Shown: positions 1 through 64,000 of the stretch, in pieces
Numbering within the stretch: the first letter of the stretch is position 1
Layout of the letters: each line of letters starts with the position of its first letter
Source of the DNA: Escherichia coli
Lineage (GTDB): Bacteria; Pseudomonadota; Gammaproteobacteria; Enterobacterales; Enterobacteriaceae
Length of the DNA stretch: 64,000 bases
Strand: one strand, 5' to 3'
Assembly (NCBI RefSeq): GCF_024298765.1
Contig: NZ_CP101210.1
The notes under the pieces: generated by a model
Told to the model about the DNA's origin: nothing
Seen by the model: the letters and a program-made list of their open reading frames with translations, nothing else
The model's database searches: none
Made by a program: the position numbers and the translations under genes

Positions 1-2
1 CG

Positions 3-512
3 ATACAACGTCTGGAACCGAAAGCAACAACGCAGGTACGGATAGTAAAGCAAGCCTCGACCACAAAATTACCGGGCGATCGCGAAACGCTATTTTTCTA
101 CAATATGCGTGAAATTCCTCCCTCCCCAGAAAAAAACAGCGGCCATGCCGTTCTGCAAGTCGCCATTCAGAGTCGTATCAAGGTATTCTGGCGACCGGCT
201 GCATTACGCAAGAAAGCAGGAGAAAAGGTCGAGCTACAGTTACAAGTCAGCCAGCAGGGCAACCAACTGACACTGAAAAATCCTACCGCGTATTATCTGA
301 CCATTGCCTATCTGGGGAGAAATGAAAAAGGCGTTCTTCCCGGCTTCAAAACCGTGATGGTTGCGCCTTTTAGTACAGTAATTACAAACACCGGAAGTTA
401 TAGCGGCAGTCAGTTTTATCTCGGTTATATGGATGATTACGGCGCGTTACGCATGACGACGCTCAACTGCAGCGGACAATGCCGTTTACAAGCAGTGGAG
501 GCGAAGAAATGA
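3..512 (+). CDS. ybgP: fimbrial periplasmic chaperone, C-terminal part (5' end outside window)
   Basis: Frame is open from window start; C-terminal ...[13 protein letters not shown]... resembles PapD-like chaperones; followed by fimbrial-like gene. Confidence 0.6.
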
Positions 513-1570
513 GTGCTGGCAAGGGAGTGTTGCTCGTCATCTGTCTGGTATTTCTGCCATTGAAGTCTGCGCTAGCGCTGAACTGCTATTTTGGTACTTC
601 CGGCGGAACGGTAGAAAAATCGGAAGCGATTCAACCCTTTGCTGTGCCAGGTAATGCCAAACCCGGCGATAAGATCTGGGAATCTGACGATATTAAAATT
701 CCCGTCTATTGTGACAACAATACCAACGGCAACTTTGAAAGCGAACATGTCTACGCATGGGTAAACCCCTACCCCGGGGTACAGGATCGTTATTATCAAC
801 TCGGCGTGACATACAATGGTGTCGATTACGATGCCAGTCTGGGGAAAAGCCGCATCGACACCAACCAGTGTATCGACAGTAAGAACATTAACATTTATAC
901 CCCTGAGCAGATTATCGCGATGGGCTGGCAGAACAAAATATGCTCGGGTGACCCCGCTAATATTCACATGTCGCGAACCTTTCTCGCTCGTATGCGGTTA
1001 TACGTTAAGATTCGCGAAATGCCGCCGCATGATTATCAAAGTACGCTTAGCGACTATATCGTCGTGCAATTTGACGGTGCCGGTAGCGTTAACGAAGACC
1101 CTACTGCCCAAAACCTGAAATATCATATTACTGGTCTGGAAAACATTCGCGTGCTGGATTGCAGCGTCAATTTTTCCATTTCACCGGAAACACAGGTGAT
1201 TGATTTTGGTAAATTTAATTTGCTGGATATTCGCCGCCACACAATGTCGAAAACATTCAGTATTAAGACGACAAAATCACAAAATGACCAGTGCACCGAC
1301 GGATTTAAGGTCAGCTCTTCGTTTTATACCGAAGAAACATTGATTGAAGAGGATAAAGCACTGCTGATTGGTAATGGACTGAAGCTACGTTTGCTGGATG
1401 AAAATTCTTCACCCTATACTTTCAACAAATACAGCGAATATGCTGATTTCACCAGCGATATGCTGATCTACGAAAAAACCTATACGGCTGAACTTTCGTC
1501 CATTCCCGGCACCCCCATCGAAGCGGGTCCCTTCGATACAGTGGTGCTTTTTAAGATTAACTATAACTAA
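509..1570 (+). CDS. ybgO: fimbrial-like adhesin protein
   Basis: ORF 479..1570; start trimmed to Met followed by signal peptide ([23 protein letters not shown]); 353 aa. Confidence 0.7.
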
Positions 1571-1722
1571 TTTATCATGATGCCCTTTGCAGTCAGTAAA
1601 GGGCCTCTCTTTCAGAAAATTGCTGATTTTCCCCTTTTCCTTGATTGCTGTTATTTTTTCCTGGCCCGGCTTTCTTTATGCTGTATCGATACACCAAAGA
1701 GAAAATAATGAGGGAGCGAAGG

Positions 1723-2769
1723 ATGCCAGTTTTGCAGTGGGGAATGTTATGTGTGCTCTCACTTCTACTTTCTATTGGCTTCCTCGGATTACATCTCCCG
1801 GCGGCGCTATTACTTGGGCCGATGCTCGCCGGGATCATCTTCAGTATGCGCGGGGTTACCCTGCAACTCCCCCGCTCCGCTTTTCTCGCCGCGCAGGCCA
1901 TTCTTGGCTGCATGATTGCGCAAAACCTGACCGGTTCGATCCTGACCACGCTAGCGGTGAACTGGCCGATTGTGTTAGCTATTTTACTGGTGACGTTACT
2001 TTCCAGCGCCATCGTGGGTTGGTTATTGGTGCGCTATAGCTCGCTGCCAGGAAATACCGGGGCCTGGGGTTCTTCTCCTGGCGGCGCGGCGGCAATGGTC
2101 GCAATGGCGCAAGATTACGGCGCAGATATTCGCCTGGTGGCGTTTATGCAATATCTGCGAGTGCTGTTCGTCGCAGGAGCCGCTGTTCTGGTCACCCGCA
2201 TGATGCTGGGCGATAACGCTGAAGCGGTTAACCAGCAGATCGTCTGGTTCCCGCCAGTGAGCATTAATCTCCTGCTTACGATTTTGCTCGCGGTCGTTGC
2301 CGGTACGGCGGGATGCTTGCTACGTCTTCCTTCCGGCACGATGCTCATCCCGATGCTGGCGGGCGCAGTGCTCCAGTCTGGTCAGCTCATCACGATTGAA
2401 CTCCCGGAATGGCTGCTGGCGATGGCATATATGGCAATTGGCTGGCGGATTGGTCTTGGTTTCGATAAGCAAATATTACTGCGGGCATTGCGCCCACTGC
2501 CACAAATCCTGCTGTCGATTTTTGCTCTGCTGGCTATTTGTGCGGGTATGGCGTGGGGGCTGACCCGGTTTATGCATATTGATTTTATGACCGCCTACCT
2601 CGCCACCAGCCCCGGCGGGCTTGATACCGTGGCGGTCATCGCCGCAGGGAGCAATGCCGATATGGCGCTCATCATGGCGATGCAAACCCTGCGCCTGTTC
2701 AGTATTTTGCTGACGGGACCTGCCATTGCGCGGTTTATTTCAACCTATGCGCCGAAGCGTTCTGCCTAA
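1723..2769 (+). CDS. abrB: AbrB-family inner membrane protein
   Basis: ORF 1645..2769, start trimmed to MPVLQWG (348 aa); polytopic hydrophobic protein. Confidence 0.75.
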
Positions 2770-3557
2770 TGCTGGCAGCCAGGGCACCAGTAAAACGGGC
2801 GAGATGACAGCGTGGTTTTCTCAATGATGCCGCCACAGCGTTCGCACAGTTCGCCATCACGATGAAAAACCTTAAAGCGAAACAGCGCCCCATGATGCTT
2901 ATTCTCATCCACCTGCCCCCGCGTAGCGTAGGAAAATCGAGGAATATCCAGTAACGCGTGTGCGAGTGCATCCAGTTGCGCCGCATTGAGATCTTTCGCT
3001 TTATGATTTCCAGTCAACCCAACCTGCCAGAGGATCTCCACCCGCAAATAATTGCCAAGCCCAGCCAGAAACGCCTGATCGAGCAGTAATCCAGCAAACT
3101 GACGGTTACGAAAGCGCGGCGACAATAACCGTTCCTTTACCACCTCCGGCGTCAGATTCGGATCCAGCACATCGGGGCCGACTCGTTGTAAAAACGGATG
3201 CGTGATCAGTTGTTCCGGCGTCAACATCTCAATATCCGAGGCGCTATAAAGCAGAATAGTTTTGTCAACCGTTTGCAGTTTTACCCGCAATACTCGCATA
3301 GTCTGCGGCTCTTCGCCGGTATCAACCACGCGCCAGACGCCGTAAAGCTGATTATGGCTGTAGAGCGTTAAGTCGTTGGAAAAATGAGTTAACAACGCCT
3401 TACCACGCGTTTCCACATGGGTAACGTGTTGACCGATAAGTTGTGATTGATAAGGTTTTAACTGCGGGAAGGCAAACCAGACATCAGTTAGTGGTTTGCC
3501 TTTGATCGCCGCCTCCAGGTTATCCGCTGCACGGCGGATCTCCGGGCCTTCAGGCAT
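2766..3557 (-). CDS. nei: endonuclease VIII (Fpg/Nei family DNA glycosylase)
   Basis: 263 aa, N-terminal MPEGPEIRR and C-terminal zinc-finger CxxC...CxxC. Confidence 0.9.
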
Positions 3558-3592
3558 GGTGATATCCTTTTTTCATTCTTTATTAAACGGGG

Positions 3593-4327
3593 TTATGCTG
3601 CGACAACAATCCCCTTTTCGGCAAATGTAGAGCGTAGTCGGCGGGCGAATGCCAGTGCGTGCTCGCCGTCGCCATGCAGGCAGACCGTTTGCGCCGTGAC
3701 CGTTGCCCATTCGCCGGTGATGCTTTTGACTCTGCCGTGTTGCACCATCTCCAGCGTTTGCGCCAGCGCCTGTTCTTCGTTTTCAATCAACGCGCCTGGC
3801 TGGCTTCGCGGCACCAGCGAACCGTCTGCCTGATAACCGCGATCGGCAAACACTTCCTCGCGCGTTGTCAGGCCATATTGCTTGCCTGCACGAATCAGCT
3901 CGCTTCCTGCCAGCCCGACGAGAATCAATGCCGGATCGCAAGCGTATACCGCTCTGGCGATGGCGTCTGCCAGTTGTGCCTCTTTCGCTGCCTGGTTGTA
4001 TAACATGCCGTGAGGTTTGACATGACGCATAACACCGCCTTGCGCACGGGCAATCGTTGCCAGCGCGCCAATTTGATACAGCGTCTGGGCGTAAACGGTT
4101 TCTGGCGGCAGCTGCATGACGCTGCGCCCAAAATTTTCCCTGTCGGGAAAACTCGGGTGAGCGCCAATCGCAACACCATTTTTTATTGCTTCACGCACGC
4201 AAGCCTGCATGGTTTGCGCATCGCCTGCATGAAATCCACAGGCAATATTGGCAGAGGAAACCAGCGTTAATAGCTCTGCGTCGCTGGCATAGCCTTCGCC
4301 CAGATCGGCGTTCAGGTCAATTTTCAT
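3593..4327 (-). CDS. pxpA: 5-oxoprolinase subunit A (LamB/YcsF family)
   Basis: 244 aa, [13 protein letters not shown]-terminus; in pxpB-pxpC-pxpA cluster. Confidence 0.85.
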
Positions 4328-5249
4328 TGTGCAGCCGCCACGCTAATTGTTCGAAATAACGTTGCTGATCTTGCCGTGCTTTCAGTGCTTCTTCCAGTGA
4401 ACACTGGACAAAATGAATCGGCTGACCGAGCGGAATTTGCGCCAGATGGTACATATCAGCCTCGATGATACAGGCAATACGCGGATAACCACCGGTGGTC
4501 TGTGCGTCGTTCATCAACACAATCGGCTGCCCGTTATGTGGCACCTGCACCACGCCCGGTAACAAACCGTGAGATAACAGTTCGCGATCGGTGGTGCGTT
4601 TTAAAATTTGCCCCTGTAAGCGATAGCCCATTCGGTTACTTTGCGAGCTAAGCTGCCAGGGCGAACGCCAGAATGCATCCTGCGAGGCGCGATCGAACTC
4701 ATGATATTCCGGCCCCGGCAAGGCGCGAATGCGGTTGCCCCACAGCAGCTGTTTAACGCCCTGCGCTTCCATAAAATCACGCTTCGATTTGCCAATCGGG
4801 AGTCGGTCACCATCCTTTAGTAAACGGCCTTCCAGCCCGCCAATCCCCACTTTGAGATCGGTGCTGCATGACCCCATTACCGGCGGAACATCAATACCAC
4901 CCGCGACCGCCAGATAACTGCGCATCCCGTGCTGCGGGCGTTTAAGCGTTAAACGCTGACCTGCTTTCATCGGCAATCGCCAGCCGGTCCAGACGGCGTT
5001 ATCATCCAGCCGCGCTTCGCAACCGGCCCCCGTCAGAGCAAACCACCCATCAGTTTCGAACTCAACCGTTAACTGACCGAGCGTGATCTCCAGCGCGGGG
5101 GCATTGGCGTCATTACCCACCAGTAGGTTAGCAATGCGTAACGCGGGCATATCCAGTGCGCCGCAGTGGCTGATACCCGACTGGCGAAAACCGTGACGAC
5201 CGCCATCCTGCACAGTGGTATACATGCCCGCACGAATAATCTTCAGCAT
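4317..5249 (-). CDS. pxpC: 5-oxoprolinase subunit C
   Basis: 310 aa ORF overlapping neighbours by a few nt (operon). Confidence 0.8.
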
Positions 5250-5899
5250 ACTCCCTCCTTCTGCGGTACAAAGCGCACGCTGTCTCCCGGACGTAATAAG
5301 ATGGGTTCGTCACGCGCCGGATCAAACAGGCTGAGTGAGGTATGACCAATCAACTGCCAGCCACCCGGCGTTGCCAGCGGATAAACACCGGTCTGCGGCC
5401 CGCCGATCCCGACAGAACCTGCCGGAACGAGCAAGCGCGGTTCAGCGCGCCGTGGCGTGTGTAGTTGTTCCGGCAAACTCCCGAGATACGGGAAGCCCGG
5501 TTGAAAACCTAAAAACCAGACCACGTATTCCACGGAGGAGTGCAATTCAACAACCTGTTTTTCGCTCAACCCACAATGCGCCGCGACCACCGCCAAATCC
5601 GGTCCGCCTGCGCCACCGTAAACCACCGGAATTTCAATAAAACGAGACTCCGGCTCCAGCGCCTCACTCTCCTCCCACCAGCGTTGCAAACGCTCTATGG
5701 CATCCAGCGCCAGCGACTCAGGATTACGTAAAATCACCGTGATATTGTTCATGCCAGGAATGGCTTCAACCACATTCGGCATATCCACCAGACGCTGCGC
5801 CAGTCGCCAGATCCGTTTCTGGCTAGCCAGCGTCACCGGCGGTTCCAGCTCCAGCACTACCGCCGTTTCACCTATCAGATAACAACGCGCTCGTTGCAC
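5243..5899 (-). CDS. pxpB: 5-oxoprolinase subunit B
   Basis: 218 aa ORF, first gene of cluster. Confidence 0.8.
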
Positions 5900-5921
5900 T
5901 TTCGATCCCTCTGATTATTCG

Positions 5922-6665
5922 TTATGCAGGATTAGGAATATCAATAAAGGTCACATCAAGATCGGTATTTTCATTCAGCCACTCGCTCAATGCGCGAATA
6001 CCACCGCGTTCAGTGGCATGGTGACCCGCAGCATAAAAATGCAATCCCTGCTCGCGGGCTGAATGAATGGTCTGTTCAGAAACTTCGCCAGTAATAAAAG
6101 CATCCACGCCAAAACGCGCGGCGCTATCGATAAAACTTTGCCCGCCGCCCGTGCACCAGGCGACGCGCTGGACCACCTCAGGTCCGGTATCGCCACACCA
6201 TAACGGCTTACGTCCCAGACGCGCTTCAATCCAGGAGGCCAGTTCCAGTCCCGGCACAGGCATGGTCAGTTCGCCCCACGGCACCAACGGCTCAATTTCG
6301 CCCATGACCGTGATCCCCAGTAACGCCGCCAGCTGTGCGTTATTGCCCAGCTCAGGATGTGCGTCAAGCGGCAAATGCCAGCCATACAGGTTGATATCAT
6401 TCGCCAGCAACGTTTTTAAACGGTTACGCTTCATGCCGCGAATGACCGGGGATTCGCCTTTCCAGAAGTAGCCATGATGCACAATGACCGCATCCGCGCC
6501 CAGACGCACCGCTTCATCGAGCAAAGCCTGGCTGGCAGTGACACCGGTAACAATTTTTTGCACCGTCTCTTTGCCTTCCACCTGCAAACCATTCGGCGCG
6601 TAATCACTAATCGCCGCGCTGTTCAGTTTTTCGTTAATCAGTTGTTCCAGTTCGGTGTTTTTCAT
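5922..6665 (-). CDS. ybgI: Nif3-family metal-binding protein
   Basis: 247 aa, recognised by sequence. Confidence 0.8.
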   Translation of the reverse strand: MKNTELEQLINEKLNSAAISDYAPNGLQVEGKETVQKIVTGVTASQALLDEAVRLGADAVIVHHGYFWKGESPVIRGMKRNRLKTLLANDINLYGWHLPLDAHPELGNNAQLAALLGITVMGEIEPLVPWGELTMPVPGLELASWIEARLGRKPLWCGDTGPEVVQRVAWCTGGGQSFIDSAARFGVDAFITGEVSEQTIHSAREQGLHFYAAGHHATERGGIRALSEWLNENTDLDVTFIDIPNPA

Positions 6666-6752
6666 CTTCGCGCCTTCCGTATTCTGATAGCTACACCGTT
6701 AACATAGCGTTACCTCGCCTGTTCGTCGATAGCCAATCTTTTGACATATTAA

Positions 6753-8417
<1,665 letters not shown>

Positions 8418-8459
8418 TAGACCAGCACCGATGCCTGATAAGACGCTCACTGCGTTTTA

Positions 8460-9878
8460 TCAGGCTCCTTTCCTCGCTTCTTCGTACGCTGCCAGCGTTC
8501 GCAGCCTTGCCTCTTTGTGATCAACTATCGGTTGCGGATAATCCAGCGTCATACCTGCTTTCTGCGCCCACTTCCACGGCTCATGCACCACTTTCCCTGG
8601 CACATCGCGCAGTTCCGGTAGCCACTGGCGGATAAACTCGCCTTCGCGGTCAAATTTCTCGCCCTGGGTTGTCGGGTTAAAAATACGAAAATACGGCGCT
8701 GCATCGGTTCCGGTTGAAGCGGCCCACTGCCAGCCACCGTTATTAGCTGCCAAATCACCATCAATCAGCTGCGACATGAAATATCGCTCGCCTTCGCGCC
8801 AGTCGATCAACAAATCTTTCACCAGAAAACTGGCTGTAATCATCCGTAGCCTGTTATGCATCCAGCCAGTGCTGTTAAGCTGACGCATGGCAGCATCGAC
8901 AATCGGGTATCCCGTTTTGCCTTCCTGCCAGGCCTGTAAATGTGCGGGATTGCTCTGCCACTGCACACGATCCGTCCAGGCAATAAACGGACAATGTTTA
9001 CACAACGAGGGGTAATACGTCATCAGATGACGGTAGAACTCGCGCCAGATCAGCTCACTAAGCCAGACACTACCGGCCCCACCGTCCAGCGCCTGCGGCT
9101 GTTCCGCCAACAAGCGATGCAAACACTGGCGAGGCGATAACCCGCCCGTTGCCAGGCTGGCGGACAAACGACTGGTGCCTTCCACTGCCGGAAAATCTCG
9201 TTGTTGCTCATATTCTCCGGCACCGTTCTGGCAAAACTGGCGTAATTGCGCAATCGCAGCTTTTTCTTCCACCGGGAAATGCGCAGTATCGAAAGACTGA
9301 CGAGGATAATTCAGCGTAATGGATGGCGCGGGCTTTATCGATCCGCTACTACGAACTTTTGGTGCAGCGACGCACTCCGGCATCCCTTCCCGCAGCCGTT
9401 TCAGCCAGGCATTTTGAAAAGGCGTAAAGACTTTGTACATCTCATGATTGTCAGTCATCACCGCGCCAGGCGGCAGGATCACGCTGTCATCAAATCCTTC
9501 ACACACCACGTTACGCAGCGTTCTCTCAACCTGCACATCCCGCGCCCGCTCATTCACCTCATACTGATAGTTATAAAAAAGATGAGTAACGCTGTTTTCC
9601 GCGCACACCTGTTTAACTATTTCGACGCTGGCGGCAAAGTCATCCACTTCACGGAACAATAAAGGAATGCCTTTTTCCGCCAGCGCGATTTGTAGCCCGT
9701 TCAGTTGAGCATTGATAAGTTCAGCCTGACGCGGCGACATGTTATGCGCCGCCCACTGGCGTGGTGTAGCGATATACAACGCCAGCACGCTTGCAGACGA
9801 ATTGCGGCAGGCGGCAGCCAGCGCGAGATTATCGTGCTGACGTAAATCCTGGCGAAACCAGACCAGATGGGTAGTCAT
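8460..9878 (-). CDS. phr: deoxyribodipyrimidine photolyase
   Basis: 472 aa, MTTHLVWFRQDLR N-terminus; overlaps ybgA start. Confidence 0.9.
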   Translation of the reverse strand: MTTHLVWFRQDLRQHDNLALAAACRNSSASVLALYIATPRQWAAHNMSPRQAELINAQLNGLQIALAEKGIPLLFREVDDFAASVEIVKQVCAENSVTHLFYNYQYEVNERARDVQVERTLRNVVCEGFDDSVILPPGAVMTDNHEMYKVFTPFQNAWLKRLREGMPECVAAPKVRSSGSIKPAPSITLNYPRQSFDTAHFPVEEKAAIAQLRQFCQNGAGEYEQQRDFPAVEGTSRLSASLATGGLSPRQCLHRLLAEQPQALDGGAGSVWLSELIWREFYRHLMTYYPSLCKHCPFIAWTDRVQWQSNPAHLQAWQEGKTGYPIVDAAMRQLNSTGWMHNRLRMITASFLVKDLLIDWREGERYFMSQLIDGDLAANNGGWQWAASTGTDAAPYFRIFNPTTQGEKFDREGEFIRQWLPELRDVPGKVVHEPWKWAQKAGMTLDYPQPIVDHKEARLRTLAAYEEARKGA

Positions 9879-10384
9879 AAAACTCCTGAATGGCGCAAGT
9901 TAATCACACACGGCCAAAGTTCGAAATAACGCTGCACTGAAAGCCAGGCGTCAGGATAAAGCGCCATATAGTGTTTGATACGCATCAGCGGCGCAAGAAG
10001 TGGTTGCTCGCCACGGCGATAACTGTCGATAAGCGCCGCCAGCTGCTGGCGTTCTGTGGAATCAATATGTGGGCGAAAATATCCCTGAACGTGCATCAAA
10101 ACGTTAGTATGATCACGCCGGTTGGCAGGGTGAGAAAGCAAAACAATCACGCGTTGGCGGTACTGGTTGTAATAGTCATCCAGACTTTGCCACCGGTGAA
10201 TATCAGCCACAAACGGGCCAAGTTTGCGGTATTCCGGCTGGGAATGCGCCAGAAAGACGAGTTTATAACGGCTGTGATAATCGAGAAGCGCCCCGCGCGT
10301 TAAGCCATGTTCTTTCAGTCGATATAGCTCATAAATCGCGAAGATGCGGATTAGGGTGCTTTCATCAAATCGTTGCTGATTCAT
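9875..10384 (-). CDS. ybgA: DUF1722-family protein
   Basis: 169 aa ORF upstream of and overlapping phr. Confidence 0.8.
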   Translation of the reverse strand: MNQQRFDESTLIRIFAIYELYRLKEHGLTRGALLDYHSRYKLVFLAHSQPEYRKLGPFVADIHRWQSLDDYYNQYRQRVIVLLSHPANRRDHTNVLMHVQGYFRPHIDSTERQQLAALIDSYRRGEQPLLAPLMRIKHYMALYPDAWLSVQRYFELWPCVINLRHSGVL

Positions 10385-10461
10385 TACTGCTCCTGAACGG
10401 TTTACAGGAGTAAGTGTAGACGTTGGGAAATGAAATTTGTGAAGTTAATCCTGTTGTAGCA

Positions 10462-11439
10462 GGGCAAGATTACGAAAGCCCGCTCCCCGTAAGGACTGAC
10501 GCCAGGTAGTTTCTGTCCATAGCTGCCCTTTCTATTCAAACGTGAAATCAATAAGTTCATCAGGGACATCACAAACAATATGAAGACGGGTTTCTTCTCT
10601 GCCGTGACTCTTTTCACTAATTGAGTAACTGTCGTGCTCTGGATTATTTAATTCTTTCAGCGGAAATTTTTCCTCAAAGGCTTTATTAAGCCGCCACCTG
10701 ATTTCCTTTTACAGCGAATAAATAATCACCTCCCTGTTTTTGTATCTTCTCTGCAATATCTTTCTGGCAACTCATCGCATCAGTTGTGATGATTTTTCCT
10801 TTAATATCCAGCATGTTAAGAAGTTCAGGGATAGCTGTAATTTCATTGGATTTCTCATCCGTCCTGATCTGTCCGATGACCAGACTGTGCATTGTTGAGA
10901 ACGCACTAATGACATGAATCGCTCCCCTGCGGCGACTCTTGTCATAAGAATGCCGGAGCGTTTTTCCATCAATTGCAATAACGTCTTTATCATCTGAAGA
11001 ATGGCAGTCACGCATCCAGTTAATAAAGCACTCGTGAAATTTTGAAGGACTGATACAGGATACAACTCTGGCGATGGTATCGTGAACAGGAATACCATTT
11101 TAAAAATCACCATATTGTTTTAAAAAATCGAGATGTGTTTCCCCAAAATCCTCTATATCTTCCCAACCATCTGCACCAGAAATAACGGCACAAATAGTCA
11201 ACAGTAGAATATCCGACAATTTATGTTCCACTTTTCCAGGATTGTCTGTAATCGGGAATAACAGAAATATGTTCCATCAATTTTTTAAGTACCATTTTGT
11301 TCTCCTTAATTATGTAAGGAGTATTTGATCATGTATAAGCAATAAAAAACAGCTTTAGGTAATGAGGAATATCTCAATTTTTAAACATAAAATGCGAATT
11401 GTCTAGTACAAAAAAGCAGCGTTACGTGATCTTTCCCTG
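10462..11439 (-). mobile_element. degenerate ISAs1-family (H-repeat) copy with internal deletion and frameshift
   Basis: Both ends match the ends of the intact copy at 13087..14388 (CAGGGxAAGATTACG... and ...CGTTACGTGATCTTTCCCTG); about 320 bp missing from the 3' part; ORF fragments 10686..11015 and 10772..11113. Confidence 0.7.
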
Positions 11440-11532
11440 AGAGGTACAGGAACTGCGGGAGGAACTTTATCAGGTTAAACAGGGGTTAAGGGGATGCGGA
11501 ACGGGATGTTTAGTGTGCTGAACGAAAGCTAA
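11440..11532 (+). pseudogene. 3' fragment of SymE-family gene, truncated by the ISAs1 copy
   Basis: ...QELREELYQVKQGLRGCGTGCLVC-type tail homologous to the end of 14396..14725; begins exactly at the IS end. Confidence 0.6.
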
Positions 11533-11534
11533 AT

Positions 11535-11572
11535 AATAAAAAAGCCGGGAAGATCTTATCTTTCCCGGCCAT
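11535..11572. terminator. hairpin + T-run between convergent genes
   Basis: aagccgggaagatcttatctttcccggc inverted repeat. Confidence 0.5.
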
Positions 11573-11587
11573 CTTGCCATACATTAA

Positions 11588-12022
11588 TTATTTATGAATA
11601 TAATATAACTGAACATCATATTCATTATCACTTAAAACTATTAGTCGATCGGGAAATGTAAATGCTAATGAAAGATCATATGTTTCATTTATCGAAAACA
11701 AACTCAATATGAAATTTGAAAAATTTTCGACATGAAGAGATATGCAAACATCTCCATTATAGAATATATTGCAAAGAATATCTTTTTTCACATTCAGTGT
11801 ACTTTCAACATCTCTCGCTAGATCATTAATATTTAAAGGTAAATTGAAAACTCTCCTTTCAATAATATTATCGGTTTTATTTATTGCCATTAGCATTTCT
11901 CGATGCCACATGAAGTCATTCTTACGTAAGAATGATACATCAAAGGAAGTGACACCATTTAATTTAGAAGCATAATCTTTTGCTCTAATTAAATTTAATT
12001 TATCTTCAAGGCTAATTTTCAT
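11588..12022 (-). CDS. putative immunity protein of orphan Rhs C-terminal toxin
   Basis: 144 aa ORF starting 11 nt inside the 3' end of the toxin stub; position-based call only. Confidence 0.5.
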   Translation of the reverse strand: MKISLEDKLNLIRAKDYASKLNGVTSFDVSFLRKNDFMWHREMLMAINKTDNIIERRVFNLPLNINDLARDVESTLNVKKDILCNIFYNGDVCISLHVENFSNFILSLFSINETYDLSLAFTFPDRLIVLSDNEYDVQLYYIHK

Positions 12023-12470
12023 AATATATATGATGATCCTTAGTTACAGGGTCATTGATCTTCTGATATCTATCACTTTTGAAATCGTATGTTCTAGGAT
12101 CAGCGCCCGGTTTAGGTTGTCCTGCATGTGCGTGAGGGCCAGGTGCCCTAGGATCTGCCGTGTGCTCGACTACAACTTTCTTACGTCCGTAGGCATCTGT
12201 ATATTCATAATATCGCCCATGAGACCCTAAATCTTCCGAATATTTATAATTTGTTTGTCCCCTTCTTCTAGGATCATTTCCAACGGTCCATTGCCTATTA
12301 GGTTGCTGTGAACGAGGTATGCCCGCAAGATCTTTTGCTTTATTTAGTGCCTGACGACGGTTTCTTAATTCACCACATTTAAGACCAAGCGGATCTATCC
12401 AGCTTACTGGATTAGGCGCGTAAGCATATAAGTTTAGCCCCCCCGCCAGCCCTATCGGGTCGGGTTACGT
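12012..12470 (-). pseudogene. orphan rhs C-terminal stub: last ~25 core codons (..PIGLAGGLNLYAYAPNPVSWIDPLGL) plus ~125-aa toxin tip, no start codon
   Basis: Hand translation of minus strand; in-frame stop immediately upstream of the core remnant; absent from ORF track because it lacks a start. Confidence 0.6.
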
Positions 12471-12634
12471 AAATGTTCCACAGTCCGAGTCGTAGTACCT
12501 CAGAAGGTTGCAGTGCAATCCCGCCTTGCGACATCAAGGCATAGTTTCAGAAAAAGTAAGGAGCAATCACCATACCCCAATTCACTGGGTGCTAAATAAT
12601 ATCTGGTAACATCCCTTACTTCAATTCTATTTCA

Positions 12635-13030
12635 TTACAACTTCTTTACTTTCCATATTCTTTGCGCAGCTAAAAAAGATACTCCTTTGAACCAAGACGC
12701 ACATTCAATAACTTGTTCCCATGAATATATTTTATGTGAGCTAAATTTTATCGATTCATCTTGGTTCATTATCTCAATAAAATAATATCCTTTATTATAA
12801 TCTCTTTTTTCTATTCTATCTTCAGCTCTTGCCGAACGTATAGAAATAACACAATCATCTAATAAACAAAATCTTTTCTTTATAATCGCATCATCTTGGT
12901 TCCATGGATTTGTACTTGCCATTTGTTCTGATTGTTTCAGCTCATTCACTACTGTATACCAAATAGCTTCGGTATCACTTGCCTTTGCATTCTCTCTATC
13001 AGACTCGGATCTAAATATAATTTTGTCCAT
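12635..13030 (-). CDS. putative orphan immunity protein (cognate toxin replaced by ISAs1)
   Basis: 131 aa ORF; about 20 codons of an upstream ORF end in TAA overlapping its ATG (TAAAATG) just before the IS end. Confidence 0.4.
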   Translation of the reverse strand: MDKIIFRSESDRENAKASDTEAIWYTVVNELKQSEQMASTNPWNQDDAIIKKRFCLLDDCVISIRSARAEDRIEKRDYNKGYYFIEIMNQDESIKFSSHKIYSWEQVIECASWFKGVSFLAAQRIWKVKKL

Positions 13031-13086
13031 TTTAATAATCCAAATGTAAATTACTTAAAATACCCTCTGCCTCATTCCAGGCATTG

Positions 13087-14388
13087 ACATGGGAACCCAG
13101 GGAAAGATTACGAAAGCCCGCTCCCAGCAAGGACTGACGCCAGATAGTTTCTGTCCATGGCTGCTTTTCGCATCTTACGTCTTAACCCTGCCTTGAATAC
13201 CTTATCATTCGTCAAAATATTAATAGCGATGTGCCGTATCCCTGAAAATAATTCTGCTGCATTTCCTCTTCTTATTTTGCAGTCGTCTTCATTCATTACC
13301 ACGTCCAGACGCCAGTGCAGCTTATTCTCCACGTGCCAGTGGTTTCGGATTGCTGTGGCGAACTTCTCTGCGGTTAAATCAGCAGAACTGATATAATATC
13401 TGACCGTCATTTCTGGCTCTTTCTTTTGTTCTGCTATTATTGACCGAAAGGAGACTGCCACGCATAATTTCTTCAGACCTTTCCATTCAAACGTGAAATC
13501 AATAAGTTCATCAGGGACATCGCAAACAATATGAAGACGGATTTCTTCTCTGCCGTGACTTTTTTCACTAATTGCGTAACTGTCATGCTCTGGATTATTT
13601 AATTCTTTCAGTGGGAATTTTTCCTCAAAGGCTTTATTAAGCCGCCCCTGATTTCCTTTTACAGCGAATAAATAATCACCGCCCTGTTTTTGTATCTTCT
13701 CTGCGATATCTTTCTGGCACCCCATCGCATCAGTTGTGATAATTTTTCCTTTAATATCCAACATGTTAAGAAGTTCAGGGATAGCTGTGATCTCATTGGA
13801 TTTCTCATCCGTCCTGATCTGTCCGATGACCAGACTGTGCATTGTTGAGAACGCACTAATGACATGAATCGCTCCCCTGCGGCGACTCTTGTCATAAGAA
13901 TGCCGGAGCGTTTTTCCATCAATTGCAATAACGTCTTTATCATCTGAAGAATGGCAGTCACGCATCCAGTTAATAAAGCACTCGTGAAATTTTGCAGGAC
14001 TGATACAGGATACAACTCTGGCAATGGTATCGTGAACAGGAATACCATTTTCAAAATCACCATATTGCTTCAAAAAATCGAGATGTGTTTCCCCAAAATC
14101 CTCTATATCTTCCCAGCCTTCTGCACAAGAAATAACGGCACAAATAGTCAACAGTAGAATATCCGACAATTTATGTTCCACTTTCCAGGCTTGTCTGTAA
14201 TCGGGGATAATAGAAATATGTTCCATCAATTTTTTAAGTTCCATTTTGTTCTCCTTAATTATGTAAGGAGTATTTGACCATGTATACGCAATAAAAAACA
14301 GCTTCAGGTAATGAGGAATATCTCAATTTTTAAACATAAAATGCGAATTATTTAGTACAAAAAAGCAGCGTTACGTGATCTTTCCCTG
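13087..14388 (-). mobile_element. ISAs1-family insertion sequence (H-repeat), apparently intact
   Basis: About 1.3 kb; imperfect terminal inverted repeats; single 378-aa transposase ORF. Confidence 0.8.
13108..14244 (-). CDS. ISAs1-family transposase (H-repeat-associated protein)
   Basis: 378 aa, [32 protein letters not shown]..., matches Rhs-associated H-rpt proteins. Confidence 0.9.
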
Positions 14389-14395
14389 GTTAATC

Positions 14396-14725
14396 ATGGC
14401 TGAACACGATATTACGCCAGAAATCACCATTTCCAAAACACAGCGCCGCTATAAAGTCGGCTATGTCAGAGCCCGCCACATAAACAGCAAAACCTACATG
14501 ACCACGTACTACTCACGACACCCCAGCCTGAACCTCAAGGGCGACTGGCTGAAAGAGGCCGGATTTGATACCGGGCGGGGTGTCACGGTGAAGATTTCGG
14601 AGGGGTGCCTGACCATCATCGCTGACAGTGACGAGGTGCAGGAACTGCGGGAGGAACTTTATCAGGTTAAACAGGTGGTTAAGGGGATGCGGAGCGGGAT
14701 GTTTAGTGTGCTGAACGATAATTAA
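14396..14725 (+). CDS. SymE-family (type I toxin-like, AbrB-fold) protein
   Basis: 109 aa; LKGDWLKEAGFDTGRGVTVKISEGCLTIIA resembles the SymE core [30 protein letters not shown] (from memory); start trimmed from ORF 14375. Confidence 0.7.
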   Translation: MAEHDITPEITISKTQRRYKVGYVRARHINSKTYMTTYYSRHPSLNLKGDWLKEAGFDTGRGVTVKISEGCLTIIADSDEVQELREELYQVKQVVKGMRSGMFSVLNDN

Positions 14726-14727
14726 AT

Positions 14728-14772
14728 AATAAAAAGCCGGGAAGATTTAATTTTCTTTCCGGCTTTGTCTAA
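14728..14772. terminator. bidirectional hairpin terminator
   Basis: aagccgggaagatttaattttctttccggctt between convergent genes. Confidence 0.5.
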
Positions 14773-14776
14773 TTAA

Positions 14777-15145
14777 TTATTCAGGAAATTTTCTATTTTT
14801 ATATGATGACCATAAGTGAGTGATCGACCAAGAGTTTTCCTTTCCGAGTACAAAACTTTTGGAGATTATCTCAATATCATCAGATATACGCGAAGATATT
14901 TCAGAATTATTAATCACCCTGAATGAGTATTTAAATGCCTTTTCTCGCAAGGAATCAATAAACTCAATATCATCATCCTGAAAACTTTCCTTATCTAATG
15001 AATTAAACTCACTCATCCAGCAATCATCAAACTCCGGTTCATCTCTTGAGTCTAATGCACTATCAACATTTAATGATTTAAGAAAATCAAAAAATGACGG
15101 GGTGGATAAACAGTTATCAATTTCAATTAGCTTATTATTAATCAT
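14777..15145 (-). CDS. putative immunity protein of orphan Rhs toxin
   Basis: Acidic ~122 aa protein; ATG overlaps toxin stop in TGATG arrangement. Confidence 0.55.
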   Translation of the reverse strand: MINNKLIEIDNCLSTPSFFDFLKSLNVDSALDSRDEPEFDDCWMSEFNSLDKESFQDDDIEFIDSLREKAFKYSFRVINNSEISSRISDDIEIISKSFVLGKENSWSITHLWSSYKNRKFPE

Positions 15146-15790
15146 CACATTAACCCTTGTCCTTTGAGCCAAACCTCTATTAAATCAACAGCCTTGGATG
15201 GTGTCACATTAGTACCTAGCGTATAAGTTCCATTTGGAGATTTAACATCAACTCTGATGTCATCTAATTTTGAATACGCTTTTCTGTAAGCATCAAATAA
15301 CTCTTTATCCGAACCAAGGAAATCACCTTGTCTTGGACCTATCACATCTCGTTCCGCATGATGTAAACGCCAGTGATTATGTTCTGGATTTTCTCCTCTA
15401 GGGAATAATGTTGGGCGAGTTTTATCAGATCGGGAAACTTCAAACGGACGTCCTTTAGATTTACGAACCGCAGGAACATGATGTCCAGATTCACTCACGC
15501 CCATACACTTCTTCGTTAATCCAAGGGGATCGATCCAGCTTAACGGATTCGGTGCATAAGCATACAGGTTTAACCCGCCTCTTAGCCCTATCGGGTCCGT
15601 TACCATGAACCGCCCGACATCCGGATCATAGTACCTGTGCAGATTGTAATGCAGCCCCGTTTCCCTGTCGAGGTACTGTCCCTGGTAGCGCAGGTTCTGC
15701 TCCACCCCGCCGTGGTCCTTCTCCTGTATCGTGTTACCCCAGACCTGATACCCCGTCTCCCACACGATTTTCCCGTCACTGTCCGTCATC
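15145..15790 (-). pseudogene. orphan rhs C-terminal fragment: ~90 core codons + DPLGL + ~120-aa toxin tip with GHH signature
   Basis: ORF 15145..15825; core part near-identical to main rhs (MTDSDGKIVWETGYQVWGN...DPIGLRGGLNLYAYAPNPLSWIDPLGL); 5' end cut by ISAs1. Confidence 0.65.
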
Positions 15791-15792
15791 TC

Positions 15793-17084
15793 CAGGGCAA
15801 GATTACGAAAGCCCGCACCCCGCAAGGACTGACGCCAGATAGTTTCTGTCCATGGCTGCTTTTCGCATCTTACGTCTTAACCCTGCCTTGAATACCTTAT
15901 CATTCGTCAAAATATTAATAGCGATGTGCCGTATCCCTGAAAATAATTCTGCTGCATTTCCTCTTCTTATTTTGCAGTCGTCTTCATTCATTACCACGTC
16001 CAGACGCCAGTGCAGCTTATTCTCCACGTGCCAGTGATTTCGGATCGCTGTGGCGAACTTTTCTGCGGTTAAATCAGCAGAACTGATATAATATCTGACC
16101 GTCATTTCTGGCTCTTTCTTTTGTTCTGCTATTATGGACCGAAAGGAGACTGCCACGCATAATTTCTTCAGTCCTTTCCATTCAAACGTGAAATCAATAA
16201 GTTCATCAGGGACATCACAAACAATATGAAGACGGGTTTCTTCTCTGCCGTGACTCTTTTCACTAATTGAGTAACTGTCGTGCTCTGGATTATTTAATTC
16301 TTTCAGCGGAAATTTTTCCTCAAAGGCTTTATTAAGCCGCCACCTGATTTCCTTTTACAGCGAATAAATAATCACCTCCCTGTTTTTGTATCTTCTCTGC
16401 AATATCTTTCTGGCAACTCATCGCATCAGTTGTGATGATTTTTCCTTTAATATCCAGCATGTTAAGAAGTTCAGGGATAGCTGTAATTTCATTGGATTTC
16501 TCATCCGTCCTGATCTGTCCGATGACCAGACTGTGCATTGTTGAGAACGCACTAATGACATGAATCGCTCCCCTGCGGCGACTCTTGTCATAAGAATGCC
16601 GGAGCGTTTTTCCATCAATTGCAATAACGTCTTTATCATCTGAAGAATGGCAGTCACGCATCCAGTTAATAAAGCACTCGTGAAATTTTGCAGGACTGAT
16701 ACAGGATACAACTCTGGCAATGGTATCGTGAACAGGAATACCATTTTCAAAATCACCATATTGCTTCAAAAAATCGAGATGTGTTTCCCCAAAATCCTCT
16801 ATATCTTCCCAGCCTTCTGCACCAGAAATAACGGCACAAATAGTCAACAGTAGAATATCCGACAATTTATGTTCCACTTTCCAGGCTTGTCTGTAATCGG
16901 GGACAATAGAAATATGTTCCATCAATTTTTTAAGTTCCATTTTGTTCTCCTTAATTATGTAAGGAGTATTTGATCATGTATAAGCAATAAAAAACAGCTT
17001 TAGGTAATGAGGAATATCTCAAATCTTAAACATAAAATGCCAATTATTTAGTACAAAAAAGTAGCGTTACGTGATCTTTCCCTA
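15793..17084 (-). mobile_element. ISAs1-family copy, transposase frameshifted
   Basis: Same ends as the copy at 13087..14388; ORF split into 16332..16940 and 15803..16156; 1-bp difference (gccgccacctgattt vs gccgcccctgattt). Confidence 0.75.
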
Positions 17085-17089
17085 AAACG

Positions 17090-17555
17090 CAGACCCAGTT
17101 GTGCATAGTACACATGGTACGCAACAGCCTGCGGTTCGTGACGTGGAAAGACTATAAAGCGGTAACCCGTGACCTGAAACAGGTTTACCGCGCGGCCACG
17201 GAAGAAGGCGTGTTGCAGGCGCTGGATGCGTTCGGGAAGGAATGGGATGCACGGTACCCGCAGATAAGTCGCAGCTGGCGGGCAAACTGACCGAATGTTG
17301 CCACCTTCTTCGTGTACCCGGAGGCGATCCGAAAGGTTATCTACACCACTAACGCAATCGAATCGCTGAATAGCGTCATCAGACATGCGATAAAGAAAAG
17401 GAAAGTGTTCCCGACAGATGAATCGGTGAAAAAAGTGGTGTGGCTGGCTATCCAGTCAGCCTCACAGAAATGGACGATGCCACTTCAGGACTAGCGGATA
17501 GCCATGAGTCGCTTTATTATCGAGTTCGGTGACCGCCTTGACGGTCACTTCTGAG
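17090..17555 (+). pseudogene. IS256-family (Mutator-type) transposase, 3' remnant with frameshift
   Basis: ORFs 17099..17290 and 17312..17494 carry ...VHMVRNSLRFVTWKDYKAV... and ...IYTTNAIESLNSVIRHAIKKRKVFPTDESVKKVVWLAIQSASQKWTMP... Confidence 0.6.
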
Positions 17556-17619
17556 AAAGGCATTTACACAGAATGATGGACAGGCTCAACGGGAAGGCTA
17601 CATGCCTTCCCATTTTATA

Positions 17620-17946
17620 TTAATCACCCGGCTTCTCCCAACATTTTATCTTTTCTATTTCTCTCTCAATATCATCCATATCATCATCTCCAAGATCGGT
17701 ATTAAAATTTTCAGTAATAACCCTTCTTATTTCAGCCAACCGATGTGTAATATTTTTATCATCAATAAATTTAGTGGTTTCTTTAAAGTAAGAATTCAAC
17801 AATTTATCATCAATAACGTTCTGCTCTATACCATTGAAATAATACCTTGCAATATTCTTAAGTGATATCAATATGTACTCTACCTCACTTAGAATATAAA
17901 GGGCATCCTTCCCGGGTATATTAATTACATCATTGTTTTTATTCAT
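17620..17946 (-). CDS. putative immunity protein of orphan Rhs toxin
   Basis: 108 aa ORF starting 1 nt after the orphan toxin stop. Confidence 0.55.
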   Translation of the reverse strand: MNKNNDVINIPGKDALYILSEVEYILISLKNIARYYFNGIEQNVIDDKLLNSYFKETTKFIDDKNITHRLAEIRRVITENFNTDLGDDDMDDIEREIEKIKCWEKPGD

Positions 17947-17947
17947 A

Positions 17948-19735
17948 TTATTTACGCCGAGTTATTTTTGCATTATCAGAAAGAACAATATCACCTTTCA
18001 CAGTCAATTCATCTATATGGTATCGAGGGTTTGTTACCCACTCTAATTGCTCGTTAGGTACATCTGTTTCCACATAATCTCTACCTTTCCCACGACCTAT
18101 TTGATATTTCGCCTCTATGTCTACTTGACTGAGTGGTTTTTTATTCGCAGGTTCCAAATATACACGACCGTTATCATGCGCCTTAATTATCCCACTTTCA
18201 GCAATCGCATTTGAACCTTTACGATTAGTATAATGCCGCACACGAGTAGTTCCATTACAGAGCTCTTTTTTTAATCCGAGTGGATCAATATATTTCAGCG
18301 GATTAGGCGCATAAGCATATAAGTTCAACCCACCCGCCAGCCCTATCGGATCCGTTACAATGAACCGCCCGACATCCGGATCATAGTACCTGTGCAGATT
18401 GTAATGCAGCCCTGTTTCCCTGTCGAGGTACTGTCCCTGGTAGCGCAGGTTCTGCTCCACCCTGCCGTGGTCCTTCTCCTGTATCGTGTTACCCCAGACC
18501 TGATACCCCGTCTCCCACACGATTTTCCCGTCACTGTCCGTCATCTCTTCCGGCGCGCCGTTCACATCCGTGTGAAAATACAGTATCCGGTTCGGGCCCT
18601 CTTTGCCCGCCTTATCCACCCGCGCCAGCGGTTCATAACTCCCCGGGTCCCTGTAGATGTACAGGCTGTCTGTTCCCTCCGGCCTGCTCTCCTGCGCCAG
18701 CCGCATTCCGTCCCATAAAAATGCCGTCCGGTTGTACGGTTTACCGTCAGGGCTGATGTGCTGTTTTTCCGTCCGCCTCCCCAGCGCATCGTACACATAC
18801 CGGTACGTTCCCCGCGCTGTCGTCACTTCCACCATCCGGTGTTCCGCATCATAACGGTAACTCTGCGTGCCGCTCCGCCCCTCCTTTTCCACCGCACGGC
18901 CAAATTCGTCGTAACGGTAGTGCACACCACGGTAAGACATCAGCCGGTTGAACGGCACCACGCTGTTTTCTGCCGTGGCCCTTTCCCCCGCGCGCCGCCC
19001 CAGCAGGTTTCCCGCCGCGTCGTACTGCCAGCTCGCCAGATACCCCTCATCCTCCGAGCGGCACGCCGTGATGCGCCCCGTGGGGTCGTAGAAGTAATCC
19101 GTTTCCCCCCGCCGGCTGTGCCGCGTCTTCAGCAGTTCATCCTCGCCACTGTAGCTGTACTGCCGGTCCGTGAACGTCTCCGGTACCACCCCGCGCATCC
19201 CGCTGTATGTCTCCCTGCGCTTCAGCCGCCCGGCGGGGTCGTAAAGCTGCCGCGTGCTCAGTCGCCCCTGACTTCTGAGCACTTCACGGTGCAGGGCGTC
19301 ACGAGTGAACTCGCTGATGACCTCCCGGTCCAGATTTATCTGCTGGAGATGGCCGCTGCCGTAGTACAGATGACGCTGCGTTCTGCCGTCCGGAAAGGTG
19401 GTGGCTGTCCGGTTGCTGAGTTCATCGTACTGATGGGTCAGGACGCCCTGCGCCGTCTCCTCAGTCAGCATCCGCCCCAGTCTGTCGTAACTGAAACGGA
19501 TAATCTCCGGTGCGTCTGTTTCCCCGGCATCCGACCGTCGGCGGCGGATTTCCAGTAACTGGTCTGCCGCATCATGGACGTATTCCGTACGGCTATCGGC
19601 TGTCTCCTTTGCCGTGAGCCGGCCCGCCGCATCACGTGCCAGCCGGTGGCGGATTTCACCGCCCCGGTCCCCGGTGAACACCACTTCCGTGACCGCGTTC
19701 AGCGCGTTGTAGCGGTACGTCTGGCGGCAGCCGTC
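17948..19735 (-). pseudogene. orphan rhs fragment: ~490 core codons + ~105-aa alternative toxin tip, 5'-truncated
   Basis: ORF 17948..19753; homology to main rhs starts at ...CRQTYRYNALNAV; 18392-19735 is near-identical to 20910-22253. Confidence 0.75.
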
Positions 19736-19764
19736 GTGCTGCCAGCGCAGCATCTGCCCAACCG

Positions 19765-19978
19765 CAGCGACACGCCGGTGATCAAAATCAGCGCCAAATG
19801 GCTGAGAGAAGCGGGATTTGAGATCGGCACGGGCGTTACCGTGAAGATCTCGGAAGGCTGCCTGATCCTGCTTGCAGATAACAACGGAGTACAGGAACTG
19901 CGCAGGGAACTTTATCAGGTTAAACAGTCTGTTAAGGGGATGCGGAACGGGATGTTTAGTATGCTGAACGATAATTAA
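19765..19978 (+). pseudogene. SymE-family gene, C-terminal fragment
   Basis: ...IKISAKWLREAGFEIGTGVTVKISEGCLILLADNNGVQELRRELYQVKQSVKGMRNGMFSMLNDN homologous to 14396..14725; N-terminus lost at the orphan rhs junction. Confidence 0.6.
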
Positions 19979-19984
19979 ATAATA

Positions 19985-20020
19985 AAAAGCCGGGAAGATT
20001 TAATTTCTTACCCGGCTTTT
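19985..20020. terminator. bidirectional hairpin terminator
   Basis: aaaagccgggaagatttaatttcttacccggctttt. Confidence 0.5.
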
Positions 20021-20043
20021 GATAACTTAATAATATTATAATC

Positions 20044-20424
20044 CTAAATCAATCTTTTTTTTAATTCCCTTATTTCAGGAGTTAATGCAAAACTGTCTTC
20101 TAAAGATTCGTCATCCAAGGCCCAGTAATTAATAAGATCTATATGATTTTTATAATTATCAAGCAGAGTGTTGAGTGCTTTTACAATAACTTTATCTGAA
20201 GGAGGTACTCCAGAAGATAATAAATCATTACAGACATCAAGGGCTAAAGTCATTAATTCATTCTTCCCTTTTTGTGAGTAGCCATTATTTAAATATGCAG
20301 CAATATATTTACTTAACCACTCTTTAGTTCGATATTTTTCAGGCAGTTCATAAGCCCAATCTTGTGTAAACTTATCACTCACTGGTACACCAAGTTCACT
20401 ACAGATTTTATCTATTTCATTCAT
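20044..20424 (-). CDS. putative immunity protein of the main Rhs toxin
   Basis: 126 aa ORF 18 nt downstream of rhs stop; position-based call. Confidence 0.55.
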   Translation of the reverse strand: MNEIDKICSELGVPVSDKFTQDWAYELPEKYRTKEWLSKYIAAYLNNGYSQKGKNELMTLALDVCNDLLSSGVPPSDKVIVKALNTLLDNYKNHIDLINYWALDDESLEDSFALTPEIRELKKRLI

Positions 20425-20441
20425 ATATATCCTTCATTATT

Positions 20442-23400
20442 TTAGTTGTCGTGTGATGAATTGAATGGGAACGATGTACGTACAGAACCGTCGGGTTTTA
20501 CAACAACCCTTGCCATATCTGGAACTACCTCTGTCCCATCAGGTAAATAACCTCGACTTTTTATATTTGTAGGCAATGGCACATCATGCACACCTGGTCC
20601 TTTTTTGGCAACAGAAGCAATAAAATCAGCAGCAGAATTATCATCGAGATATTGTCCAACTTGATGACCTTTATTTCTGGCACGATCAATTAACTGATTT
20701 GGTTTCATTTTCTGTCCGTGTTCAGAAAAGGTGTGACCGTATGTAGGCTTACTTTTTGGATTTCCCCATTTGAAGTCAGATTTAGGACACAATCCAAGTG
20801 GGTCGATCCATGACAGTGGATTAGGTGCATACTGATATAAGTTTAACCCGCCTCTCAGCCCTATCGGGTCCGTTACCATGAACCGCCCGACATCCGGATC
20901 ATAGTACCTGTGCAGATTGTAATGCAGTCCCGTTTCCCTGTCGAGGTACTGTCCCTGGTAGCGCAGGTTCTGCGCCACCCCGCCGTGGTCCTTCTCCTGT
21001 ATCGTGTTACCCCAGACCTGATACCCCGTCTCCCACACGATTTTCCCGTCACTGTCCGTCATCTCTTCCGGCGCGCCGTTCACATCCGTGTGAAAATACA
21101 GTATCCGGTTCGGGCCCTCTTTGCCCGCCTTATCCACCCGCGCCAGCGGTTCATAACTCCCCGGGTCCCTGTAGATGTACAGGCTGTCTGTTCCCTCCGG
21201 CCTGCTCTCCTGCGCCAGCCGCATTCCGTCCCATAAAAATGCCGTCCGGTTGTACGGTTTACCGTCAGGGCTGATGTGCTGTTTTTCCGTCCGCCTCCCC
21301 AGCGCATCGTACACATACCGGTACGTTCCCCGCGCTGTCGTCACTTCCACCATCCGGTGTTCCGCATCATAACGGTAACTCTGCGTGCCGCTCCGCCCCT
21401 CCTTTTCCACCGCACGGCCAAATTCGTCGTAACGGTAGTGCACACCACGGTAAGACATCAGCCGGTTGAACGGCACCACGCTGTTTTCTGCCGTGGCCCT
21501 TTCCCCCGCGCGCCGCCCCAGCAGGTTTCCCGCCGCGTCGTACTGCCAGCTCGCCAGATACCCCTCATCCTCCGAGCGGCACGCCGTGATGCGCCCCGTG
21601 GGGTCGTAGAAGTAATCCGTTTCCCCCCGCCGGCTGTGCCGCGTCTTCAGCAGTTCATCCTCGCCACTGTAGCTGTACTGCCGGTCCGTGAACGTCTCCG
21701 GTACCACCCCGCGCATCCCGCTGTATGTCTCCCTGCGCTTCAGCCGCCCGGCGGGGTCGTAAAGCTGCCGCGTGCTCAGTCGCCCCTGACTTCTGAGCAC
21801 TTCACGGTGCAGGGCGTCACGAGTGAACTCGCTGATGACCTCCCGGTCCAGATTTATCTGCTGGAGATGGCCGCTGCCGTAGTACAGATGACGCTGCGTT
21901 CTGCCGTCCGGAAAGGTGGTGGCTGTCCGGTTGCTGAGTTCATCGTACTGATGGGTCAGGACGCCCTGCGCCGTCTCCTCAGTCAGCATCCGCCCCAGTC
22001 TGTCGTAACTGAAACGGATAATCTCCGGTGCGTCTGTTTCCCCGGCATCCGACCGTCGGCGGCGGATTTCCAGTAACTGGTCTGCCGCATCATGGACGTA
22101 TTCCGTACGGCTATCGGCTGTCTCCTTTGCCGTGAGCCGGCCCGCCGCATCACGTGCCAGCCGGTGGCGGATTTCACCGCCCCGGTCCCCGGTGAACACC
22201 ACTTCCGTGACCGCGTTCAGCGCGTTGTAGCGGTACGTCTGGCGGCAGCCGTCCGGATTTATCTGCTCCGCCAGACGGTCCAGCACGTCATGGCGGAACC
22301 GGTAGCTTTCTCCGTTCTCGTTTGTCAGCGTGACCAGACGCCCGTAAGCATCGTACCCGAACGCCGTCCTGCGCCCCGTCGCGTCTGTCCGGCTGCGCAC
22401 CCGGCCCTGCCCGTCCCGCTGCCAGCGCGTTATCCTCCCCATCGGGCTGGTGTACTTCACCAGCCTGCCCGCCGCGTCCGACTGGTAATTCACCGTGCGG
22501 CCGTCCGCCAGTATCACCTCCGTCAGGTGGCCGCTGTCGTCATACCCGTAGCGCGTGCTGTGGCTCTGCGCGTCTGTCATCCGTATCAGCCGCGTGCGTT
22601 CGTCGTAGAACCAGGCCGTCTGCGAGCCGGAACAGTCCGTGTGCCGCATGAGCTGCCCGTCTTCGTTCCACTGAAGGTATTTATTCCCCCCGCGCGCATC
22701 GGTTATCTGCACCACCTGGCCGTGGCGGTCATACTGATACCGGGTGTTCTGCTGCAGCGGGTCGGTCACCGCAAGAAGATTGCCGCGTTCATCGTACTCA
22801 CAGCACCAGCTGTTCCCCGCCGCGTCCACCTCCGTTTCCGGCTGGTGCCACACCGGGTGCCACTGTGTCTGTGCCACCCGCCCCAGCGGGTCGTGCGTCT
22901 CCGTGATATGCCCCTGCCGGTCATACACATAGCGCCATTTGCCGCCCTGCGCATCGGTCATTCCCAGTAACAGCCGTTCTTCGTCGCTCCAGCGGAACGT
23001 CGTCACCTGCCCGGCTTCGTCCTGGTACGCCGTCACCTGATTCTGCGCGTCCCACTGATGATAACGCGTGCGCCCCAGCCCGTCCGTCACGCACAGCCTG
23101 CGTGACGCCAGGCTCCACGCCAGCCGGTACTGTTCACCGCTGTCCGTGTGGTGCCCCGTCACCCGCCACGCTGCGTCATCCGGGCCTTCATACCAGCTCC
23201 ACTGGTAATAATACCCTTCGCCGCCCGGCTGGCGGTGCAGGGTCATGCAGTGGTTTTCGTCGTAAGCAAACTCGCGCAGCAGGTGTCCCGTGCTGTCGTA
23301 CACGCCGTTCAGGTCGCCGGCCTCGTCATAGCGGTAACGACGCAGCAGTAAAGGAGCCGTCTCAGGGAAATGCTGATAAATCTGTGTCACCCGCCGGGGA

Positions 23401-34982: not shown

Positions 34983-37181
34983 ATGTCAAAATTAAAAATT
35001 GCGGTTAGTGATTCTTGCCCGGACTGTTTTACCACGCAGCGAGAATGTATCTATATTAATGAAAACAGTAATATCGATGTGGCGGCAATAGTTTTATCGC
35101 TCAACGATGTTACACGCGGAAAACTCGATGAAATCGATGCCACGGGTTATGGCATCCCGGTATTTATTGCTACTGAAAATCAAGAACGTGTACCCGCAGA
35201 GTATTTGCCCCGTATTTCGGGTGTCTTTGAGAATTGCGAATCGCGACGAGAATTTTATGGTCGTCAGTTAGAAACCGCAGCCAGCCATTATGAAACGCAA
35301 CTGCGCCCGCCCTTCTTCCGCGCACTGGTCGATTATGTCAATCAGGGTAACAGCGCGTTTGATTGCCCCGGTCATCAGGGCGGCGAATTTTTCCGTCGCC
35401 ATCCCGCGGGGAATCAGTTTGTGGAATACTTTGGTGAGGCGCTGTTCCGTGCTGACTTGTGCAACGCCGACGTAGCGATGGGCGATCTGCTGATTCACGA
35501 AGGCGCGCCATGCATTGCACAGCAACATGCGGCAAAAGTGTTTAATGCCGATAAAACATACTTCGTTTTAAATGGCACTTCATCTTCTAACAAAGTGGTT
35601 TTAAACGCCCTGCTGACACCGGGTGATCTGGTGCTGTTTGACCGCAATAACCACAAATCTAACCACCACGGAGCGTTGCTACAGGCTGGCGCGACACCGG
35701 TTTATCTGGAAACCGCACGTAACCCGTATGGTTTTATCGGTGGTATTGACGCTCACTGTTTTGAAGAAAGTTACCTGCGTGAACTGATCGCGGAATTCGC
35801 ACCGCAGCGGGCAAAAGAGGCTCGTCCTTTCCGCCTCGCCGTTATTCAGCTAGGCACTTACGACGGTACGATTTATAACGCCCGTCAGGTGGTGGATAAA
35901 ATTGGTCATCTGTGTGACTACATCCTCTTTGACTCCGCATGGGTCGGCTATGAGCAGTTTATCCCGATGATGGCGGACTGTTCACCACTGTTGCTGGATC
36001 TTAATGAGAACGATCCGGGTATTCTGGTTACGCAATCTGTGCATAAACAGCAGGCTGGTTTTTCTCAGACTTCACAAATCCATAAAAAAGACAGCCATAT
36101 CAAAGGGCAACAGCGTTATGTACCGCACAAACGCATGAACAACGCCTTTATGATGCATGCCTCCACCAGCCCGTTCTATCCGCTGTTTGCCGCACTGGAT
36201 ATCAACGCCAAAATGCATGAAGGTGTCAGCGGTCGTAATATGTGGATGGATTGTGTGGTAAATGGCATTAATGCCCGCAAACTGATCCTCGATAACTGTC
36301 AGCATATTCGTCCATTCGTACCTGAACTGGTGGATGGTAAACCCTGGCAGTCGTATGAAACGGCGCAAATTGCGGTTGATCTGCGCTTCTTCCAGTTTGT
36401 ACCAGGTGAGCACTGGCATTCTTTTGAAGGCTATGCAGAGAATCAATACTTTGTCGATCCGTGCAAACTGTTGCTGACAACCCCAGGTATTGATGCACGT
36501 AACGGCGAATATGAAGCGTTCGGTGTACCCGCGACGATTCTTGCTAACTTCCTGCGCGAAAATGGCGTAGTGCCGGAAAAATGCGATCTTAACTCCATCC
36601 TCTTTCTGCTGACTCCGGCAGAAGATATGGCCAAACTTCAGCAACTTGTTGCTCTGCTGGTACGCTTCGAAAAACTGCTTGAGTCCGACGCGCCATTATC
36701 AGAAGTACTGCCTTCCATCTACAAACAGCATGAAGAGCGCTACACCGGTTATACCCTGCGTCAGTTGTGTCAGGAAATGCATGATTTGTATGCCCGTCAC
36801 AACGTGAAACAACTGCAAAAAGAGATGTTCCGTAAGGAACACTTCCCACGCGTAAGCATGAATCCACAAGAAGCCAACTACGCCTATTTACGCGGTGAAG
36901 TGGAGCTGGTTCGTCTGCCGGATGCAGAAGGCCGTATCGCTGCCGAAGGTGCGCTTCCTTATCCTCCGGGTGTGCTGTGTGTTGTTCCGGGTGAAATCTG
37001 GGGTGGTGCTGTTCTGCGTTACTTCAGCGCTCTGGAAGAAGGGATCAACCTGCTGCCAGGTTTTGCACCAGAGCTGCAGGGTGTCTATATCGAAGAACAT
37101 GATGGTCGTAAGCAAGTTTGGTGCTATGTCATCAAGCCTCGTGATGCGCAAAGCACCCTGTTGAAAGGGGAAAAATTATGA
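34983..37181 (+). CDS. speF: inducible ornithine decarboxylase
   Basis: 732 aa from MSKLKIAVSDSCPD within ORF 34905..37181. Confidence 0.95.
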   Translation: MSKLKIAVSDSCPDCFTTQRECIYINENSNIDVAAIVLSLNDVTRGKLDEIDATGYGIPVFIATENQERVPAEYLPRISGVFENCESRREFYGRQLETAASHYETQLRPPFFRALVDYVNQGNSAFDCPGHQGGEFFRRHPAGNQFVEYFGEALFRADLCNADVAMGDLLIHEGAPCIAQQHAAKVFNADKTYFVLNGTSSSNKVVLNALLTPGDLVLFDRNNHKSNHHGALLQAGATPVYLETARNPYGFIGGIDAHCFEESYLRELIAEFAPQRAKEARPFRLAVIQLGTYDGTIYNARQVVDKIGHLCDYILFDSAWVGYEQFIPMMADCSPLLLDLNENDPGILVTQSVHKQQAGFSQTSQIHKKDSHIKGQQRYVPHKRMNNAFMMHASTSPFYPLFAALDINAKMHEGVSGRNMWMDCVVNGINARKLILDNCQHIRPFVPELVDGKPWQSYETAQIAVDLRFFQFVPGEHWHSFEGYAENQYFVDPCKLLLTTPGIDARNGEYEAFGVPATILANFLRENGVVPEKCDLNSILFLLTPAEDMAKLQQLVALLVRFEKLLESDAPLSEVLPSIYKQHEERYTGYTLRQLCQEMHDLYARHNVKQLQKEMFRKEHFPRVSMNPQEANYAYLRGEVELVRLPDAEGRIAAEGALPYPPGVLCVVPGEIWGGAVLRYFSALEEGINLLPGFAPELQGVYIEEHDGRKQVWCYVIKPRDAQSTLLKGEKL

Positions 37182-38497
37182 GTCAGGCTAAATCGAATAA
37201 GATGGGCGTCGTTCAGTTAACCATACTGACGATGGTCAACATGATGGGCTCCGGTATCATCATGCTGCCGACAAAGCTTGCCGAAGTTGGGACAATCTCA
37301 ATTATCTCCTGGCTGGTGACAGCCGTAGGCTCAATGGCACTGGCATGGGCATTCGCAAAATGCGGTATGTTCAGCCGTAAATCAGGCGGTATGGGCGGTT
37401 ATGCGGAGTATGCTTTCGGTAAATCCGGGAACTTTATGGCGAACTACACCTACGGTGTCTCGCTGCTGATTGCTAACGTCGCGATTGCTATTTCGGCGGT
37501 TGGTTACGGCACCGAACTGCTCGGCGCGAGTTTGTCGCCAGTGCAGATTGGTCTTGCGACCATCGGAGTGCTGTGGATTTGTACCGTGGCTAACTTTGGT
37601 GGTGCGCGCATTACCGGGCAAATCAGTAGCATTACTGTGTGGGGGGTCATTATTCCGGTCGTCGGTCTGTGCATTATCGGCTGGTTCTGGTTTAGCCCGA
37701 CGCTATACGCTAACTCATGGAACCCGCACCATGTGCCGTTCTTTAGCGCTGTAGGTTCTTCCATCGCCATGACGTTGTGGGCTTTCCTCGGTCTGGAGTC
37801 AGCCTGTGCCAACGCCGAAGTAGTTGAAAACCCGGAACGTAACGTGCCGATTGCAGTTCTTGGCGGTACTTTAGGTGCGGCGGTGATTTATATCGTCTCC
37901 ACCAACGTGATTGCAGGGATAGTGCCTAATATGGAGCTGGCAAATTCAACGGCACCATTTGGCCTGACTTTCGCACAGATGTTCACGCCAGAAGTGGGTA
38001 AAGTCATTATGGCGCTGATGGTGATGTCCTGCTGCGGTTCACTGCTTGGCTGGCAGTTCACCATTGCCCAGGTGTTTAAATCTTCATCTGATGAAGGCTA
38101 CTTCCCTAAAATTTTCTCCCGTGTAACCAAAGTGGATGCACCGGTTCAGGGAATGTTGACCATTGTGATTATTCAGAGTGGATTGGCACTGATGACCATT
38201 AGCCCGTCACTGAACAGCCAGTTCAACGTGCTGGTTAACCTGGCCGTGGTGACCAATATCATTCCGTATATTCTGTCGATGGCAGCATTAGTCATTATTC
38301 AGCAGGTCGCTAATGTGCCACCATCAAAAGCGAAAGTAGCAAACTTTGTTGCCTTTGTTGGTGCGATGTACAGTTTCTATGCGCTGTACTCATCCGGGGA
38401 AGAAGCCATGCTGTACGGTTCCATCGTGACCTTCCTTGGTTGGACACTGTATGGTCTGGTCTCACCACGCTTTGAACTGAAAAATAAACACGGTTAA
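37178..38497 (+). CDS. potE: putrescine-ornithine antiporter
   Basis: 439 aa APC-family transporter, start overlaps speF stop. Confidence 0.95.
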   Translation: MSQAKSNKMGVVQLTILTMVNMMGSGIIMLPTKLAEVGTISIISWLVTAVGSMALAWAFAKCGMFSRKSGGMGGYAEYAFGKSGNFMANYTYGVSLLIANVAIAISAVGYGTELLGASLSPVQIGLATIGVLWICTVANFGGARITGQISSITVWGVIIPVVGLCIIGWFWFSPTLYANSWNPHHVPFFSAVGSSIAMTLWAFLGLESACANAEVVENPERNVPIAVLGGTLGAAVIYIVSTNVIAGIVPNMELANSTAPFGLTFAQMFTPEVGKVIMALMVMSCCGSLLGWQFTIAQVFKSSSDEGYFPKIFSRVTKVDAPVQGMLTIVIIQSGLALMTISPSLNSQFNVLVNLAVVTNIIPYILSMAALVIIQQVANVPPSKAKVANFVAFVGAMYSFYALYSSGEEAMLYGSIVTFLGWTLYGLVSPRFELKNKHG

Positions 38498-38509
38498 TAA
38501 AGCAAAGTA

Positions 38510-38543
38510 AAAAAGGGCGATTGAATGGTCGCCCTTTCTGTTT
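38510..38543. terminator. rho-independent terminator after potE
   Basis: aaaaagggcgattgaatggtcgccctttctgttt. Confidence 0.6.
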
Positions 38544-38574
38544 GTTGACAAAGAGTTCTTTATTTATGCCGCAT

Positions 38575-38723
38575 CCGGCAGGTGTAGGATCCAAACGCGG
38601 TCGGACACAGCAACTATTTGCGTAATTATATGAGGCATTTGCGACAAAAACTGGAACAGGATCTCGCCCGCCCCGCCATTTCATTACTGAAACCAGTATT
38701 GGGTATCGGTTTATGCTTTGAAA
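38575..38723 (+). pseudogene. duplicated 3' end of kdpE (about 150 bp fragment; resembles what I recall as ybfI in K-12)
   Basis: Strong nucleotide similarity to 34240-34390 including the stop codon context. Confidence 0.7.
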
Positions 38724-38844
38724 AAAGTGGCATTGTATGGATAAAGTCATTTTTTATTCACATATAAGGAACTTAATATTTAAAAAATGTCCCATACAAT
38801 GCCTCATCATAAATGACACCGTAGCATACAAGGAGCAAGTAGCG

Positions 38845-39239
38845 ATGCGTGATTGGACACAACGCCCTGAATTCGCAAGCGTGCGGGCTTTACCCATCGC
38901 CGATGATGTCGCAGGGGGAATTTTCTTAATGGTGGCGATCTTGGGGAAGATACTGGCTGCGTTTATTATTTTGCGCCAGATACGCTGATTTGGGAAAGTC
39001 TGGAGGTTGGATATTCTGAGTTTCTTCAGTGGGCATTATCCGGTGATTTAGATACCTTCAATGAAAATGTACGCTGGCCGCAATGGCAAGAAGACGTAAT
39101 AAAATTATCGGCAACGGAAGCCTTCACTTTCTACCCTTTCTTATGGGTACAAAGTGAAGAAGCAAGAACAAGAAAAGTTATTTCGCTTACTGAACTCTGG
39201 GAAATGCAGTATCAAATGAAAGAAACATTCACGCAATAA
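38845..39239 (+). pseudogene. frameshifted ORF (ybfG-like)
   Basis: Two consecutive frames (MRDWTQRPEFASVRALPIADD... then ...WESLEVGYSEFLQWALSGDLDTF...) with no intact long ORF. Confidence 0.45.
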
Positions 39240-39279
39240 GACATGTTCAGGTCCGGGTTTCATTCCTGGACTCGCTATT

Positions 39280-39774
39280 TTAATGTGTATTTATCGCTTT
39301 CAATTCTTGCTGGCAATTTTCTGACTGGCAGCGTCGCAACTCAATAATCCCGACATGCATCATCGAGCCAATAAAGCCGCTTTCGCTGACATAATCCTCA
39401 TTAACTATCGGTCGAGTGCCGGGCTTGCCCTGGCAAACCTGCATAAAAAATGAGGTGTAGCATTGCCAACCAGGATTTAAACCGGCCTTTTCTTGTGCTG
39501 ACATATCGTGAAGATAAGTAAGTTCTTTTTCGTTCCCGCCTGACAACTGCCAGCGGCGGGTATTATCAGGTAAGTTATCGCCACGGCAATTTGTCTTACA
39601 CCGGGAAAGCGCAATATTTACCGCAATGCTCCCCGTTAATCCTCTGGTTTTATCTTTAGGGGTCAGTAACCAGTCACCAGCTAATGATGATTGTTCAGGT
39701 TGGGCGCATGCTGTCAGCAGTAGTGTGGCGGTAATTAATGTCACTCTGACGACCAGACTCCTTTTGGTCTTCAT
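39280..39774 (-). CDS. ybfP: lipoprotein
   Basis: 164 aa from MKTKRSLVVRVTLITATLLLTAC (lipobox LTAC) within ORF 39280..39825. Confidence 0.75.
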   Translation of the reverse strand: MKTKRSLVVRVTLITATLLLTACAQPEQSSLAGDWLLTPKDKTRGLTGSIAVNIALSRCKTNCRGDNLPDNTRRWQLSGGNEKELTYLHDMSAQEKAGLNPGWQCYTSFFMQVCQGKPGTRPIVNEDYVSESGFIGSMMHVGIIELRRCQSENCQQELKAINTH

Positions 39775-39825
39775 TTTGAATTCCCTTGAGCTATTCAGTT
39801 TGTTGGCAAAGTGCTCGTTGTTCAT

Positions 39826-39990
39826 GCCGGATGCGGCGTGAACGCCTTATCCGGCCTACAAAATCGCGTAAATTCAATATATTGCACCATCTTCCCAGGC
39901 CTGATAAGCGTAGCGCATCAGGCAGTCATAAGTAATAAATATCCTCCGGCATAGCCGGAGGTTTTTCAAATGCGCCTATAAGGCTCTCTT
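39826..39990. repeat. REP (repetitive extragenic palindromic) cluster
   Basis: gccggatgcggcgtgaacgccttatccggcctac and related palindromic units. Confidence 0.6.
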
Positions 39991-40645
39991 ACCAGCCGCG
40001 CCCTAACAGGCGCACACGATCTGACATTTGCATCCAACTTCGTTACTTACGGCCCGTAAACGGGCTGCCCGGATAGGGAATCGATAACTGCTCTCCCATT
40101 TTATCCTCTTCAAGCTGGTGCTTTATGTAATCCTGTATCTTCGCCGTGTTCTTACCCACCGTATCGACGTAGTACCCTCTGCACCAGAACTCTCTGTTCC
40201 TGTATTTGAATTTCAAATCACCAAACTGCTCGTAAAGCATCAGACTGCTTTTCCCTTTCAGATATCCCATAAAGCCGGATACACTCATTTTGGGCGGGAT
40301 CTCCACAAGCATATGGATATGATCTGCACAGCATTCAGCTTCAAGAATCCGTACGCTTTTCCACTCACACAGCTTTCTCAAAATACTGCCTATTGCTCTA
40401 CGCTTCTCTCTGTAGAACACTTGTCTTCGGTATTTTGGCGCAAAAACTATGTGATATTTACAGTTCCATCGGGTGTGCGCTAAGCTCTTTTCGTTCCCCA
40501 TTGGGACCCCCTTTTGATTTCTTGTTTGACACTTGCAGTTGCCAGACCGCAAGGTGTTTTAACAAATCAAAAGGGGTTTTAATAACTGGCTCAAAGCTGA
40601 AAGCTTTCCGGAACCCCCAGCCTAGCTGGGGGTTTTCTGTGCACA
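39990..40645 (-). mobile_element. IS200-family insertion sequence (ends approximate)
   Basis: Contains IS200 tnpA; upstream perfect hairpin aacccccagcctagctgggggtt typical of the IS200 5' region; ends not determined precisely. Confidence 0.65.
40043..40501 (-). CDS. tnpA: IS200 transposase TnpA (HUH/Y1 family)
   Basis: 152 aa from MGNEKSLAHTRWNCKYHIVFAPKYRR..., HIHMLVEIPP HUH motif and ...YYVDTVG... tyrosine region. Confidence 0.9.
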   Translation of the reverse strand: MGNEKSLAHTRWNCKYHIVFAPKYRRQVFYREKRRAIGSILRKLCEWKSVRILEAECCADHIHMLVEIPPKMSVSGFMGYLKGKSSLMLYEQFGDLKFKYRNREFWCRGYYVDTVGKNTAKIQDYIKHQLEEDKMGEQLSIPYPGSPFTGRK

Positions 40646-40649
40646 AAAA

Positions 40650-40683
40650 AGGGCGATCTTCCGACCGCCCTTTTTCTTATTAA
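40650..40683. terminator. rho-independent terminator of pgm
   Basis: aaaaagggcgatcttccgaccgccctttttctt. Confidence 0.6.
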
Positions 40684-40689
40684 ATGTGT

Positions 40690-42330
40690 TTACGCGTTTT
40701 TCAGAACTTCGCTAACAATCTCAACCGCTTCTTTCTCAATTTGCTTGCGATGTTCTTCCCCGAGGAAGCTTTCGCAATAAATCTTGTACGCGTCTTCCGT
40801 GCCTGACGGACGCGCGGCGAACCAGCCGTTGTCAGTCATCACTTTCAGACCGCCAATAGAAGCACCGTTGCCCGGAGCAGCAGTCAGGCGTGCGGTGATC
40901 GGGTCACCTGCCAGGGTGCTGGCGCTCACCATTTCCGGAGACAGTTTAGACAGCGCCGCTTTTTGTGCGGAAGTCGCGGCTGCCTGCAAACGGTTGTAGC
41001 TCGGCGCACCAAAGCGTTTTGCCAGTTCGTTGTAGTGTTCCTGCGGATTCTTACCGGTAACAGCGGTGATTTCCGCCGCCAGCAGACACATAATGATGCC
41101 GTCTTTATCGGTGGACCACGGCGTGCCGTCGAAACGCAGGAAGGAAGCCCCTGCGCTCTCTTCGCCGCCAAAGCCGAAGCTGCCGTCGAACAGACCATCA
41201 ACAAACCATTTGAAACCTACCGGGACTTCTACCAGCTTACGGCCCAAGTCATTGACCACACGGTCGATCATCGCAGATGAAACCAGCGTTTTACCGACAG
41301 CAACATCTTTGCCCCACTGCGGACGGTGCTGGAACAGGTAGTTGATCGCCACCGCCAGGTAGTGGTTCGGATTCATCAAACCTGCCGGAGTGACGATACC
41401 GTGACGGTCATAATCCGGGTCGTTAGCAAACGCCAGATCGAACTTATCACGCAGTGCCAGCAGGCCCGCCATCGCACACTCGGAGGAGCAGTCCATACGG
41501 ATCGCACCGTCTTTATCTAGGTGCATAAAGCGGAAGGTTTGATCGACCTGATCGTTAACGATGGTCAGGTTGAGGTTGTAATACTCGCCAATACGCTTCC
41601 AGTATTCGATACCAGAACCGCCCAGCGGATCGACACCCAGCGTCAGGCCCGCTTTCTGAATCGCTGCCATATCAACGATATCGGCCAGCCCTTCCACGAA
41701 CGGCTGCACCAGATCCTGCTCTTTCACATGACCGGATGCCATCGCTTCGTCGAGGGAGATACGCTTCACGCCTTTCAGGCCATCAGCCATCAGTGCGTTG
41801 GCCCTGTCTTCCACCACTTTAGTGACGTTGGTATCAGCCGGGCCACCATTTGGCGGATTGTACTTGATACCACCATCTTCCGGCGGGTTATGAGACGGTG
41901 TAATCACGATACCGTCTGCCAGCGGGCCACCTTTTTTATTGTGAACCAGAATGGCATTGGAAATGGCAGGTGTCGGAGTGAAGCCATTGTTTTCCTGCAC
42001 AATGATATCAACACCGTTCGCTGCCAGCACTTCCAGTACGGAAATGAACGCAGGCTCGGACAGGGCGTGAGTATCTTTACCCACATAGCAAGGGCCAGTG
42101 ATGCCGTTTTTCGCACGTTCTTCAGCAATTGCCTGAGCGATCGCCAGAATGTGCGGCTCGTTAAAGCTGTGGCGCGCTGCACTGCCACGGTGACCGGAAG
42201 TACCGAATTTCACCGCGTGCTCCGCATTCCCTGCTTCTGGTTTCAGTACATAATATTGCGCCGTCAGTTGGGCGACGTTAATCAAATCACTCTGTTGTGC
42301 AGGTTGGCCTGCACGATTGTGGATTGCCAT
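40690..42330 (-). CDS. pgm: phosphoglucomutase
   Basis: 546 aa from [16 protein letters not shown] within ORF 40690..42381; TSGHRG-type phosphoserine motif present. Confidence 0.95.
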
Positions 42331-42355
42331 TGCTTTGTCCTTTGTCTGCAACGTT

Positions 42356-42901
42356 TTAGATAGTTCCGCAAACCTTCTCAATCAATTCCGCCGGGAATTG
42401 CATCGACTGCATGATGTGTTCGATCATGCTGCATTTACGGCCGGTGTTGGTGTTGGTGATCACCCAATACGGCGTGCCAGGCACATGTTTCGGCTTGGTC
42501 TGATTACCATTTTTCAGCAGCGTTTGTTCATCTGCCGCAAAGTAAACGCGTGTACGACCGTGCAACGATTCCGTTGCCTCGGCAAACGCCTGGGCGTCAA
42601 GAGAATATAGTGTAGACAACAGCAGCATAAAGCGATTGACCGCTCGCTTTTGCTCTGCGTATTCATCCGAAAGCAGAAGTTCACGCATTGCGCGAACCTT
42701 GTCTTTAATCGTTTTGACCGGCTTCGCTTCGACGATAGCAGGTGACGCAACGCGAACCTCTTTCGTCACCGGAGCAGCAGGCTGTGATGCGGCGGAAAAT
42801 TTCAACATACGCCGTAAAATGTCGGATGCGCTCTCGCCGATATGCTTAGTGTGGCTGGCAATATAGCTGTAGAGTTCATCATCAACTTCAATCGTTTTCA
42901 T
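42356..42901 (-). CDS. seqA: replication initiation negative modulator SeqA
   Basis: 181 aa from [17 protein letters not shown] within ORF 42356..43036. Confidence 0.95.
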
Positions 42902-43085
42902 CTTAATCCAGTGCAGTGTCTTAGCTGAATACAAGTCGCCAGGAGTATATGAATAAATCCCGGCAGCGGATAGCGTCAAGCCTAGCTTGCAGAAAAACTC
43001 GGAATAAACCTTATTTGTTGCAGCCCTGTGGCACAATGGTCAACATAATACCCTAACCCGACAACGCGAAAAAAAGAACTTTGCC

Positions 43086-43850
43086 ATGAAATTGAATATC
43101 CGCGCGCAAACTGCACAAAACCAGCACAATAATTCTCCCATCGTTCTTGTCCACGGTCTGTTTGGCAGCCTCGACAACCTTGGCGTACTGGCTCGCGATC
43201 TGGTAAACGATCACAATATCATCCAGGTTGATATGCGTAACCACGGTCTTTCACCGAGAGATCCGGTAATGAATTACCCGGCGATGGCCCAGGATCTTGT
43301 TGATACCCTGGATGCACTGCAGATCGACAAAGCAACATTTATCGGTCACTCCATGGGCGGTAAAGCGGTAATGGCACTTACTGCACTGGCCCCCGATCGG
43401 ATTGACAAGCTGGTGGCAATTGATATTGCGCCGGTCGATTATCACGTTCGCCGGCATGATGAGATTTTCGCGGCCATCAACGCAGTCAGTGAATCGGACG
43501 CACAAACTCGCCAGCAAGCAGCAGCAATAATGCGCCAGCATCTTAATGAAGAAGGGGTGATTCAGTTTCTGCTGAAATCTTTTGTTGACGGGGAGTGGCG
43601 CTTTAACGTGCCGGTATTGTGGGATCAGTATCCGCATATTGTGGGTTGGGAGAAAATCCCGGCATGGGATCACCCTGCCCTGTTTATCCCTGGCGGCAAT
43701 TCTCCGTATGTTAGCGAGCAGTACCGTGATGATTTACTGGCGCAATTTCCACAGGCGCGGGCGCATGTGATTGCTGGCGCGGGTCACTGGGTCCATGCTG
43801 AAAAACCGGATGCGGTATTACGCGCTATCCGTCGCTATCTCAATGATTAA
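43086..43850 (+). CDS. ybfF: alpha/beta-hydrolase esterase
   Basis: 254 aa, GHSMGG nucleophile elbow. Confidence 0.9.
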   Translation: MKLNIRAQTAQNQHNNSPIVLVHGLFGSLDNLGVLARDLVNDHNIIQVDMRNHGLSPRDPVMNYPAMAQDLVDTLDALQIDKATFIGHSMGGKAVMALTALAPDRIDKLVAIDIAPVDYHVRRHDEIFAAINAVSESDAQTRQQAAAIMRQHLNEEGVIQFLLKSFVDGEWRFNVPVLWDQYPHIVGWEKIPAWDHPALFIPGGNSPYVSEQYRDDLLAQFPQARAHVIAGAGHWVHAEKPDAVLRAIRRYLND

Positions 43851-43989
43851 CGCAACTGATTAAAAACCCAGCGTCCGCGTCGCTTTCCGCGCGTGGGCGT
43901 TGGCGTGACTCATCGCGCTGATGTATTATGGCGCGCTATCCATCCGGGCAGAGGCCTGGCTGATTGTTTCCCCCGAAGTCACCAAGATC

Positions 43990-44283
43990 ATGGCCAAAGA
44001 ACAAACGGACCGTACGACATTAGATCTGTTCGCGCACGAGCGTCGACCGGGACGACCGAAAACTAATCCGCTTTCGCGCGATGAACAGCTGCGTATTAAT
44101 AAACGCAACCAGCTAAAACGCGACAAAGTACGTGGCCTTAAGCGTGTCGAACTGAAGCTGAACGCGGAAGCTGTCGAGGCGCTGAACGAGCTGGCGGAAT
44201 CGCGCAATATGAGCCGTAGCGAACTGATCGAAGAGATGTTAATGCAGCAACTGGCGGCGCTGCGTAGTCAGGGCATCGTTTAA
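43990..44283 (+). CDS. ybfE: small DNA-binding-like protein
   Basis: 97 aa from [14 protein letters not shown] within ORF 43921..44283. Confidence 0.7.
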
Positions 44284-44422
44284 ATTTCCACTTTCATGTA
44301 GCACAGTGTGCAGTCCTGCTCGTTTGCTGATTCCGCAAGACTGCCTGTTCTGCTATGATTGCCTTTATCCGTGGGCAATTTTCCACCCCCATTTCAATAA
44401 GTTTCAAGAGGTTATTTCACTC

Positions 44423-44953
44423 ATGGCTATCACTGGCATCTTTTTCGGCAGCGACACCGGTAATACCGAAAATATCGCAAAAATGATTCAAAAACAGCTT
44501 GGTAAAGACGTTGCCGATGTCCATGACATTGCAAAAAGCAGCAAAGAAGATCTGGAAGCTTATGACATTCTGCTGCTGGGCATCCCAACCTGGTATTACG
44601 GCGAAGCGCAGTGTGACTGGGATGACTTCTTCCCGACTCTCGAAGAGATTGATTTCAATGGCAAACTGGTTGCGCTGTTTGGTTGTGGTGACCAGGAAGA
44701 TTACGCCGAATATTTCTGCGACGCATTGGGCACCATCCGCGACATTATTGAACCGCGCGGTGCAACCATCGTTGGTCACTGGCCAACTGCGGGCTACCAT
44801 TTCGAAGCGTCAAAAGGTCTGGCAGATGACGACCACTTTGTCGGTCTGGCTATCGACGAAGACCGTCAGCCGGAACTGACCGCTGAACGTGTAGAAAAAT
44901 GGGTTAAACAGATTTCTGAAGAGTTGCATCTCGACGAAATTCTCAATGCCTGA
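44423..44953 (+). CDS. fldA: flavodoxin 1
   Basis: 176 aa from [20 protein letters not shown]. Confidence 0.95.
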
Positions 44954-45158
44954 TGTGATGCGGCGTAGACTCATGTCTACGCCGTATTAATAGATAATGC
45001 CAATCAAAATAATTGCTACAAATTTGTAACTTTTGCTGTTGTACCTGTACAATGTCCCGGTGTTCAAGTGGCCTTGCCGTTGTAAATGTAAGCTGTGCCA
45101 CGTTTTTATTAACAATATTTGCCAGGGACTTGTGGTTTTCATTTAGGCGTGGCAATTC

Positions 45159-45177
45159 TATAATGATACGCATTATC
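45159..45177. promoter_or_regulatory. Fur box in uof/fur promoter region
   Basis: tataatgatacgcattatc, close to the 19-bp Fur consensus gataatgataatcattatc. Confidence 0.6.
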
Positions 45178-45249
45178 TCAAGAGCAAATTCTGTCACTTC
45201 TCCTAATGAAGTGAACCGCTTAGTAACAGGACAGATTCCGCATGACTGA
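45163..45249 (+). CDS. uof: fur leader peptide
   Basis: 28 codons MIRIISRANSVTSPNEVNRLVTGQIPHD ending 8 nt into fur. Confidence 0.75.
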   Translation: MIRIISRANSVTSPNEVNRLVTGQIPHD

Positions 45250-45688
45250 TAACAATACCGCCCTAAAGAAAGCTGGCCTGAAAGTAACGCTTCCTCGTTT
45301 AAAAATCCTGGAAGTTCTTCAGGAGCCGGACAACCATCACGTCAGTGCGGAAGATTTATACAAACGTCTGATCGATATGGGTGAAGAAATTGGTCTGGCT
45401 ACGGTATATCGCGTACTGAACCAGTTTGACGATGCTGGTATCGTCACCCGCCACAATTTTGAAGGCGGTAAATCCGTATTTGAACTGACACAGCAACATC
45501 ACCACGATCACCTGATCTGCCTCGACTGCGGCAAGGTTATCGAATTTAGTGATGATTCCATCGAAGCGCGTCAGCGTGAAATCGCCGCAAAACATGGCAT
45601 TCGCCTGACTAACCACAGTCTCTATCTTTACGGTCACTGCGCCGAAGGCGATTGCCGCGAAGATGAGCACGCGCACGAAGGCAAATAA
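45242..45688 (+). CDS. fur: ferric uptake regulator
   Basis: 148 aa, MTDNNTALKKAGLKVTLPRLKILEVLQ... Confidence 0.95.
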   Translation: MTDNNTALKKAGLKVTLPRLKILEVLQEPDNHHVSAEDLYKRLIDMGEEIGLATVYRVLNQFDDAGIVTRHNFEGGKSVFELTQQHHHDHLICLDCGKVIEFSDDSIEARQREIAAKHGIRLTNHSLYLYGHCAEGDCREDEHAHEGK

Positions 45689-45703
45689 GCCAGCCTGAAC
45701 GAG

Positions 45704-45731
45704 AAAAGCCAACCTGCAGGTTGGCTTTTTT
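45704..45731. terminator. rho-independent terminator after fur
   Basis: aaaagccaacctgcaggttggctttttt. Confidence 0.6.
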
Positions 45732-45771
45732 ATACAAGGAAAATAAGAAAAGCGAGAGTTACAGCTCTCAC

Positions 45772-46098
45772 TTATTTGTTATTACTGCGAATTTCCTGCC
45801 AGACCTTATCACAATCGGCTTTCACCGCCTGATCATTTCCGGTTTGCGTTGCCTGAATACACTGCTGATAATCCAGTACGCGGACACTTTCCTGCTCGGC
45901 AAACTGCTGATGTTGTTTCTCTTTCTTCAGCACGTTTAACACGCTCTGGCAGGCTTCAATTTTTTCCGGCGAACCTTGCGCGGTGTTGATACAGGCGCTG
46001 TAAGCCTCTTTCAGACGACTGTCTTCCTGCGGTGCGGTTGATTGCGCACAAGCTACCAGCCCCGATGCCATCATGGCGATGAGAATCAGTTTTTTCAT
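45772..46098 (-). CDS. chiQ: chitooligosaccharide-associated lipoprotein
   Basis: 108 aa, lipobox LVAC, downstream of chiP. Confidence 0.8.
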   Translation of the reverse strand: MKKLILIAMMASGLVACAQSTAPQEDSRLKEAYSACINTAQGSPEKIEACQSVLNVLKKEKQHQQFAEQESVRVLDYQQCIQATQTGNDQAVKADCDKVWQEIRSNNK

Positions 46099-46147
46099 AG
46101 CAAATTCCTCAAACGTGCGGCAGGCACAAAACCTGCCGCGTCGGGCA

Positions 46148-47554
46148 TCAGAAGATGGTGAATGGTGCGATTACCATGAATTTCACGTCGCGCTCATCCT
46201 GGAAAATGTTGCCGTAACCACCGCCCCAGCTTGGGATGTCGGAGTGGTTGTCATATTCGGTGAAATGCAGTTTGAACATCGTGCCCTTGGCACGACCGTC
46301 CTGAATGGTGTAAACCGCATCCAGGCTGTAGGCAGACTCTTCAATAGTCCGGTTCTTGTCGTAGTACGCATCCGGATTGCTCTGCCAGGTCGCAGGTTTA
46401 GCATCCCATGCGTAAACGTAGGAAGCGCCGATGGCGAAGCCTGGAAGATTCCAGTTTTTCAGGTCATACATCGCACCGAAGAAGACCGCTTTTTCGCCGT
46501 TGGCGTTGAAGTCGGAACGGTTATCCCACCAGATATCCAGGCGACCGTTCGAGGAAGCGTAGGTTGGAGTCATACGTTGCAGGAAGTATCCTTGCTGACC
46601 GTCAGCCTTAACCCAGGTACCTTCGAGGCGCAAATCCACTACGTCAGCCGCCCGGTAACCAAAGGTCAACGCCTGCAGCCAGGCGGTGCCGTCATAAAGA
46701 TCGTTGATGCTGCGATCGTCAACTTTATCGCGCGTACCATAGAACTGGTAGCTGGTGGTTAACGGGCTACCGGCGATATCAAATTTGTAGCTGGCTTTGG
46801 CAAAATATTGATCGATATACCCTTCGGCCTGACCAAACGCCGCTTCCAGTACGAAGTTATTTTTGAAGTCGTACTTCGCCCCAAGGGAGTGTAGATAATC
46901 AACTTTGGTGGTTTTATCGTTCTGATAAAACTCATCCATTTCCAGATGCCACGGTGCTTTGTATTCGTTGGTCCACATGTAGGAGAAACTCAACGCACCA
47001 GCATCGCCGTAATCAAAATTCGCCCCGGCCTCCGCCCCCTGATAAGTACCCGGCATAAAGCTCCAGTGTGGCGCTAACAGCGTCTGACCGGTTGGCTGAA
47101 TATAACCTGCCCTCGCCCAAACCGGACCGTATTTAAATTTGGCCGCTGCTTTATACAGGCTTATACCGCTTTTATCGCCGGACCAGTCTTCGTCATAGGC
47201 TTTATTACTTTTTGAAAACGCGATTTCGTTCGGGTGAGAGCTGTCGCCGTTTTCCGCCATTTCAATCGCCGTAAACACGGCAATATCAAGGCCGAACATA
47301 TCAGCAGCATAACCAGACTGAAAATCGAGGTTGGCGTTCCAGGTGGAGTGAGAAAGGTTGGTTTTGTATTTATCGCCGTCGGTAACATCTTTACGGTCGC
47401 GTTCACGCTGCCAGTAATAGATACCGCCGGTTAAGGTTGAATCGTCGATGAATCCTTCGGCGCGAGCCTCCGGAATTGCCATAAAGCCCGACATAGCTGT
47501 AACACCGGCGATAGCCAGCGCCAGCGTACTACGTTTGCCACTAAACGTACGCAT
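46148..47554 (-). CDS. chiP: chitoporin (OprD-family outer membrane porin)
   Basis: 468 aa with signal peptide and C-terminal ...APFTIF beta-barrel signature. Confidence 0.9.
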
Positions 47555-48001
47555 GGGTTAATCCTCTTTGACGTATAAATTGCTGCACCAAAGGTGAACA
47601 GCGAAAAAAATAAAAATTAAAAAAATAGCGTTGAGAAAAGTCTCGCTGACTACAGGAACAGACTATTTTTCGCGACGCGAATTATCAATCTCTTTCTGTA
47701 ACCAGAATGTAAGAACATGAGCAACCGCACATATTTTGATGATTTTTGTTACAAGGCTTAAGTTTGCGGTTGAAAGGCTTGCAGAAGAATAAAAGCGTGA
47801 AATTCCAGCAAGATGAAAGCGGTTACATTTTATTTAATTATGTTTTGTGATTTTAAATTTATTTTATGGATAAATTGCGAAGCGGAATTAATTCGCGAAG
47901 AAAAGCAGAAAAAACGCCGCAGAGCGCGGCGTTTGGGATTGTTTGCATGTTTCTTGCCGGATGCGGCGTAAATGCCTCACCCGGCCTGGTAGAACTTAAA
48001 A

Positions 48002-49666
48002 TTACTCGCCTACTTTCGCCCAGGTATCACGCAGCCCAACGGTGCGGTTAAATACCGGTTTTTCCGCCGTAGAATGGCGGCTGTCGAGGCAGAAGTAACC
48101 TTCACGCTCAAACTGGAATGCTTTACCCGCTACCGCGTCTTTCAGCGACGGTTCAGCGAAACCCTGTTTGATCACCAGCGATTCCGGGTTAATCACCGAC
48201 AGGAAATCATCCGCAGCACCTGGGTTAGGCACGCTGAACAGACGGTCATACAAACGGATTTCAACCGGCAGCGCATGTGCCGCGCTCACCCAGTGAATAA
48301 CACCTTTCACTTTACGACCATCTGCCGGATCTTTGCTTAAGGTGTCGGCGTCATAAGTACAGAAGATGGTGGTGATATTGCCTTCGGCATCTTTCTCCAC
48401 GCGTTCAGCCTTAATGACGTAAGCATTACGCAGACGCACTTCTTTACCCAGCACCAGACGTTTGTACTGCTTGTTAGCTTCTTCGCGGAAATCGGCGCGA
48501 TCGATCCAAATCTCACCGCTAAACGGCACCTGACGGCTCCCCATTTCCGGTTTGTTCGGATGGTTCGGCATGGTGACCATTTCGCCTTCGCCCTGATAGT
48601 TTTCGATAACCAGTTTCACCGGATCGATAACCGCCATTGCGCGCGGAGCGTTTTCGTTGAGATCTTCACGGATGCAGGATTCCAGCGACGCCATTTCAAT
48701 GGTGTTGTCCTGCTTGGTCACGCCGATGCGTTTGCAGAACTCACGAATAGAAGCCGCAGTGTAACCACGACGACGCAGACCGGAAATGGTCGGCATACGC
48801 GGGTCATCCCAGCCTTCAACGTGCTTGTCGGTCACCAGCAGGTTCAGCTTACGCTTGGACATCACAGTGTATTCCAGATTCAGGCGCGAGAATTCGTACT
48901 GGCGCGGGTGAACAGGAATGGTGATGTTGTCCAGCACCCAGTCGTACAGGCGACGGTTGTCCTGGAACTCAAGCGTACACAGAGAGTGCGTAATACCTTC
49001 CAGCGCATCGCTGATGCAATGGGTGAAGTCGTACATCGGGTAGATGCACCACTTGTTGCCAGTCTGGTGGTGTTCAGCAAATTTAATGCGGTACAGCACC
49101 GGATCGCGCATTACGATAAATGGCGACGCCATGTCGATTTTCGCACGCAGGCAGGCTTTACCTTCTTCAAAACTACCGGTACGCATTTTTTCGAACAGCG
49201 CCAGGTTCTCTTCAACGCTGCGGTCGCGGTACGGGCTGTTTTTACCCGGCTGCGTCAGGGTGCCGCGGTATTCGCGGATCTGTTCCGGTGTCAGTTCATC
49301 AACGTACGCCAGGCCTTTATTGATCAGTTCGATCGCATAGGCGTGGAGCTGATCAAAATAATCGGAGGAGTAACGGACGTTACCAGACCAGTGAAAACCT
49401 AACCACTCAACGTCGTTTTTGATCGACTCAACATACTCGATATCTTCTTTTACCGGGTTAGTGTCGTCGAAACGCAGGTTGCACTGGCCTTTATAGTCCT
49501 GGGCGATCCCGAAGTTCAGGCAGATAGATTTCGCATGGCCAATATGCAGATAGCCATTCGGCTCCGGCGGGAAACGGGTGTGTACTGTGGTGTGCTTACC
49601 ACTGGCCAGATCTTCATCGATGATCTGACGAATAAAGTTAGTCGGGCGGGCTTCTGCCTCACTCAT
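48002..49666 (-). CDS. glnS: glutaminyl-tRNA synthetase
   Basis: 554 aa, HIGH motif ([11 protein letters not shown]) and VMSKR. Confidence 0.95.
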
Positions 49667-49868
49667 CGTGGATTCCTCAAAGCGTAAACAACGTATAACG
49701 GCGTATGATCTTATAAGCGGGACAGGCTGACAACTGTTAGTTAGTGAAAATCGAAAATCTCACTGAGATTATGGGGATGATTGATGAAAAAAAAAGCGGC
49801 AGAGAAGATCTCCACCGCTTGTCATTGTTGGATGCGACGCTCAAGCGTCGCATCAGGCATAAAGCAGA

Positions 49869-51815
49869 TTACTTTTTGATTTCATACAGCGGTGTTTGAC
49901 CCGCCACAACATGGCCCTGAGCTTTAATGATCAGGCCGCTGAAATCGTCGATATTGCTGCAAACCACCGGGCTAATCATCGAGCGGGCGTTAGCGTTCAG
50001 GTAATCCAGATCCATTTCCAGAATCGGTTGTCCTGCGCTTACCTGCGCGCCCTCTTCCACCAGACGTTTAAAGCCTTTACCTTCCAGCGCTACGGTGTCG
50101 ATACCCATATGGACGACGATCTCCGCGCCTTTTTCGGTTTCCAGACAGAACGCGTGGTTGGTGTTGAAGATTTTCACGATTGTCCCTGCGGCTGGTGATA
50201 CGACGATTTTATCTGTCGGTTTCACCGCCACACCGTCACCCACCGCTTTGCTGGCGAATGCTTCGTCAGGAACCTGATCCAGTGCCACAACATCACCGGT
50301 AATCGGCGATACCAGCTCCGCGATAGACACCGCGTTTGGTACAGCCTGCGGTTTTGCTACAGGCGCGGCAGTTGCAGGCGCAGTTTCAGCTGACGCAGCG
50401 GCTACCGGACCACGGGCAACGACTTTCTTCATCGCATCGCCGATGGATTCTGCTTTCGCGCCCACAATCACCTGAATAGTCTGTTTGTTCAGTTTTACTA
50501 CCCCAGAAGCCCCCAGACGTTTACACATCACATCGTTGACGCGAGCTGAGTCAACCACGGTAAGGCGCAGACGAGTAATACAGGCGTCAATGGCTTTCAG
50601 GTTGTCAGTACCGCCAACCGCAGCAATATAGTTGGTTGCCAGTTGATTGAGACCTTCTTCCGTGTTGCTGTTGGCTTCTTCAGTAACGATCTCGTCTTCT
50701 TTATCTTCACGGCCCGGCGTTTTCAGGTTGAACATGCGGATAACCAAACTGAACACCACGAAGTAGATAGCGAAGAAGACAACACCCATCACCAGCAGCA
50801 TCCAGACGTTCTGGCTGGCGGCCGGCAGGTTATACATCAACGCGTAGTCGATAGCCCCCGCAGAGAAGGAGAAGCCCGCGTGGATACCCAGCAGCGTTGC
50901 CACAAACAGGCTGATACCGGTCAGCAGTGCGTGCAGGAGGTACAGCAGCGGCGCAAGGAACATGAACAGGAATTCCAGCGGCTCAGTCACACCGGTCAGG
51001 AACGCAGTAACAGCAACAGAAAGCAGCATACCGCCAACCATCGGACGACGCTCTTTCGGTGCTGCAAAGTACATCGCCAGCGCCGCACCCGGCAGACCGA
51101 ACATCATGATCGGGAAGAAGCCGGACATGAACATCCCCGCGGTGCCGTCACCGGCATAGAAGCGGTTAATGTCGCCGTGGAAAACCGTACCCGCCGCGTT
51201 GGTGAATTCACCAATCTGGAACCAGGCGATGGTGTTCAGTACCTGATGCAGACCGGTTGGGATCAGCAGACGGTTGATGAAACCAAAGATACCGGAACCC
51301 AGCGCGCCCGCAGAAACGATCCACTCGCCGCCTGCATGGATAGCGTGCTGTACCGGCGGCCAGACGTAACCAAAAATGGCCGCCAGCACCAGGCAGAAGA
51401 AGCCGGTGGCAATCGGCACAAAGCGTTTGCCGCCGAAGAAGCTCAGGAAGTCCGGCAGTTTAATATCGGACCAACGGTTATAGGCTGCACCACCGACCAG
51501 ACCGGTAATGATACCCGCCAGTACACCCATGTTAATTTCCGGGTTGATGGTCACCATCGCTTTGGTTAACACAAAGTAACCTACCGCACCCGCCAGTGCC
51601 GCCGCACCTGCGCTGTCTTTCGACCAGCTGGATGCCACGCCGATGGCGAAGATTAATGCGAGGTTATCAAAAATCGCACCGCCCGCCTGGGCAATAAACG
51701 CAACGTTAAGTAAATCTGGCTGACCGAATCGCAGCAACAGCGCCGCCACCGGCAGCACCGCGATAGGGAGCTGTAACGCCCTACCGAGTCGCTGGAAAAA
51801 ACCTAAAATATTCAT
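49869..51815 (-). CDS. nagE: PTS N-acetylglucosamine-specific EIICBA
   Basis: 648 aa, recognised by sequence. Confidence 0.95.
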   Translation of the reverse strand: MNILGFFQRLGRALQLPIAVLPVAALLLRFGQPDLLNVAFIAQAGGAIFDNLALIFAIGVASSWSKDSAGAAALAGAVGYFVLTKAMVTINPEINMGVLAGIITGLVGGAAYNRWSDIKLPDFLSFFGGKRFVPIATGFFCLVLAAIFGYVWPPVQHAIHAGGEWIVSAGALGSGIFGFINRLLIPTGLHQVLNTIAWFQIGEFTNAAGTVFHGDINRFYAGDGTAGMFMSGFFPIMMFGLPGAALAMYFAAPKERRPMVGGMLLSVAVTAFLTGVTEPLEFLFMFLAPLLYLLHALLTGISLFVATLLGIHAGFSFSAGAIDYALMYNLPAASQNVWMLLVMGVVFFAIYFVVFSLVIRMFNLKTPGREDKEDEIVTEEANSNTEEGLNQLATNYIAAVGGTDNLKAIDACITRLRLTVVDSARVNDVMCKRLGASGVVKLNKQTIQVIVGAKAESIGDAMKKVVARGPVAAASAETAPATAAPVAKPQAVPNAVSIAELVSPITGDVVALDQVPDEAFASKAVGDGVAVKPTDKIVVSPAAGTIVKIFNTNHAFCLETEKGAEIVVHMGIDTVALEGKGFKRLVEEGAQVSAGQPILEMDLDYLNANARSMISPVVCSNIDDFSGLIIKAQGHVVAGQTPLYEIKK

Positions 51816-51938
51816 CTTATTCCCCCTACGAGAACCCTATTTGGCTCGTTTAAAGCCGTATTTTTATTTTGCTGCAAATTGTACTGCCGATGTTCTGTAA
51901 TCAGATTGTTAGATCATCTGCTACAGAGTGTGTGAAAA

Positions 51939-51961
51939 TTTAATTCGTATCGCAAATTAAA
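51939..51961. promoter_or_regulatory. palindromic operator-like site in nagE-nagB divergent intergenic region (candidate NagC site)
   Basis: tttaattcgtatcgcaaattaaa near-palindrome in the 332-bp divergent region. Confidence 0.45.
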
Positions 51962-52147
51962 CGCGTGTCTTTTGTGAGTTTTGTCACCAAATATCGTTAT
52001 CATCACTCCCTTTTACTGGCTAAACCAGAAAACTTATTTTATCATTCAAAAAATCAGGTCGGATTGACGCCTGTCTGCGCAAATCCAGGTTACGCTTAAA
52101 GATGCCTAATCCGCCAACGGCTTACATTTTACTTATTGAGGTGAATA

Positions 52148-54156
<2,009 letters not shown>

Positions 54157-54164
54157 GAGAAAGT

Positions 54165-55385
54165 ATGACACCAGGCGGACAAGCTCAGATAGGTAATGTT
54201 GATCTCGTAAAACAGCTTAACAGCGCGGCGGTTTATCGCCTGATTGACCAGTACGGGCCAATCTCGCGGATTCAGATTGCCGAGCAAAGCCAGCTTGCCC
54301 CCGCCAGCGTAACCAAAATTACGCGTCAGCTTATCGAACGCGGGTTGATCAAAGAAGTTGATCAGCAGGCCTCCACCGGGGGCCGCCGCGCTATCTCTAT
54401 TGTCACCGAAACCCGCAATTTCCACGCAATCGGCGTACGGCTTGGTCGTCACGACGCCACCATCACTTTGTTTGATCTCAGTAGCAAAGTGCTGGCAGAA
54501 GAACATTACCCGCTGCCGGAACGTACCCAGCAGACGCTGGAACATGCCCTGCTGAATGCCATTGCTCAGTTTATTGATAGCTACCAGCGCAAGCTGCGCG
54601 AGCTGATCGCCATTTCCGTGATCCTGCCAGGGCTTGTTGACCCGGACAGCGGCAAAATTCATTACATGCCGCATATTCAGGTAGAAAACTGGGGGCTGGT
54701 AGAAGCACTGGAAGAACGTTTTAAAGTGACCTGTTTCGTCGGTCACGATATCCGTAGTCTGGCGCTAGCGGAGCACTACTTCGGTGCAAGTCAGGATTGC
54801 GAAGACTCCATTCTGGTGCGTGTACATCGCGGAACCGGGGCCGGGATTATCTCTAACGGGCGCATTTTTATTGGCCGCAACGGTAACGTCGGTGAAATTG
54901 GCCATATTCAGGTCGAACCGCTGGGTGAACGCTGCCACTGTGGCAACTTTGGCTGCCTGGAAACTATCGCTGCCAACGCTGCCATTGAACAACGGGTGTT
55001 GAATCTGTTAAAGCAGGGCTACCAGAGCCGCGTGCCGCTGGACGACTGCACCATAAAAACTATCTGCAAAGCTGCGAACAAAGGCGATAGCCTGGCGTCG
55101 GAAGTGATTGAGTATGTCGGTCGTCATCTGGGCAAAACCATCGCCATTGCCATCAACCTGTTTAACCCGCAAAAAATTGTTATTGCCGGAGAAATCACCG
55201 AAGCCGATAAAGTGCTGCTCCCTGCTATTGAAAGCTGCATTAATACCCAGGCGCTGAAGGCGTTTCGCACTAATCTGCCGGTGGTACGTTCTGAGCTGGA
55301 TCACCGCTCGGCAATCGGCGCTTTTGCGCTGGTAAAACGCGCCATGCTCAACGGTATTTTGCTCCAGCATTTGCTGGAAAATTAA
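54165..55385 (+). CDS. nagC: ROK-family transcriptional regulator NagC
   Basis: 406 aa. Confidence 0.95.
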   Translation: MTPGGQAQIGNVDLVKQLNSAAVYRLIDQYGPISRIQIAEQSQLAPASVTKITRQLIERGLIKEVDQQASTGGRRAISIVTETRNFHAIGVRLGRHDATITLFDLSSKVLAEEHYPLPERTQQTLEHALLNAIAQFIDSYQRKLRELIAISVILPGLVDPDSGKIHYMPHIQVENWGLVEALEERFKVTCFVGHDIRSLALAEHYFGASQDCEDSILVRVHRGTGAGIISNGRIFIGRNGNVGEIGHIQVEPLGERCHCGNFGCLETIAANAAIEQRVLNLLKQGYQSRVPLDDCTIKTICKAANKGDSLASEVIEYVGRHLGKTIAIAINLFNPQKIVIAGEITEADKVLLPAIESCINTQALKAFRTNLPVVRSELDHRSAIGAFALVKRAMLNGILLQHLLEN

Positions 55386-55432
55386 TGTGCTTTTATAGTG
55401 GCGCTTATTGTTGTCAATATTCTGGGTAGTCC

Positions 55433-56185
55433 ATGACCATTAAAAATGTAATTTGCGATATCGACGGCGTGCTGATGCACGATAACGTCGCCGTACCGGG
55501 TGCAGCGGAATTTTTGCACGGGATTATGGATAAAGGCCTGCCGCTGGTGTTGCTGACCAACTATCCTTCGCAGACCGGGCAAGATCTGGCGAATCGCTTT
55601 GCCACTGCCGGTGTCGATGTACCGGATAGCGTGTTTTATACCTCCGCGATGGCGACCGCCGATTTCCTGCGTCGCCAGGAAGGCAAGAAAGCATATGTGG
55701 TGGGCGAAGGCGCACTGATTCATGAACTGTACAAAGCCGGTTTCACTATTACCGATGTGAACCCTGATTTTGTGATTGTTGGCGAAACGCGTTCCTACAA
55801 CTGGGACATGATGCATAAAGCAGCCTATTTCGTCGCTAACGGTGCACGCTTTATCGCCACCAACCCGGACACCCACGGGCGCGGTTTTTATCCGGCCTGT
55901 GGCGCGTTGTGTGCAGGGATCGAGAAAATCTCCGGGCGCAAACCGTTCTATGTTGGAAAGCCGAGTCCGTGGATCATCCGCGCGGCATTAAACAAAATGC
56001 AGGCGCATTCGGAAGAAACGGTGATTGTCGGCGATAACTTGCGTACCGATATTCTGGCGGGCTTCCAGGCCGGTCTGGAGACGATTCTGGTGCTTTCTGG
56101 TGTTTCGTCACTCGACGATATCGACAGTATGCCGTTCCGCCCAAGCTGGATTTACCCGTCGGTCGCTGAAATCGACGTTATCTGA
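55433..56185 (+). CDS. nagD: HAD-family UMP phosphatase
   Basis: 250 aa, DIDGVL HAD motif. Confidence 0.9.
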   Translation: MTIKNVICDIDGVLMHDNVAVPGAAEFLHGIMDKGLPLVLLTNYPSQTGQDLANRFATAGVDVPDSVFYTSAMATADFLRRQEGKKAYVVGEGALIHELYKAGFTITDVNPDFVIVGETRSYNWDMMHKAAYFVANGARFIATNPDTHGRGFYPACGALCAGIEKISGRKPFYVGKPSPWIIRAALNKMQAHSEETVIVGDNLRTDILAGFQAGLETILVLSGVSSLDDIDSMPFRPSWIYPSVAEIDVI

Positions 56186-56214
56186 ATAGCAACCACGTCT
56201 GCGGACGTGGTTGG

Positions 56215-56340
56215 CTCTGATGACAAGCGCCAAACTGCCTGATGCGCTACGCTTATCAGGCCTACGCAGCTCCTGCAATATATCGAATTTTCATGCTTTT
56301 GTAGGCCGGATAAGGCGTTCACGCCGCATCCGGCATGAAC
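56215..56340. repeat. REP elements
   Basis: gcctgatgcgctacgcttatcaggcctac and taggccggataaggcgttcacgccgcatccggc. Confidence 0.55.
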
Positions 56341-56581
56341 AAATCGCACTTTGTCAGCAATTTGGCTCCCGTAAAATACAACCATTCAATAAAACCCGCT
56401 AAAAATTATCGATTCATCAATAATTACATCCTCACACCAGACCTTTTTTCATCAATCGACAATCACCATTACGTTTTTTATTTTTTCACCGCCAAATCGC
56501 TTGCGCACAGTGCTGCTTTGCGGCATTTTTTTAAACAAGCAAACACAACAAGCAACAAATACCAGGTTAACGGAGAAGGTT

Positions 56582-58246
56582 ATGTGTTCAATTTTTGGCG
56601 TATTCGATATCAAAACAGACGCAGTTGAGCTGCGCAAGAAAGCACTCGAGCTGTCACGCCTGATGCGTCATCGTGGCCCGGACTGGTCCGGTATTTATGC
56701 CAGCGATAACGCCATTCTCGCCCACGAACGTCTGTCCATTGTTGACGTTAACGCGGGGGCGCAACCTCTCTACAACCAACAAAAAACCCACGTGCTGGCA
56801 GTAAACGGTGAAATCTACAACCACCAGGCATTGCGCGCTGAATATGGCGATCGTTACCAGTTCCAGACCGGGTCTGACTGTGAAGTGATCCTCGCGCTGT
56901 ATCAGGAAAAAGGGCCGGAATTTCTCGACGACTTGCAGGGCATGTTTGCCTTTGCCCTGTACGACAGCGAAAAAGATGCCTACCTGATTGGTCGCGACCA
57001 TCTGGGGATCATCCCACTGTATATGGGCTATGACGAACATGGTCAGCTGTATGTGGCCTCAGAAATGAAAGCCCTGGTGCCGGTATGCCGCACGATTAAA
57101 GAGTTCCCGGCGGGGAGCTATTTGTGGAGTCAGGACGGCGAGATCCGTTCTTATTATCACCGCGACTGGTTCGACTACGATGCGGTGAAAGATAACGTGA
57201 CCGACAAAAACGAGCTGCGTCAGGCACTGGAAGAATCCGTTAAAAGCCATCTGATGTCTGATGTGCCTTACGGTGTGCTGCTATCTGGTGGCCTGGATTC
57301 CTCAATTATTTCCGCTATCACCAAGAAATACGCAGCCCGTCGCGTGGAAGATCAGGAACGCTCTGAAGCCTGGTGGCCGCAGCTGCACTCCTTTGCTGTA
57401 GGTCTGCCGGGTTCACCGGATCTGAAGGCAGCCCAGGAAGTGGCAAACCATCTGGGCACTGTGCATCATGAAATTCACTTCACTGTACAGGAAGGTCTGG
57501 ACGCCATCCGCGACGTGATTTACCACATCGAAACCTATGACGTGACGACAATCCGCGCTTCAACACCGATGTATTTAATGTCGCGTAAGATCAAGGCGAT
57601 GGGCATTAAAATGGTGCTGTCCGGTGAAGGATCTGATGAAGTGTTTGGCGGTTATCTATACTTCCACAAAGCGCCGAATGCCAAAGAACTGCATGAAGAG
57701 ACGGTGCGTAAACTGCTGGCCCTGCATATGTATGACTGCGCGCGTGCCAACAAAGCGATGTCAGCCTGGGGCGTGGAAGCACGCGTTCCGTTCCTCGACA
57801 AAAAATTCCTCGACGTGGCGATGCGCATTAACCCACAGGATAAAATGTGCGGTAACGGCAAAATGGAAAAACACATCCTGCGTGAATGTTTTGAAGCGTA
57901 TCTGCCCGCAAGCGTGGCCTGGCGGCAGAAAGAGCAGTTCTCCGATGGCGTCGGTTACAGTTGGATCGACACCCTGAAAGAAGTGGCGGCGCAGCAGGTT
58001 TCTGATCAACAGCTGGAAACTGCCCGCTTCCGCTTCCCGTACAACACGCCGACGTCCAAAGAAGCGTATCTGTACCGCGAGATCTTTGAAGAACTGTTCC
58101 CGCTTCCGAGCGCCGCTGAGTGCGTGCCGGGCGGTCCTTCCGTCGCGTGTTCTTCCGCTAAAGCGATCGAATGGGATGAAGCGTTCAAAAAAATGGACGA
58201 TCCATCTGGTCGTGCGGTTGGTGTTCACCAGTCGGCGTATAAGTAA
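56582..58246 (+). CDS. asnB: asparagine synthetase B (glutamine-hydrolysing)
   Basis: 554 aa from MCSIFGVFDIK within ORF 56501..58246. Confidence 0.95.
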   Translation: MCSIFGVFDIKTDAVELRKKALELSRLMRHRGPDWSGIYASDNAILAHERLSIVDVNAGAQPLYNQQKTHVLAVNGEIYNHQALRAEYGDRYQFQTGSDCEVILALYQEKGPEFLDDLQGMFAFALYDSEKDAYLIGRDHLGIIPLYMGYDEHGQLYVASEMKALVPVCRTIKEFPAGSYLWSQDGEIRSYYHRDWFDYDAVKDNVTDKNELRQALEESVKSHLMSDVPYGVLLSGGLDSSIISAITKKYAARRVEDQERSEAWWPQLHSFAVGLPGSPDLKAAQEVANHLGTVHHEIHFTVQEGLDAIRDVIYHIETYDVTTIRASTPMYLMSRKIKAMGIKMVLSGEGSDEVFGGYLYFHKAPNAKELHEETVRKLLALHMYDCARANKAMSAWGVEARVPFLDKKFLDVAMRINPQDKMCGNGKMEKHILRECFEAYLPASVAWRQKEQFSDGVGYSWIDTLKEVAAQQVSDQQLETARFRFPYNTPTSKEAYLYREIFEELFPLPSAAECVPGGPSVACSSAKAIEWDEAFKKMDDPSGRAVGVHQSAYK

Positions 58247-58255
58247 GAAATGCGA

Positions 58256-58286
58256 AACAGCCCCGGTAAAATCCGGGGCTGTTTCA
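58256..58286. terminator. bidirectional hairpin terminator
   Basis: aaacagccccggtaaaatccggggctgttt between convergent asnB and 58288..58725. Confidence 0.6.
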
Positions 58287-58287
58287 G

Positions 58288-58725
58288 TTATTGAGGTGCT
58301 TGTTGATTCTGATATGCAGTAAGGAAATGTTCCGGGTTTGCCACATCACTGTTTGACAACTCATCACTGTAGGCCACCGACCAGGTCGCCTGCTCATTCG
58401 GAATATGCAGGCTGCCATTCCCCTCTTTCAGGCGTAATAACTCAAAAGATTTGCCCTTAATTACGGCGGTATAGGATTTTTCACCTTCCTGTAATGCTTT
58501 CACTTTACAGCGAAAAATCTGGCCATCGATGTCATTATCAACATGCGATACCTGAATGAGGGCTTCATTAGAGGCTTTCGGCCCTATCCGCATCATCCAC
58601 ACCACAGCGCCTTCCTGCCCACGATAGCCAAAAACATATTTACCGATTTCCGGTTTGACCGTATCGGCAAACGCAGATTGCATAAGTAATAACGCACCCA
58701 TCAGCGCCGTCATAAAACGCAGCAT
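58288..58725 (-). CDS. small secreted protein of unknown function
   Basis: 145 aa, signal peptide MLRFMTALMGALLLMQSAFA, GAGGG Shine-Dalgarno about 7 nt upstream. Confidence 0.55.
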   Translation of the reverse strand: MLRFMTALMGALLLMQSAFADTVKPEIGKYVFGYRGQEGAVVWMMRIGPKASNEALIQVSHVDNDIDGQIFRCKVKALQEGEKSYTAVIKGKSFELLRLKEGNGSLHIPNEQATWSVAYSDELSNSDVANPEHFLTAYQNQQAPQ

Positions 58726-58988
58726 AGTATTCCCTCAATAAATCGCCTGAAGTGGTAGCAGAGATGCAGGCGTAGCGATCCCTGCCCTGTCCTGTTGCAA
58801 CGGGCCAGTATTTCATAGATTAATTTCCCACCACTATTGTAGAATTCCGAATTTCATCCTGTATGACAAAAGAATGGCTGTAGGGTGGGGAAAAAACACA
58901 AAGTAAACAATAATTGACGAATATAGCGCCATGCTGTTCGCAACCTAACCAAACAGTCACTTTCGAGCAATTTTCCTTGAAAAAGAGG

Positions 58989-59017
58989 TTGACGCTGCAA
59001 GGCTCTATACGCATAAT
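58989..59017 (+). promoter_or_regulatory. sigma70 promoter of tRNA operon
   Basis: TTGACG, 17-bp spacer, CATAAT, then GC-rich discriminator gcgccccgc. Confidence 0.5.
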
Positions 59018-59056
59018 GCGCCCCGCAACGCCGATAAGGTATCGCGAAAAAAAGAT

Positions 59057-59133
59057 GGCTACGTAGCTCAGTTGGTTAGAGCACATCACTCATAATGATG
59101 GGGTCACAGGTTCGAATCCCGTCGTAGCCACCA
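59057..59133 (+). tRNA. metT: tRNA-Met (CAU, elongator)
   Basis: ggctacgtagctcagttggttagagc...cca, anticodon loop ctCATaa. Confidence 0.9.
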
Positions 59134-59142
59134 TCTTTTTTT

Positions 59143-59227
59143 GCGGGAGTGGCGAAATTGGTAGACGCACCAGATTTAGGTTCTGGCGCCGCAAGGTGTG
59201 CGAGTTCAAGTCTCGCCTCCCGCACCA
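59143..59227 (+). tRNA. leuW: tRNA-Leu (UAG)
   Basis: 85 nt with long variable arm, anticodon TAG. Confidence 0.85.
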
Positions 59228-59250
59228 TTCACCAGAAAGCGTTGTACGGA

Positions 59251-59325
59251 TGGGGTATCGCCAAGCGGTAAGGCACCGGTTTTTGATACCGGCATTCCCT
59301 GGTTCAAATCCAGGTACCCCAGCCA
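59251..59325 (+). tRNA. glnU: tRNA-Gln (UUG)
   Basis: tggggtatcgccaagcggtaagg..., anticodon TTG. Confidence 0.9.
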
Positions 59326-59359
59326 TCTTCTTCGAGTAAGCGGTTCACCGCCCGGTTAT

Positions 59360-59434
59360 TGGGGTATCGCCAAGCGGTAAGGCACCGGTTTTTGATACCG
59401 GCATTCCCTGGTTCGAATCCAGGTACCCCAGCCA
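59360..59434 (+). tRNA. glnW: tRNA-Gln (UUG)
   Basis: Second copy, one T-arm difference. Confidence 0.9.
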
Positions 59435-59449
59435 TCGAAGAAACAATCT

Positions 59450-59526
59450 GGCTACGTAGCTCAGTTGGTTAGAGCACATCACTCATAATGATGGGGTCAC
59501 AGGTTCGAATCCCGTCGTAGCCACCA
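59450..59526 (+). tRNA. metU: tRNA-Met (CAU, elongator)
   Basis: Same sequence as metT. Confidence 0.9.
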
Positions 59527-59574
59527 AATTCTGAATGTGTCGAATATGTTCGGCAAATTCAAAAACCAATTTGT

Positions 59575-59649
59575 TGGGGTATCGCCAAGCGGTAAGGCAC
59601 CGGATTCTGATTCCGGCATTCCGAGGTTCGAATCCTCGTACCCCAGCCA
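59575..59649 (+). tRNA. glnV: tRNA-Gln (CUG)
   Basis: Anticodon CTG. Confidence 0.9.
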
Positions 59650-59686
59650 CTTTATTCAAGACGCTTACATCGTAAGTGCACCCAGT

Positions 59687-59761
59687 TGGGGTATCGCCAA
59701 GCGGTAAGGCACCGGATTCTGATTCCGGCATTCCGAGGTTCGAATCCTCGTACCCCAGCCA
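59687..59761 (+). tRNA. glnX: tRNA-Gln (CUG)
   Basis: Same sequence as glnV. Confidence 0.9.
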
Positions 59762-59765
59762 CATT

Positions 59766-59792
59766 AAAAAAGCTCGCTTCGGCGAGCTTTTT
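59766..59792 (+). terminator. rho-independent terminator of tRNA operon
   Basis: aaaaagctcgcttcggcgagcttttt. Confidence 0.7.
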
Positions 59793-59809
59793 GCTTTTCT
59801 GCGTATATT

Positions 59810-59905
59810 CAATGCCGAATGTGATGCTGACACGTCTTATCCTTCAAAGTCGGATGCGACGCTGGCGCGTCTTATCCGACCTACGGTTGGCATGCTTCCG
59901 GCAAT
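59810..59905. repeat. REP elements
   Basis: gacgctggcgcgtcttatccgacctacg-type units. Confidence 0.5.
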
Positions 59906-59914
59906 GTTGTAAGG

Positions 59915-61090
59915 CTACAACCCTAACGCATACTTCAGCGCCTGACGTTTCAACACGCCAGCACGCTCCGCCGCCATCAAACCAAGATTACGCACAAAAC
60001 GCAGCGGCGGCAGATTATTACTGAATCCGGCATAAAACAGATCCATACCACTTTGCATAATGAAGTTATCCGCCATGCGCCGCATCTGGTAACGCTTGAG
60101 GATCGGATAACTGGCCCACGCTTCGCCGTAGCTGCGGGCGTTGACCAGAACATCAATTAGGGCATCGACATCACGATAACCAAGATTCACCCCCTGCCCC
60201 GCCAGCGGATGGATGGTATGCGCGGCATCGCCCACCAGCGCAAGCCCCGGCTGCACATACTGCAACGCATGTCGGCGCGTCAGCGGAAACGCACCAGCGG
60301 CAAGCGGTGTCACGTAACCCAGACACGACGGGAAATGCTTCGCGATTTCCGTCTGGAGCTGCGTCATATTCATATTCTGCAACTGGCGAATACGCGCCGG
60401 AGAGTCATACCACACCAGCGATGCCCAGTTATCAAACAACGGCAGAAACGCACGCGGTCCGTCCGGAGTAAATTGCTGCCAGGTGCTATCGCCGGGATCG
60501 TTCTCGCACTGGACGCTAATCAACATGCACGACTGCGCATACTGCCAGGCATGAACGCCAATTCCCGCTATCTGCCGCACCTGCGAATTTGCGCCATCGG
60601 CACCAATCACCAGCTTCGCGCGGATCGTTTCACCGCCCTTCAGTTCCAGCTCCTGAAGATCATTATGGCGATGCAGCGCAATCAGCGAGCCTGGCACACG
60701 TAACGTTACTTTCGGATGCGCTTCCAGCGCCTGCCACAGCGCCTGTTGCAGGACAGTGTTTTCCACCATGTAGCCAAGCAACGGTAGCTTAAGTTCAGCG
60801 GCGTCAAACACCACATGCGCCGTTTCCCACTCCCACGTTTCCAGTCTGCGGTAAGGATGGCAACGCATAGCCTGTACTGCATCCCAGACCCCTAACCCTT
60901 TAAGCAATGATACCGAAGCCGCACTAATCGCCGAGATCCGCACGTCCGGCTGGCTGTCAGCGACAAACGGTGCAGGTTGGGCATGTTCGATAACCATTAC
61001 CGAAAATCCGTGCTGAGCCAGTCCCAGCGCCAGTGCGCCGCCGACCATTCCTCCGCCGACAATGGCAATTTCCGTTGGTTGATTTGTCAT
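59915..61090 (-). CDS. ubiF: FAD-dependent ubiquinone biosynthesis hydroxylase
   Basis: 391 aa from MTNQPTEIAIVGGGMVGGALALG (FAD-binding GxGxxG). Confidence 0.9.
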   Translation of the reverse strand: MTNQPTEIAIVGGGMVGGALALGLAQHGFSVMVIEHAQPAPFVADSQPDVRISAISAASVSLLKGLGVWDAVQAMRCHPYRRLETWEWETAHVVFDAAELKLPLLGYMVENTVLQQALWQALEAHPKVTLRVPGSLIALHRHNDLQELELKGGETIRAKLVIGADGANSQVRQIAGIGVHAWQYAQSCMLISVQCENDPGDSTWQQFTPDGPRAFLPLFDNWASLVWYDSPARIRQLQNMNMTQLQTEIAKHFPSCLGYVTPLAAGAFPLTRRHALQYVQPGLALVGDAAHTIHPLAGQGVNLGYRDVDALIDVLVNARSYGEAWASYPILKRYQMRRMADNFIMQSGMDLFYAGFSNNLPPLRFVRNLGLMAAERAGVLKRQALKYALGL

Positions 61091-61235
61091 GGTCAATCAT
61101 CCTGTTAGCAATATGCTTTAAGTTTACAGGATTTTTACCCCCAAGGGCTGATAACGCTCATACTGGTCACAACGGCAGCAAAGCATTACACTATGCGCCC
61201 TGCATTCCTGGCTACTATTTCGCAAGAGCAAGTCG

Positions 61236-62660
61236 ATGACCAAAAAACTCCATATTAAAACCTGGGGCTGTCAGATGAACGAGTACGATTCATCGAAGAT
61301 GGCCGATCTGCTGGATGCCACCCACGGCTATCAACTGACCGATGTGGCGGAAGAAGCGGATGTGCTGCTGCTGAACACCTGCTCAATCCGCGAGAAGGCT
61401 CAGGAAAAAGTCTTCCATCAGTTGGGTCGCTGGAAACTGTTAAAAGAGAAGAATCCAGACCTGATTATCGGCGTCGGCGGCTGCGTGGCATCGCAAGAAG
61501 GCGAGCACATTCGCCAGCGCGCCCACTATGTCGATATTATTTTTGGGCCGCAAACGCTGCACCGTCTGCCGGAGATGATCAACTCCGTGCGCGGCGACCG
61601 CAGCCCGGTTGTAGATATCAGCTTCCCGGAAATCGAGAAGTTTGACCGTCTGCCGGAACCGCGCGCCGAAGGGCCGACCGCGTTTGTCTCCATCATGGAA
61701 GGCTGCAATAAATATTGCACCTACTGCGTAGTGCCTTACACCCGTGGTGAAGAGGTAAGCCGTCCGTCCGACGATATTCTGTTTGAAATTGCCCAGCTTG
61801 CGGCTCAGGGCGTGCGTGAAGTCAACCTGCTCGGTCAGAACGTGAACGCCTGGCGTGGTGAGAACTACGACGGCACCACCGGATCGTTTGCCGACCTGCT
61901 GCGTCTGGTTGCGGCGATCGACGGGATCGATCGTATTCGCTTTACCACCAGCCATCCGATCGAATTCACCGACGATATCATCGAAGTGTACCGCGACACG
62001 CCGGAGCTGGTGAGTTTCCTGCATCTGCCGGTACAGAGCGGTTCCGATCGCATTCTGAACCTGATGGGACGTACCCATACAGCGCTGGAGTACAAAGCGA
62101 TCATCCGTAAACTGCGTGCGGCGCGTCCGGATATTCAGATCAGTTCTGACTTCATCGTTGGCTTCCCTGGCGAAACCACCGAAGACTTCGAGAAAACGAT
62201 GAAGCTGATTGCCGACGTCAATTTCGACATGAGCTACAGCTTTATCTTCTCCGCTCGTCCAGGTACACCAGCCGCCGATATGGTTGATGATGTTCCGGAA
62301 GAAGAGAAGAAGCAGCGCCTGTATATTCTACAAGAACGTATCAATCAGCAAGCAATGGCATGGAGCCGCCGGATGCTCGGTACCACCCAGCGTATTCTGG
62401 TAGAAGGTACATCGCGTAAGAGCATCATGGAGCTTTCCGGCCGTACTGAAAATAACCGCGTCGTCAACTTCGAAGGTACGCCGGATATGATCGGTAAATT
62501 CGTCGATGTAGAAATTACCGACGTCTACCCGAACTCTCTGCGCGGTAAAGTGGTGCGAACTGAAGATGAAATGGGTCTGCGCGTGGCAGAAACACCGGAA
62601 TCGGTGATTGCCCGTACCCGCAAAGAAAACGACCTTGGCGTGGGTTATTATCAGCCGTAA
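61236..62660 (+). CDS. miaB: tRNA-i6A37 methylthiotransferase
   Basis: 474 aa, radical-SAM CxxxCxxC (CNKYCTYC). Confidence 0.95.
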
Positions 62661-62812
62661 TACTCAGGCCCGCCGTTCCGGTGGGCCTTGTTTTTTCTCT
62701 CTTTATCCCCATCTTTATCGCAATGCTTGCGCCTTTTTCCTGTGGCGTGAATAATTTCCTTATAGGCCGGTGAATGTTCAGCTTCCGGCGGCATACAGAT
62801 AAGAGGAACGGT

Positions 62813-63853
62813 TTGAACATAGACACTCGCGAAATCACCCTGGAGCCAGCAGACAACGCGCGTCTGTTGAGCCTGTGCGGCCCGTTTGATGACAACATCA
62901 AACAACTCGAACGCCGTCTCGGCATCGAGATCAATCGCCGCGATAACCACTTTAAACTGACCGGCCGTCCGATTTGCGTCACCGCTGCGGCAGACATTCT
63001 GCGTAGCCTGTATGTCGATACCGCCCCGATGCGCGGTCAGATTCAGGATATCGAACCGGAACAGATCCACCTTGCGATTAAAGAAGCGCGGGTACTGGAG
63101 CAAAGCGCGGAGAGCGTGCCGGAGTACGGCAAAGCGGTCAATATCAAAACCAAACGCGGCGTAATTAAGCCGCGCACGCCAAACCAGGCGCAGTACATCG
63201 CCAATATTCTCGACCATGACATTACCTTCGGCGTTGGCCCGGCGGGTACGGGTAAAACCTACCTGGCAGTGGCTGCGGCAGTTGATGCCCTGGAGCGTCA
63301 GGAAATTCGCCGTATTCTGCTGACTCGTCCGGCAGTAGAAGCCGGTGAGAAACTGGGCTTCCTGCCTGGCGATTTAAGCCAGAAAGTAGACCCGTATCTG
63401 CGCCCGCTGTACGACGCGCTGTTTGAAATGCTGGGCTTTGAGAAAGTCGAGAAACTGATTGAGCGCAACGTTATTGAAGTCGCACCGCTGGCCTATATGC
63501 GTGGTCGTACGCTGAACGACGCGTTTATCATTCTTGATGAGAGCCAGAACACCACCATCGAACAGATGAAGATGTTCCTGACCCGTATCGGTTTTAACTC
63601 AAAAGCGGTTATCACCGGCGACGTCACACAGATCGACCTGCCGCGTAATACCAAGTCTGGTTTGCGTCATGCCATCGAAGTACTGGCTGATGTCGAAGAG
63701 ATCAGCTTTAACTTCTTCCACAGCGAAGACGTGGTTCGTCACCCGGTGGTGGCGCGTATCGTTAACGCCTATGAAGCCTGGGAAGAAGCCGAACAAAAAC
63801 GTAAAGCGGCGCTGGCAGCAGAACGCAAGCGCGAAGAACAGGAACAAAAATGA
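62813..63853 (+). CDS. ybeZ: PhoH-like ATPase
   Basis: Walker A GPAGTGKT; start uncertain (TTG at 62813 with upstream aagagga, or ATG at 62774). Confidence 0.85.
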
Positions 63854-64000
63854 GTCAGGTGATCCTCGATTTACAACTGGCATGTGAAGATAATTCCGGG
63901 TTACCGGAAGAGAGCCAGTTTCAGACATGGCTGAATGCGGTGATCCCGCAGTTTCAGGAAGAATCGGAAGTGACTATTCGCGTGGTCGATACCGCCGAAA
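63850..64000 (+). CDS. ybeY: endoribonuclease YbeY, N-terminal part (continues past window end)
   Basis: [21 protein letters not shown]..., ATG overlaps ybeZ stop. Confidence 0.85.

Follow-up and report, generated by a model that had tools for sequence, protein, structure and literature searches.

The closest described counterparts of the locus analyzed here are the rhs genes of Salmonella and Rhs C-terminal tips with ADP-ribosyltransferase (ART) activity. Homologous recombination between main and orphan rhs genes has been shown experimentally in Salmonella to activate the orphan Rhs toxin (PMC3967940). The tip of the Salmonella Rhs-main protein, TreTu, which forms a pair with TriTu, ADP-ribosylates EF-Tu at D21 (PMC9825190; PDB 7ZHL/7ZHM), and TreTu, TreX and Tre1 make up the R-S-E clade (PMC9825190, PMC11606950). 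The Tox-ART-HYD1 family has the signature residues H, [RK], [FY] and [DE], and an immunity family linked to it, Imm-My6CBD, is of the alpha+beta type with an E, R, F, W signature (Zhang et al. 2012, PMC3482391). Tre23, the tip of the Photorhabdus laumondii Rhs protein Plu0353, has been assigned to ART-HYD1; its toxicity requires H8 and Y33, it ADP-ribosylates helix 44 of the 23S rRNA and as a result blocks the GTPase activity of EF-G, and it is neutralized through binding by Tri23 (PMC8661411; PDB 7PQ5). Direct binding is also how TriTu and TriX neutralize their toxins (PMC8661411, PMC9825190, PMC11606950), and the role of the DPxGL motif in tip release has been described (PMC8661411, PMC11606950). 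Tne5 has an ART fold yet is a pure NADase with a K/E pocket and without the H-Y triad, and when Tre23 was assayed in the same way no NADase activity was seen (PMC13285283). In Salmonella SPI-6, candidates named 'RhsA-Tox-ART-HYD1' and 'PAAR-RhsA-Tox-ART-HYD1' have been catalogued by bioinformatics only (PMC10469887, PMC12288458).

The window analyzed here, a stretch of 64,000 nucleotides of Escherichia coli DNA (contig NZ_CP101210.1), very probably includes an orphan toxin/immunity cassette with an ART-fold toxin at positions 17620..19753. As an overall explanation we propose, with a probability of about 0.8, that this is an orphan Tox-ART-HYD1 toxin/immunity cassette located at rhsC that can be recruited by the main PAAR-Rhs protein and is likely to act by translation arrest. 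According to the ORF list of the window, the orphan module and the main rhs gene are all on the minus strand. The features of the region are:

17099..17494, plus strand: IS256-family transposase remnant (Pfam Transposase_mut, profile positions 253-377 of 379, two broken ORFs)
17620..17946, minus strand: cognate immunity gene, 108 aa, pI 4.64, predicted four-helix protein, 1 nt past the toxin stop codon
17948..18271, minus strand: toxin tip, 107-aa Tox-ART-HYD1 domain (PF15633) plus stop codon
18233-18235, 18158-18160 and 18008-18010, minus strand: codons of the predicted catalytic residues H13, Y38 and E88, respectively
18272..18286, minus strand: DPLGL, end of the Rhs core and DPxGL autoproteolysis motif (residues 490-494 of the 601-aa ORF)
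18272..19753, minus strand: 5'-truncated rhs core fragment bearing the orphan tip (ORF 17948..19753, 601 aa)
19736..19978, plus strand: 5'-truncated SymE-family gene (Pfam SymE_toxin, E 5.5e-11; RefSeq annotation of strain 104)
20044..20424, minus strand: putative immunity gene of the main Rhs tip, assigned by position
20442..25100, minus strand: main Rhs protein of 1552 aa (prePAAR/PAAR-Rhs) whose tip is different; Pfam detects PAAR_motif and DUF6531 within its first 500 aa

The layout of the window is that of the RefSeq annotation of E. coli strain 104. There, kdp and ybfA precede a truncated DcrB/Eag gene, after which come the 1552-aa main Rhs and its immunity gene, the truncated SymE gene and the orphan together with the 108-aa ORF. 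Remnants of IS256 and ISAs1 lie between this orphan and a second orphan module; the series continues with a further SymE gene, ISEc1 and a toxin module of the HNH/EndoVII type and then reaches ybgA and phrB. The site of the cassette is the E. coli rhsC chromosomal site, between ybfA-kdp and ybgA-phrB. The truncated SymE gene adjoins the 5' end of the orphan and constitutes the cassette junction, while the IS256 remnant, labeled 'transposase, incomplete' in RefSeq, is the downstream boundary of the module. A search of 5,426 complete E. coli genomes found the 691-bp tip/immunity region in 72 of them, always in the chromosome and in 71 cases at 99% identity or more. The rhs core has a G+C content of 61%, the tip one of 38% and the immunity gene one of 30%; such a drop would be expected of an acquired rhs tip/immunity cassette. 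An 87-aa plus-strand ORF antisense to the immunity gene (17602..17865) is of low complexity and was regarded as an artefact of the AT-rich sequence.

Comparison with the main rhs gene defined the extent of the orphan. Over 1463 bp, window nucleotides 18273..19735 share 98.4% identity with the main rhs (its nucleotides 2848-4310), and this homology stops exactly at the DPLGL codons (18273), in agreement with the claim of the first-pass annotation that the tail differs from that of the main toxin. A Pfam search of the 601-aa orphan ORF found no PAAR, no DUF6531 and no N-terminal delivery region, and RefSeq labels the core fragment as an RHS pseudogene 'missing N-terminus'; a Pfam search of the main Rhs tip found no family. 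The orphan arrangement, with its upstream junction, is present in 58 of the 72 E. coli genomes that carry the tip. The earlier proposal of an orphan tip with a cognate immunity gene is thus upheld by the homology to the main rhs core and the lack of an N-terminal delivery region, as well as by the conserved adjacency of the two genes and a natural fusion, both described below.

The fusion is found in E. coli HCM-28C-2, where an identical tip followed by the same immunity gene is part of an intact 1544-aa PAAR-Rhs protein. The first 940 amino acids of this protein are identical to the main Rhs of the window and the last 590 are 99.7% identical to the orphan, which it matches at all seven positions at which the main and orphan cores differ. 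The fused locus includes neither the main tip nor its immunity gene nor SymE. This is the product expected of homologous recombination between main and orphan, an event to which comparative genomics points in HCM-28C-2. Strain 2014C-3338 has the same fusion of main and orphan, with a frameshift. The features that define an orphan Rhs toxin/immunity module according to Koskiniemi et al. (2014), a truncated homologous fragment and a distinct tip with its own immunity gene, are therefore found in the window, and the fusion that these authors also consider is found by genome comparison in HCM-28C-2, where it would presumably be expressed.

In the 601-aa ORF the DPLGL motif occupies residues 490-494 and precedes a tail of 107 aa, KKELCNGTTRVRHYTNRKG...AKITRRK, close to the approximately 105 aa estimated in the first-pass annotation, and matches to TIGR03696 Rhs_assc_core and Pfam RHS reach residue 494. 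The tail is basic (pI 9.41). It matched PF15633, Tox-ART-HYD1, with a score of 55.9 bits (E 7e-15), the threshold for membership being the curated Pfam gathering cut-off of 25 bits together with full domain coverage; the alignment takes tip residues 11-99 to profile positions 1-97 of 97, the full length of the profile. Some copies of the tip, annotated as a separate CDS, are named 'HYD1 signature containing ADP-ribosyltransferase family protein' in RefSeq. The description of both proteins as unassigned was thus wrong for the toxin, which is matched end to end at more than twice the cut-off and bears a RefSeq name, and right for the 108-aa ORF, which has no match in Pfam, NCBIfam or PDB. Relatives of the tip with 58-79% identity are found in Kluyvera, Serratia, Klebsiella, Samsonia, Pantoea, Lonsdalea, Mangrovibacter, Pseudomonas, Denitromonas, Snodgrassella and Clostridium. 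In an alignment of 25 homologues I23, I29, Y38, E40, A42, K45, K55, Y56, D70, P82 and R106 are invariant, and H13, T15, R17, G19 and E88 are among the residues conserved in at least 90%. The signature residues of Tox-ART-HYD1 are all present in the tip as H13, R17/K18, Y38 and E88.

An AlphaFold2 model of the tip built on the homologue alignment (mean pLDDT 89.2) has an ADP-ribosyltransferase fold, with strands at residues 8-15, 36-41, 65-72, 76-80, 87-92 and 102-104. In the model H13 belongs to β1, Y38 to β2 and E88 to β5, which is where the H-Y-E triad of ARTs is located according to PMC9825190 and PMC13285283. Judging from sequence and model, the tip is a member of Tox-ART-HYD1 with an ART fold and the conserved triad of the H-Y-[EDQ] clade, and it is predicted to be toxic by NAD+-dependent ADP-ribosyl transfer. 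For the other member of the pair, the profile searches and structure prediction that the first-pass annotation had proposed gave a predicted all-helical protein with generic fold matches.

The 108-aa ORF has its ATG at 17944-17946 and the TAA of the toxin is at 17948-17950, leaving a gap of one base (17947). The first-pass annotation had read this ORF as acidic and placed 1 nt after the stop, and this proved correct, the protein having 23 D+E versus 15 K+R. Searches of Pfam, NCBIfam and PDB sequences gave no significant match. The AlphaFold2 model (pLDDT 84) is all-alpha with four predicted helices, and the only fold matches were generic helical bundles. Homologues of 100-116 aa with 43-87% identity were found in Citrobacter, Pantoea, Photorhabdus, Pseudomonas, Lonsdalea, Brenneria, Mangrovibacter and Acinetobacter, in addition to one at 99% in E. 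coli. The family has an invariant LGDDDMDDIER motif (residues 85-95) and a nearly invariant W103. An exhaustive profile search recovered 209 representative clusters at 50% identity among 1.84 billion; members are nearly all single-domain proteins of about 100-120 aa, and a Pfam search of 44 sampled members, including 43 relatives, gave no matches.

In several organisms the immunity gene is found beside a PF15633 toxin. It is 1 nt after the toxin of a full-length PAAR-Rhs in Photorhabdus, directly 3' of the toxin in orphans of Acinetobacter and Pseudomonas cerasi, and directly after the toxin in Clostridium frigidicarnis, where the immunity protein was recognized by hhalign with 100% probability and 53% identity. 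The 1-nt spacing is kept even in a metagenomic pair with an immunity protein of only 26% identity. The adjacent pair is thus conserved in E. coli, Photorhabdus, Acinetobacter, Pseudomonas and Clostridium, five genera of two phyla, which argues that the pairing is not due to chance. On the other hand, a distant relative (P0190) has neighbors without a recognizable HYD1 domain, so the coupling of the two families may not be absolute. The 108-aa ORF is, as predicted from this conserved gene order, the cognate immunity gene of the tip and belongs to a previously undescribed family.

Tre23 was compared with the E. coli tip using sequences recovered in several ways. HMMER searches of the PDB with the tip alone and with the 25-sequence profile found nothing relevant, and the tip profile did not match chain 7pq5_L, the Tre23 chain, which was found only after 13 core residues were added to the query. 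A partial Tre23 sequence was taken from this chain; a protein-database search with a reconstructed 53-aa fragment gave no candidates, and Tre23-like tips were recovered from Photorhabdus and Xenorhabdus genomes by means of a degenerate DNA pattern. The complete Tre23-like tip and downstream ORF used for comparison are those of P. caribbeanensis. BLASTP showed 33% identity over the 52 N-terminal amino acids (E 2e-7), a full-length MAFFT alignment 31%, and hhalign a probability of 85.6% over 85 columns with H, Y and E paired, a recognizable but remote homology. Both are Rhs C-terminal tips released past DPxGL that belong to ART-HYD1 and the H-Y-[EDQ] clade, both have the H and Y separated by 25 residues, and both are directly followed by a small immunity gene. 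They also have in common the motifs HYTN+xG...SG...G+VY...IGRG...LE(W/Y)...NP. However, the Tre23-like tip is 129 aa long, with insertions and a C-terminal extension, versus 107 aa in E. coli; its PF15633 score of 19.1 bits is below the cut-off; and the ORF that follows it, taken as Tri23-like from its position in P. caribbeanensis, is unrelated to the E. coli immunity family (hhalign probability 0.7%). Given the low score, the insertions and the extension, the E. coli tip is a mainstream member of the family and Tre23 the outlier. Considering also the unrelated following ORF, the target of the E. coli tip may differ from that of Tre23, and we infer the former from the latter by analogy.

A mechanism consistent with these results would be as follows. 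The tip would act as an NAD+-dependent ADP-ribosyltransferase of the H-Y-[EDQ] clade, with catalysis by H13, Y38 and E88. Homologous recombination over the 1.46-kb shared core would join it to the main PAAR-Rhs, deleting the resident tip and its immunity gene (20044..20424). The fused protein would be loaded on a T6SS spike and would cleave itself at DPLGL, freeing the tip in the cytoplasm of the target cell. The most likely outcome would be an arrest of translation: the toxin would ADP-ribosylate some part of the translation apparatus, the leading candidate being 23S rRNA, the target of Tre23. By analogy to Tri23, TriTu and TriX, the 108-aa protein would bind tightly, 1:1, over the active-site cleft of the toxin and would not remove the adduct. 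As to delivery, the main Rhs has a prePAAR-like N-terminus with a PAAR motif and DUF6531, and the orphan fragment, without PAAR or an N-terminal delivery region, would not allow export of its tip as it stands. The Eag/DcrB gene upstream of the main Rhs is only a C-terminal remnant, matching profile positions 77-126 of 127. The 64-kb window, with kdp, ybfA, ybgA and phrB as its flanks, has neither vgrG nor a T6SS structural gene. Both observations count against delivery from the rhsC locus, and T6SS delivery of the tip in the strain of the window is something that we infer.

The identity of the target is the least certain part of this proposal. We consider that RNA or the ribosome has somewhat less than an even chance of being the target, and that exactly helix 44 of the 23S rRNA is rather unlikely. 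We also entertain, tentatively, the view that the core HYD1 subfamily acts on another structured RNA or a translation factor and is neutralized by the all-helical immunity family, whose invariant acidic LGDDDMDDIER loop would plug the cleft for NAD+ and substrate, perhaps as a mimic of a phosphate backbone. Conservation of the pair between Enterobacterales and Clostridium is unusually high (62-67% identity for the toxin and about 53% for the immunity protein), and would imply recent transfer between phyla of a ready-made cassette. That the tip is an ADP-ribosyltransferase acting on a protein and not on rRNA, for example on EF-Tu like TreTu or on FtsZ like Tre1 and TreX, is unlikely. The best structural match of the tip model, TreTu, does act on EF-Tu and not on RNA; nevertheless TreTu, TreX and Tre1 belong to the R-S-E clade while the triad of the tip is H-Y-E (PMC9825190, PMC11606950), a profile search of the PDB detected no sequence similarity to TreTu, and the basic tip (pI 9.4) and acidic immunity loop might fit a nucleic-acid substrate somewhat better.

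The preferred reading, an orphan cassette recruitable by the main PAAR-Rhs, also has to be weighed against other roles for the module. It could be a type II toxin-antitoxin pair, expressed in place from promoters inside the rhs ORF and serving to regulate growth, and not (or not only) a reserve weapon. Main and orphan rhs tips of Salmonella use internal promoters and behave as toxin-antitoxin modules (PMC7043789), the 601-aa ORF has its own ATG at 19753, and promoter-like hexamers are present on the minus strand within the tip (18215-18186 and 18001-17972). We find this improbable, as the promoter scan upstream of the immunity gene gave 8 such matches versus 4.2 ± 2.2 in shuffled sequence, which is not above chance, and the ATG, of putative use, lies in junction sequence outside the rhs homology. 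That the module is a decaying relic, neither expressed nor deployable, is quite improbable: the reduction of the Eag/DcrB gene to its last ~50 profile positions, the IS256 and ISAs1 fragments flanking the orphan and the frameshift in the fused gene of one strain would favor a dead locus, but the toxin and immunity ORFs are intact and, in dozens of E. coli genomes, 100% identical, HCM-28C-2 bears the identical tip on an intact full-length Rhs, and the catalytic and family-invariant residues are all kept. An NAD(P)+ glycohydrolase killing by cofactor depletion, as the Tne families do, is very improbable because, although Tne5 is an example of a pure NADase with an ART fold, the conserved H-Y-E triad typical of transferases is intact here and absent from Tne5 with its K/E pocket, and Tre23, the only characterized homologue found, showed no NADase activity (PMC13285283). 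Tne5 itself was rejected as a relative of the tip, given its K/E pocket and the fact that HYD1 is not mentioned in PMC13285283.

The reading of the module as a Tox-ART-HYD1 orphan cassette has several implications. The toxin domain already has a name in RefSeq, and similar candidates are on record for Salmonella (PMC10469887, PMC12288458); here the label 'unknown toxin' gives way to the predicted enzymology of an H-Y-E ADP-ribosyltransferase. Tre23, the sole characterized ART-HYD1 toxin found, is an atypical member of the family, while the mainstream HYD1 subfamily is distributed among E. coli, Salmonella, Klebsiella, Serratia, Pantoea, Pseudomonas, Acinetobacter and Clostridium, and in the literature we came across no experimental work on a member of this subfamily. 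The immunity family, with about 209 clusters at 50% identity and a striking acidic motif, is new and unannotated. Finally, the E. coli strains that bear the orphan and those that bear the fusion constitute a natural before-and-after pair for tip switching at rhsC.

Compared with the systems described before, the immunity protein resembles Imm-My6CBD in being encoded beside a HYD1 toxin. Compared by description, Imm-My6CBD is alpha+beta with E, R, F and W whereas the 108-aa protein is predicted to be all-alpha with LGDDDMDDIER, and its assignment to Imm-My6CBD was rejected on the basis of this prediction and of the lack of Pfam matches in the protein and 43 relatives. TreTu and the E. coli tip are 16% identical, and the active site is of the R-S type (R6, S25) in the former and H-Y-E in the latter; TriTu is a beta-sheet lid, unlike the predicted all-helical immunity protein of E. 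coli. The Salmonella SPI-6 candidates, compared by description, have the same Pfam domain, occur as full-length PAAR-Rhs proteins and as orphan fragments, and are followed, as in the E. coli module, by a small ORF without a recognized domain. Their location is a T6SS island; the E. coli module, by contrast, occupies rhsC, and the window has no T6SS genes. The organization most closely paralleled is that of the rhs-main/rhs-orphan locus of Salmonella Typhimurium, in which, as in E. coli, a full-length rhs gene is followed downstream by a 5'-truncated rhs fragment that carries a separate tip and immunity gene (PMC3967940, PMC7043789). The two orphans differ in toxin domain and chromosomal site, and recombination was observed in Salmonella while in E. 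coli it is suggested by comparative genomics; the deployment of a tip through recombination in the shared core, as described for Salmonella Typhimurium, appears to have its natural equivalent in E. coli HCM-28C-2.

The pair formed by the 107-aa Tox-ART-HYD1 tip and its immunity gene is also present in a Firmicute.

Clostridium frigidicarnis, L017 2020-2860: same toxin/immunity pair as the HYD1 module of the window

The two pairs share about 62% identity in the toxin and 53% in the immunity protein, and a further toxin module (Tox-HNH-EHHH) adjoins the Clostridium pair. It is unusual for a polymorphic toxin pair to be so well conserved from one phylum to another. Other ORFs come before P0190, a distant member of the family of the immunity protein.

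L018 2511-3284 and L019 165-1088: ORFs preceding P0190

No HYD1 domain was recognisable in these ORFs (hhalign probability of the L019 neighbour, 0.2%), and thus the immunity family may also have other toxins, or very divergent ones, as partners. Two other tips of the window and their downstream ORFs had no Pfam match and, in contrast to the HYD1 tip, are truly unassigned.

15145-15825 and 14777-15172, minus strand: second orphan tip and downstream ORF
20442-20790 and 20044-20424, minus strand: main Rhs tip and downstream ORF

Type I toxin genes of the SymE family are found convergent to the rhs tip/immunity modules.

14375-14725, plus strand: full-length SymE-family gene
14467-14595, minus strand: isrA antisense sRNA inside this gene (Rfam, 117.6 bits)
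19736-19978, plus strand: 5'-truncated second SymE-family copy, abutting the 5' end of the HYD1 orphan
L001 6451-6771: SymE-family gene, Photorhabdus
L015 1709-2167, 3546-3911 and 6504-6899: SymE-family genes, Pseudomonas cerasi

The Rhs-HYD1/immunity/SymE order recurs in Photorhabdus, and in P. cerasi the Rhs orphans have SymE genes interleaved between them. This placement suggests that SymE is a fellow traveller of the rhs cassettes or a marker of their boundaries. The HYD1 module is also surrounded by insertion sequences.

17099-17494, plus strand: IS256-family transposase remnant, directly downstream of the immunity gene
10686-11113, 13108-14244 and 15803-16940, minus strand: ISAs1 (H-repeat) copies or fragments between orphan modules
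17591-17611: G+C-rich hairpin GGGAAGGC...GCCTTCCC, just beyond the immunity stop codon

The IS elements may have caused the loss of the SymE gene that follows the HYD1 module in Photorhabdus. Since the T-run of the hairpin is on the plus strand, this structure may be the terminator of the transcript of the IS remnant rather than that of the immunity gene.

25119-25319, minus strand: C-terminal remnant of an Eag/DcrB chaperone gene (Pfam DcrB positions 77-126 of 127), upstream of the main prePAAR-Rhs

RefSeq annotates this gene as incomplete in every strain inspected, and its being a remnant raises doubt about T6SS loading of the Rhs proteins of the locus.

Photorhabdus caribbeanensis, L004 3730-4239 and 4221-4556: Tre23-like tip, an orphan after a stop codon, and its own 111-aa downstream ORF

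The score of this tip on PF15633 is 19.1, below the Pfam gathering cut-off of 25, yet Tre23 is the sole characterised member of the PF15633 family that was found.

Follow-up and report, generated by a model that had tools for sequence, protein, structure and literature searches.

We analysed a window of 64,000 nucleotides from the Escherichia coli contig NZ_CP101210.1, in which the kdp-phr rhs site of E. coli carries a full-length rhs gene followed by dissociated toxin tips. The main gene and the module nearest to it comprise the following features:

25119..25319, minus strand: remnant (last 66 codons) of an Eag/DcrB-family chaperone gene; RefSeq "DcrB-related protein, missing N-terminus"; Pfam DcrB 0.0018
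20442..25100, minus strand: main rhs gene, 1552 aa; ORF list and RefSeq annotation of the 99.8%-identical locus L001
20791..22253, minus strand: repeat copy 1, core segment of the main rhs gene, residues ~950-1437
20856-20962: homologue of the Salmonella internal P2 promoter in the main gene
20442..20790, minus strand: CT-A, tip of the main gene, 115 aa after DPLGL, of an unannotated toxin family
20044..20424, minus strand: immA, presumed CT-A immunity gene, 126 aa, directly downstream of the tip; GC 0.31
19736..19978, plus strand: 5'-truncated SymE-like gene, convergent with immA; Pfam SymE_toxin 2.7e-9, model positions 11-52 of 54; RefSeq SymE family
17948-19735, minus strand: coding sequence of orphan 1, a RefSeq pseudogene missing its N-terminus
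18273..19735, minus strand: repeat copy 2, core fragment of orphan 1
18338..18444, minus strand: P2 homologue in the orphan 1 core upstream of the tip, from alignment to the 108-nt P2 of PMC7043789
17948..18272, minus strand: CT-1, tip of orphan 1, HYD1-type ADP-ribosyltransferase toxin domain; Pfam Tox-ART-HYD1 PF15633, 8e-13
17620..17946, minus strand: imm1, presumed from its position to be the CT-1 immunity gene, 108 aa; GC 0.30

The main Rhs protein is laid out as a prePAAR-like motif, an N-terminal hydrophobic region, a PAAR motif, a DUF6531 domain, a YD-repeat core and a variable tip. The prePAAR motif is defined as AARxxDxxxH, and AARQGDALLH is read directly from the sequence at residues 7-16, with a hydrophobic stretch after it. 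Pfam searches returned PAAR_motif (4.9e-5, a partial match only) and DUF6531 (5.3e-10), NCBIfam searches returned RHS_core (3.2e-98) and YD_repeat_2x (2.9e-65, 11 stretches), and the model Rhs_assc_core (TIGR03696) matched at 1.7e-28. The motif PxxxxDPxGL closes the Rhs-associated core and marks the start of the variable C-terminal tip; DPLGL lies at residue 1433 of the main protein and also precedes the tips of orphans 1, 2 and 3. GC content is 0.61-0.62 in the core, 0.38-0.41 in the tips and 0.30-0.32 in the immunity genes. CT-A is by prediction a probable RNase, and NCBIfam and Pfam searches found no family match for the presumed ImmA. Where CT-1 is called separately, RefSeq names it "HYD1 signature containing ADP-ribosyltransferase", and imm1 accompanies it in 72/72 genomes that carry the module. 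The initial annotation had described an orphan tip with an immunity gene of its own, which agrees with the Tox-ART-HYD1 match and with the 108-aa gene that lies where an immunity gene is expected. The truncated SymE-like fragment adjoins the orphan core at 19735/19736, and its isrA match of only 34 bits lies below the Rfam threshold.

Further downstream, the array continues with two more orphans among insertion elements:

17090..17494, plus strand: fragment of a Mutator-family transposase gene; Pfam Transposase_mut 3.7e-31; RefSeq pseudogene
15792..17083, minus strand: frameshifted ISAs1 (H-repeat) copy, a repeat of the other ISAs1 copies
15145..15825, minus strand: orphan 2, tip of unknown family, with a core fragment of 275 nt (15518-15792) that is 92-94% identical
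14777..15172, minus strand: orphan 2 immunity gene, presumed from position; GC 0.32
14396..14725, plus strand: full-length SymE-like gene; Pfam SymE_toxin 1.4e-18; NCBIfam SymE 1.8e-13
14467-14595, minus strand: isrA-family antisense RNA match opposite the full-length SymE-like gene; Rfam 117.6 bits against a gathering score of 51
11588..12455, minus strand: orphan 3, with an HNH/EndoVII tip (Tox-HNH-EHHH) at 12012-12455; Pfam 4.4e-8; RefSeq annotation
11588-12022, minus strand: presumed orphan 3 immunity gene, part of orphan 3

The core of orphan 2 is cut at 15792 by the ISAs1 element, direct repeats of which lie at 13097-14387 (an intact ISEc1) and 10527-11438 (a partial ybfD). ISAs1 copies also bound the natural deletion alleles L005, L002, L007, L008, L011 and L019. 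The full-length SymE-like copy, which combines a SymE ORF with a predicted cis-antisense small RNA, has the make-up of a SymE/SymR-type type I toxin-antitoxin module. The core fragment of orphan 2 is the third in the array, and a fourth core remnant was seen at 12385-12523; the initial annotation had overlooked both.

Self-BLAST and base-by-base comparison showed that 18273-19735 and 20791-22253 form an ungapped, co-oriented direct repeat of 1463 bp with 98.4% identity and an offset of exactly 2518 bp. The 23 mismatches between the copies all fall at 18278-18463, within the 191 nt adjoining the toxin tips, while 18464-19735 and 20982-22253 are 100% identical over 1272 bp. The repeat is not a chance match. 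Orphan 1 lacks a delivery part and shares with the main gene a core length and similarity sufficient for homologous recombination. The initial annotation had proposed a near-identical core repeat with this offset from spurious ORFs paired at 18392/18562/18758 and 20910/21080/21276; these are present in the ORF list (108, 78 and 266 aa), and the pairwise alignment bears the repeat out, with none of the substantial divergence that had been named as grounds for refutation. Its coordinates (18270-19735 and 20788-22253) were 3 nt off at the tip end, and its estimated length of 1.35-1.45 kb was slightly short. Near-identical repeats of 1.3 kb are a classic source of mis-assembly, but 23 fixed differences separate the two copies. 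The arrangement and its junctions recur identically in ~44 other complete E. coli genomes from many laboratories, so that the probability of a core duplicated by assembly error is negligible.

Recombination between the copies had been predicted to fuse the main rhs gene to the orphan tip. The computed junction yields an in-frame ORF for a 1544-aa Rhs ending in CT-1, with loss of CT-A, immA and the SymE-like fragment, and 4 residues separate this product from the Rhs annotated in strain 2009C-3133. The fused allele exists in nature. When the predicted junction was used as a query, 29 complete genomes matched at >=80% coverage, 9 of which (H27-H35) gave one contiguous match of 99.6-99.8% identity at the kdp-phr locus; overall, the 2518-bp deletion allele is found at this locus in ~27-29 complete E. 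coli genomes and the window-type allele in ~44, the sampled genomes being phylogenetically non-independent. The CT-1/imm1 module was present in 72 and the CT-A/immA module in 45 of 5426 genomes. In both allele classes, the flank of ~29 kb differs from the window by 0-4 SNPs. In deleted-allele genomes, immA is absent genome-wide.

We mapped the crossovers with the common window-type pair of copies as reference, taking the switch from orphan-type to main-type variants as the crossover point. The 6 sampled deleted alleles of the near-identical lineage mapped to 4 crossover classes along the repeat, given by offset:

141-171: MDR_56
183-876: E5, CT265, CT282 and 14EC020
876-969: 2009C-3133
1032-1245: 20Ec-P-124

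A deleted allele was also found in a more divergent lineage (2014C-3338, with 21F61 as its window-type counterpart). The four classes, together with the deleted allele in the divergent lineage, indicate that the deletion event recurred. Sequence patches also differ between genomes: between offsets 452 and 727, both copies in the window read CCTGC, and both copies of seven other window-type genomes read TTCT and then G or C. The paralog at the pptA locus is a 100% match to the CCTGC version. By these patterns, the repeat copies swap sequence patches with each other and with the vgrG-linked paralog, thereby staying near-identical.

We consider it very likely that recombination between the core repeats removes 2518 bp and switches the tip. 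Homologous recombination, probably as RecA-type intrachromosomal deletion, would excise CT-A, immA, the SymE-like fragment and one repeat copy, leaving a full-length Rhs with a HYD1 ADP-ribosyltransferase tip followed by imm1. The small genes after the tips would be immunity genes, imm1 would be expressed, possibly from the conserved P2-like internal promoter, and the T6SS could deliver the fused protein as an effector. The array itself was probably built earlier by the reverse reaction, the integration of a tip-bearing circle, as in the model of Jackson 2009; in that work, excision and integration through homologous recombination in the core were proposed, with circular intermediates that are hypothetical (PMC2935791).

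Judged from one genome, the founding event may have been a tip displacement by insertion, or a deletion. A strain that had taken up a tip-bearing circle would also be expected to show a mosaic deleted allele, and repeated deletion is argued for only by the fact that the alleles form a graded series. It could be supposed that the single-tip allele is ancestral, that a 2518-bp circle (the 1463-bp core, CT-A, immA and the SymE fragment) displaced the HYD1 tip downstream, and that the repeat is the scar of this Campbell-type integration, with no later deletions. This is the published model for the origin of such arrays (PMC2935791), and window-type strains would withstand both toxins, which is what a newer, competition-winning allele should confer. 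The core|SymE junction is moreover old and recurs in strain 06-00048, in an array of ~95% identity that has CT-A as an orphan; the 2518-bp unit therefore existed elsewhere and could have been imported. We nevertheless regard an insertion without later deletions as improbable: the 4 mosaic single-copy classes switch exactly between orphan-specific and main-specific variants, each of 3 flank SNP haplotypes carries both allele classes, as does the second, divergent lineage, and it is simpler to suppose that the unit popped out repeatedly across 1272 identical bases than that the same 2.5 kb was imported repeatedly.

The architecture is that described for Rhs orphan arrays (PMC3967940, PMC2935791), as the initial annotation had recognized. 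The C-terminal displacement model of Jackson 2009 (PMC2935791) concerns the same chromosomal position, E. coli rhs position 5 (kdpA-phr), and likewise includes dissociated tips with core fragments identical to the upstream gene, GC-rich cores and AT-rich tips. For position 5, that study reported Clade I rhs genes in every strain it examined but Shigella flexneri, which has Clade III (PMC2935791), whereas the main rhs gene here resembles the Salmonella/SPI-6 type. In the rhs-main/rhs-orphan locus of Salmonella Typhimurium SPI-6 (Koskiniemi et al. 2014, PMC3967940; Starsta et al. 2020, PMC7043789), the gene for a full-length prePAAR-type Rhs likewise has an orphan behind it, made up of a core fragment, a tip and an immunity gene. 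When the core segments that the two have in common recombine, the delivery part acquires the orphan tip, and the main tip is lost along with its immunity gene. Both loci also have a P2-like internal promoter sequence ahead of the tips, with a SymE-like gene and an antisense RNA of the isrA type further downstream. Recombination between main and orphan genes occurs there over 522 bp at 95% identity (PMC3967940), whereas the two copies in the window share a longer and cleaner stretch of homology (1463 bp, of which 1272 identical), and the evidence is natural allelic variation rather than laboratory evolution. None of the genomes with CT-1 or CT-A modules among the 5426 searched showed a duplication allele, the kind of intermediate that has been proposed in Salmonella. 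Unlike the Salmonella locus, that of E. coli has no intact Eag gene and no adjacent T6SS or vgrG, and it holds extra orphans and ISAs1 elements.

In the Rhs elements of E. coli K-12, as here, the main gene is followed by partial cores and ISAs1/H-rpt copies; rhsC sits at the same kdp-phr site, as a member of another rhs lineage with different tips. The CdiA arrays of orphan cdiA-CT/cdiI modules (Poole et al. 2011) reportedly retain a piece of the upstream conserved region, with transposase genes interspersed, in which they would resemble the orphan toxin/immunity modules of this locus. CdiA uses another delivery system, two-partner secretion, and has its tip demarcated by VENN, as opposed to PxxxxDPxGL in the Rhs protein here.

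Whether tip switching is adaptive or in use is a separate matter. The initial annotation had called the orphan "positioned" for swapping, and the swap architecture is there; the implied purpose fits less well with a main gene that has neither an intact Eag gene nor an adjacent vgrG. The eag remnant is identical at 65/66 residues to the C-terminus of the intact 150-aa Eag of the paralogous vgrG-eag-rhs locus; beside the main rhs gene we found neither intact eag nor vgrG, and ybfA comes after the remnant. With eag truncated, no vgrG adjacent, immA lost in deleted strains and several fused genes frameshifted, we find adaptive use of the switch doubtful. The recombination could also be real at a locus that is a silent partial duplicate of the pptA-locus vgrG-eag-rhs operon, in which deletions, IS insertions and frameshifts are the erosion of an unused array and serve no toxin-switching strategy, a reading to which we give almost an even chance. 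The copy starts inside eag, a promoter scan upstream of the main rhs gene found nothing above chance, and the array has taken insertions of IS21-family and IS50R elements. Frameshifts affect 4/13 sampled fused genes through at least 3 independent mutations, and the persistence of strains without immA is hard to square with active deployment of CT-A among kin. Since the main Rhs is ~100% identical to the pptA-locus paralog over residues 101-1400, gene conversion, rather than selection, may keep it intact. Against such decay, the 1552-aa main gene is intact in 10/10 sampled window-type genomes, the orphan immunity genes are 99-100% identical across 71 genomes, intact vgrG and eag, present in the same genomes at the pptA locus, could supply their products in trans, and Salmonella deploys such fusions (PMC3967940).

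The orphan could also be more than a reserve, either as an internally transcribed toxin-antitoxin-like module or as immunity against HYD1-deploying kin. P2 of Salmonella is an experimentally mapped internal promoter (PMC7043789); the main gene, orphan 1 and orphan 2 each carry its homologue ~70-170 nt ahead of their tip, with the -10 element CATTACAAT kept. HYD1 is the main tip in the ~27-29 related strains, and imm1 would therefore protect window-type strains. The -35 element differs, however (TCGACA against TTGACG in P2); a consensus scan for promoters picks out TCGACA-17-TACAAT at 18426-18398, but its total of 8 sites in the region, against 5.0 +/- 2.4, is not above chance. We hold a role of this kind to be unlikely.

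The architecture and mechanism are already published (Jackson 2009; Koskiniemi 2014), and the locus is a clear example of this known mechanism. The present analysis adds to it a range of natural recombinants whose crossover intervals were mapped. A still further reading, very improbable in our view, is a reversible toggle at the population level, in which circles of the 2518-bp unit would be released and could re-integrate or pass to kin, with gene conversion from the paralog keeping the core copies identical. If this were true, a clonal, poultry-associated E. coli lineage would continually yield RNase-armed or ADP-ribosyltransferase-armed subpopulations, in effect making an interbacterial toxin phase-variable.

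The array of this E. coli window lies, in its annotated counterpart (L001), between kdpFABCDE/ybfA and ybgA/phrB, the location of rhsC in K-12. Jackson et al. 2009 (PMC2935791) number this site as rhs position 5. Searches with an 8.5-kb window query showed that 11 RefSeq complete genomes (H1-H11), mostly from avian/poultry isolates and some from humans, match its full length as one contiguous piece with 99.6-99.8% identity. The array is composed of the following features.

20442-25100, minus strand: main rhs gene, 1552 aa, with a prePAAR-like AARQGDALLH motif, a hydrophobic N-terminal stretch, a partial PAAR match and DUF6531
Core of the main rhs gene, minus strand: eleven YD-repeat matches, Rhs-associated core, DPLGL at residue 1433
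Tip of the main gene, minus strand: CT-A, 115 aa, unnamed family
20044-20424, minus strand: immA, 126 aa, presumed immunity gene for CT-A from its position
19736-19978, plus strand: 5'-truncated, convergent SymE-like gene (Pfam, 2.7e-9), adjoining the orphan core at 19735/19736
Orphan 1 core fragment, minus strand: 1463 bp
17948-18272, minus strand: CT-1, tip of orphan 1, HYD1-type ADP-ribosyltransferase (PF15633, 8e-13)
17620-17946, minus strand: imm1, 108 aa, presumed immunity gene for CT-1 from its position
Downstream of orphan 1: Mutator-family transposase fragment
15792-17083, minus strand: frameshifted ISAs1 (H-repeat element) interrupting the core of orphan 2
Farther downstream than orphan 1, minus strand: orphan 2 and its presumed immunity gene
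Full SymE-like gene, with a match to an isrA-family antisense RNA
13097-14387: intact ISEc1, between the full SymE-like gene and the lone small gene
12635-13030, minus strand: lone small AT-rich gene, 131 aa, between ISEc1 and the HNH tip
Beyond the lone small gene, minus strand: HNH/EndoVII tip and its presumed immunity gene (orphan 3)
10527-11438: partial ISAs1, the last element listed

The core has a GC content of 0.61-0.62, the tips of 0.38-0.41 and the immunity genes of 0.30-0.32, which is the classical Rhs pattern of a GC-rich core with AT-rich tips and immunity genes. Members of the CT-A family are mainly short tip-like proteins in Pectobacterium, Xenorhabdus, Cronobacter, Proteus and Paenibacillus. 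Sequence searches of Pfam, NCBIfam and PDB with CT-A gave zero matches, and fold comparison was the sole informative approach. No family was found in Pfam or NCBIfam for any of the immunity proteins or for the orphan-2 tip. Serglycin matches in the Pfam profile searches were set aside, as they arise from the Gly-Ser linkers joining the query sequences. The 131-aa gene, with neither a family match nor an adjoining tip, may be a stranded immunity gene.

The initial annotation had proposed that a near-identical repeat of the rhs core, with an offset of 2518 bp, places an alternative toxin/immunity pair in position for swapping by deletion. Self-comparison of window positions 10000-30000 bore out the repeat, with tip-end coordinates shifted by 3 nt: the dominant direct repeat pairs 18273-19735 with 20791-22253 (1463 bp, gapless, 23 mismatches, offset 2518 bp). 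Pairwise alignment of the two core copies placed all 23 mismatches within 18278-18463, in the 191 nt nearest the toxin tips, and the other 1272 bp are identical. The paired spurious ORFs of equal length on which the proposal drew are present in the ORF list. An assembly artefact was ruled out, the identical arrangement being found in about 44 complete genomes.

A crossover within the repeat was expected to fuse the main rhs gene to the orphan tip. Joining 25100-22254 to 19735-17948 in silico indeed gave an uninterrupted 1544-aa ORF with the HYD1 tip at its end. We searched for this product in 5,426 complete E. coli genomes, using as junction query 17400-19735 joined to 22254-23500. The query was covered at 80% or more in 29 genomes, nine of which (H27-H35) carry it as a single contiguous piece with 99.6-99.8% identity. 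In the annotated regions, the deleted alleles (main rhs fused to CT-1) are found at the same place, bordered on one side by the same Eag remnant, ybfA and kdp; on the other side, the array is as in the window in CT265 and 2009C-3133, or shortened by ISAs1-ISAs1 recombination in E5, CT282 and 14EC020. The Rhs annotated in 2009C-3133 differs from the predicted fusion at 4 of 1544 residues. In the same genome set, the CT-1/imm1 module was detected in 72 genomes and the CT-A/immA module in 45, always as a single copy. These correspond to about 44 window-type and 27-29 deleted-type alleles in one lineage, plus strain 06-00048. APEC O2-211 and strain 104 are among the window-type isolates. No duplication or amplification allele, the reciprocal product and proposed Salmonella intermediate, was found, and neither tip occurs twice in any genome. 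Apparent larger variants of 10.9 and 11.4 kb contained no additional modules and came from the merging of BLAST pieces across orphan 2 or across an ISAs1-ISAs1 deletion; the extra 2.6 kb in 181.1 and the odd spacing in 2020N21-246 are IS21-family insertions.

Other rearrangements were also observed in the array. The ISAs1/H-repeat copies at 13097-14387, 15792-17083 and 10527-11438 are direct repeats with 96-98% identity, and natural alleles lacking exactly the intervals between them were seen with both core alleles. In GPEC1352 the missing part comprises orphan 2 with its immunity gene and the full SymE gene; E5, CT282, 14EC020, 21F61 and 2014C-3338 lack orphans 2 and 3. Insertions comprise the IS21-family ISSso4 at the SymE/core junction (181.1, L014), ISEc12 within the orphan core (2020N21-246, L015) and IS50R adjoining imm1 (MDR_56, L016).

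In about 29 kb of unique flank, both allele classes are 0-4 SNPs from the window; window-type 21F61 shows 168 differences, and the deleted allele of 2014C-3338 belongs to the same divergent lineage. Each of three flank SNP haplotypes includes both allele classes, and each of the two core alleles (window-type, deleted) was found with each of the two tail states (full, ISAs1-deleted), which is only suggestive, as the SNPs are too few for a tree. A flank-SNP phylogeny to polarise the event had no resolution, with 0-4 SNPs in about 29 kb and three usable sites that fail the four-gamete test. SNP clusters at 14553-14761 and 19806-20013 were discarded as cross-mapping between two SymE paralogs. A simple mosaic argument was likewise dropped: one mosaic allele fits both directions, since a circle that integrates would leave the same pattern as a deletion.

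We therefore used the graded series of crossover points, expressed as offsets along the repeat from its tip end. Sites that separate the main copy from the orphan copy in most window-type genomes number 20 within offsets 1-87, with further ones at 132, 138, 141, 171 and 183; several genomes show extra differences at 876, 969, 1014, 1032 and 1245. Compared with the common window-type pair, deleted alleles carry orphan-type variants near the tip and main-type variants at the opposite end, and the interval of the switch varies: 141-171 in MDR_56, 183-876 in E5, CT265, CT282 and 14EC020, 876-969 in 2009C-3133, and 1032-1245 in 20Ec-P-124. These four classes cannot all be ancestral, and at least three must have been generated by the main and orphan copies of a window-type locus recombining with each other. 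We therefore conclude that the predicted deletion has occurred several times in nature. The initial observation is confirmed and its interpretation supported.

Within offsets 452-727, both window copies read CCTGC, and in seven other window-type genomes both copies have TTCT and then G or C. A 100% match to the CCTGC version exists in the same genomes at another locus. That locus adjoins pptA and carries vgrG together with genes for an intact DcrB/Eag-family protein (150 aa) and for an Rhs of 1458 aa, which over residues 101-1400 is about 100% identical to that of the window. In strain 104 (L017), of the same lineage, this vgrG/eag/rhs operon is about 0.8 Mb from the kdp-phr copy. The shared patch shows that sequence patches are exchanged among three core copies through gene conversion, which keeps the repeat recombinogenic. 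Residues 28-90 of the main Rhs (24830-25020), an N-terminal hydrophobic region, are 60% identical to the paralog, against about 100% elsewhere. At the kdp-phr locus of CT265 (L003) this region is the paralog's version, which looks like gene conversion.

The junction between core and SymE is identical in strain 06-00048, where CT-A and HYD1 are both orphans in a longer array, roughly 95% identical. This shared junction shows that the unit of core fragment, SymE fragment, immA and CT-A is old and did not originate in the recent ancestry of the window. An old unit fits the displacement model (PMC2935791), in which arrays are built through insertion of tip-bearing units and trimmed through deletion. 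The 06-00048 array (L006, locus coordinates 5000-16490) holds at least five tip/immunity/SymE units, ISEc1, and xerC and primase gene remnants. Rfam searches gave an isrA (Salmonella island sRNA) match above threshold at 14467-14595 (minus strand), antisense to the full SymE-like gene, a weak isrA match at 19748-19848 (minus strand), antisense to the SymE fragment, and partial matches to Shigella Ssr1 at 19714-20075 (minus strand), from the SymE fragment into the 3' end of immA. Positions 14546-14780 and 19799-20034 share 81% identity. A SymE/antisense-RNA unit thus seems to close each tip module and might double as a homology arm on the downstream side. A 2007 paper (PMC1891008) already pointed out that SymE-family genes occur in association with RHS and haemagglutinin genes.

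The rearrangement mechanism is well supported, but its biological use is not. The Eag gene before the main rhs (25119-25319) retains only its last 66 codons, 65 of which are identical to the paralog's, and there is no vgrG at this copy, which has the look of an incomplete duplication of the pptA-locus operon, starting inside eag. Residues 28-90 are presumably the transmembrane region bound by Eag proteins; with only 60% identity to the paralog there, help in trans from the pptA-locus Eag is uncertain. In 4 of 13 sampled deleted alleles (L008, L019, L020, L022) the fused rhs is frameshifted, through at least three independent mutations (1-nt deletions near 19109 and at 22690, and a 34-nt deletion at 19115), and all 10 sampled window-type main genes are intact, in samples that are small and not independent. 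Relaxed selection on the fusion, or selection against it, could explain these frameshifts. immA is found nowhere in the genomes of deleted strains; their persistence argues against strong CT-A deployment among kin, an issue also raised by Koskiniemi et al. (PMC3967940). Neither promoters nor terminators exceeded chance expectation in scans of the region surrounding the orphan and of the sequence preceding the main gene. By alignment, a homologue of the experimentally mapped Salmonella internal P2 promoter lies shortly before the tip of the main gene (20856-20962) and those of orphan 1 (18338-18444) and orphan 2, so that tips and immunity genes may be transcribed independently. If so, imm1 would shield window-type strains from kin with a HYD1 main tip. 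With the chaperone and spike genes missing and fusions often inactivated, caution is needed, and the array dynamics may be largely neutral.

The locus adds a good new example to a kind of system that is already known and does not represent a new kind; the toxin-switching architecture initially recognized matches published accounts. The main/orphan rhs architecture of Salmonella SPI-6 is alike; there, the orphan tip fuses to the main gene by recombination over 522 bp with 95% identity, and a duplication intermediate was proposed (PMC3967940) that was not seen among the E. coli assemblies here. The locus also matches the C-terminal displacement model, in which dissociated tips bring along pieces of core sequence identical to that of the upstream gene; this chromosomal position is among those it lists (PMC2935791). 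What sets the E. coli locus apart is its unusually long stretch of perfect homology, the two toxin classes involved, the natural recombinant series, the three-way gene conversion and the absence of chaperone and spike genes at this copy. These alleles give natural, multi-strain support to a mechanism for which the evidence so far came chiefly from comparative inference and a single laboratory-evolution study in Salmonella. Here the orphan Rhs tip is more than a relic, as it has repeatedly been joined to a full-length gene via shared-core recombination. Near-isogenic poultry and human E. coli isolates, one 2518-bp event apart and carrying two toxin classes, offer a convenient test system.

Follow-up and report, generated by a model that had tools for sequence, protein, structure and literature searches.

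Organization of the rhs operon

The window, which is the whole 64,000-nucleotide stretch of Escherichia coli DNA that was analyzed, carries on its minus strand a main rhs gene encoding 1552 aa (positions 20442-25100 in the ORF list). Its product is named 'RHS repeat-associated core domain-containing protein' in RefSeq, and the locus is of the rhsC type, flanked by ybfA/kdp and ybgA. The ORF was uninterrupted and encodes, in this order, an AARxxDxxxH prePAAR-like motif, hydrophobic helices, a split PAAR, DUF6531, a YD-repeat shell, the RHS core, and a variable tip. In a Pfam search with the N-terminal 451 aa, PAAR_motif was detected at residues 291-321 (E = 1.8e-5) and DUF6531 at E = 8.6e-17, and residues 97-117 corresponded to the weak second half of the PAAR_motif match. 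The prePAAR_I HMM gave only an E value of 2.1 for the N-terminus, though the motif AARQGDALLH is present. Precomputed Pfam assignments for an identical 1552-aa product comprised RHS_repeat, TEN_YD-shell, and RHS (PF03527, the core). [quoted passage not shown]

By direct sequence reading, the Rhs core ends with YAPNPLSWIDPLGL (20790-20831, minus strand), which contains the PxxxxDPxGL demarcation, a putative self-cleavage motif. The motif that closes the core, PNPLSWIDPLGL, occupies 20825-20790, and the DPLGL codons lie at 20804-20790. The 115-aa tail (20789-20445, minus strand; residues 1438-1552; pI 9.3) starts with CPKSDFKWGNPKSKPTYGHTFSEHGQKMKPNQLIDRARNKGHQVGQYLDD and ends with SSHDN, and the stop codon of rhs follows at 20444-20442. 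The GC content dropped sharply at the DPLGL boundary, from 56-66% upstream to 28-39% downstream. The first-pass annotation had described this tail as a C-terminal toxin domain of the main Rhs protein with a length of about 117 aa. Its nature as a tip was borne out by its position after DPLGL, the drop in GC content, and its C-terminal location among relatives (see below), and its length had to be corrected to 115 aa, the earlier upper limit of 20795 having included the GL of DPLGL. The same PxxxxDPxGL motif precedes the tips of both downstream orphan rhs fragments in the ORF list. These orphan tips, of the Tox-ART-HYD1 and HNH types, share with the main gene the locus, the core, the PxxxxDPLGL boundary, and the arrangement of a low-GC tip followed by an immunity gene. 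They contain recognized Pfam toxin domains, whereas the tip and the immunity protein studied here contain none.

An ORF encoding a 126-aa protein (20044-20424, minus strand), labeled 'hypothetical protein' in RefSeq, starts 17 nt past the rhs stop codon and was found exactly where it had been annotated as the immunity gene. A Shine-Dalgarno-like sequence, GAAGGA (20430-20435, minus strand), was recognized within the 17-nt gap, 5 nt upstream of the ATG. In addition, a GC-rich hairpin followed by a U-run, a putative intrinsic terminator, was located 24 nt past the stop codon of this ORF (19985-20020, minus strand). Its predicted RNA folding energy was -18.9 kcal/mol (z = -5.05), and none of 200 shuffled sequences was as stable. 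The hairpin was missed by a simple terminator scan that allows loops of up to 8 nt, because its apical part, in which a 7-nt loop sits on an inner stem of 4 bp next to an unpaired base, is larger than this. The sequence indicates that it probably closes the rhs-immunity operon, facing a convergent symE-like gene, and it is possibly bidirectional.

Conservation of the tip and the downstream ORF

The DNA encoding the tip and the 126-aa protein showed 100% conservation across 44 complete E. coli genomes. A search of 5,426 complete genomes of the species found the tip in 45, many of them of poultry or avian origin. The pair also showed 77.5% DNA identity to an orphan cassette of Pectobacterium (window positions 20870-20056). 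Homologues of the 126-aa protein, with 24-77% protein identity, were always encoded directly downstream of homologues of the tail, in other phyla as well, and this toxin-then-immunity order was seen in Enterobacterales, Paenibacillus, and metagenomic contigs. Literature searches returned nothing specific, either on a characterized E. coli pair of the Rhs RNase A-like type or on the occurrence of the tip in Pectobacterium.

These comparisons indicate that the tip and the downstream gene travel as a single cassette. The tail and the 126-aa ORF are real genes rather than chance ORFs, judging from the length of 126 codons in DNA of ca. 31% GC, the conservation in 44 genomes, the co-located homologues, and confident AlphaFold models. 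On the basis of its position and its conserved co-occurrence across phyla, the 126-aa protein is the immunity candidate of the tip, as had been proposed.

Database searches with the tail and the immunity candidate

The tail had no significant match in Pfam, NCBIfam, or PDB sequence searches. The NCBIfam search returned nothing for it, and a control RNase A-like domain of Bacillus scored 5.5e-18. The top sub-threshold Pfam match was RNAse_A_bac (PF18431; E = 0.13), which, along with one other family, also led the sub-threshold matches obtained for the members of the tip family (best of 79 members, E = 4.9e-4). The tail did not reach significance with either of the curated RNase A-like HMMs (PF18431 and the NCBIfam model), and PDB profile searches did not find 5e3e. 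Neither an HMM match to the EndoU toxin family (PF14436) nor closest structural likeness to that family was obtained for the tip. Other candidates were discarded. MurB_C (Pfam, E = 0.18) was weak; DUF7269 reached E values of 0.1 or better in 15 members, and the P0014 match covered only 18 residues (E = 0.0045) and was regarded as spurious; the kinetoplastid mitoribosomal protein mS71, which matched the first 45 residues of the tail in PDB sequence searches (E = 0.026-0.08), had no structural or contextual support and was attributed to chance.

The immunity candidate is acidic (pI 4.8), has no signal peptide, and was predicted to be all-alpha (AlphaFold pLDDT 90.5); its charge is complementary to that of the basic tip (pI 9.3). 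No described immunity family was found for it by sequence or fold in Pfam, NCBIfam, or the PDB. Sigma-factor and FliH matches in NCBIfam had E values of 0.07 or worse, far from the curated cut-offs of 180-259 bits, and matches to the CRISPR-associated APE2256 family (7pq6/7pq2/7pqa) and Nrd1 in PDB sequence and profile searches were non-significant. When its family was compared by hhalign with the CdiI proteins of RNase A-like toxins, the probability was 0.2%, and a partner of the CdiI(Ykris) type was not recognized. These searches indicate that the 126-aa protein is a member of a new, unannotated immunity family. A sister branch of the tip clade may be accompanied by immunity proteins of 170-175 aa, which would be unrelated both to the 126-aa helical proteins and to CdiI.

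The earlier statement that neither protein has a recognizable family was thus upheld at database thresholds, the Pfam, NCBIfam, and PDB sequence searches being null for both. The tip does belong to a family of its own, with 559 cluster representatives, and it was located at the extreme C-terminus in all 147 full-length matches. Its carriers include Rhs, PT-HINT, and Fil_haemagg_2 (haemagglutinin-type) proteins. The sequence data indicate that this is a large, previously unannotated family of C-terminal polymorphic-toxin domains.

Similarity of the tip to RNase A-like toxins

A 79-sequence alignment of the tip family was compared by hhalign with a small hand-made alignment of nine bona fide RNase A-like toxin domains. 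The template sequences had been collected by tblastn of a 28-aa Ykris fragment against plasmids, which led to WP_000822712.1, a member of the original family alignment, and to other 'RNase A-like domain-containing' proteins. The comparison gave a probability of 88.3% (E = 2.9e-6) over 95 columns, and the controls were clean, with 0.1% for the reversed alignment and 1.8% or less for 20 column shuffles. Pairwise identity between the tip and the RNase A-like toxins was 12-17%.

The structure prediction proposed in the first-pass annotation was performed for both proteins (pLDDT 83 for the tail and 90.5 for the immunity candidate). Only 18 sequences, all fairly similar, went into the model of the tail, and its first 23 residues, including His19, had pLDDT values below 50. 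In a Foldseek search with this model, the top two hits were chains D and B of 5e3e (probability 0.99, TM 0.52), and all others had values of 0.25 or less; the next-best structural neighbors were also RNases. On the predicted model, the tip shows an RNase A-like fold.

The proposed homology is based on one profile-profile comparison and a predicted structure. Taken together, they indicate that the tip is most likely a divergent RNase A-like endoribonuclease domain of the prokRNase A/EndoU superfamily, and that a sister clade of considerable size escapes detection by PF18431 and the NCBIfam model. Confident homology to a characterized toxin family had been named beforehand as the outcome that would overturn the idea of an uncharacterized toxin/immunity family, and such homology was largely obtained (hhalign 88%, E = 2.9e-6). 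That idea therefore holds for the immunity protein, which has no known family, but not for the toxin, which has RNase A-like homology with the catalytic signature kept. The system is one of an ordinary kind, in which the toxin subfamily is divergent and unannotated and the immunity family is new.

Predicted catalytic residues and comparison with known systems

Chains of 5e3e represent the CdiA-CT/CdiI pair of Yersinia kristensenii ATCC 33638 (PF18431, RNAse_A_bac; 'prokRNase A'), in which the toxin is, like the tip, a C-terminal polymorphic-toxin domain. In the hhalign alignment, the stretch GHTFSEH of the tip was aligned with GHT(I/L)x(K/R)H of bona fide RNase A-like toxins. It includes the predicted N-terminal catalytic histidine pair, His19-Thr-Phe-Ser-Glu-His24 (20718-20735, minus strand), which corresponds to H170/H175 of CdiA-CT Ykris (PMC7297114; PMC5435912) with the same spacing of 5. 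H19 and H24 were conserved in 137 and 145 of 147 family domains, respectively. Arg36 (20682-20684, minus strand), a predicted transition-state-stabilizing residue, was aligned with Arg186 of the Ykris family, the alanine mutant of which has lower activity in Ykris (PMC5435912). Arg occupies this position in 134 of the 147 domains and Lys in 7. Finally, the predicted C-terminal strand motif T-x-[YF]-P, Thr105-Ser-Phe107-Pro108 (20466-20477, minus strand), was aligned with Thr276-Gly-Tyr278-Pro of Ykris and with (I/L)T(G/S/A)(Y/F)P of other members; T105 was conserved in 128 of 147 domains (Ser in 15 more), Y/F107 in 146, and P108 in all 147. The roles of the histidine pair, Arg186, and the Thr-x-Tyr/Phe-Pro strand in Ykris have been described (PMC5435912; PMC7297114), and each of the four positions whose importance has been shown or argued there is conserved in the tip family.

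The tip and CdiA-CT Ykris thus have the His-x4-His, Arg, and Thr-x-Tyr/Phe-Pro motifs in common, and in both systems a small, acidic, all-helical immunity protein is encoded directly downstream. Rhs, T7SS, and PT-HINT proteins have already been recognized as carriers of Ykris family domains. On the other hand, the tip is carried here by a PAAR-Rhs protein of E. coli instead of CdiA, has about 20 residues fewer between the catalytic motifs, lacks the helix alpha3/alpha4 segment, and has one extra residue between His24 and Arg36. A conserved WGNPKSxPTYG leader and a GQW/Y-LDD motif are specific to the tip, and the immunity proteins have no detectable relationship beyond a short F-x-Q-D motif. 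The closest known systems also include YxiD-CT/YxxD of Bacillus subtilis (PDB 9v8i) and the EndoU-type toxins/XendoU (PDB 2c1w, 5hkq).

These differences bear on whether the scaffold is used for the same chemistry. An RNase A/EndoU-like fold might be used, for instance, by a nuclease highly specific for tRNA/rRNA, by a phosphodiesterase that acts on nucleotides or second messengers, or by a protein that binds without catalysis, and a general RNase mechanism would then be incorrect. The identity of only 12-17%, the absence of the alpha3/alpha4 region, the family-specific invariant residues outside the shared RNase A-like motifs (W8, S13, G45-Q46, D49, and G85), and the unrelated immunity proteins would all be in keeping with such a change. 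However, the retention of all four key positions of Ykris and the identification of further RNases as the next-best structural neighbors make another chemistry or substrate unlikely.

Proposed mode of action and alternative interpretations

The region would represent the toxic part of a polymorphic toxin operon of the PAAR-Rhs, T6SS type. In the proposed mechanism, the Rhs shell would encapsulate the 115-aa C-terminal tip, which would be released by self-cleavage at PxxxxDPLGL. In the cytoplasm of a neighboring cell, the tip would act as a metal-independent endoribonuclease of the prokRNase A/EndoU superfamily, in which His19 and His24 would form the acid/base pair, Arg36 would stabilize the transition state, and the C-terminal Thr105-x-Phe107-Pro108 strand would position the histidines. 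Rival bacteria would thus most likely be killed through cleavage of their RNA. The co-transcribed acidic helical protein of 126 aa would bind and block the basic toxin in the cytoplasm of the producer and its siblings. Like CdiI in the Ykris complex, it would probably cover the active-site cleft, presumably with the acidic face that surrounds its invariant residues Q21, W23, and E26. We infer from sequences and models that the tip is an RNase with an RNA target, that the immunity protein binds it, that it is freed by self-cleavage, and that a T6SS delivers it. As a whole, a PAAR-Rhs operon with an RNase A-like tip and a helical immunity protein is the best explanation of these data, and we consider it likely to be correct.

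Delivery of the tip by a T6SS is uncertain, because the Eag/DcrB-like chaperone gene located upstream in the identical RefSeq locus is an N-terminally truncated pseudogene followed by ybfA/kdp, and no vgrG or other T6SS gene is adjacent; neither a linked vgrG nor an intact Eag (DUF1795) gene was found there. An intact pair that is no longer a delivered weapon, and that is maintained either as a toxin/antitoxin module of the addiction type or as a cassette in reserve for recombination with other rhs genes, would account for these losses. It would also suit the IS elements and the two orphan rhs tips directly downstream, in which the core sequence is repeated perfectly. Rhs elements have been reported to act as type II TA modules in Salmonella. 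The unbroken 1552-aa ORF with PAAR and full shell and the 100% conservation in 44 genomes nevertheless render this interpretation quite improbable, and the chaperone and VgrG can be supplied from elsewhere in the genome, beyond the window. It concerns the deployment of the proteins and not their identity. It is highly improbable, finally, that the toxin family is unrelated to anything characterized and resembles RNase A-like toxins only through convergence or a modeling or alignment artifact, as might be argued from the non-significance of all curated HMM and PDB sequence searches and from the 18 fairly similar sequences behind the AlphaFold model.

The assignment of the tip as a predicted RNase A-like endoribonuclease with named catalytic residues makes its function testable, at a time when most Rhs and CDI tips are still of 'unknown function' (69.6% of those in a 2025 survey of plant pathogens). 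The functional prediction extends to several hundred unannotated domains on Rhs, PT-HINT, and haemagglutinin-type carriers, and the tip would serve as a compact natural variant with which the catalytic mechanism of bacterial RNase A-like enzymes could be probed. It is conceivable, though we propose it only tentatively, that the clade is a minimal branch (ca. 100 residues) of the RNase A/EndoU superfamily that kept the ancestral histidine pair, lost alpha3/alpha4, and acquired its own RNA target specificity and at least two unrelated immunity families. In that case, the clade would offer a natural system in which to examine the two-histidine mechanism, still disputed, of prokaryotic RNase A-like enzymes and the way in which one toxin fold recruits unrelated inhibitors.

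Genetic organization of the rhs locus

The locus is of the E. coli rhsC type, and its neighbors in RefSeq are ybfA/kdpFABC on one side and ybgA/phrB on the other. The 1552-aa rhs ORF was mapped to 20442-25100 on the minus strand. From the N-terminus, its product contains an AARxxDxxxH prePAAR-like motif, hydrophobic helices, a split PAAR domain (Pfam PAAR_motif, E = 1.8e-5), DUF6531 (E = 8.6e-17), YD/RHS repeats, and, last, the RHS core. The final residues of the core are YAPNPLSWIDPLGL (DPLGL at 20804-20790, minus strand), followed by a 115-aa tail (20789-20445, minus strand) and the stop codon (20444-20442). The 126-aa ORF (20424-20044, minus strand) starts 17 nt past the rhs stop codon with GAAGGA in front, and 24 nt past its own stop codon there is a strong hairpin, followed by a U-run (19985-20020; −18.9 kcal/mol, z = −5.05) opposing a convergent symE-like gene. 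The core has a GC content of 56-66%, compared with 28-39% for the tip and the 126-aa ORF; the change occurs at the DPLGL boundary, and a second one lies near 19990. The ORF anatomy and the GC switch bear out every detail of the Rhs tail and downstream 126-aa ORF described in the first-pass annotation.

The tip and immunity genes showed 77.5% DNA identity to a Pectobacterium cassette over 20870-20056, beginning approximately 80 nt inside the core; the pair is therefore regarded as a cassette. Across 44 complete E. coli genomes, many of them poultry-derived, a 911-bp stretch around the pair was 100% identical, and at least 80% of this stretch was present in 45 of 5,426 genomes. Directly upstream of rhs, RefSeq lists a 66-aa remnant (25119-25319, minus strand) as a DcrB-related protein that lacks its N-terminus. 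This remnant resembles an Eag-type chaperone gene that has been truncated, and delivery of the prePAAR-type Rhs protein is therefore in doubt.

Probable relationship of the tail to the RNase A-like toxins

A word-indexed search yielded 30 close relatives of the tail (55-91% identity), most of which were short orphan-like ORFs. An HMM search from the alignment of the relatives yielded 559 cluster representatives at E ≤ 0.001, 344 of which reached 1e-10. In all 147 full-length matches collected, no more than 31 residues separated the end of the domain from the C-terminus; for 140 of them the distance was at most 6 residues. The carrier proteins span about 100 to 3,688 aa and include Rhs/YD, PT-HINT, and one Fil_haemagg_2 (two-partner-secretion type) protein. 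Such an extreme C-terminal position in varied carriers typifies polymorphic toxin tips.

The tail had no match in NCBIfam, and the best match in a PDB sequence search was an unrelated mitoribosomal protein (E = 0.026). Its top match in Pfam, RNAse_A_bac (PF18431; E = 0.13), was below the threshold; across 79 diverse members, this family was also among the top two with weak matches (8 at E ≤ 0.1, best 4.9e-4). With the NCBIfam model, a control Bacillus domain scored 5.5e-18, and the tail and two distant relatives scored nothing. The earlier statement that the tail belongs to no nameable toxin family thus holds at the NCBIfam, PDB, and Pfam thresholds, but profile-profile comparison, the predicted fold, and motifs point to an RNase A-like domain.

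Bona fide RNase A-like domains were gathered by tblastn against plasmids using a 28-aa fragment of Ykris, the CdiA-CT of Yersinia kristensenii, which was rebuilt from published mutagenesis primers and checked against 5e3e_B. This search yielded WP_000822712.1, present in the original alignment of Batot et al., together with WXG100 and "RNase A-like domain-containing" proteins of Bacillus, Pantoea, Ralstonia, Rhizobium, and Streptomyces. In hhalign, the 79-sequence family alignment matched a small template of nine such domains over 95 columns, the whole domain, with a probability of 88.3% (E = 2.9e-6), compared with 0.1% for the reversed template and at most 1.8% for 20 column-shuffled templates. 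The AlphaFold model of the tail had a mean pLDDT of 83, exceeding 90 from residue 30 on, with low confidence in the first 23 residues, including His19. By two methods, the single outstanding structural neighbor of this model was Ykris (Foldseek probability 0.99, TM 0.52); all other matches had probabilities of 0.25 or less.

In the hhalign alignment, GH19TFSEH24 of the tail lies opposite GHT(I/L)x(K/R)H of the RNase A-like toxins, R36 opposite Ykris Arg186, and T105-S-F107-P108 opposite Thr276-Gly-Tyr278-Pro. Among 147 family domains, H19 was conserved in 137, H24 in 145, R36 in 134 (plus 7 with Lys), T105 in 128 (plus 15 with Ser), Y/F107 in 146, and P108 in all 147. Mutants of Ykris His175, Arg186, Thr276, and Tyr278 lost activity; homologues frequently have Phe in place of Tyr278 (PMC5435912). 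Mushegian et al. argued that H170/H175 is the true catalytic pair, with an aromatic-Pro C-terminal strand as the second conserved element (PMC7297114). Sub-threshold Pfam matches, profile-profile comparison, predicted fold, and aligned residues converge on a putative distant RNase A-like nuclease. Compared with Ykris, the tail domain lacks approximately 20 residues of the alpha3/alpha4 region. Because of these missing residues, the small template, the low-confidence N-terminus, and the lack of acceptance by a curated HMM, we place the tail in an unannotated sister clade of PF18431 within the RNase A-like/EndoU superfamily, not as a strict PF18431 member.

Immunity candidates

The 126-aa protein, labeled "hypothetical protein" in RefSeq, had no match in Pfam, NCBIfam, or PDB sequence searches, and none of its 27 relatives carried a Pfam domain. 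Relatives were found directly 3' of tail relatives in an orphan cassette of Pectobacterium parmentieri (89% identity for the toxin and 68-70% for the immunity protein), a PT-HINT array of Paenibacillus (70% and 24%), and a metagenomic stand-alone pair (65% and 31%). In addition, an ORF missed by the source gene caller (locus L023, about 5130-5520, plus strand), 3' of the Fil_haemagg_2 toxin P0175, was homologous to the immunity profile (E = 5e-28). The immunity role proposed earlier from position is consistent with these four settings, and the ORF stands as a candidate immunity gene. The immunity protein diverges more quickly than the toxin, as is expected for toxin/immunity pairs.

No relation was detectable (probability 0.2%) between the 126-aa family and the CdiI-type proteins adjoining bona fide RNase A-like toxins. 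The only aligned stretch was F-x-Q-D near the N-terminus, common to both families; it includes TQDW at immunity residues 20-23 (20356-20367, minus strand). The 126-aa family has FTQDW, and Q21, W23, and E26 are invariant in this N-terminal region; the CdiI-type version is F-H/G-Q-D. In the Ykris complex, Gln20 and Glu23 of CdiI touch the toxin. As a tie between the two families, this short motif is only a lead.

A distant toxin branch (P0128, P0130, and P0184) is followed by a different family of mutually homologous 170-175-aa proteins without a Pfam domain, located 3' of QGQWLxN-type tips of Rhs and PT-HINT carriers (L020 5980-6507, L021 2200-2712, and L022 6484-7005). These proteins are probably a second set of immunity partners for this toxin fold, so that the toxin clade would use at least two such families.

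Rhs tip/immunity cassettes whose toxin has an RNase A-like fold are already known as a kind of system, and Rhs carriers of such domains were listed by Batot et al. The new elements are a sizeable sister clade of toxin domains and a family of immunity proteins, both of them unannotated; a literature search found no paper describing either. The pair is well suited to a new Pfam entry, though of moderate interest and no surprise for specialists.

Proposed mechanism

Observed here were the operon anatomy, the cassette nature of the pair, the assignment of the tip by homology and fold, its conserved motifs, and the co-occurrence of toxin and immunity genes. From established knowledge of Rhs effectors and the Ykris enzyme, we infer the following steps. 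The Rhs shell would enclose the tip, which would be freed via self-cleavage at PxxxxDPLGL, and the PAAR domain would seat the protein on the T6SS spike. In the target cytoplasm, the tip may cleave RNA without metal through His19/His24 with Arg36, and the immunity protein would cover the toxin cleft by binding. Delivery is the weakest step, because the Eag/DcrB-type chaperone gene upstream of rhs survives only in truncated form and the RefSeq annotation shows no vgrG next to the locus. The chaperone and VgrG could be supplied in trans.

Neighboring modules

A 601-aa orphan rhs fragment (17948-19753, minus strand) repeats the core sequence of the main rhs gene perfectly and thus provides a ready substrate for recombinational tip switching. 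Its tip was assigned to Pfam Tox-ART-HYD1 (ADP-ribosyltransferase type) from an identical protein elsewhere, and the 108-aa ORF 3' of it (17620-17946, minus strand) is presumably its immunity gene. A second, shorter orphan tip of 226 aa, counted from an upstream TTG (15145-15825, minus strand), has a histidine-rich tail past DPLGL (...SGHHVPA...HNHWRLHHAERD...), and a 131-aa ORF (14777-15172, minus strand) overlaps its end. Twice, a convergent SymE-family type I toxin gene (19736-19978 and 14375-14725, plus strand) lies right after a tip/immunity cassette. A symE gene also follows the homologous P. parmentieri cassette (L002 4903-5127, minus strand), although it shares no DNA similarity with its E. 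coli counterpart. Interspersed among the orphan modules are transposase genes at 13108-14244 (minus strand), 15803-16940 (minus strand), and 17099-17494 (plus strand), comprising one intact ISAs1/ISEc1 gene, one disrupted copy, and one fragment of another transposase.

Follow-up and report, generated by a model that had tools for sequence, protein, structure and literature searches.

The insert of 711 bp that separates pgm from ybfP in the analysed window, a stretch of 64,000 nucleotides of Escherichia coli DNA (NCBI RefSeq assembly GCF_024298765.1, contig NZ_CP101210.1), is an ordinary intact copy of IS200C, a member of the IS200 group of the IS200/IS605 family. Its position on the tail of the pgm intrinsic terminator is typical, as the IS200 group sits on the tails of terminator-shaped hairpins as a rule. 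The joint explanation, in which an IS200C element inserted once and cleanly at the pgm terminator, the terminator tail was the target and the resulting copy is nearly silent, is very probably the best one. The element and its association with terminators are already known, and the target rule TTNTT described below is not claimed as new.

The element occupies positions 39934-40644 on the minus strand, position 40644 being its left end and 39934 its right end, and chance is no explanation for it. Both limits were fixed by comparison with five other E. coli copies, since the sequence common to all of them extends from GTGCACAG to ATATTTATT and diverges immediately outside. The identity to other E. 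coli IS200C copies is 96-100%, and the RefSeq label on the identical sequence of strain 104 reads 'IS200/IS605-like element IS200C family transposase'. No inverted repeat is formed between the tips GTGCACAG and ATATTTATT, which can be read directly from the sequence. The sequence-only reading had drawn the insertion as 39826-40645, an extent which does contain the IS, but the element proper is confined to 39934-40644 and the stretch 39826-39924 is a separate BIME.

The only ORF in the 711 bp is tnpA (40043-40501, minus strand), encoding a Y1 HUH transposase of 152 aa that was identified by Pfam, by homologues in the PDB and by its RefSeq entry, as the protein is identical to the widespread WP_000526135.1 (IS200C family). 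The ORF matched the Pfam profile PF01797 Y1_Tnp ('Transposase IS200 like') with an E value of 3.8e-38 over 119 of the 121 profile positions, and it also matched solved IS200-family transposases, among them those of Sulfolobus (2EC2, 4e-23), IS608 (2A6M, 4e-19) and ISDra2 (2XM3, 2e-16). The HUH motif (DHIH) and the region of the catalytic Tyr (RGYYV) align with 2EC2 and 2F4F, both from Sulfolobus.

The noncoding parts of the element are equally characteristic. Upstream of the tnpA ORF, a 124-nt match to the full model of Rfam STnc490, the RNA of the IS200 left end and 5'UTR, was found at 40511-40634 (minus strand); it scores 146.4 bits, the gathering score of the model being 56. This match lies on the tnpA strand; the papers cited here place art200 antisense to the 5'UTR. 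The left end carries a perfect hairpin, AACCCCCAGC-TAG-GCTGGGGGTT (40612-40634, minus strand; inverted repeat I7, 10 bp, 100% complementary), with a folding energy of -18.7 kcal/mol, which is presumed to be bound by the transposase by analogy with IS608. It is followed by the 5'UTR stem-loop that masks the Shine-Dalgarno sequence of tnpA (40508-40576, minus strand; inverted repeat I1), in the region of the art200/STnc490 antisense RNA, with a fold of -32.1 kcal/mol (z = -5.6). At the other end, the subterminal hairpin CCTCCGGC-TAT-GCCGGAGG (39943-39961, minus strand; inverted repeat I5) is followed by ATATTTATT to the right-end tip; it gave a terminator-like match on both strands and folds with -15.9 kcal/mol (z = -4.5). 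Between the tnpA stop codon and this hairpin lies an internal inverted repeat (I6, 39971-40014, minus strand) with 13-nt arms that are 85% complementary. The agreement of Pfam, Rfam STnc490 and folding bears out the recognition, from the letters alone, of an intact IS200 tnpA with its characteristic hairpins, and the element shows every character of the IS200 group that was checked, namely the Y1 HUH enzyme, hairpin ends, absence of a target duplication, the target, the architecture and the presence of multiple copies.

The gene upstream of the insertion is pgm, encoding phosphoglucomutase (40690-42330, minus strand), which is co-oriented with tnpA, and the downstream neighbour is a homologue of the lipoprotein gene ybfP (39280-39774, minus strand; b0689 in K-12), both assigned from RefSeq annotation and K-12. 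The gene names given by the sequence-only reading were right, as the order seqA-pgm-ybfP-ybfG-ybfI-potE-speF is the same in K-12 MG1655. The pgm intrinsic terminator (40645-40675, minus strand; inverted repeat I3) is composed of the hairpin GGGCGGTC-GGAA-GATCGCCC and a run of six T residues (T6, 40645-40650), and folds with -21.8 kcal/mol (z = -5.6). On the element strand the junction reads AAAAAGGGCGGTCGGAAGATCGCCCTTTTTT|GTGCACAG, so that the left end of the element is the base directly after the T6 run, 45 nt past the pgm stop codon; the placement just downstream of the pgm terminator, already suggested before this analysis, is thus exact.

Beyond the right end, across 9 nt, lies the BIME (39826-39924), consisting of two inverted REPs (REP-1, 39826-39859; REP-2, 39895-39924; inverted repeats I2 and I4) joined by a linker of 35 nt. 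We take REP-1 to be of the Y type and REP-2 to be an inverted Z type. The Rfam models naRNA4, which is REP-derived (38 bits against a threshold of 59.5), and ES036 matched this stretch below threshold. Queries including it matched at least 40 places per genome in 5,425 of 5,426 E. coli genomes, and 39826-39924 has the features by which REP and BIME sequences are recognized, being an inverted pair of imperfect palindromes of about 30-35 nt with a linker, extragenic and highly repeated. The BIME holds the same position in empty sites, and it is host repeat DNA older than the insertion and outside the element. REPs do adjoin the IS, as had been noticed, but there are only two of them rather than several, and both are outside the IS.

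Removal of 39934-40644 from the window gave exactly the junction GGCAGTCATAAGT^AAAAAAGGGCG that is found in strains NY1601 and ST648. This exact match to natural empty sites demonstrates a clean insertion without target duplication and without loss of host bases. The pgm terminator, hairpin and T6 run alike, is present unchanged at the empty sites, so it is owned by the host and was left intact by the insertion. The definition of the ends and the comparison with empty sites, both of which had been proposed as checks, thereby gave an element of 711 bp and exact empty sites in NY1601 and ST648. Two apparent irregularities at empty sites were dismissed. In a MAFFT alignment with the empty site of MRE162, an 11-bp change (ATTCTGTGTTT) appeared to be tied to the insertion, but the gap was misplaced; it is an independent polymorphism, as the empty sites of ST648, strain 135 and NY1601 also lack those 11 bp. 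Likewise, a span of 916 bp in NY1601 that could have been taken for a partial insert arose because another piece containing a REP had been joined on, while at the junction no element is present.

The filled site was detected in 73 of 5,426 complete E. coli genomes, leaving about 99% without the element at this place. Among the matches listed, 40 of 40 filled sites spanned the 600 bp of flanking sequence plus the 711 bp, with flanks 99.8% identical to those of the window, which fits one ancestral insertion in one minor E. coli lineage, many isolates of which are from birds or poultry. The simulated empty site gave a collinear match at a single place in about 2,150 genomes when a query of 320 bp was used; joined flanks of 600 bp had ranked only filled sites at the top. 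In K-12, pgm and ybfP lie 213 bp apart, which leaves no room for the element, and the site is empty. The suspicion that the insertion is strain-specific and absent from K-12 was therefore well founded, and its presence in all E. coli genomes, which would have spoken against it, was not seen among the 5,426. IS200C-like sequence as such is common, with 10,906 places in 3,097 E. coli genomes and near-complete copies in 2,056. The number of places per genome has a median of 2 and a maximum of 35, strain 104 having 9, and the loci are distinct.

The association with terminators is evident at every annotated E. coli site. Besides pgm, five further loci were obtained as the best IS matches in other E. 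coli genomes, giving six distinct annotated IS200C sites: pgm, aroG, kdsA (found twice), ydcL, creD and tkt. In each of the six, the left end is bordered directly by the hairpin and T-run belonging to an upstream gene that is co-oriented with tnpA. The claim of co-orientation applies to these six annotated sites only. On unannotated loci, an ORF-based assessment gave 71 on the same strand versus 52 on the opposite strand, of 104, a count with which antisense shadow ORFs interfere.

A wider survey was carried out with the exact 23-nt left-end hairpin in one genome per prokaryotic species, yielding at least 120 loci with 118 unique full-length left flanks. The flanks came from Yersinia pestis (IS1541), Vibrio, Brenneria, Dickeya, Mailhella, Oxalobacter and several metagenome-assembled genomes, and the sample is skewed, as 54 of the 118 are from a single Y. 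pestis assembly and 17 belong to one left-end class, mostly from Vibrio ruber. A T-rich tail was present in 116 of the 118 listed IS200 flanks compared with 8.6% of random positions, the control sites with a T-run followed by G having been selected for it. By a crude test a hairpin was found in 96 of 118, versus 26.4% at random positions and 17% at T-run-then-G sites. Hairpin and T-rich tail together were found in at least 95 of 118 listed flanks, versus 1.8% and 17%, respectively, and 95 is a lower bound, since most of the 23 failures are visibly hairpins missed by the distance rule; roughly 95-110 of the 118 listed flanks thus place the left end directly after a GC-rich hairpin and a T-rich run. 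The mean folding energy of the flanks was -17.5 kcal/mol at the IS200 sites, in comparison with -7.6 at random positions and -6.1 at T-run controls, some of which lie in coding DNA, where an insertion would not persist.

For the 116 flanks with a defined boundary, T occurs at positions -5, -4, -2 and -1 with frequencies of 97%, 86%, 99% and 100%, the value at -1 being partly imposed by the setting of the boundary, and the consensus is TTNTT, as it is over the six E. coli sites. The commonest pentanucleotides are TTTTT (61), TTATT (19) and TTGTT (12), the pgm site bearing TTTTT, and positions -12 to -8 are rich in G/C. When left-end variants were compared for covariation of guide and target, one variant had C at position -3 in 5 of 13 flanks versus 2 of 54 in IS1541, a difference that host composition could explain. 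The terminator hairpin is not a part of the element, since each site has a different one and empty sites have it too. In tandem copies of Yersinia, a left end comes directly after the right end of the preceding copy, which finishes with GGAGGATATTTATT.

The neighbourhood of the BIME raises the question of whether the site was chosen for its REP palindromes, a link that the sequence-only reading had drawn. A BIME with two REPs does lie 9 nt from the right end of the IS and REPs are documented as targets of several other IS elements and resemble the subterminal hairpins of the IS200/IS605 family (PMC3333891); IS1397 and ISKpn1 or some IS110-family elements choose their sites in this way. The insertion point, however, is neither in a REP nor at its foot, but at the terminator T-run across the 9-nt spacer. 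No REP stands beside either end of the IS at the five other E. coli IS200C sites, a terminator borders the left end at all six, and none of the 118 listed flanks from other genera needs a REP. BIMEs commonly follow the 3' ends of transcription units, so a BIME beside a terminator is expected in any case. With the BIME also present at empty sites, the link to the REP cluster did not hold and insertion guided by REPs can be given almost no credence. Assignment of the element to the class of REP-targeting IS fell on the same grounds, namely an insertion 9 nt outside REP-2 and the lack of REPs at the five other E. coli sites. A REPtron (RAYT) was rejected as well, because the REPs lie on one side only and occur at empty sites without the gene, and because the gene is multi-copy and bounded by IS200 hairpins.

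Two further explanations concern the fate of the copy. Survivorship as the sole cause, in which insertion takes place at any exposed T-rich pentanucleotide and only harmless, silent copies behind terminators persist, is rather unlikely, though it has substance: an IS200 inside hisD is known (PMC4513863), the control T-run sites include coding DNA, and insertions behind a terminator are the least harmful. Against it stands the fixed place of the left end relative to the hairpin, with G/C-rich positions -12 to -8 and T at -5 in 97% of flanks, a placement that recurs across very different hosts and is tighter than 'somewhere harmless' needs; moreover, the tandem copies follow the right-end hairpin and T-rich tail of another copy, which have the same shape but are not host terminators. 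Domestication of the insert, which would be kept for art200 or tnpA-5'UTR small RNAs or as an extra terminator or insulator between pgm and ybfP, appears very improbable. RNAs derived from the IS200 5'UTR do regulate Salmonella genes (PMC5435999), with the element a strong bidirectional hairpin comes to lie between two co-oriented genes, and all 73 genomes with these flanks have kept the copy; persistence in one clonal lineage, however, does not call for selection, mobile copies elsewhere, at up to 35 places per genome, share 96-100% identity with this one, the site is unoccupied in about 99% of E. coli genomes, and no site-specific change of the sequence was seen. A single clean insertion of an ordinary IS200C at the tail of the pgm terminator remains the preferred explanation of the locus.

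How the terminator tail might be found by the transposase can be approached from the better-studied members of the family, where TnpA binds subterminal hairpins at the ends of its own element, cuts out the top strand in the form of a single-stranded circle and integrates it 3' of an element-specific target of 4-5 nt in single-stranded DNA, preferentially on the lagging-strand template (PMC5027513). IS200C would likewise move as a single-stranded circle by 'peel and paste', as judged from IS608 and ISDra2. The single insertion between the last T of the pgm terminator and the next base left both the terminator and the BIME unaltered. The target of the IS200 group is TTNTT just 3' of a GC-rich hairpin, in other words the tail of an intrinsic terminator, an association for which we infer the following cause.

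The sequences at which cleavage would occur are T-rich at both ends (TTTTT in the left flank, TTATT at the tip of the right end), and GAAAA(A) stands immediately 5' of both subterminal hairpins (GAAAAA at the right-end hairpin). These A-rich GAAAA stretches may act as guide sequences that pair with the T-rich cleavage sites, in analogy to IS608. The left tip and the target together form the near-palindrome TTTTTTGTGCACAGAAAA (I8), which along with GAAAAA lends support to the guide idea and resembles the pairing of guide and cleavage site in IS608. A single-stranded terminator would also mimic the right end of the element, where a hairpin is followed by ATATTTATT, so the transposase could engage it, and the tandem arrangement in Yersinia is consistent with such right-end mimicry.

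The orientation of the insertion was also considered. pgm is on the plus strand of K-12 at 0.71 Mb, tnpA is co-oriented with it, and pgm is co-directional with replication on the K-12 map; the net GC skew of the window is negative on the plus strand, which lends weak support over 64 kb. Co-orientation with pgm and the direction of replication place the top strand of the element on the lagging-strand template, in agreement with the preference of the family (PMC5027513). It is quite possible, though put forward here with reserve, that IS200-group transposases select their targets by structure together with sequence, a terminator hairpin plus TTNTT in single-stranded DNA mimicking the right end, and in this way seek out the 3' ends of transcription units. 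The hisD984::IS200 allele of Salmonella indicates that insertion elsewhere can take place (PMC4513863). The earlier suggestion that IS200-family elements target hairpin-forming DNA is upheld for the IS200 group as an association with hairpin-bearing targets, but it is not the usual description of the family (PMC5027513).

In comparison with known systems, IS200(C) from Salmonella and E. coli as well as IS1541 from Yersinia are of the same size class (711 bp here and 707 bp for Salmonella IS200) and have a single tnpA of 152 aa; the left-end terminator hairpin, the 5'UTR stem-loop and the right-end hairpin of IS200/IS1541 all match, and no target duplication occurs in either. From the IS200C group there is no difference of substance, the present element being one more copy at a lineage-specific site. 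IS608 from Helicobacter pylori and ISDra2 from Deinococcus radiodurans possess homologous Y1 HUH enzymes and subterminal hairpins at both ends, and they share with IS200C a left end 3' of a 4-5 nt target and the absence of a duplication; an orientation according to the lagging-strand template fits as well. Different from these two, IS200C has no tnpB, its target is TTNTT instead of TTAC or TTGAT, its left-flank target and right-end tip resemble each other, and a host hairpin stands before its target in nearly every case, for which no requirement is described in IS608 or ISDra2.

REPtrons (TnpA-REP, RAYT) likewise feature a Y1 transposase relative near REPs, but they are single-copy, fixed and surrounded by REPs on both sides, in contrast to IS200C with its canonical TnpA, non-REP end hairpins and multiple mobile copies. 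IS1397, ISKpn1 and ISPpu9/ISPpu10 are likewise site-specific at extragenic DNA that forms hairpins; they use IS3 or IS110 transposases and insert inside REPs, whereas IS200C is placed after the T-run of a unique host terminator. A preprint of 2025-26 described sequences resembling terminators upstream of IS elements, most strongly for IS200/IS605, and interpreted them as limiting transposase expression (10.1101/2025.07.22.666184). Neither the rule of hairpin plus TTNTT nor a mechanism for it was found in the accessible literature, which excludes the older IS200/IS1541 papers and ISfinder/TnPedia.

The consequences for expression at this site can be anticipated from Salmonella IS200, the left-end hairpin of which is a bidirectional terminator that blocks incoming transcription (PMC4513863) and reportedly stops about 85% of incoming transcripts (PMC5435999), while the 5'UTR stem-loop, art200 as an antisense RNA and Hfq block the translation of tnpA (PMC4513863). 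In the window, tnpA is located behind two tandem terminators, that of pgm and its own left-end hairpin. With two terminators and a buried ribosome-binding site, the copy is expected to be almost silent and its insertion nearly neutral; the IS200C insertion is probably neutral for both pgm and ybfP.

For the window itself the insertion matters little, other than as a mark of one E. coli lineage. The placement at a terminator followed by TTNTT is useful for the annotation of IS200 ends, the prediction of insertion hot spots and the reading of IS200 fingerprints, and it offers a simple reason why IS200 should be both tolerated and nearly silent. An enzymatic preference would provide a natural example of structure-guided integration into single-stranded DNA. 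Terminators would then be a genome-wide 'safe harbour' read by a Y1 transposase, which would help to explain both the harmlessness and the dormancy of IS200.

The near-palindrome TTTTTTGTGCACAGAAAA (window 40633-40650, minus strand) spans the junction between the IS200 left end and its target, and within it the AGAAAA immediately 5' of the left-end hairpin is complementary to the target T-run. A GAAAAA stretch stands in the corresponding place, just 5' of the right-end hairpin. The A-rich stretches 5' of both hairpins and the T-rich sites are candidate guide/cleavage-site pairs. On the tnpA-sense strand, the Rfam STnc490 model matches window 40511-40634, opposite to the published art200/STnc490 RNA, which is described as antisense to the tnpA 5'UTR (PMC4513863); this mismatch may come down to how the Rfam model is oriented.

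Between REP-2 and the pgm terminator, an 11-bp indel, ATTCTGTGTTT, falls at window 39924/39925. The sequence is present in E. coli MRE162 (L001 1825-1835) and absent from the window and from ST648, strain 135 and NY1601, all four comparison strains having the empty site, and this distribution shows that the indel is unrelated to the IS200 insertion. The gene content between potE and pgm was also variable across E. coli when window 38500-39830 was compared with two other loci: pgm directly adjoins potE in O157:H7 E32511 (L003), ybfP, ybfG and ybfI being absent from the interval, and the ybfP homologue adjoins kdpE in NY1601 (L005). The ybfG-like (DUF2625) and ybfI-like genes of the window's strain are annotated as frameshifted pseudogenes. 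Elsewhere, window 12001-16000 has a G+C content of 0.41 versus ~0.51 in the rest of the window, with a strongly negative GC skew.

Fragments of IS200 are present on E. coli plasmids (matches H56-H69 to the IS200 query). The pO157-type plasmids of ~92 kb carry the first ~141 nt of the query, corresponding to the right-end part of the element, and plasmids of 134-195 kb carry query nt 375-717, the left-end half, adjoining IS1.

Among the matches listed (L013-L075) from a scan of one genome per prokaryotic species, the exact 23-nt left-end hairpin was also found in assemblies labelled Bacillota, Mailhella/Desulfovibrio, Oxalobacter, Saccharibacteria, Elusimicrobiaceae and Peptococcaceae, and Vibrio ruber has at least 13 copies among those listed; many of the matches lie at contig ends. 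The breadth of this range comes either from very extensive horizontal dissemination of a strongly conserved end or from artefacts of MAG binning or contamination.

In Yersinia pestis NCTC5923, copies of IS1541, the Yersinia member of the IS200 group, occur in tandem (L078, L079, L081, L095 and L125), the right-end tip of one copy, ending in GGAGGATATTTATT, being followed directly by the left end of another. Since a left end is set directly after the right-end tip of another copy, the right end shares the shape of a hairpin with a T-rich tail with the host targets.

What the first reader, a model, noticed from the sequence alone, without database searches (positions are those of the whole stretch)
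58288..58725. Secreted 145-aa protein gene between asnB and the tRNA operon
The ORF has a clear signal peptide, a good Shine-Dalgarno and a shared bidirectional terminator with asnB. I do not remember an annotated gene at this position in K-12, so it may be a strain-specific small periplasmic protein or an unannotated conserved one.
Basis: partly seen in the sequence, partly recalled or inferred. Interest (0 to 1): 0.4.

Follow-up and report, generated by a model that had tools for sequence, protein, structure and literature searches.

The report
Exported barrel protein gene lost in K-12
The ORF is a real, conserved gene for a small exported beta-barrel protein of unknown function that K-12 and about four fifths of E. 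coli strains have lost through a 431-base deletion, so it is an ordinary variable gene but belongs to a protein family nobody has described.

Summary
Window 58288..58725 (-) is a 145-aa ORF with a Sec-type signal peptide (AFA|DT), a GAGGG Shine-Dalgarno and a 14-bp hairpin shared with the convergent asnB.

It is a real gene. dN/dS is 0.05-0.09 against a B2 E. coli allele and a Salmonella ortholog. Syntenic orthologs occur in Salmonella and Pseudocitrobacter, and near-identical proteins are recorded in E. albertii, E. marmotae and E. ruysiae. AlphaFold2 gives pLDDT 94.

RefSeq already annotates it, as "hypothetical protein" WP_000943489.1. It is present in 985 of 5,426 complete E. coli genomes, including ST131 and APEC strains. 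K-12 and the rest carry the same 431-bp deletion (58372..58802) between GGCCA repeats, which leaves the last 84 nt. About one in six carriers has a clonal frameshift.

The protein is an eight-stranded beta-barrel with a C-terminal helix. Its family has about 200 clusters at 50% identity and matches no Pfam or NCBIfam model. It is always a solitary gene. Occasionally it is the outer domain of membrane proteins with cytoplasmic TIR or cyclase domains.

The nearest small folds are the lysozyme inhibitors PliC, PhiA and ACP, but their motifs, disulphide and key loop are absent. Most likely it is a non-enzymatic periplasmic binding module whose ligand is unknown. Interest is modest.

The parts
58288..58725 (-). 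Coding sequence of the 145-aa protein (RefSeq WP_000943489.1, 'hypothetical protein'), stop codon included
   Evidence: dN/dS 0.05-0.09
58666..58725 (-). Codons 1-20: predicted Sec (type I) signal peptide MLRFMTALMGALLLMQSAFA, with cleavage expected after A20
   Evidence: Sequence rules. This part is the least confident in both models. 49 of 50 family members have an N-terminal hydrophobic run.
58291..58665 (-). Mature domain, residues 21-145 (13.9 kDa, pI 5.6): N-terminal K/R-P-E segment, eight beta strands, short helix, C-terminal helix 131-142
   Evidence: AlphaFold2 gave pLDDT 85 with 15 sequences and 93.9 with 50, with the same topology
58732..58736 (-). Shine-Dalgarno GAGGG, 6 nt upstream of the ATG
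   Evidence: invariant across four orthologous loci
58253..58286 (.). G+C-rich hairpin (14 pairs) between the convergent stops of asnB and the ORF; intrinsic-terminator-like on the ORF strand
58807..58815 (-). Candidate extended -10 element TGAAATACT (TGn + AATACT). It is conserved in E. coli, Salmonella and Pseudocitrobacter. This is inference only; no matching -35 was found.
   Evidence: alignment; not reported by the consensus scan
58844..58860 (-). Conserved upstream block AGGATGAAATTCGGAAT of unknown role; possibly a regulator site
58372..58802 (.). 431-bp segment missing from K-12 MG1655 and from about 82% of complete E. coli genomes. It removes codons 1-118 and the 77 nt upstream of them.
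58372..58376 (.). Left GGCCA copy of the 5-bp direct repeat that flanks the deletion
58803..58807 (.). Right GGCCA copy of the 5-bp direct repeat that flanks the deletion
58288..58371 (-). ORF tail (codons 119-145 plus stop) that survives as an unannotated remnant in K-12-type genomes
   Evidence: tblastn matches to residues 117-145 only
58477..58481 (.). Run of five T (A5 on the coding strand) where one clonal E. coli allele has lost a base, giving an 88-aa truncated product

Best explanation
SHOWN. This is a genuine protein-coding gene under purifying selection. It is ancestral at the asnB/metT locus of Escherichia and its relatives. K-12 and most E. coli lost it through one 431-bp deletion between GGCCA repeats. 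The product carries a Sec-type signal peptide. It is confidently predicted to fold as a compact eight-stranded up-and-down beta-barrel, clamped by an N-terminal segment and a C-terminal helix. It belongs to a family that no Pfam or NCBIfam model covers.

INFERRED. The mature 125-aa protein is released into the periplasm and works as a non-enzymatic binding module.

Conservation points to the binding site. The strongest signal is the beta3-beta4 loop (family consensus G-I-D-H-x-W-D; V-D-N-D-I-D-G in E. coli). The other alternate loops (beta1-2, beta5-6, beta7-8) each keep one or two near-invariant residues. If the predicted up-and-down topology holds, these four loops share one end of the barrel, which is the end that forms the ligand mouth in lipocalins and avidins.

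In a few relatives the same domain sits outside the membrane, behind a transmembrane helix and a cytoplasmic TIR or class III cyclase domain. It is therefore probably a ligand-recognition domain. The free E. coli form would bind, buffer or mask a periplasmic or incoming ligand. The acidic loop suggests a polar or cationic ligand, a sugar or a metal, but this is the weakest step.

The gene is dispensable in E. coli.
For: Real gene:
- dN/dS is 0.053 against the B2 allele and 0.08 against the Salmonella ortholog.
- Synteny is conserved in Salmonella and Pseudocitrobacter.
- There are 48 close homologs, including E. albertii, E. marmotae and E. ruysiae.

Deletion polarity:
- K-12 and strain CUVM53 lack exactly 58372..58802 but keep the ORF tail.
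- 985 of 5,426 genomes keep the segment.

Fold:
- pLDDT is 85 and 93.9 with two alignments, both giving eight strands plus a C-terminal helix.

Export:
- The signal peptide passes the sequence rules, and 49 of 50 members have a hydrophobic N-terminus.
- One member has a lipobox-like N-terminus, and the fusion proteins place the domain after a transmembrane segment that follows a run of lysines.

Binding module rather than enzyme:
- No catalytic family is matched.
- By element, L3 is the most conserved (2.74 bits). D63 is conserved in 98% of members, H64 in 82% and G48 in 98%.
- The domain is fused to TIR (P0121, P0176) and to a class III cyclase (P0076).

Stand-alone action: nine unrelated genomic contexts share no neighbour.
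Against: No ligand, partner or phenotype is known.

No model coordinates were available, so I could not check for a cavity or confirm that the conserved loops cluster.

Much of the conservation (beta1-beta3, the N-terminal segment, the C-terminal helix) may be purely structural.

The E. coli clade has replaced the family's His and Trp in the key loop (DHxWD to DNDID), so its ligand may differ from that of the rest of the family.

The DxDxDG-like calcium motif seen in E. coli occurs in only 3 of 50 members.

No sigma-70 promoter passed the scan, and no expression data were found.

Loss by deletion in about 82% of genomes, plus a frameshift lineage, shows weak or niche-specific selection in E. 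coli.
Confidence: 0.55

Rival explanations
1. It is a periplasmic proteinaceous inhibitor of a lysozyme-type muramidase, a functional analogue of PliC/MliC, Neisseria ACP or Brucella PhiA. The target could be a host lysozyme, an endogenous lytic transglycosylase or an injected peptidoglycan hydrolase. Binding the enzyme would protect the cell wall.

For: Like pliC and mliC it is a solitary gene for a small exported barrel.

ACP is a precedent for a barrel with the PliC fold, none of the family motifs and real anti-lysozyme activity (PMC5507604).

PhiA inhibits the autolysin SagA (PMC8334348).

The gene is retained in extraintestinal pathogenic lineages such as ST131 and APEC.
Against: - Foldseek finds nothing at E<=0.001, and TM-scores normalised to the query are about 0.4 (0.64 on the shorter PliC chain). 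Factor-H binding protein, avidins, outer-membrane barrels and de novo barrels score similarly, so the fold match is generic.
- No member matches the Pfam MliC model.
- hhalign against E. coli MliC aligns only the signal peptide (probability 6.8%).
- SxSGxxY occurs in 2 of 50 members and Yxxx[TS]KG in 0 of 50.
- 37 of 50 members have no cysteine, so the conserved disulphide is absent.
- Loop 4, the lysozyme-inserting loop in MliC, PliC and ACP, is the least conserved element here (0.80 bits).
Confidence: 0.2
2. It is an orphan immunity protein that neutralises a periplasm-acting toxin delivered by competitors (a type VI effector, contact-dependent inhibition toxin or bacteriocin), kept without its cognate toxin gene.
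For: It is small, exported, solitary, patchily distributed and repeatedly lost.

One homolog lies about 860 bp from a PAAR-domain gene.
Against: - Position is conserved between housekeeping genes in Escherichia, Salmonella and Pseudocitrobacter, with strong purifying selection and no toxin gene nearby.
- Only 1 of 9 contexts has any secretion-related neighbour.
- There is no match in the PADLOC defence library. That library does not cover toxin immunity, so this is weak evidence.
- Immunity proteins usually evolve fast, whereas this one is 64-71% identical across enterobacterial genera.
Confidence: 0.08
3. In E. coli the ORF is a decaying relic. It was once functional in the ancestor, is now not expressed or not needed, and persists in some lineages only because it has not yet been hit.
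For: - About 82% of genomes carry the deletion.
- A further lineage carries a frameshift, in 4 of 4 genomes checked and about 7 of 40 evenly sampled carriers.
- No consensus sigma-70 promoter was found.
- G+C is 46.6%, against 53% for asnB.
- No mention was found in searchable papers.
Against: dN/dS is 0.053 between two intact E. coli alleles at dS 0.17, which indicates continuing constraint within the species.

The Shine-Dalgarno and several upstream blocks are conserved out to Pseudocitrobacter.

The gene is intact in the very successful ST131 clone.
Confidence: 0.1
4. It is a chance open reading frame in an intergenic region and not a gene.
For: ORFs of this length arise by chance in this window; antisense ORFs of 155 and 164 aa lie nearby.
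Against: dN/dS is far below 1. Homologs reach Xanthomonas, Massilia and Acidobacteria. The model has pLDDT 94. A conserved signal peptide and Shine-Dalgarno are present.
Confidence: 0.01

Closest known systems
PliC/MliC periplasmic and membrane-bound inhibitors of c-type lysozyme (COG3895, Pfam MliC PF09864)
   Different: No sequence or profile similarity. The SxSGAxY and YxxxTKG motifs are absent. There is no disulphide. Loop 4 is the least conserved element rather than the functional one. An extra C-terminal helix and a conserved N-terminal RPE segment are present.
Neisseria adhesin complex protein ACP (lysozyme inhibitor with the PliC fold but without its motifs; PMC5507604)
   Different: ACP keeps the beta1-beta8 disulphide and uses a long loop 4; here there is neither. 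The only profile hit to ACP (5my7, E 0.32) covers profile positions 5-46, which are mostly signal peptide.
Brucella PhiA, inhibitor of the SagA autolysin (PMC8334348)
   Different: 18% identity over 80 aligned residues. No family-level sequence link was found. No hydrolase partner gene lies next to this ORF in any context.
Calycins: lipocalins and avidins (ligand-binding eight-stranded barrels)
   Different: No Pfam lipocalin or avidin match. The mature protein is only 125 aa with short strands. The presence of an internal cavity could not be checked.
C-terminal barrel domains of D-aminopeptidase and PBP-related serine hydrolases (1ei5, 2qmi, 4whi, 5hal)
   Different: The 1ei5 superposition is poor (rmsd 7.2 A). 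Those barrels are domains of larger enzymes, whereas this is a free exported protein with no sequence similarity to them.

Membership tests
MliC/PliC lysozyme inhibitors (COG3895 / PF09864) | Eight-stranded antiparallel beta-barrel | tested here: met
MliC/PliC lysozyme inhibitors (COG3895 / PF09864) | Sequence or profile match to the family model | tested here: not met
   The ORF has no Pfam family at E<=1. No MliC hit appears among the 25 most frequent of the 27 families matched by the 50 family members. hhalign of the family profile against E. coli MliC gives probability 6.8%, over the signal peptide only.
MliC/PliC lysozyme inhibitors (COG3895 / PF09864) | SxSGAxY motif on loop 4 (beta4-beta5), which enters the lysozyme active site (PMC5507604) | tested here: not met
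   SxSGxxY is found in 2 of 50 members and not in the E. coli protein. Loop 4 is the least conserved element (0.80 bits).
MliC/PliC lysozyme inhibitors (COG3895 / PF09864) | YxxxTKG motif on strand beta6 | tested here: not met
   0 of 50 members have Yxxx[TS]KG. E. coli has Y85-TAV-I-K-G, but position 90 is D, N or K across the family.
MliC/PliC lysozyme inhibitors (COG3895 / PF09864) | Conserved disulphide linking beta1 and beta8 | tested here: not met
   The E. coli protein has a single Cys (C73). 37 of 50 members have no Cys in the mature domain.
MliC/PliC lysozyme inhibitors (COG3895 / PF09864) | Inhibition of c-type lysozyme | not testable with these tools
   This needs purified protein and a lysozyme activity assay.
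Neisseria ACP-type lysozyme inhibitors | Sequence relationship to ACP, and a long loop 4 plus disulphide | tested here: not met
   The profile search of PDB sequences gives 5my7 (depositor's name 'Adhesin') at E 0.32 over profile positions 5-46 only. There is no disulphide. Loop 4 is short and variable.
Sec-dependent (type I) signal peptide | Positive n-region, hydrophobic h-region of 7-15 residues, small residues at -3 and -1, no lipobox, no twin arginine | tested here: met
   R3; FMTALMGALLLM; A18-F-A20|D21. The signal peptide consensus is kept in 15 enterobacterial homologs. The check was rule-based only; no SignalP run and no experiment.
Lipocalin / calycin ligand-binding barrels | Eight-stranded barrel followed by a C-terminal helix packed on the barrel | tested here: met
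   Secondary-structure order E x8, H121-124, H131-142. Packing of the helix on the barrel is inferred from conservation, not seen in coordinates.
Lipocalin / calycin ligand-binding barrels | Lipocalin sequence signatures or a family model match | tested here: not met
   No Pfam hit for the ORF at E<=1, and no lipocalin or avidin family among those listed for the 50 relatives.
Lipocalin / calycin ligand-binding barrels | Internal ligand cavity open at the L1/L3/L5/L7 end | not testable with these tools
Only the loop conservation pattern points to that end.
DUF4367 (the name UniRef gives the Pseudocitrobacter homolog P0028) | Match to the Pfam model | tested here: not met
   P0028 has 0 Pfam families at E<=10.
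Rho-independent terminator | G+C-rich hairpin followed by a T tract | tested here: met
   14 pairs, 9 of them G-C, with tail CATTTCTTAC on the minus strand. On the plus (asnB) strand the T tract is below the scan's threshold.

The most novel reading that the evidence does not exclude
The ORF is the E. coli representative of an undescribed extracytoplasmic ligand-recognition domain. It is an eight-stranded barrel with a conserved G-I-D-H-x-W-D mouth loop. Bacteria use it both as a free periplasmic binder and as the outside sensor of single-pass membrane proteins whose cytoplasmic output is a TIR domain or a class III nucleotide cyclase. That would make it a new input domain for transmembrane, possibly defence-type, signalling. 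The B2/ST131 lineages would then retain a sensing or protective capacity that K-12 has lost.
Probability: 0.3. Interest if true: 0.55.

Novelty: new member of a known kind. Interest (0 to 1): 0.3.

Why it matters
Four reasons.

- It is one more example of an ancestral gene that the laboratory reference strain lacks. Work based on K-12 has therefore never seen it, while the globally dominant extraintestinal clone ST131 and avian pathogenic strains keep it intact.
- The family has about 200 clusters at 50% identity across Proteobacteria and Acidobacteria and no Pfam or NCBIfam model. It is confidently foldable, so it is an easy target for family curation and for a first biochemical assignment.
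- If it proved to be a hydrolase inhibitor or a sensor domain, that would add a further sequence-unrelated class of periplasmic barrel binders next to MliC/PliC, ACP and PhiA.
- The clean presence, deletion and frameshift states also make a convenient lineage marker.

None of this is surprising in kind. Variable small exported proteins of unknown function are common in E. coli.

Tried and rejected
- Pfam and NCBIfam scans of the ORF: no family at E<=1.
- Pfam on 50 relatives: only scattered chance hits.
- UniRef's 'DUF4367' label: not reproduced.
- PDB sequence searches with the single protein and with the profile: nothing significant.
- Foldseek against PDB and against viral structures: no match at E<=0.001.
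- The AlphaFold-database library was not available.
- hhalign against E. coli MliC: signal peptide only.
- PADLOC and PHROGs: no hit for the ORF. Only the TIR and cyclase parts of the fusion proteins match defence models.
- Phage and plasmid collections: no phage copy. The 'plasmid' hits are megabase records, that is, chromosomes or chromids. The gene is therefore not carried by mobile elements.
- Gene-neighbourhood analysis in nine contexts: no shared neighbour.
- Association with tRNA genes: only 2 independent cases besides the syntenic locus. Rejected as a rule.
- Rfam and folding of the leader: no RNA family, z-score 0.1.
- Sigma-70 promoter scan: nothing for the ORF. By-eye checks for sigma-E, sigma-32 and sigma-54 boxes were unconvincing.
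- Calcium-binding DxDxDG idea: present in only 3 of 50 members, so it is not a family feature.
- Literature searches by accession, by peptide strings and by locus phrases: nothing on this gene.

Full report
LOCUS. The window is Escherichia coli chromosome: umpH/nagD, asnB (56582..58246, +), the ORF (58288..58725, -), then the metT-leuW-glnU-glnW-metU-glnV-glnX tRNA operon (59057..59761, +) and ubiF (-). It is 100% identical over this stretch to strain 20Ec-P-124, and the ORF segment is identical in APEC 102026 and others.

CHECK OF THE OBSERVATION. The ORF is there exactly as described: ATG at 58725, TAA at 58288-58290, 145 codons.
- The N-terminus MLRFMTALMGALLLMQSAFA|DT has one positive charge, a 12-residue hydrophobic core and A-x-A before the predicted cleavage site. 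It has no lipobox and no twin arginine.
- GAGGG lies 6 nt upstream of the ATG and is invariant in the Salmonella and Pseudocitrobacter loci.
- A hairpin of 14 pairs (58253..58286) fills the 41 nt between the two convergent stop codons. The scan scores it as a terminator on the ORF's strand only.
- Length alone proves nothing, since antisense ORFs of 155 and 164 aa occur within asnB and nagD.

IS IT A GENE? Yes.
- Pairwise Nei-Gojobori estimates give dN/dS of 0.053 against the B2-type E. coli allele (dS 0.17) and 0.08 against a Salmonella ortholog (dS 0.77). More distant pairs are saturated at synonymous sites but keep low dN.
- The Salmonella-labelled locus is genuinely Salmonella-like: asnB is 87.7% and ubiF 78.8% identical to the window.
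- A word-indexed search of 5.8 billion proteins gave 48 hits. These include E. albertii, E. marmotae, E. ruysiae, Salmonella enterica, Pseudocitrobacter and Superficieibacter, and every hit that carries a name is called hypothetical, except one UniRef 'DUF4367' label.
- In Pseudocitrobacter and Salmonella the gene sits in the same place, between the seven-tRNA operon and asnB.
- RefSeq annotates it in E. coli as hypothetical protein WP_000943489.1 (this allele) and WP_000943484.1 (ST131). The gene is therefore known to databases but uncharacterised.
- I found no paper that mentions it by accession, peptide or locus.

WHY K-12 LACKS IT. The 431 bases 58372..58802 occur in 985 of 5,426 complete E. 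coli genomes, once each and always on the chromosome. All but two of the other genomes match only the flanks.
- Alignment with strain CUVM53 and with K-12 MG1655 shows one clean 431-bp gap. It is bounded by GGCCA at 58372-58376 and 58803-58807, with 433 of 439 flanking positions identical.
- The gap removes codons 1-118 and 77 nt upstream. The last 27 codons, the stop and the hairpin remain as an unannotated remnant.
- The outgroups have the full gene at this locus and K-12 keeps its tail, so this is a deletion in the K-12-type lineages and not an insertion in the carriers.
- Among carriers, 7 of 40 evenly spaced hits have a 430-nt match. All four that I opened share the same loss of one base in the A5 run (window 58477-58481) and are flagged 'frameshifted' in RefSeq. 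The product is 88 aa.
- E. coli therefore shows three states: intact (roughly 15% of genomes, including ST131 and APEC), frameshifted (roughly 3%) and deleted (about 82%).

WHAT THE PROTEIN IS. Neither Pfam nor NCBIfam has a model for it.
- AlphaFold2 with 15 enterobacterial sequences gave pLDDT 85. With 50 diverse relatives it gave pLDDT 93.9 and pTM 0.81. Both show the same layout: signal helix, eight strands (32-36, 41-47, 54-60, 69-77, 83-89, 92-100, 103-107, 114-119), a short helix and a C-terminal helix at 131-142.
- Foldseek finds nothing at E<=0.001 in PDB or in viral models. Its best hits are factor-H binding protein barrels at TM about 0.4.
- The fold class is therefore secure, but it points to no specific relative.

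THE WIDER FAMILY. A profile search of 1.84 billion representatives found 200 clusters at E<=0.001, 102 of them at E<=1e-10.
- Most are 135-160 aa with their own signal peptide.
- Named sources include Xanthomonas, Massilia and a Blastocatellia MAG, and all entries are 'hypothetical'.
- The family consensus is RPEVGxYVKAYxGxEGxxVWxxRxGP...EALVQIxGIDHxWD...Y.....G...GELYLP...Y...LS...HFLTxYLxQ.
- Variants include a tandem duplicate, a form with a lipobox-like N-terminus, and forms with a Cys-rich C-terminal extension.
- There are also single-pass membrane proteins in which a cytoplasmic TIR domain (P0121, P0176) or a class III cyclase (P0076) is followed by a transmembrane helix and then this barrel.
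- This architecture, together with signal-peptide-like N-termini in 49 of 50 members, places the domain outside the cytoplasm. It also suggests that the domain recognises something.
- Nine genomic contexts were examined: asnB/tRNA, amiC/mltA, TonB receptor/ptsG, ispA/Zip, ftsH/folP, valS/DUF2147, PAAR/PRK, transglutaminase/HNH and a TIR fusion next to molybdoenzymes. They share no neighbour, so the gene acts alone and operon logic gives no clue.
- It is not on phages or true plasmids.

TEST OF THE LYSOZYME-INHIBITOR IDEA. The features that define MliC/PliC are taken from PMC5507604 and PMC2267010. They are the eight-stranded barrel, the COG3895 sequence domain, SxSGAxY on loop 4, YxxxTKG on beta6 and a beta1-beta8 disulphide.
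- Only the barrel is met.
- No member hits the Pfam MliC model.
- hhalign against E. coli MliC aligns only the signal peptides (probability 6.8%).
- SxSGxxY occurs in 2 of 50 members and Yxxx[TS]KG in none.
- E. coli's Y85-TAVI-K-G looks similar, but position 90 is not conserved.
- 37 of 50 members have no cysteine.
- Loop 4 is the least conserved element of the family (0.80 bits, against 2.74 for loop 3).
- ACP shows that a motif-less barrel can still inhibit lysozyme, and PhiA inhibits an autolysin. The function therefore remains possible, at about 0.2, but membership is excluded.

MOST LIKELY MECHANISM. Conservation falls into two groups.
- The first group is the N-terminal RPE segment, the outward-facing residues of beta1-beta3 (V42, R46, E54, Q58) and the C-terminal helix (F134, L135, T136, Y138, Q141). 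I read this as a structural clamp of the helix on the barrel.
- The second group is the loops L1 (E38-G39), L3 (D63 98%, H64 82%, W66, D67), L5 (G91) and L7 (P109). In an up-and-down barrel these lie at one end, which is the ligand mouth of lipocalins and avidins.
- I therefore propose a non-enzymatic binding module with its site at that mouth. It would act free in the periplasm in E. coli and serve as a sensor domain in the fusion proteins.
- The Escherichia clade has DNDIDG in place of DHxWD, so its ligand may have shifted. The resemblance to a DxDxDG calcium loop holds in only 3 of 50 members and carries little weight.
- The steps that are shown are gene reality, the deletion history, the fold class, family extent and the failed MliC membership. 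The steps that are inferred are export, the binding function, the site and the ligand class.

REGULATION. No consensus sigma-70 promoter was found for the ORF. The only promoter-like site is the metT promoter at 58989..59017.
- Footprinting across four loci shows conserved blocks. One is TGAAATACT (58807..58815, minus strand), which reads as an extended -10. Others are AGGATGAAATTCGGAAT (58844..58860), CAATAGTG and GACAGGGCAGG...GCGCCTGCAT in the leader.
- The leader does not fold better than shuffled sequence (z 0.1), and no Rfam family matches it.
- These signals are candidates only.

VERDICT. The gene is an ordinary variable exported protein gene that is already annotated as hypothetical. 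The added value is threefold: the exact deletion that explains its absence from K-12, a second independent inactivation, and the recognition that it belongs to a sizeable, confidently folded family absent from the protein family libraries searched here, one that also serves as the outer domain of TIR and cyclase membrane proteins. Interest is 0.3.

Noticed in passing
window 58477-58481: One clonal E. coli lineage has lost one base in this A5/T5 run. That is about 7 of 40 evenly sampled carriers, and 4 of 4 checked: MS14387, NMBU-W13E19, CB6886 and JSWP006. The ORF is truncated to 88 aa and RefSeq flags it 'frameshifted'. This is a second, independent inactivation besides the 431-bp deletion.
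   Followed up: yes
window 58803-58815 and 58253-58371: K-12-type genomes keep the conserved TGAAATACT box right at the deletion junction, plus the 84-nt ORF tail and the terminator hairpin. If that box is a promoter, K-12 would make an orphan transcript of roughly 115 nt between asnB and metT. No Rfam family matches it and nothing is annotated there.
   Followed up: partly
L021 (E. coli OkiPb01715) 310-747 versus L005 4001-4438: Four E. coli genomes carry a divergent allele, 88% identical to the window. In OkiPb01715 it is 94% identical to the ortholog in a Salmonella-labelled assembly. That is closer than to other E. coli alleles, which hints at recombination or a divergent lineage.
   Followed up: partly
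P0121, P0176, P0076 (locus L013 5001-5993 for P0121): Distant relatives carry the barrel as the C-terminal, extracytoplasmic part of single-pass membrane proteins. Their cytoplasmic N-terminus is a TIR domain or a class III cyclase, and those parts resemble Thoeris/Argonaute-associated TIR and Pycsar cyclase models in PADLOC.
   Followed up: partly
P0124, P0125, P0145 (about 270 aa): A subgroup has the barrel followed by a C-terminal domain of about 125 aa with several conserved-looking cysteines and no Pfam match. This may be another undescribed domain.
   Followed up: no
P0103 (744 aa): One hit has long low-complexity Ser/Asn/Pro-rich regions and a response-regulator receiver domain upstream of the barrel. 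It looks eukaryotic (fungal-like) or chimeric.
   Followed up: no
L007 4001-4447 and L009 5001-5429: In two other enterobacterial-type metagenome contigs the homolog (54-57% identical) sits at quite different loci, between amiC and mltA and between a TonB-dependent receptor and ptsG. The single gene has therefore moved between housekeeping neighbourhoods. A tRNA-Met gene lies about 800 bp from it in L007.
   Followed up: partly
window 59057-59761 and hit H3: The metT tRNA operon has seven genes here, as in K-12. At least one strain (AH19B041) shows three rather than two tRNA-Gln genes under the match, which suggests copy-number variation in the Gln repeats.
   Followed up: no
window 58726-59056: The ORF has 46.6% G+C (GC3 48%), against 53% (GC3 60%) for asnB. 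This is lower than its neighbours although the gene is ancestral at this locus.
   Followed up: no
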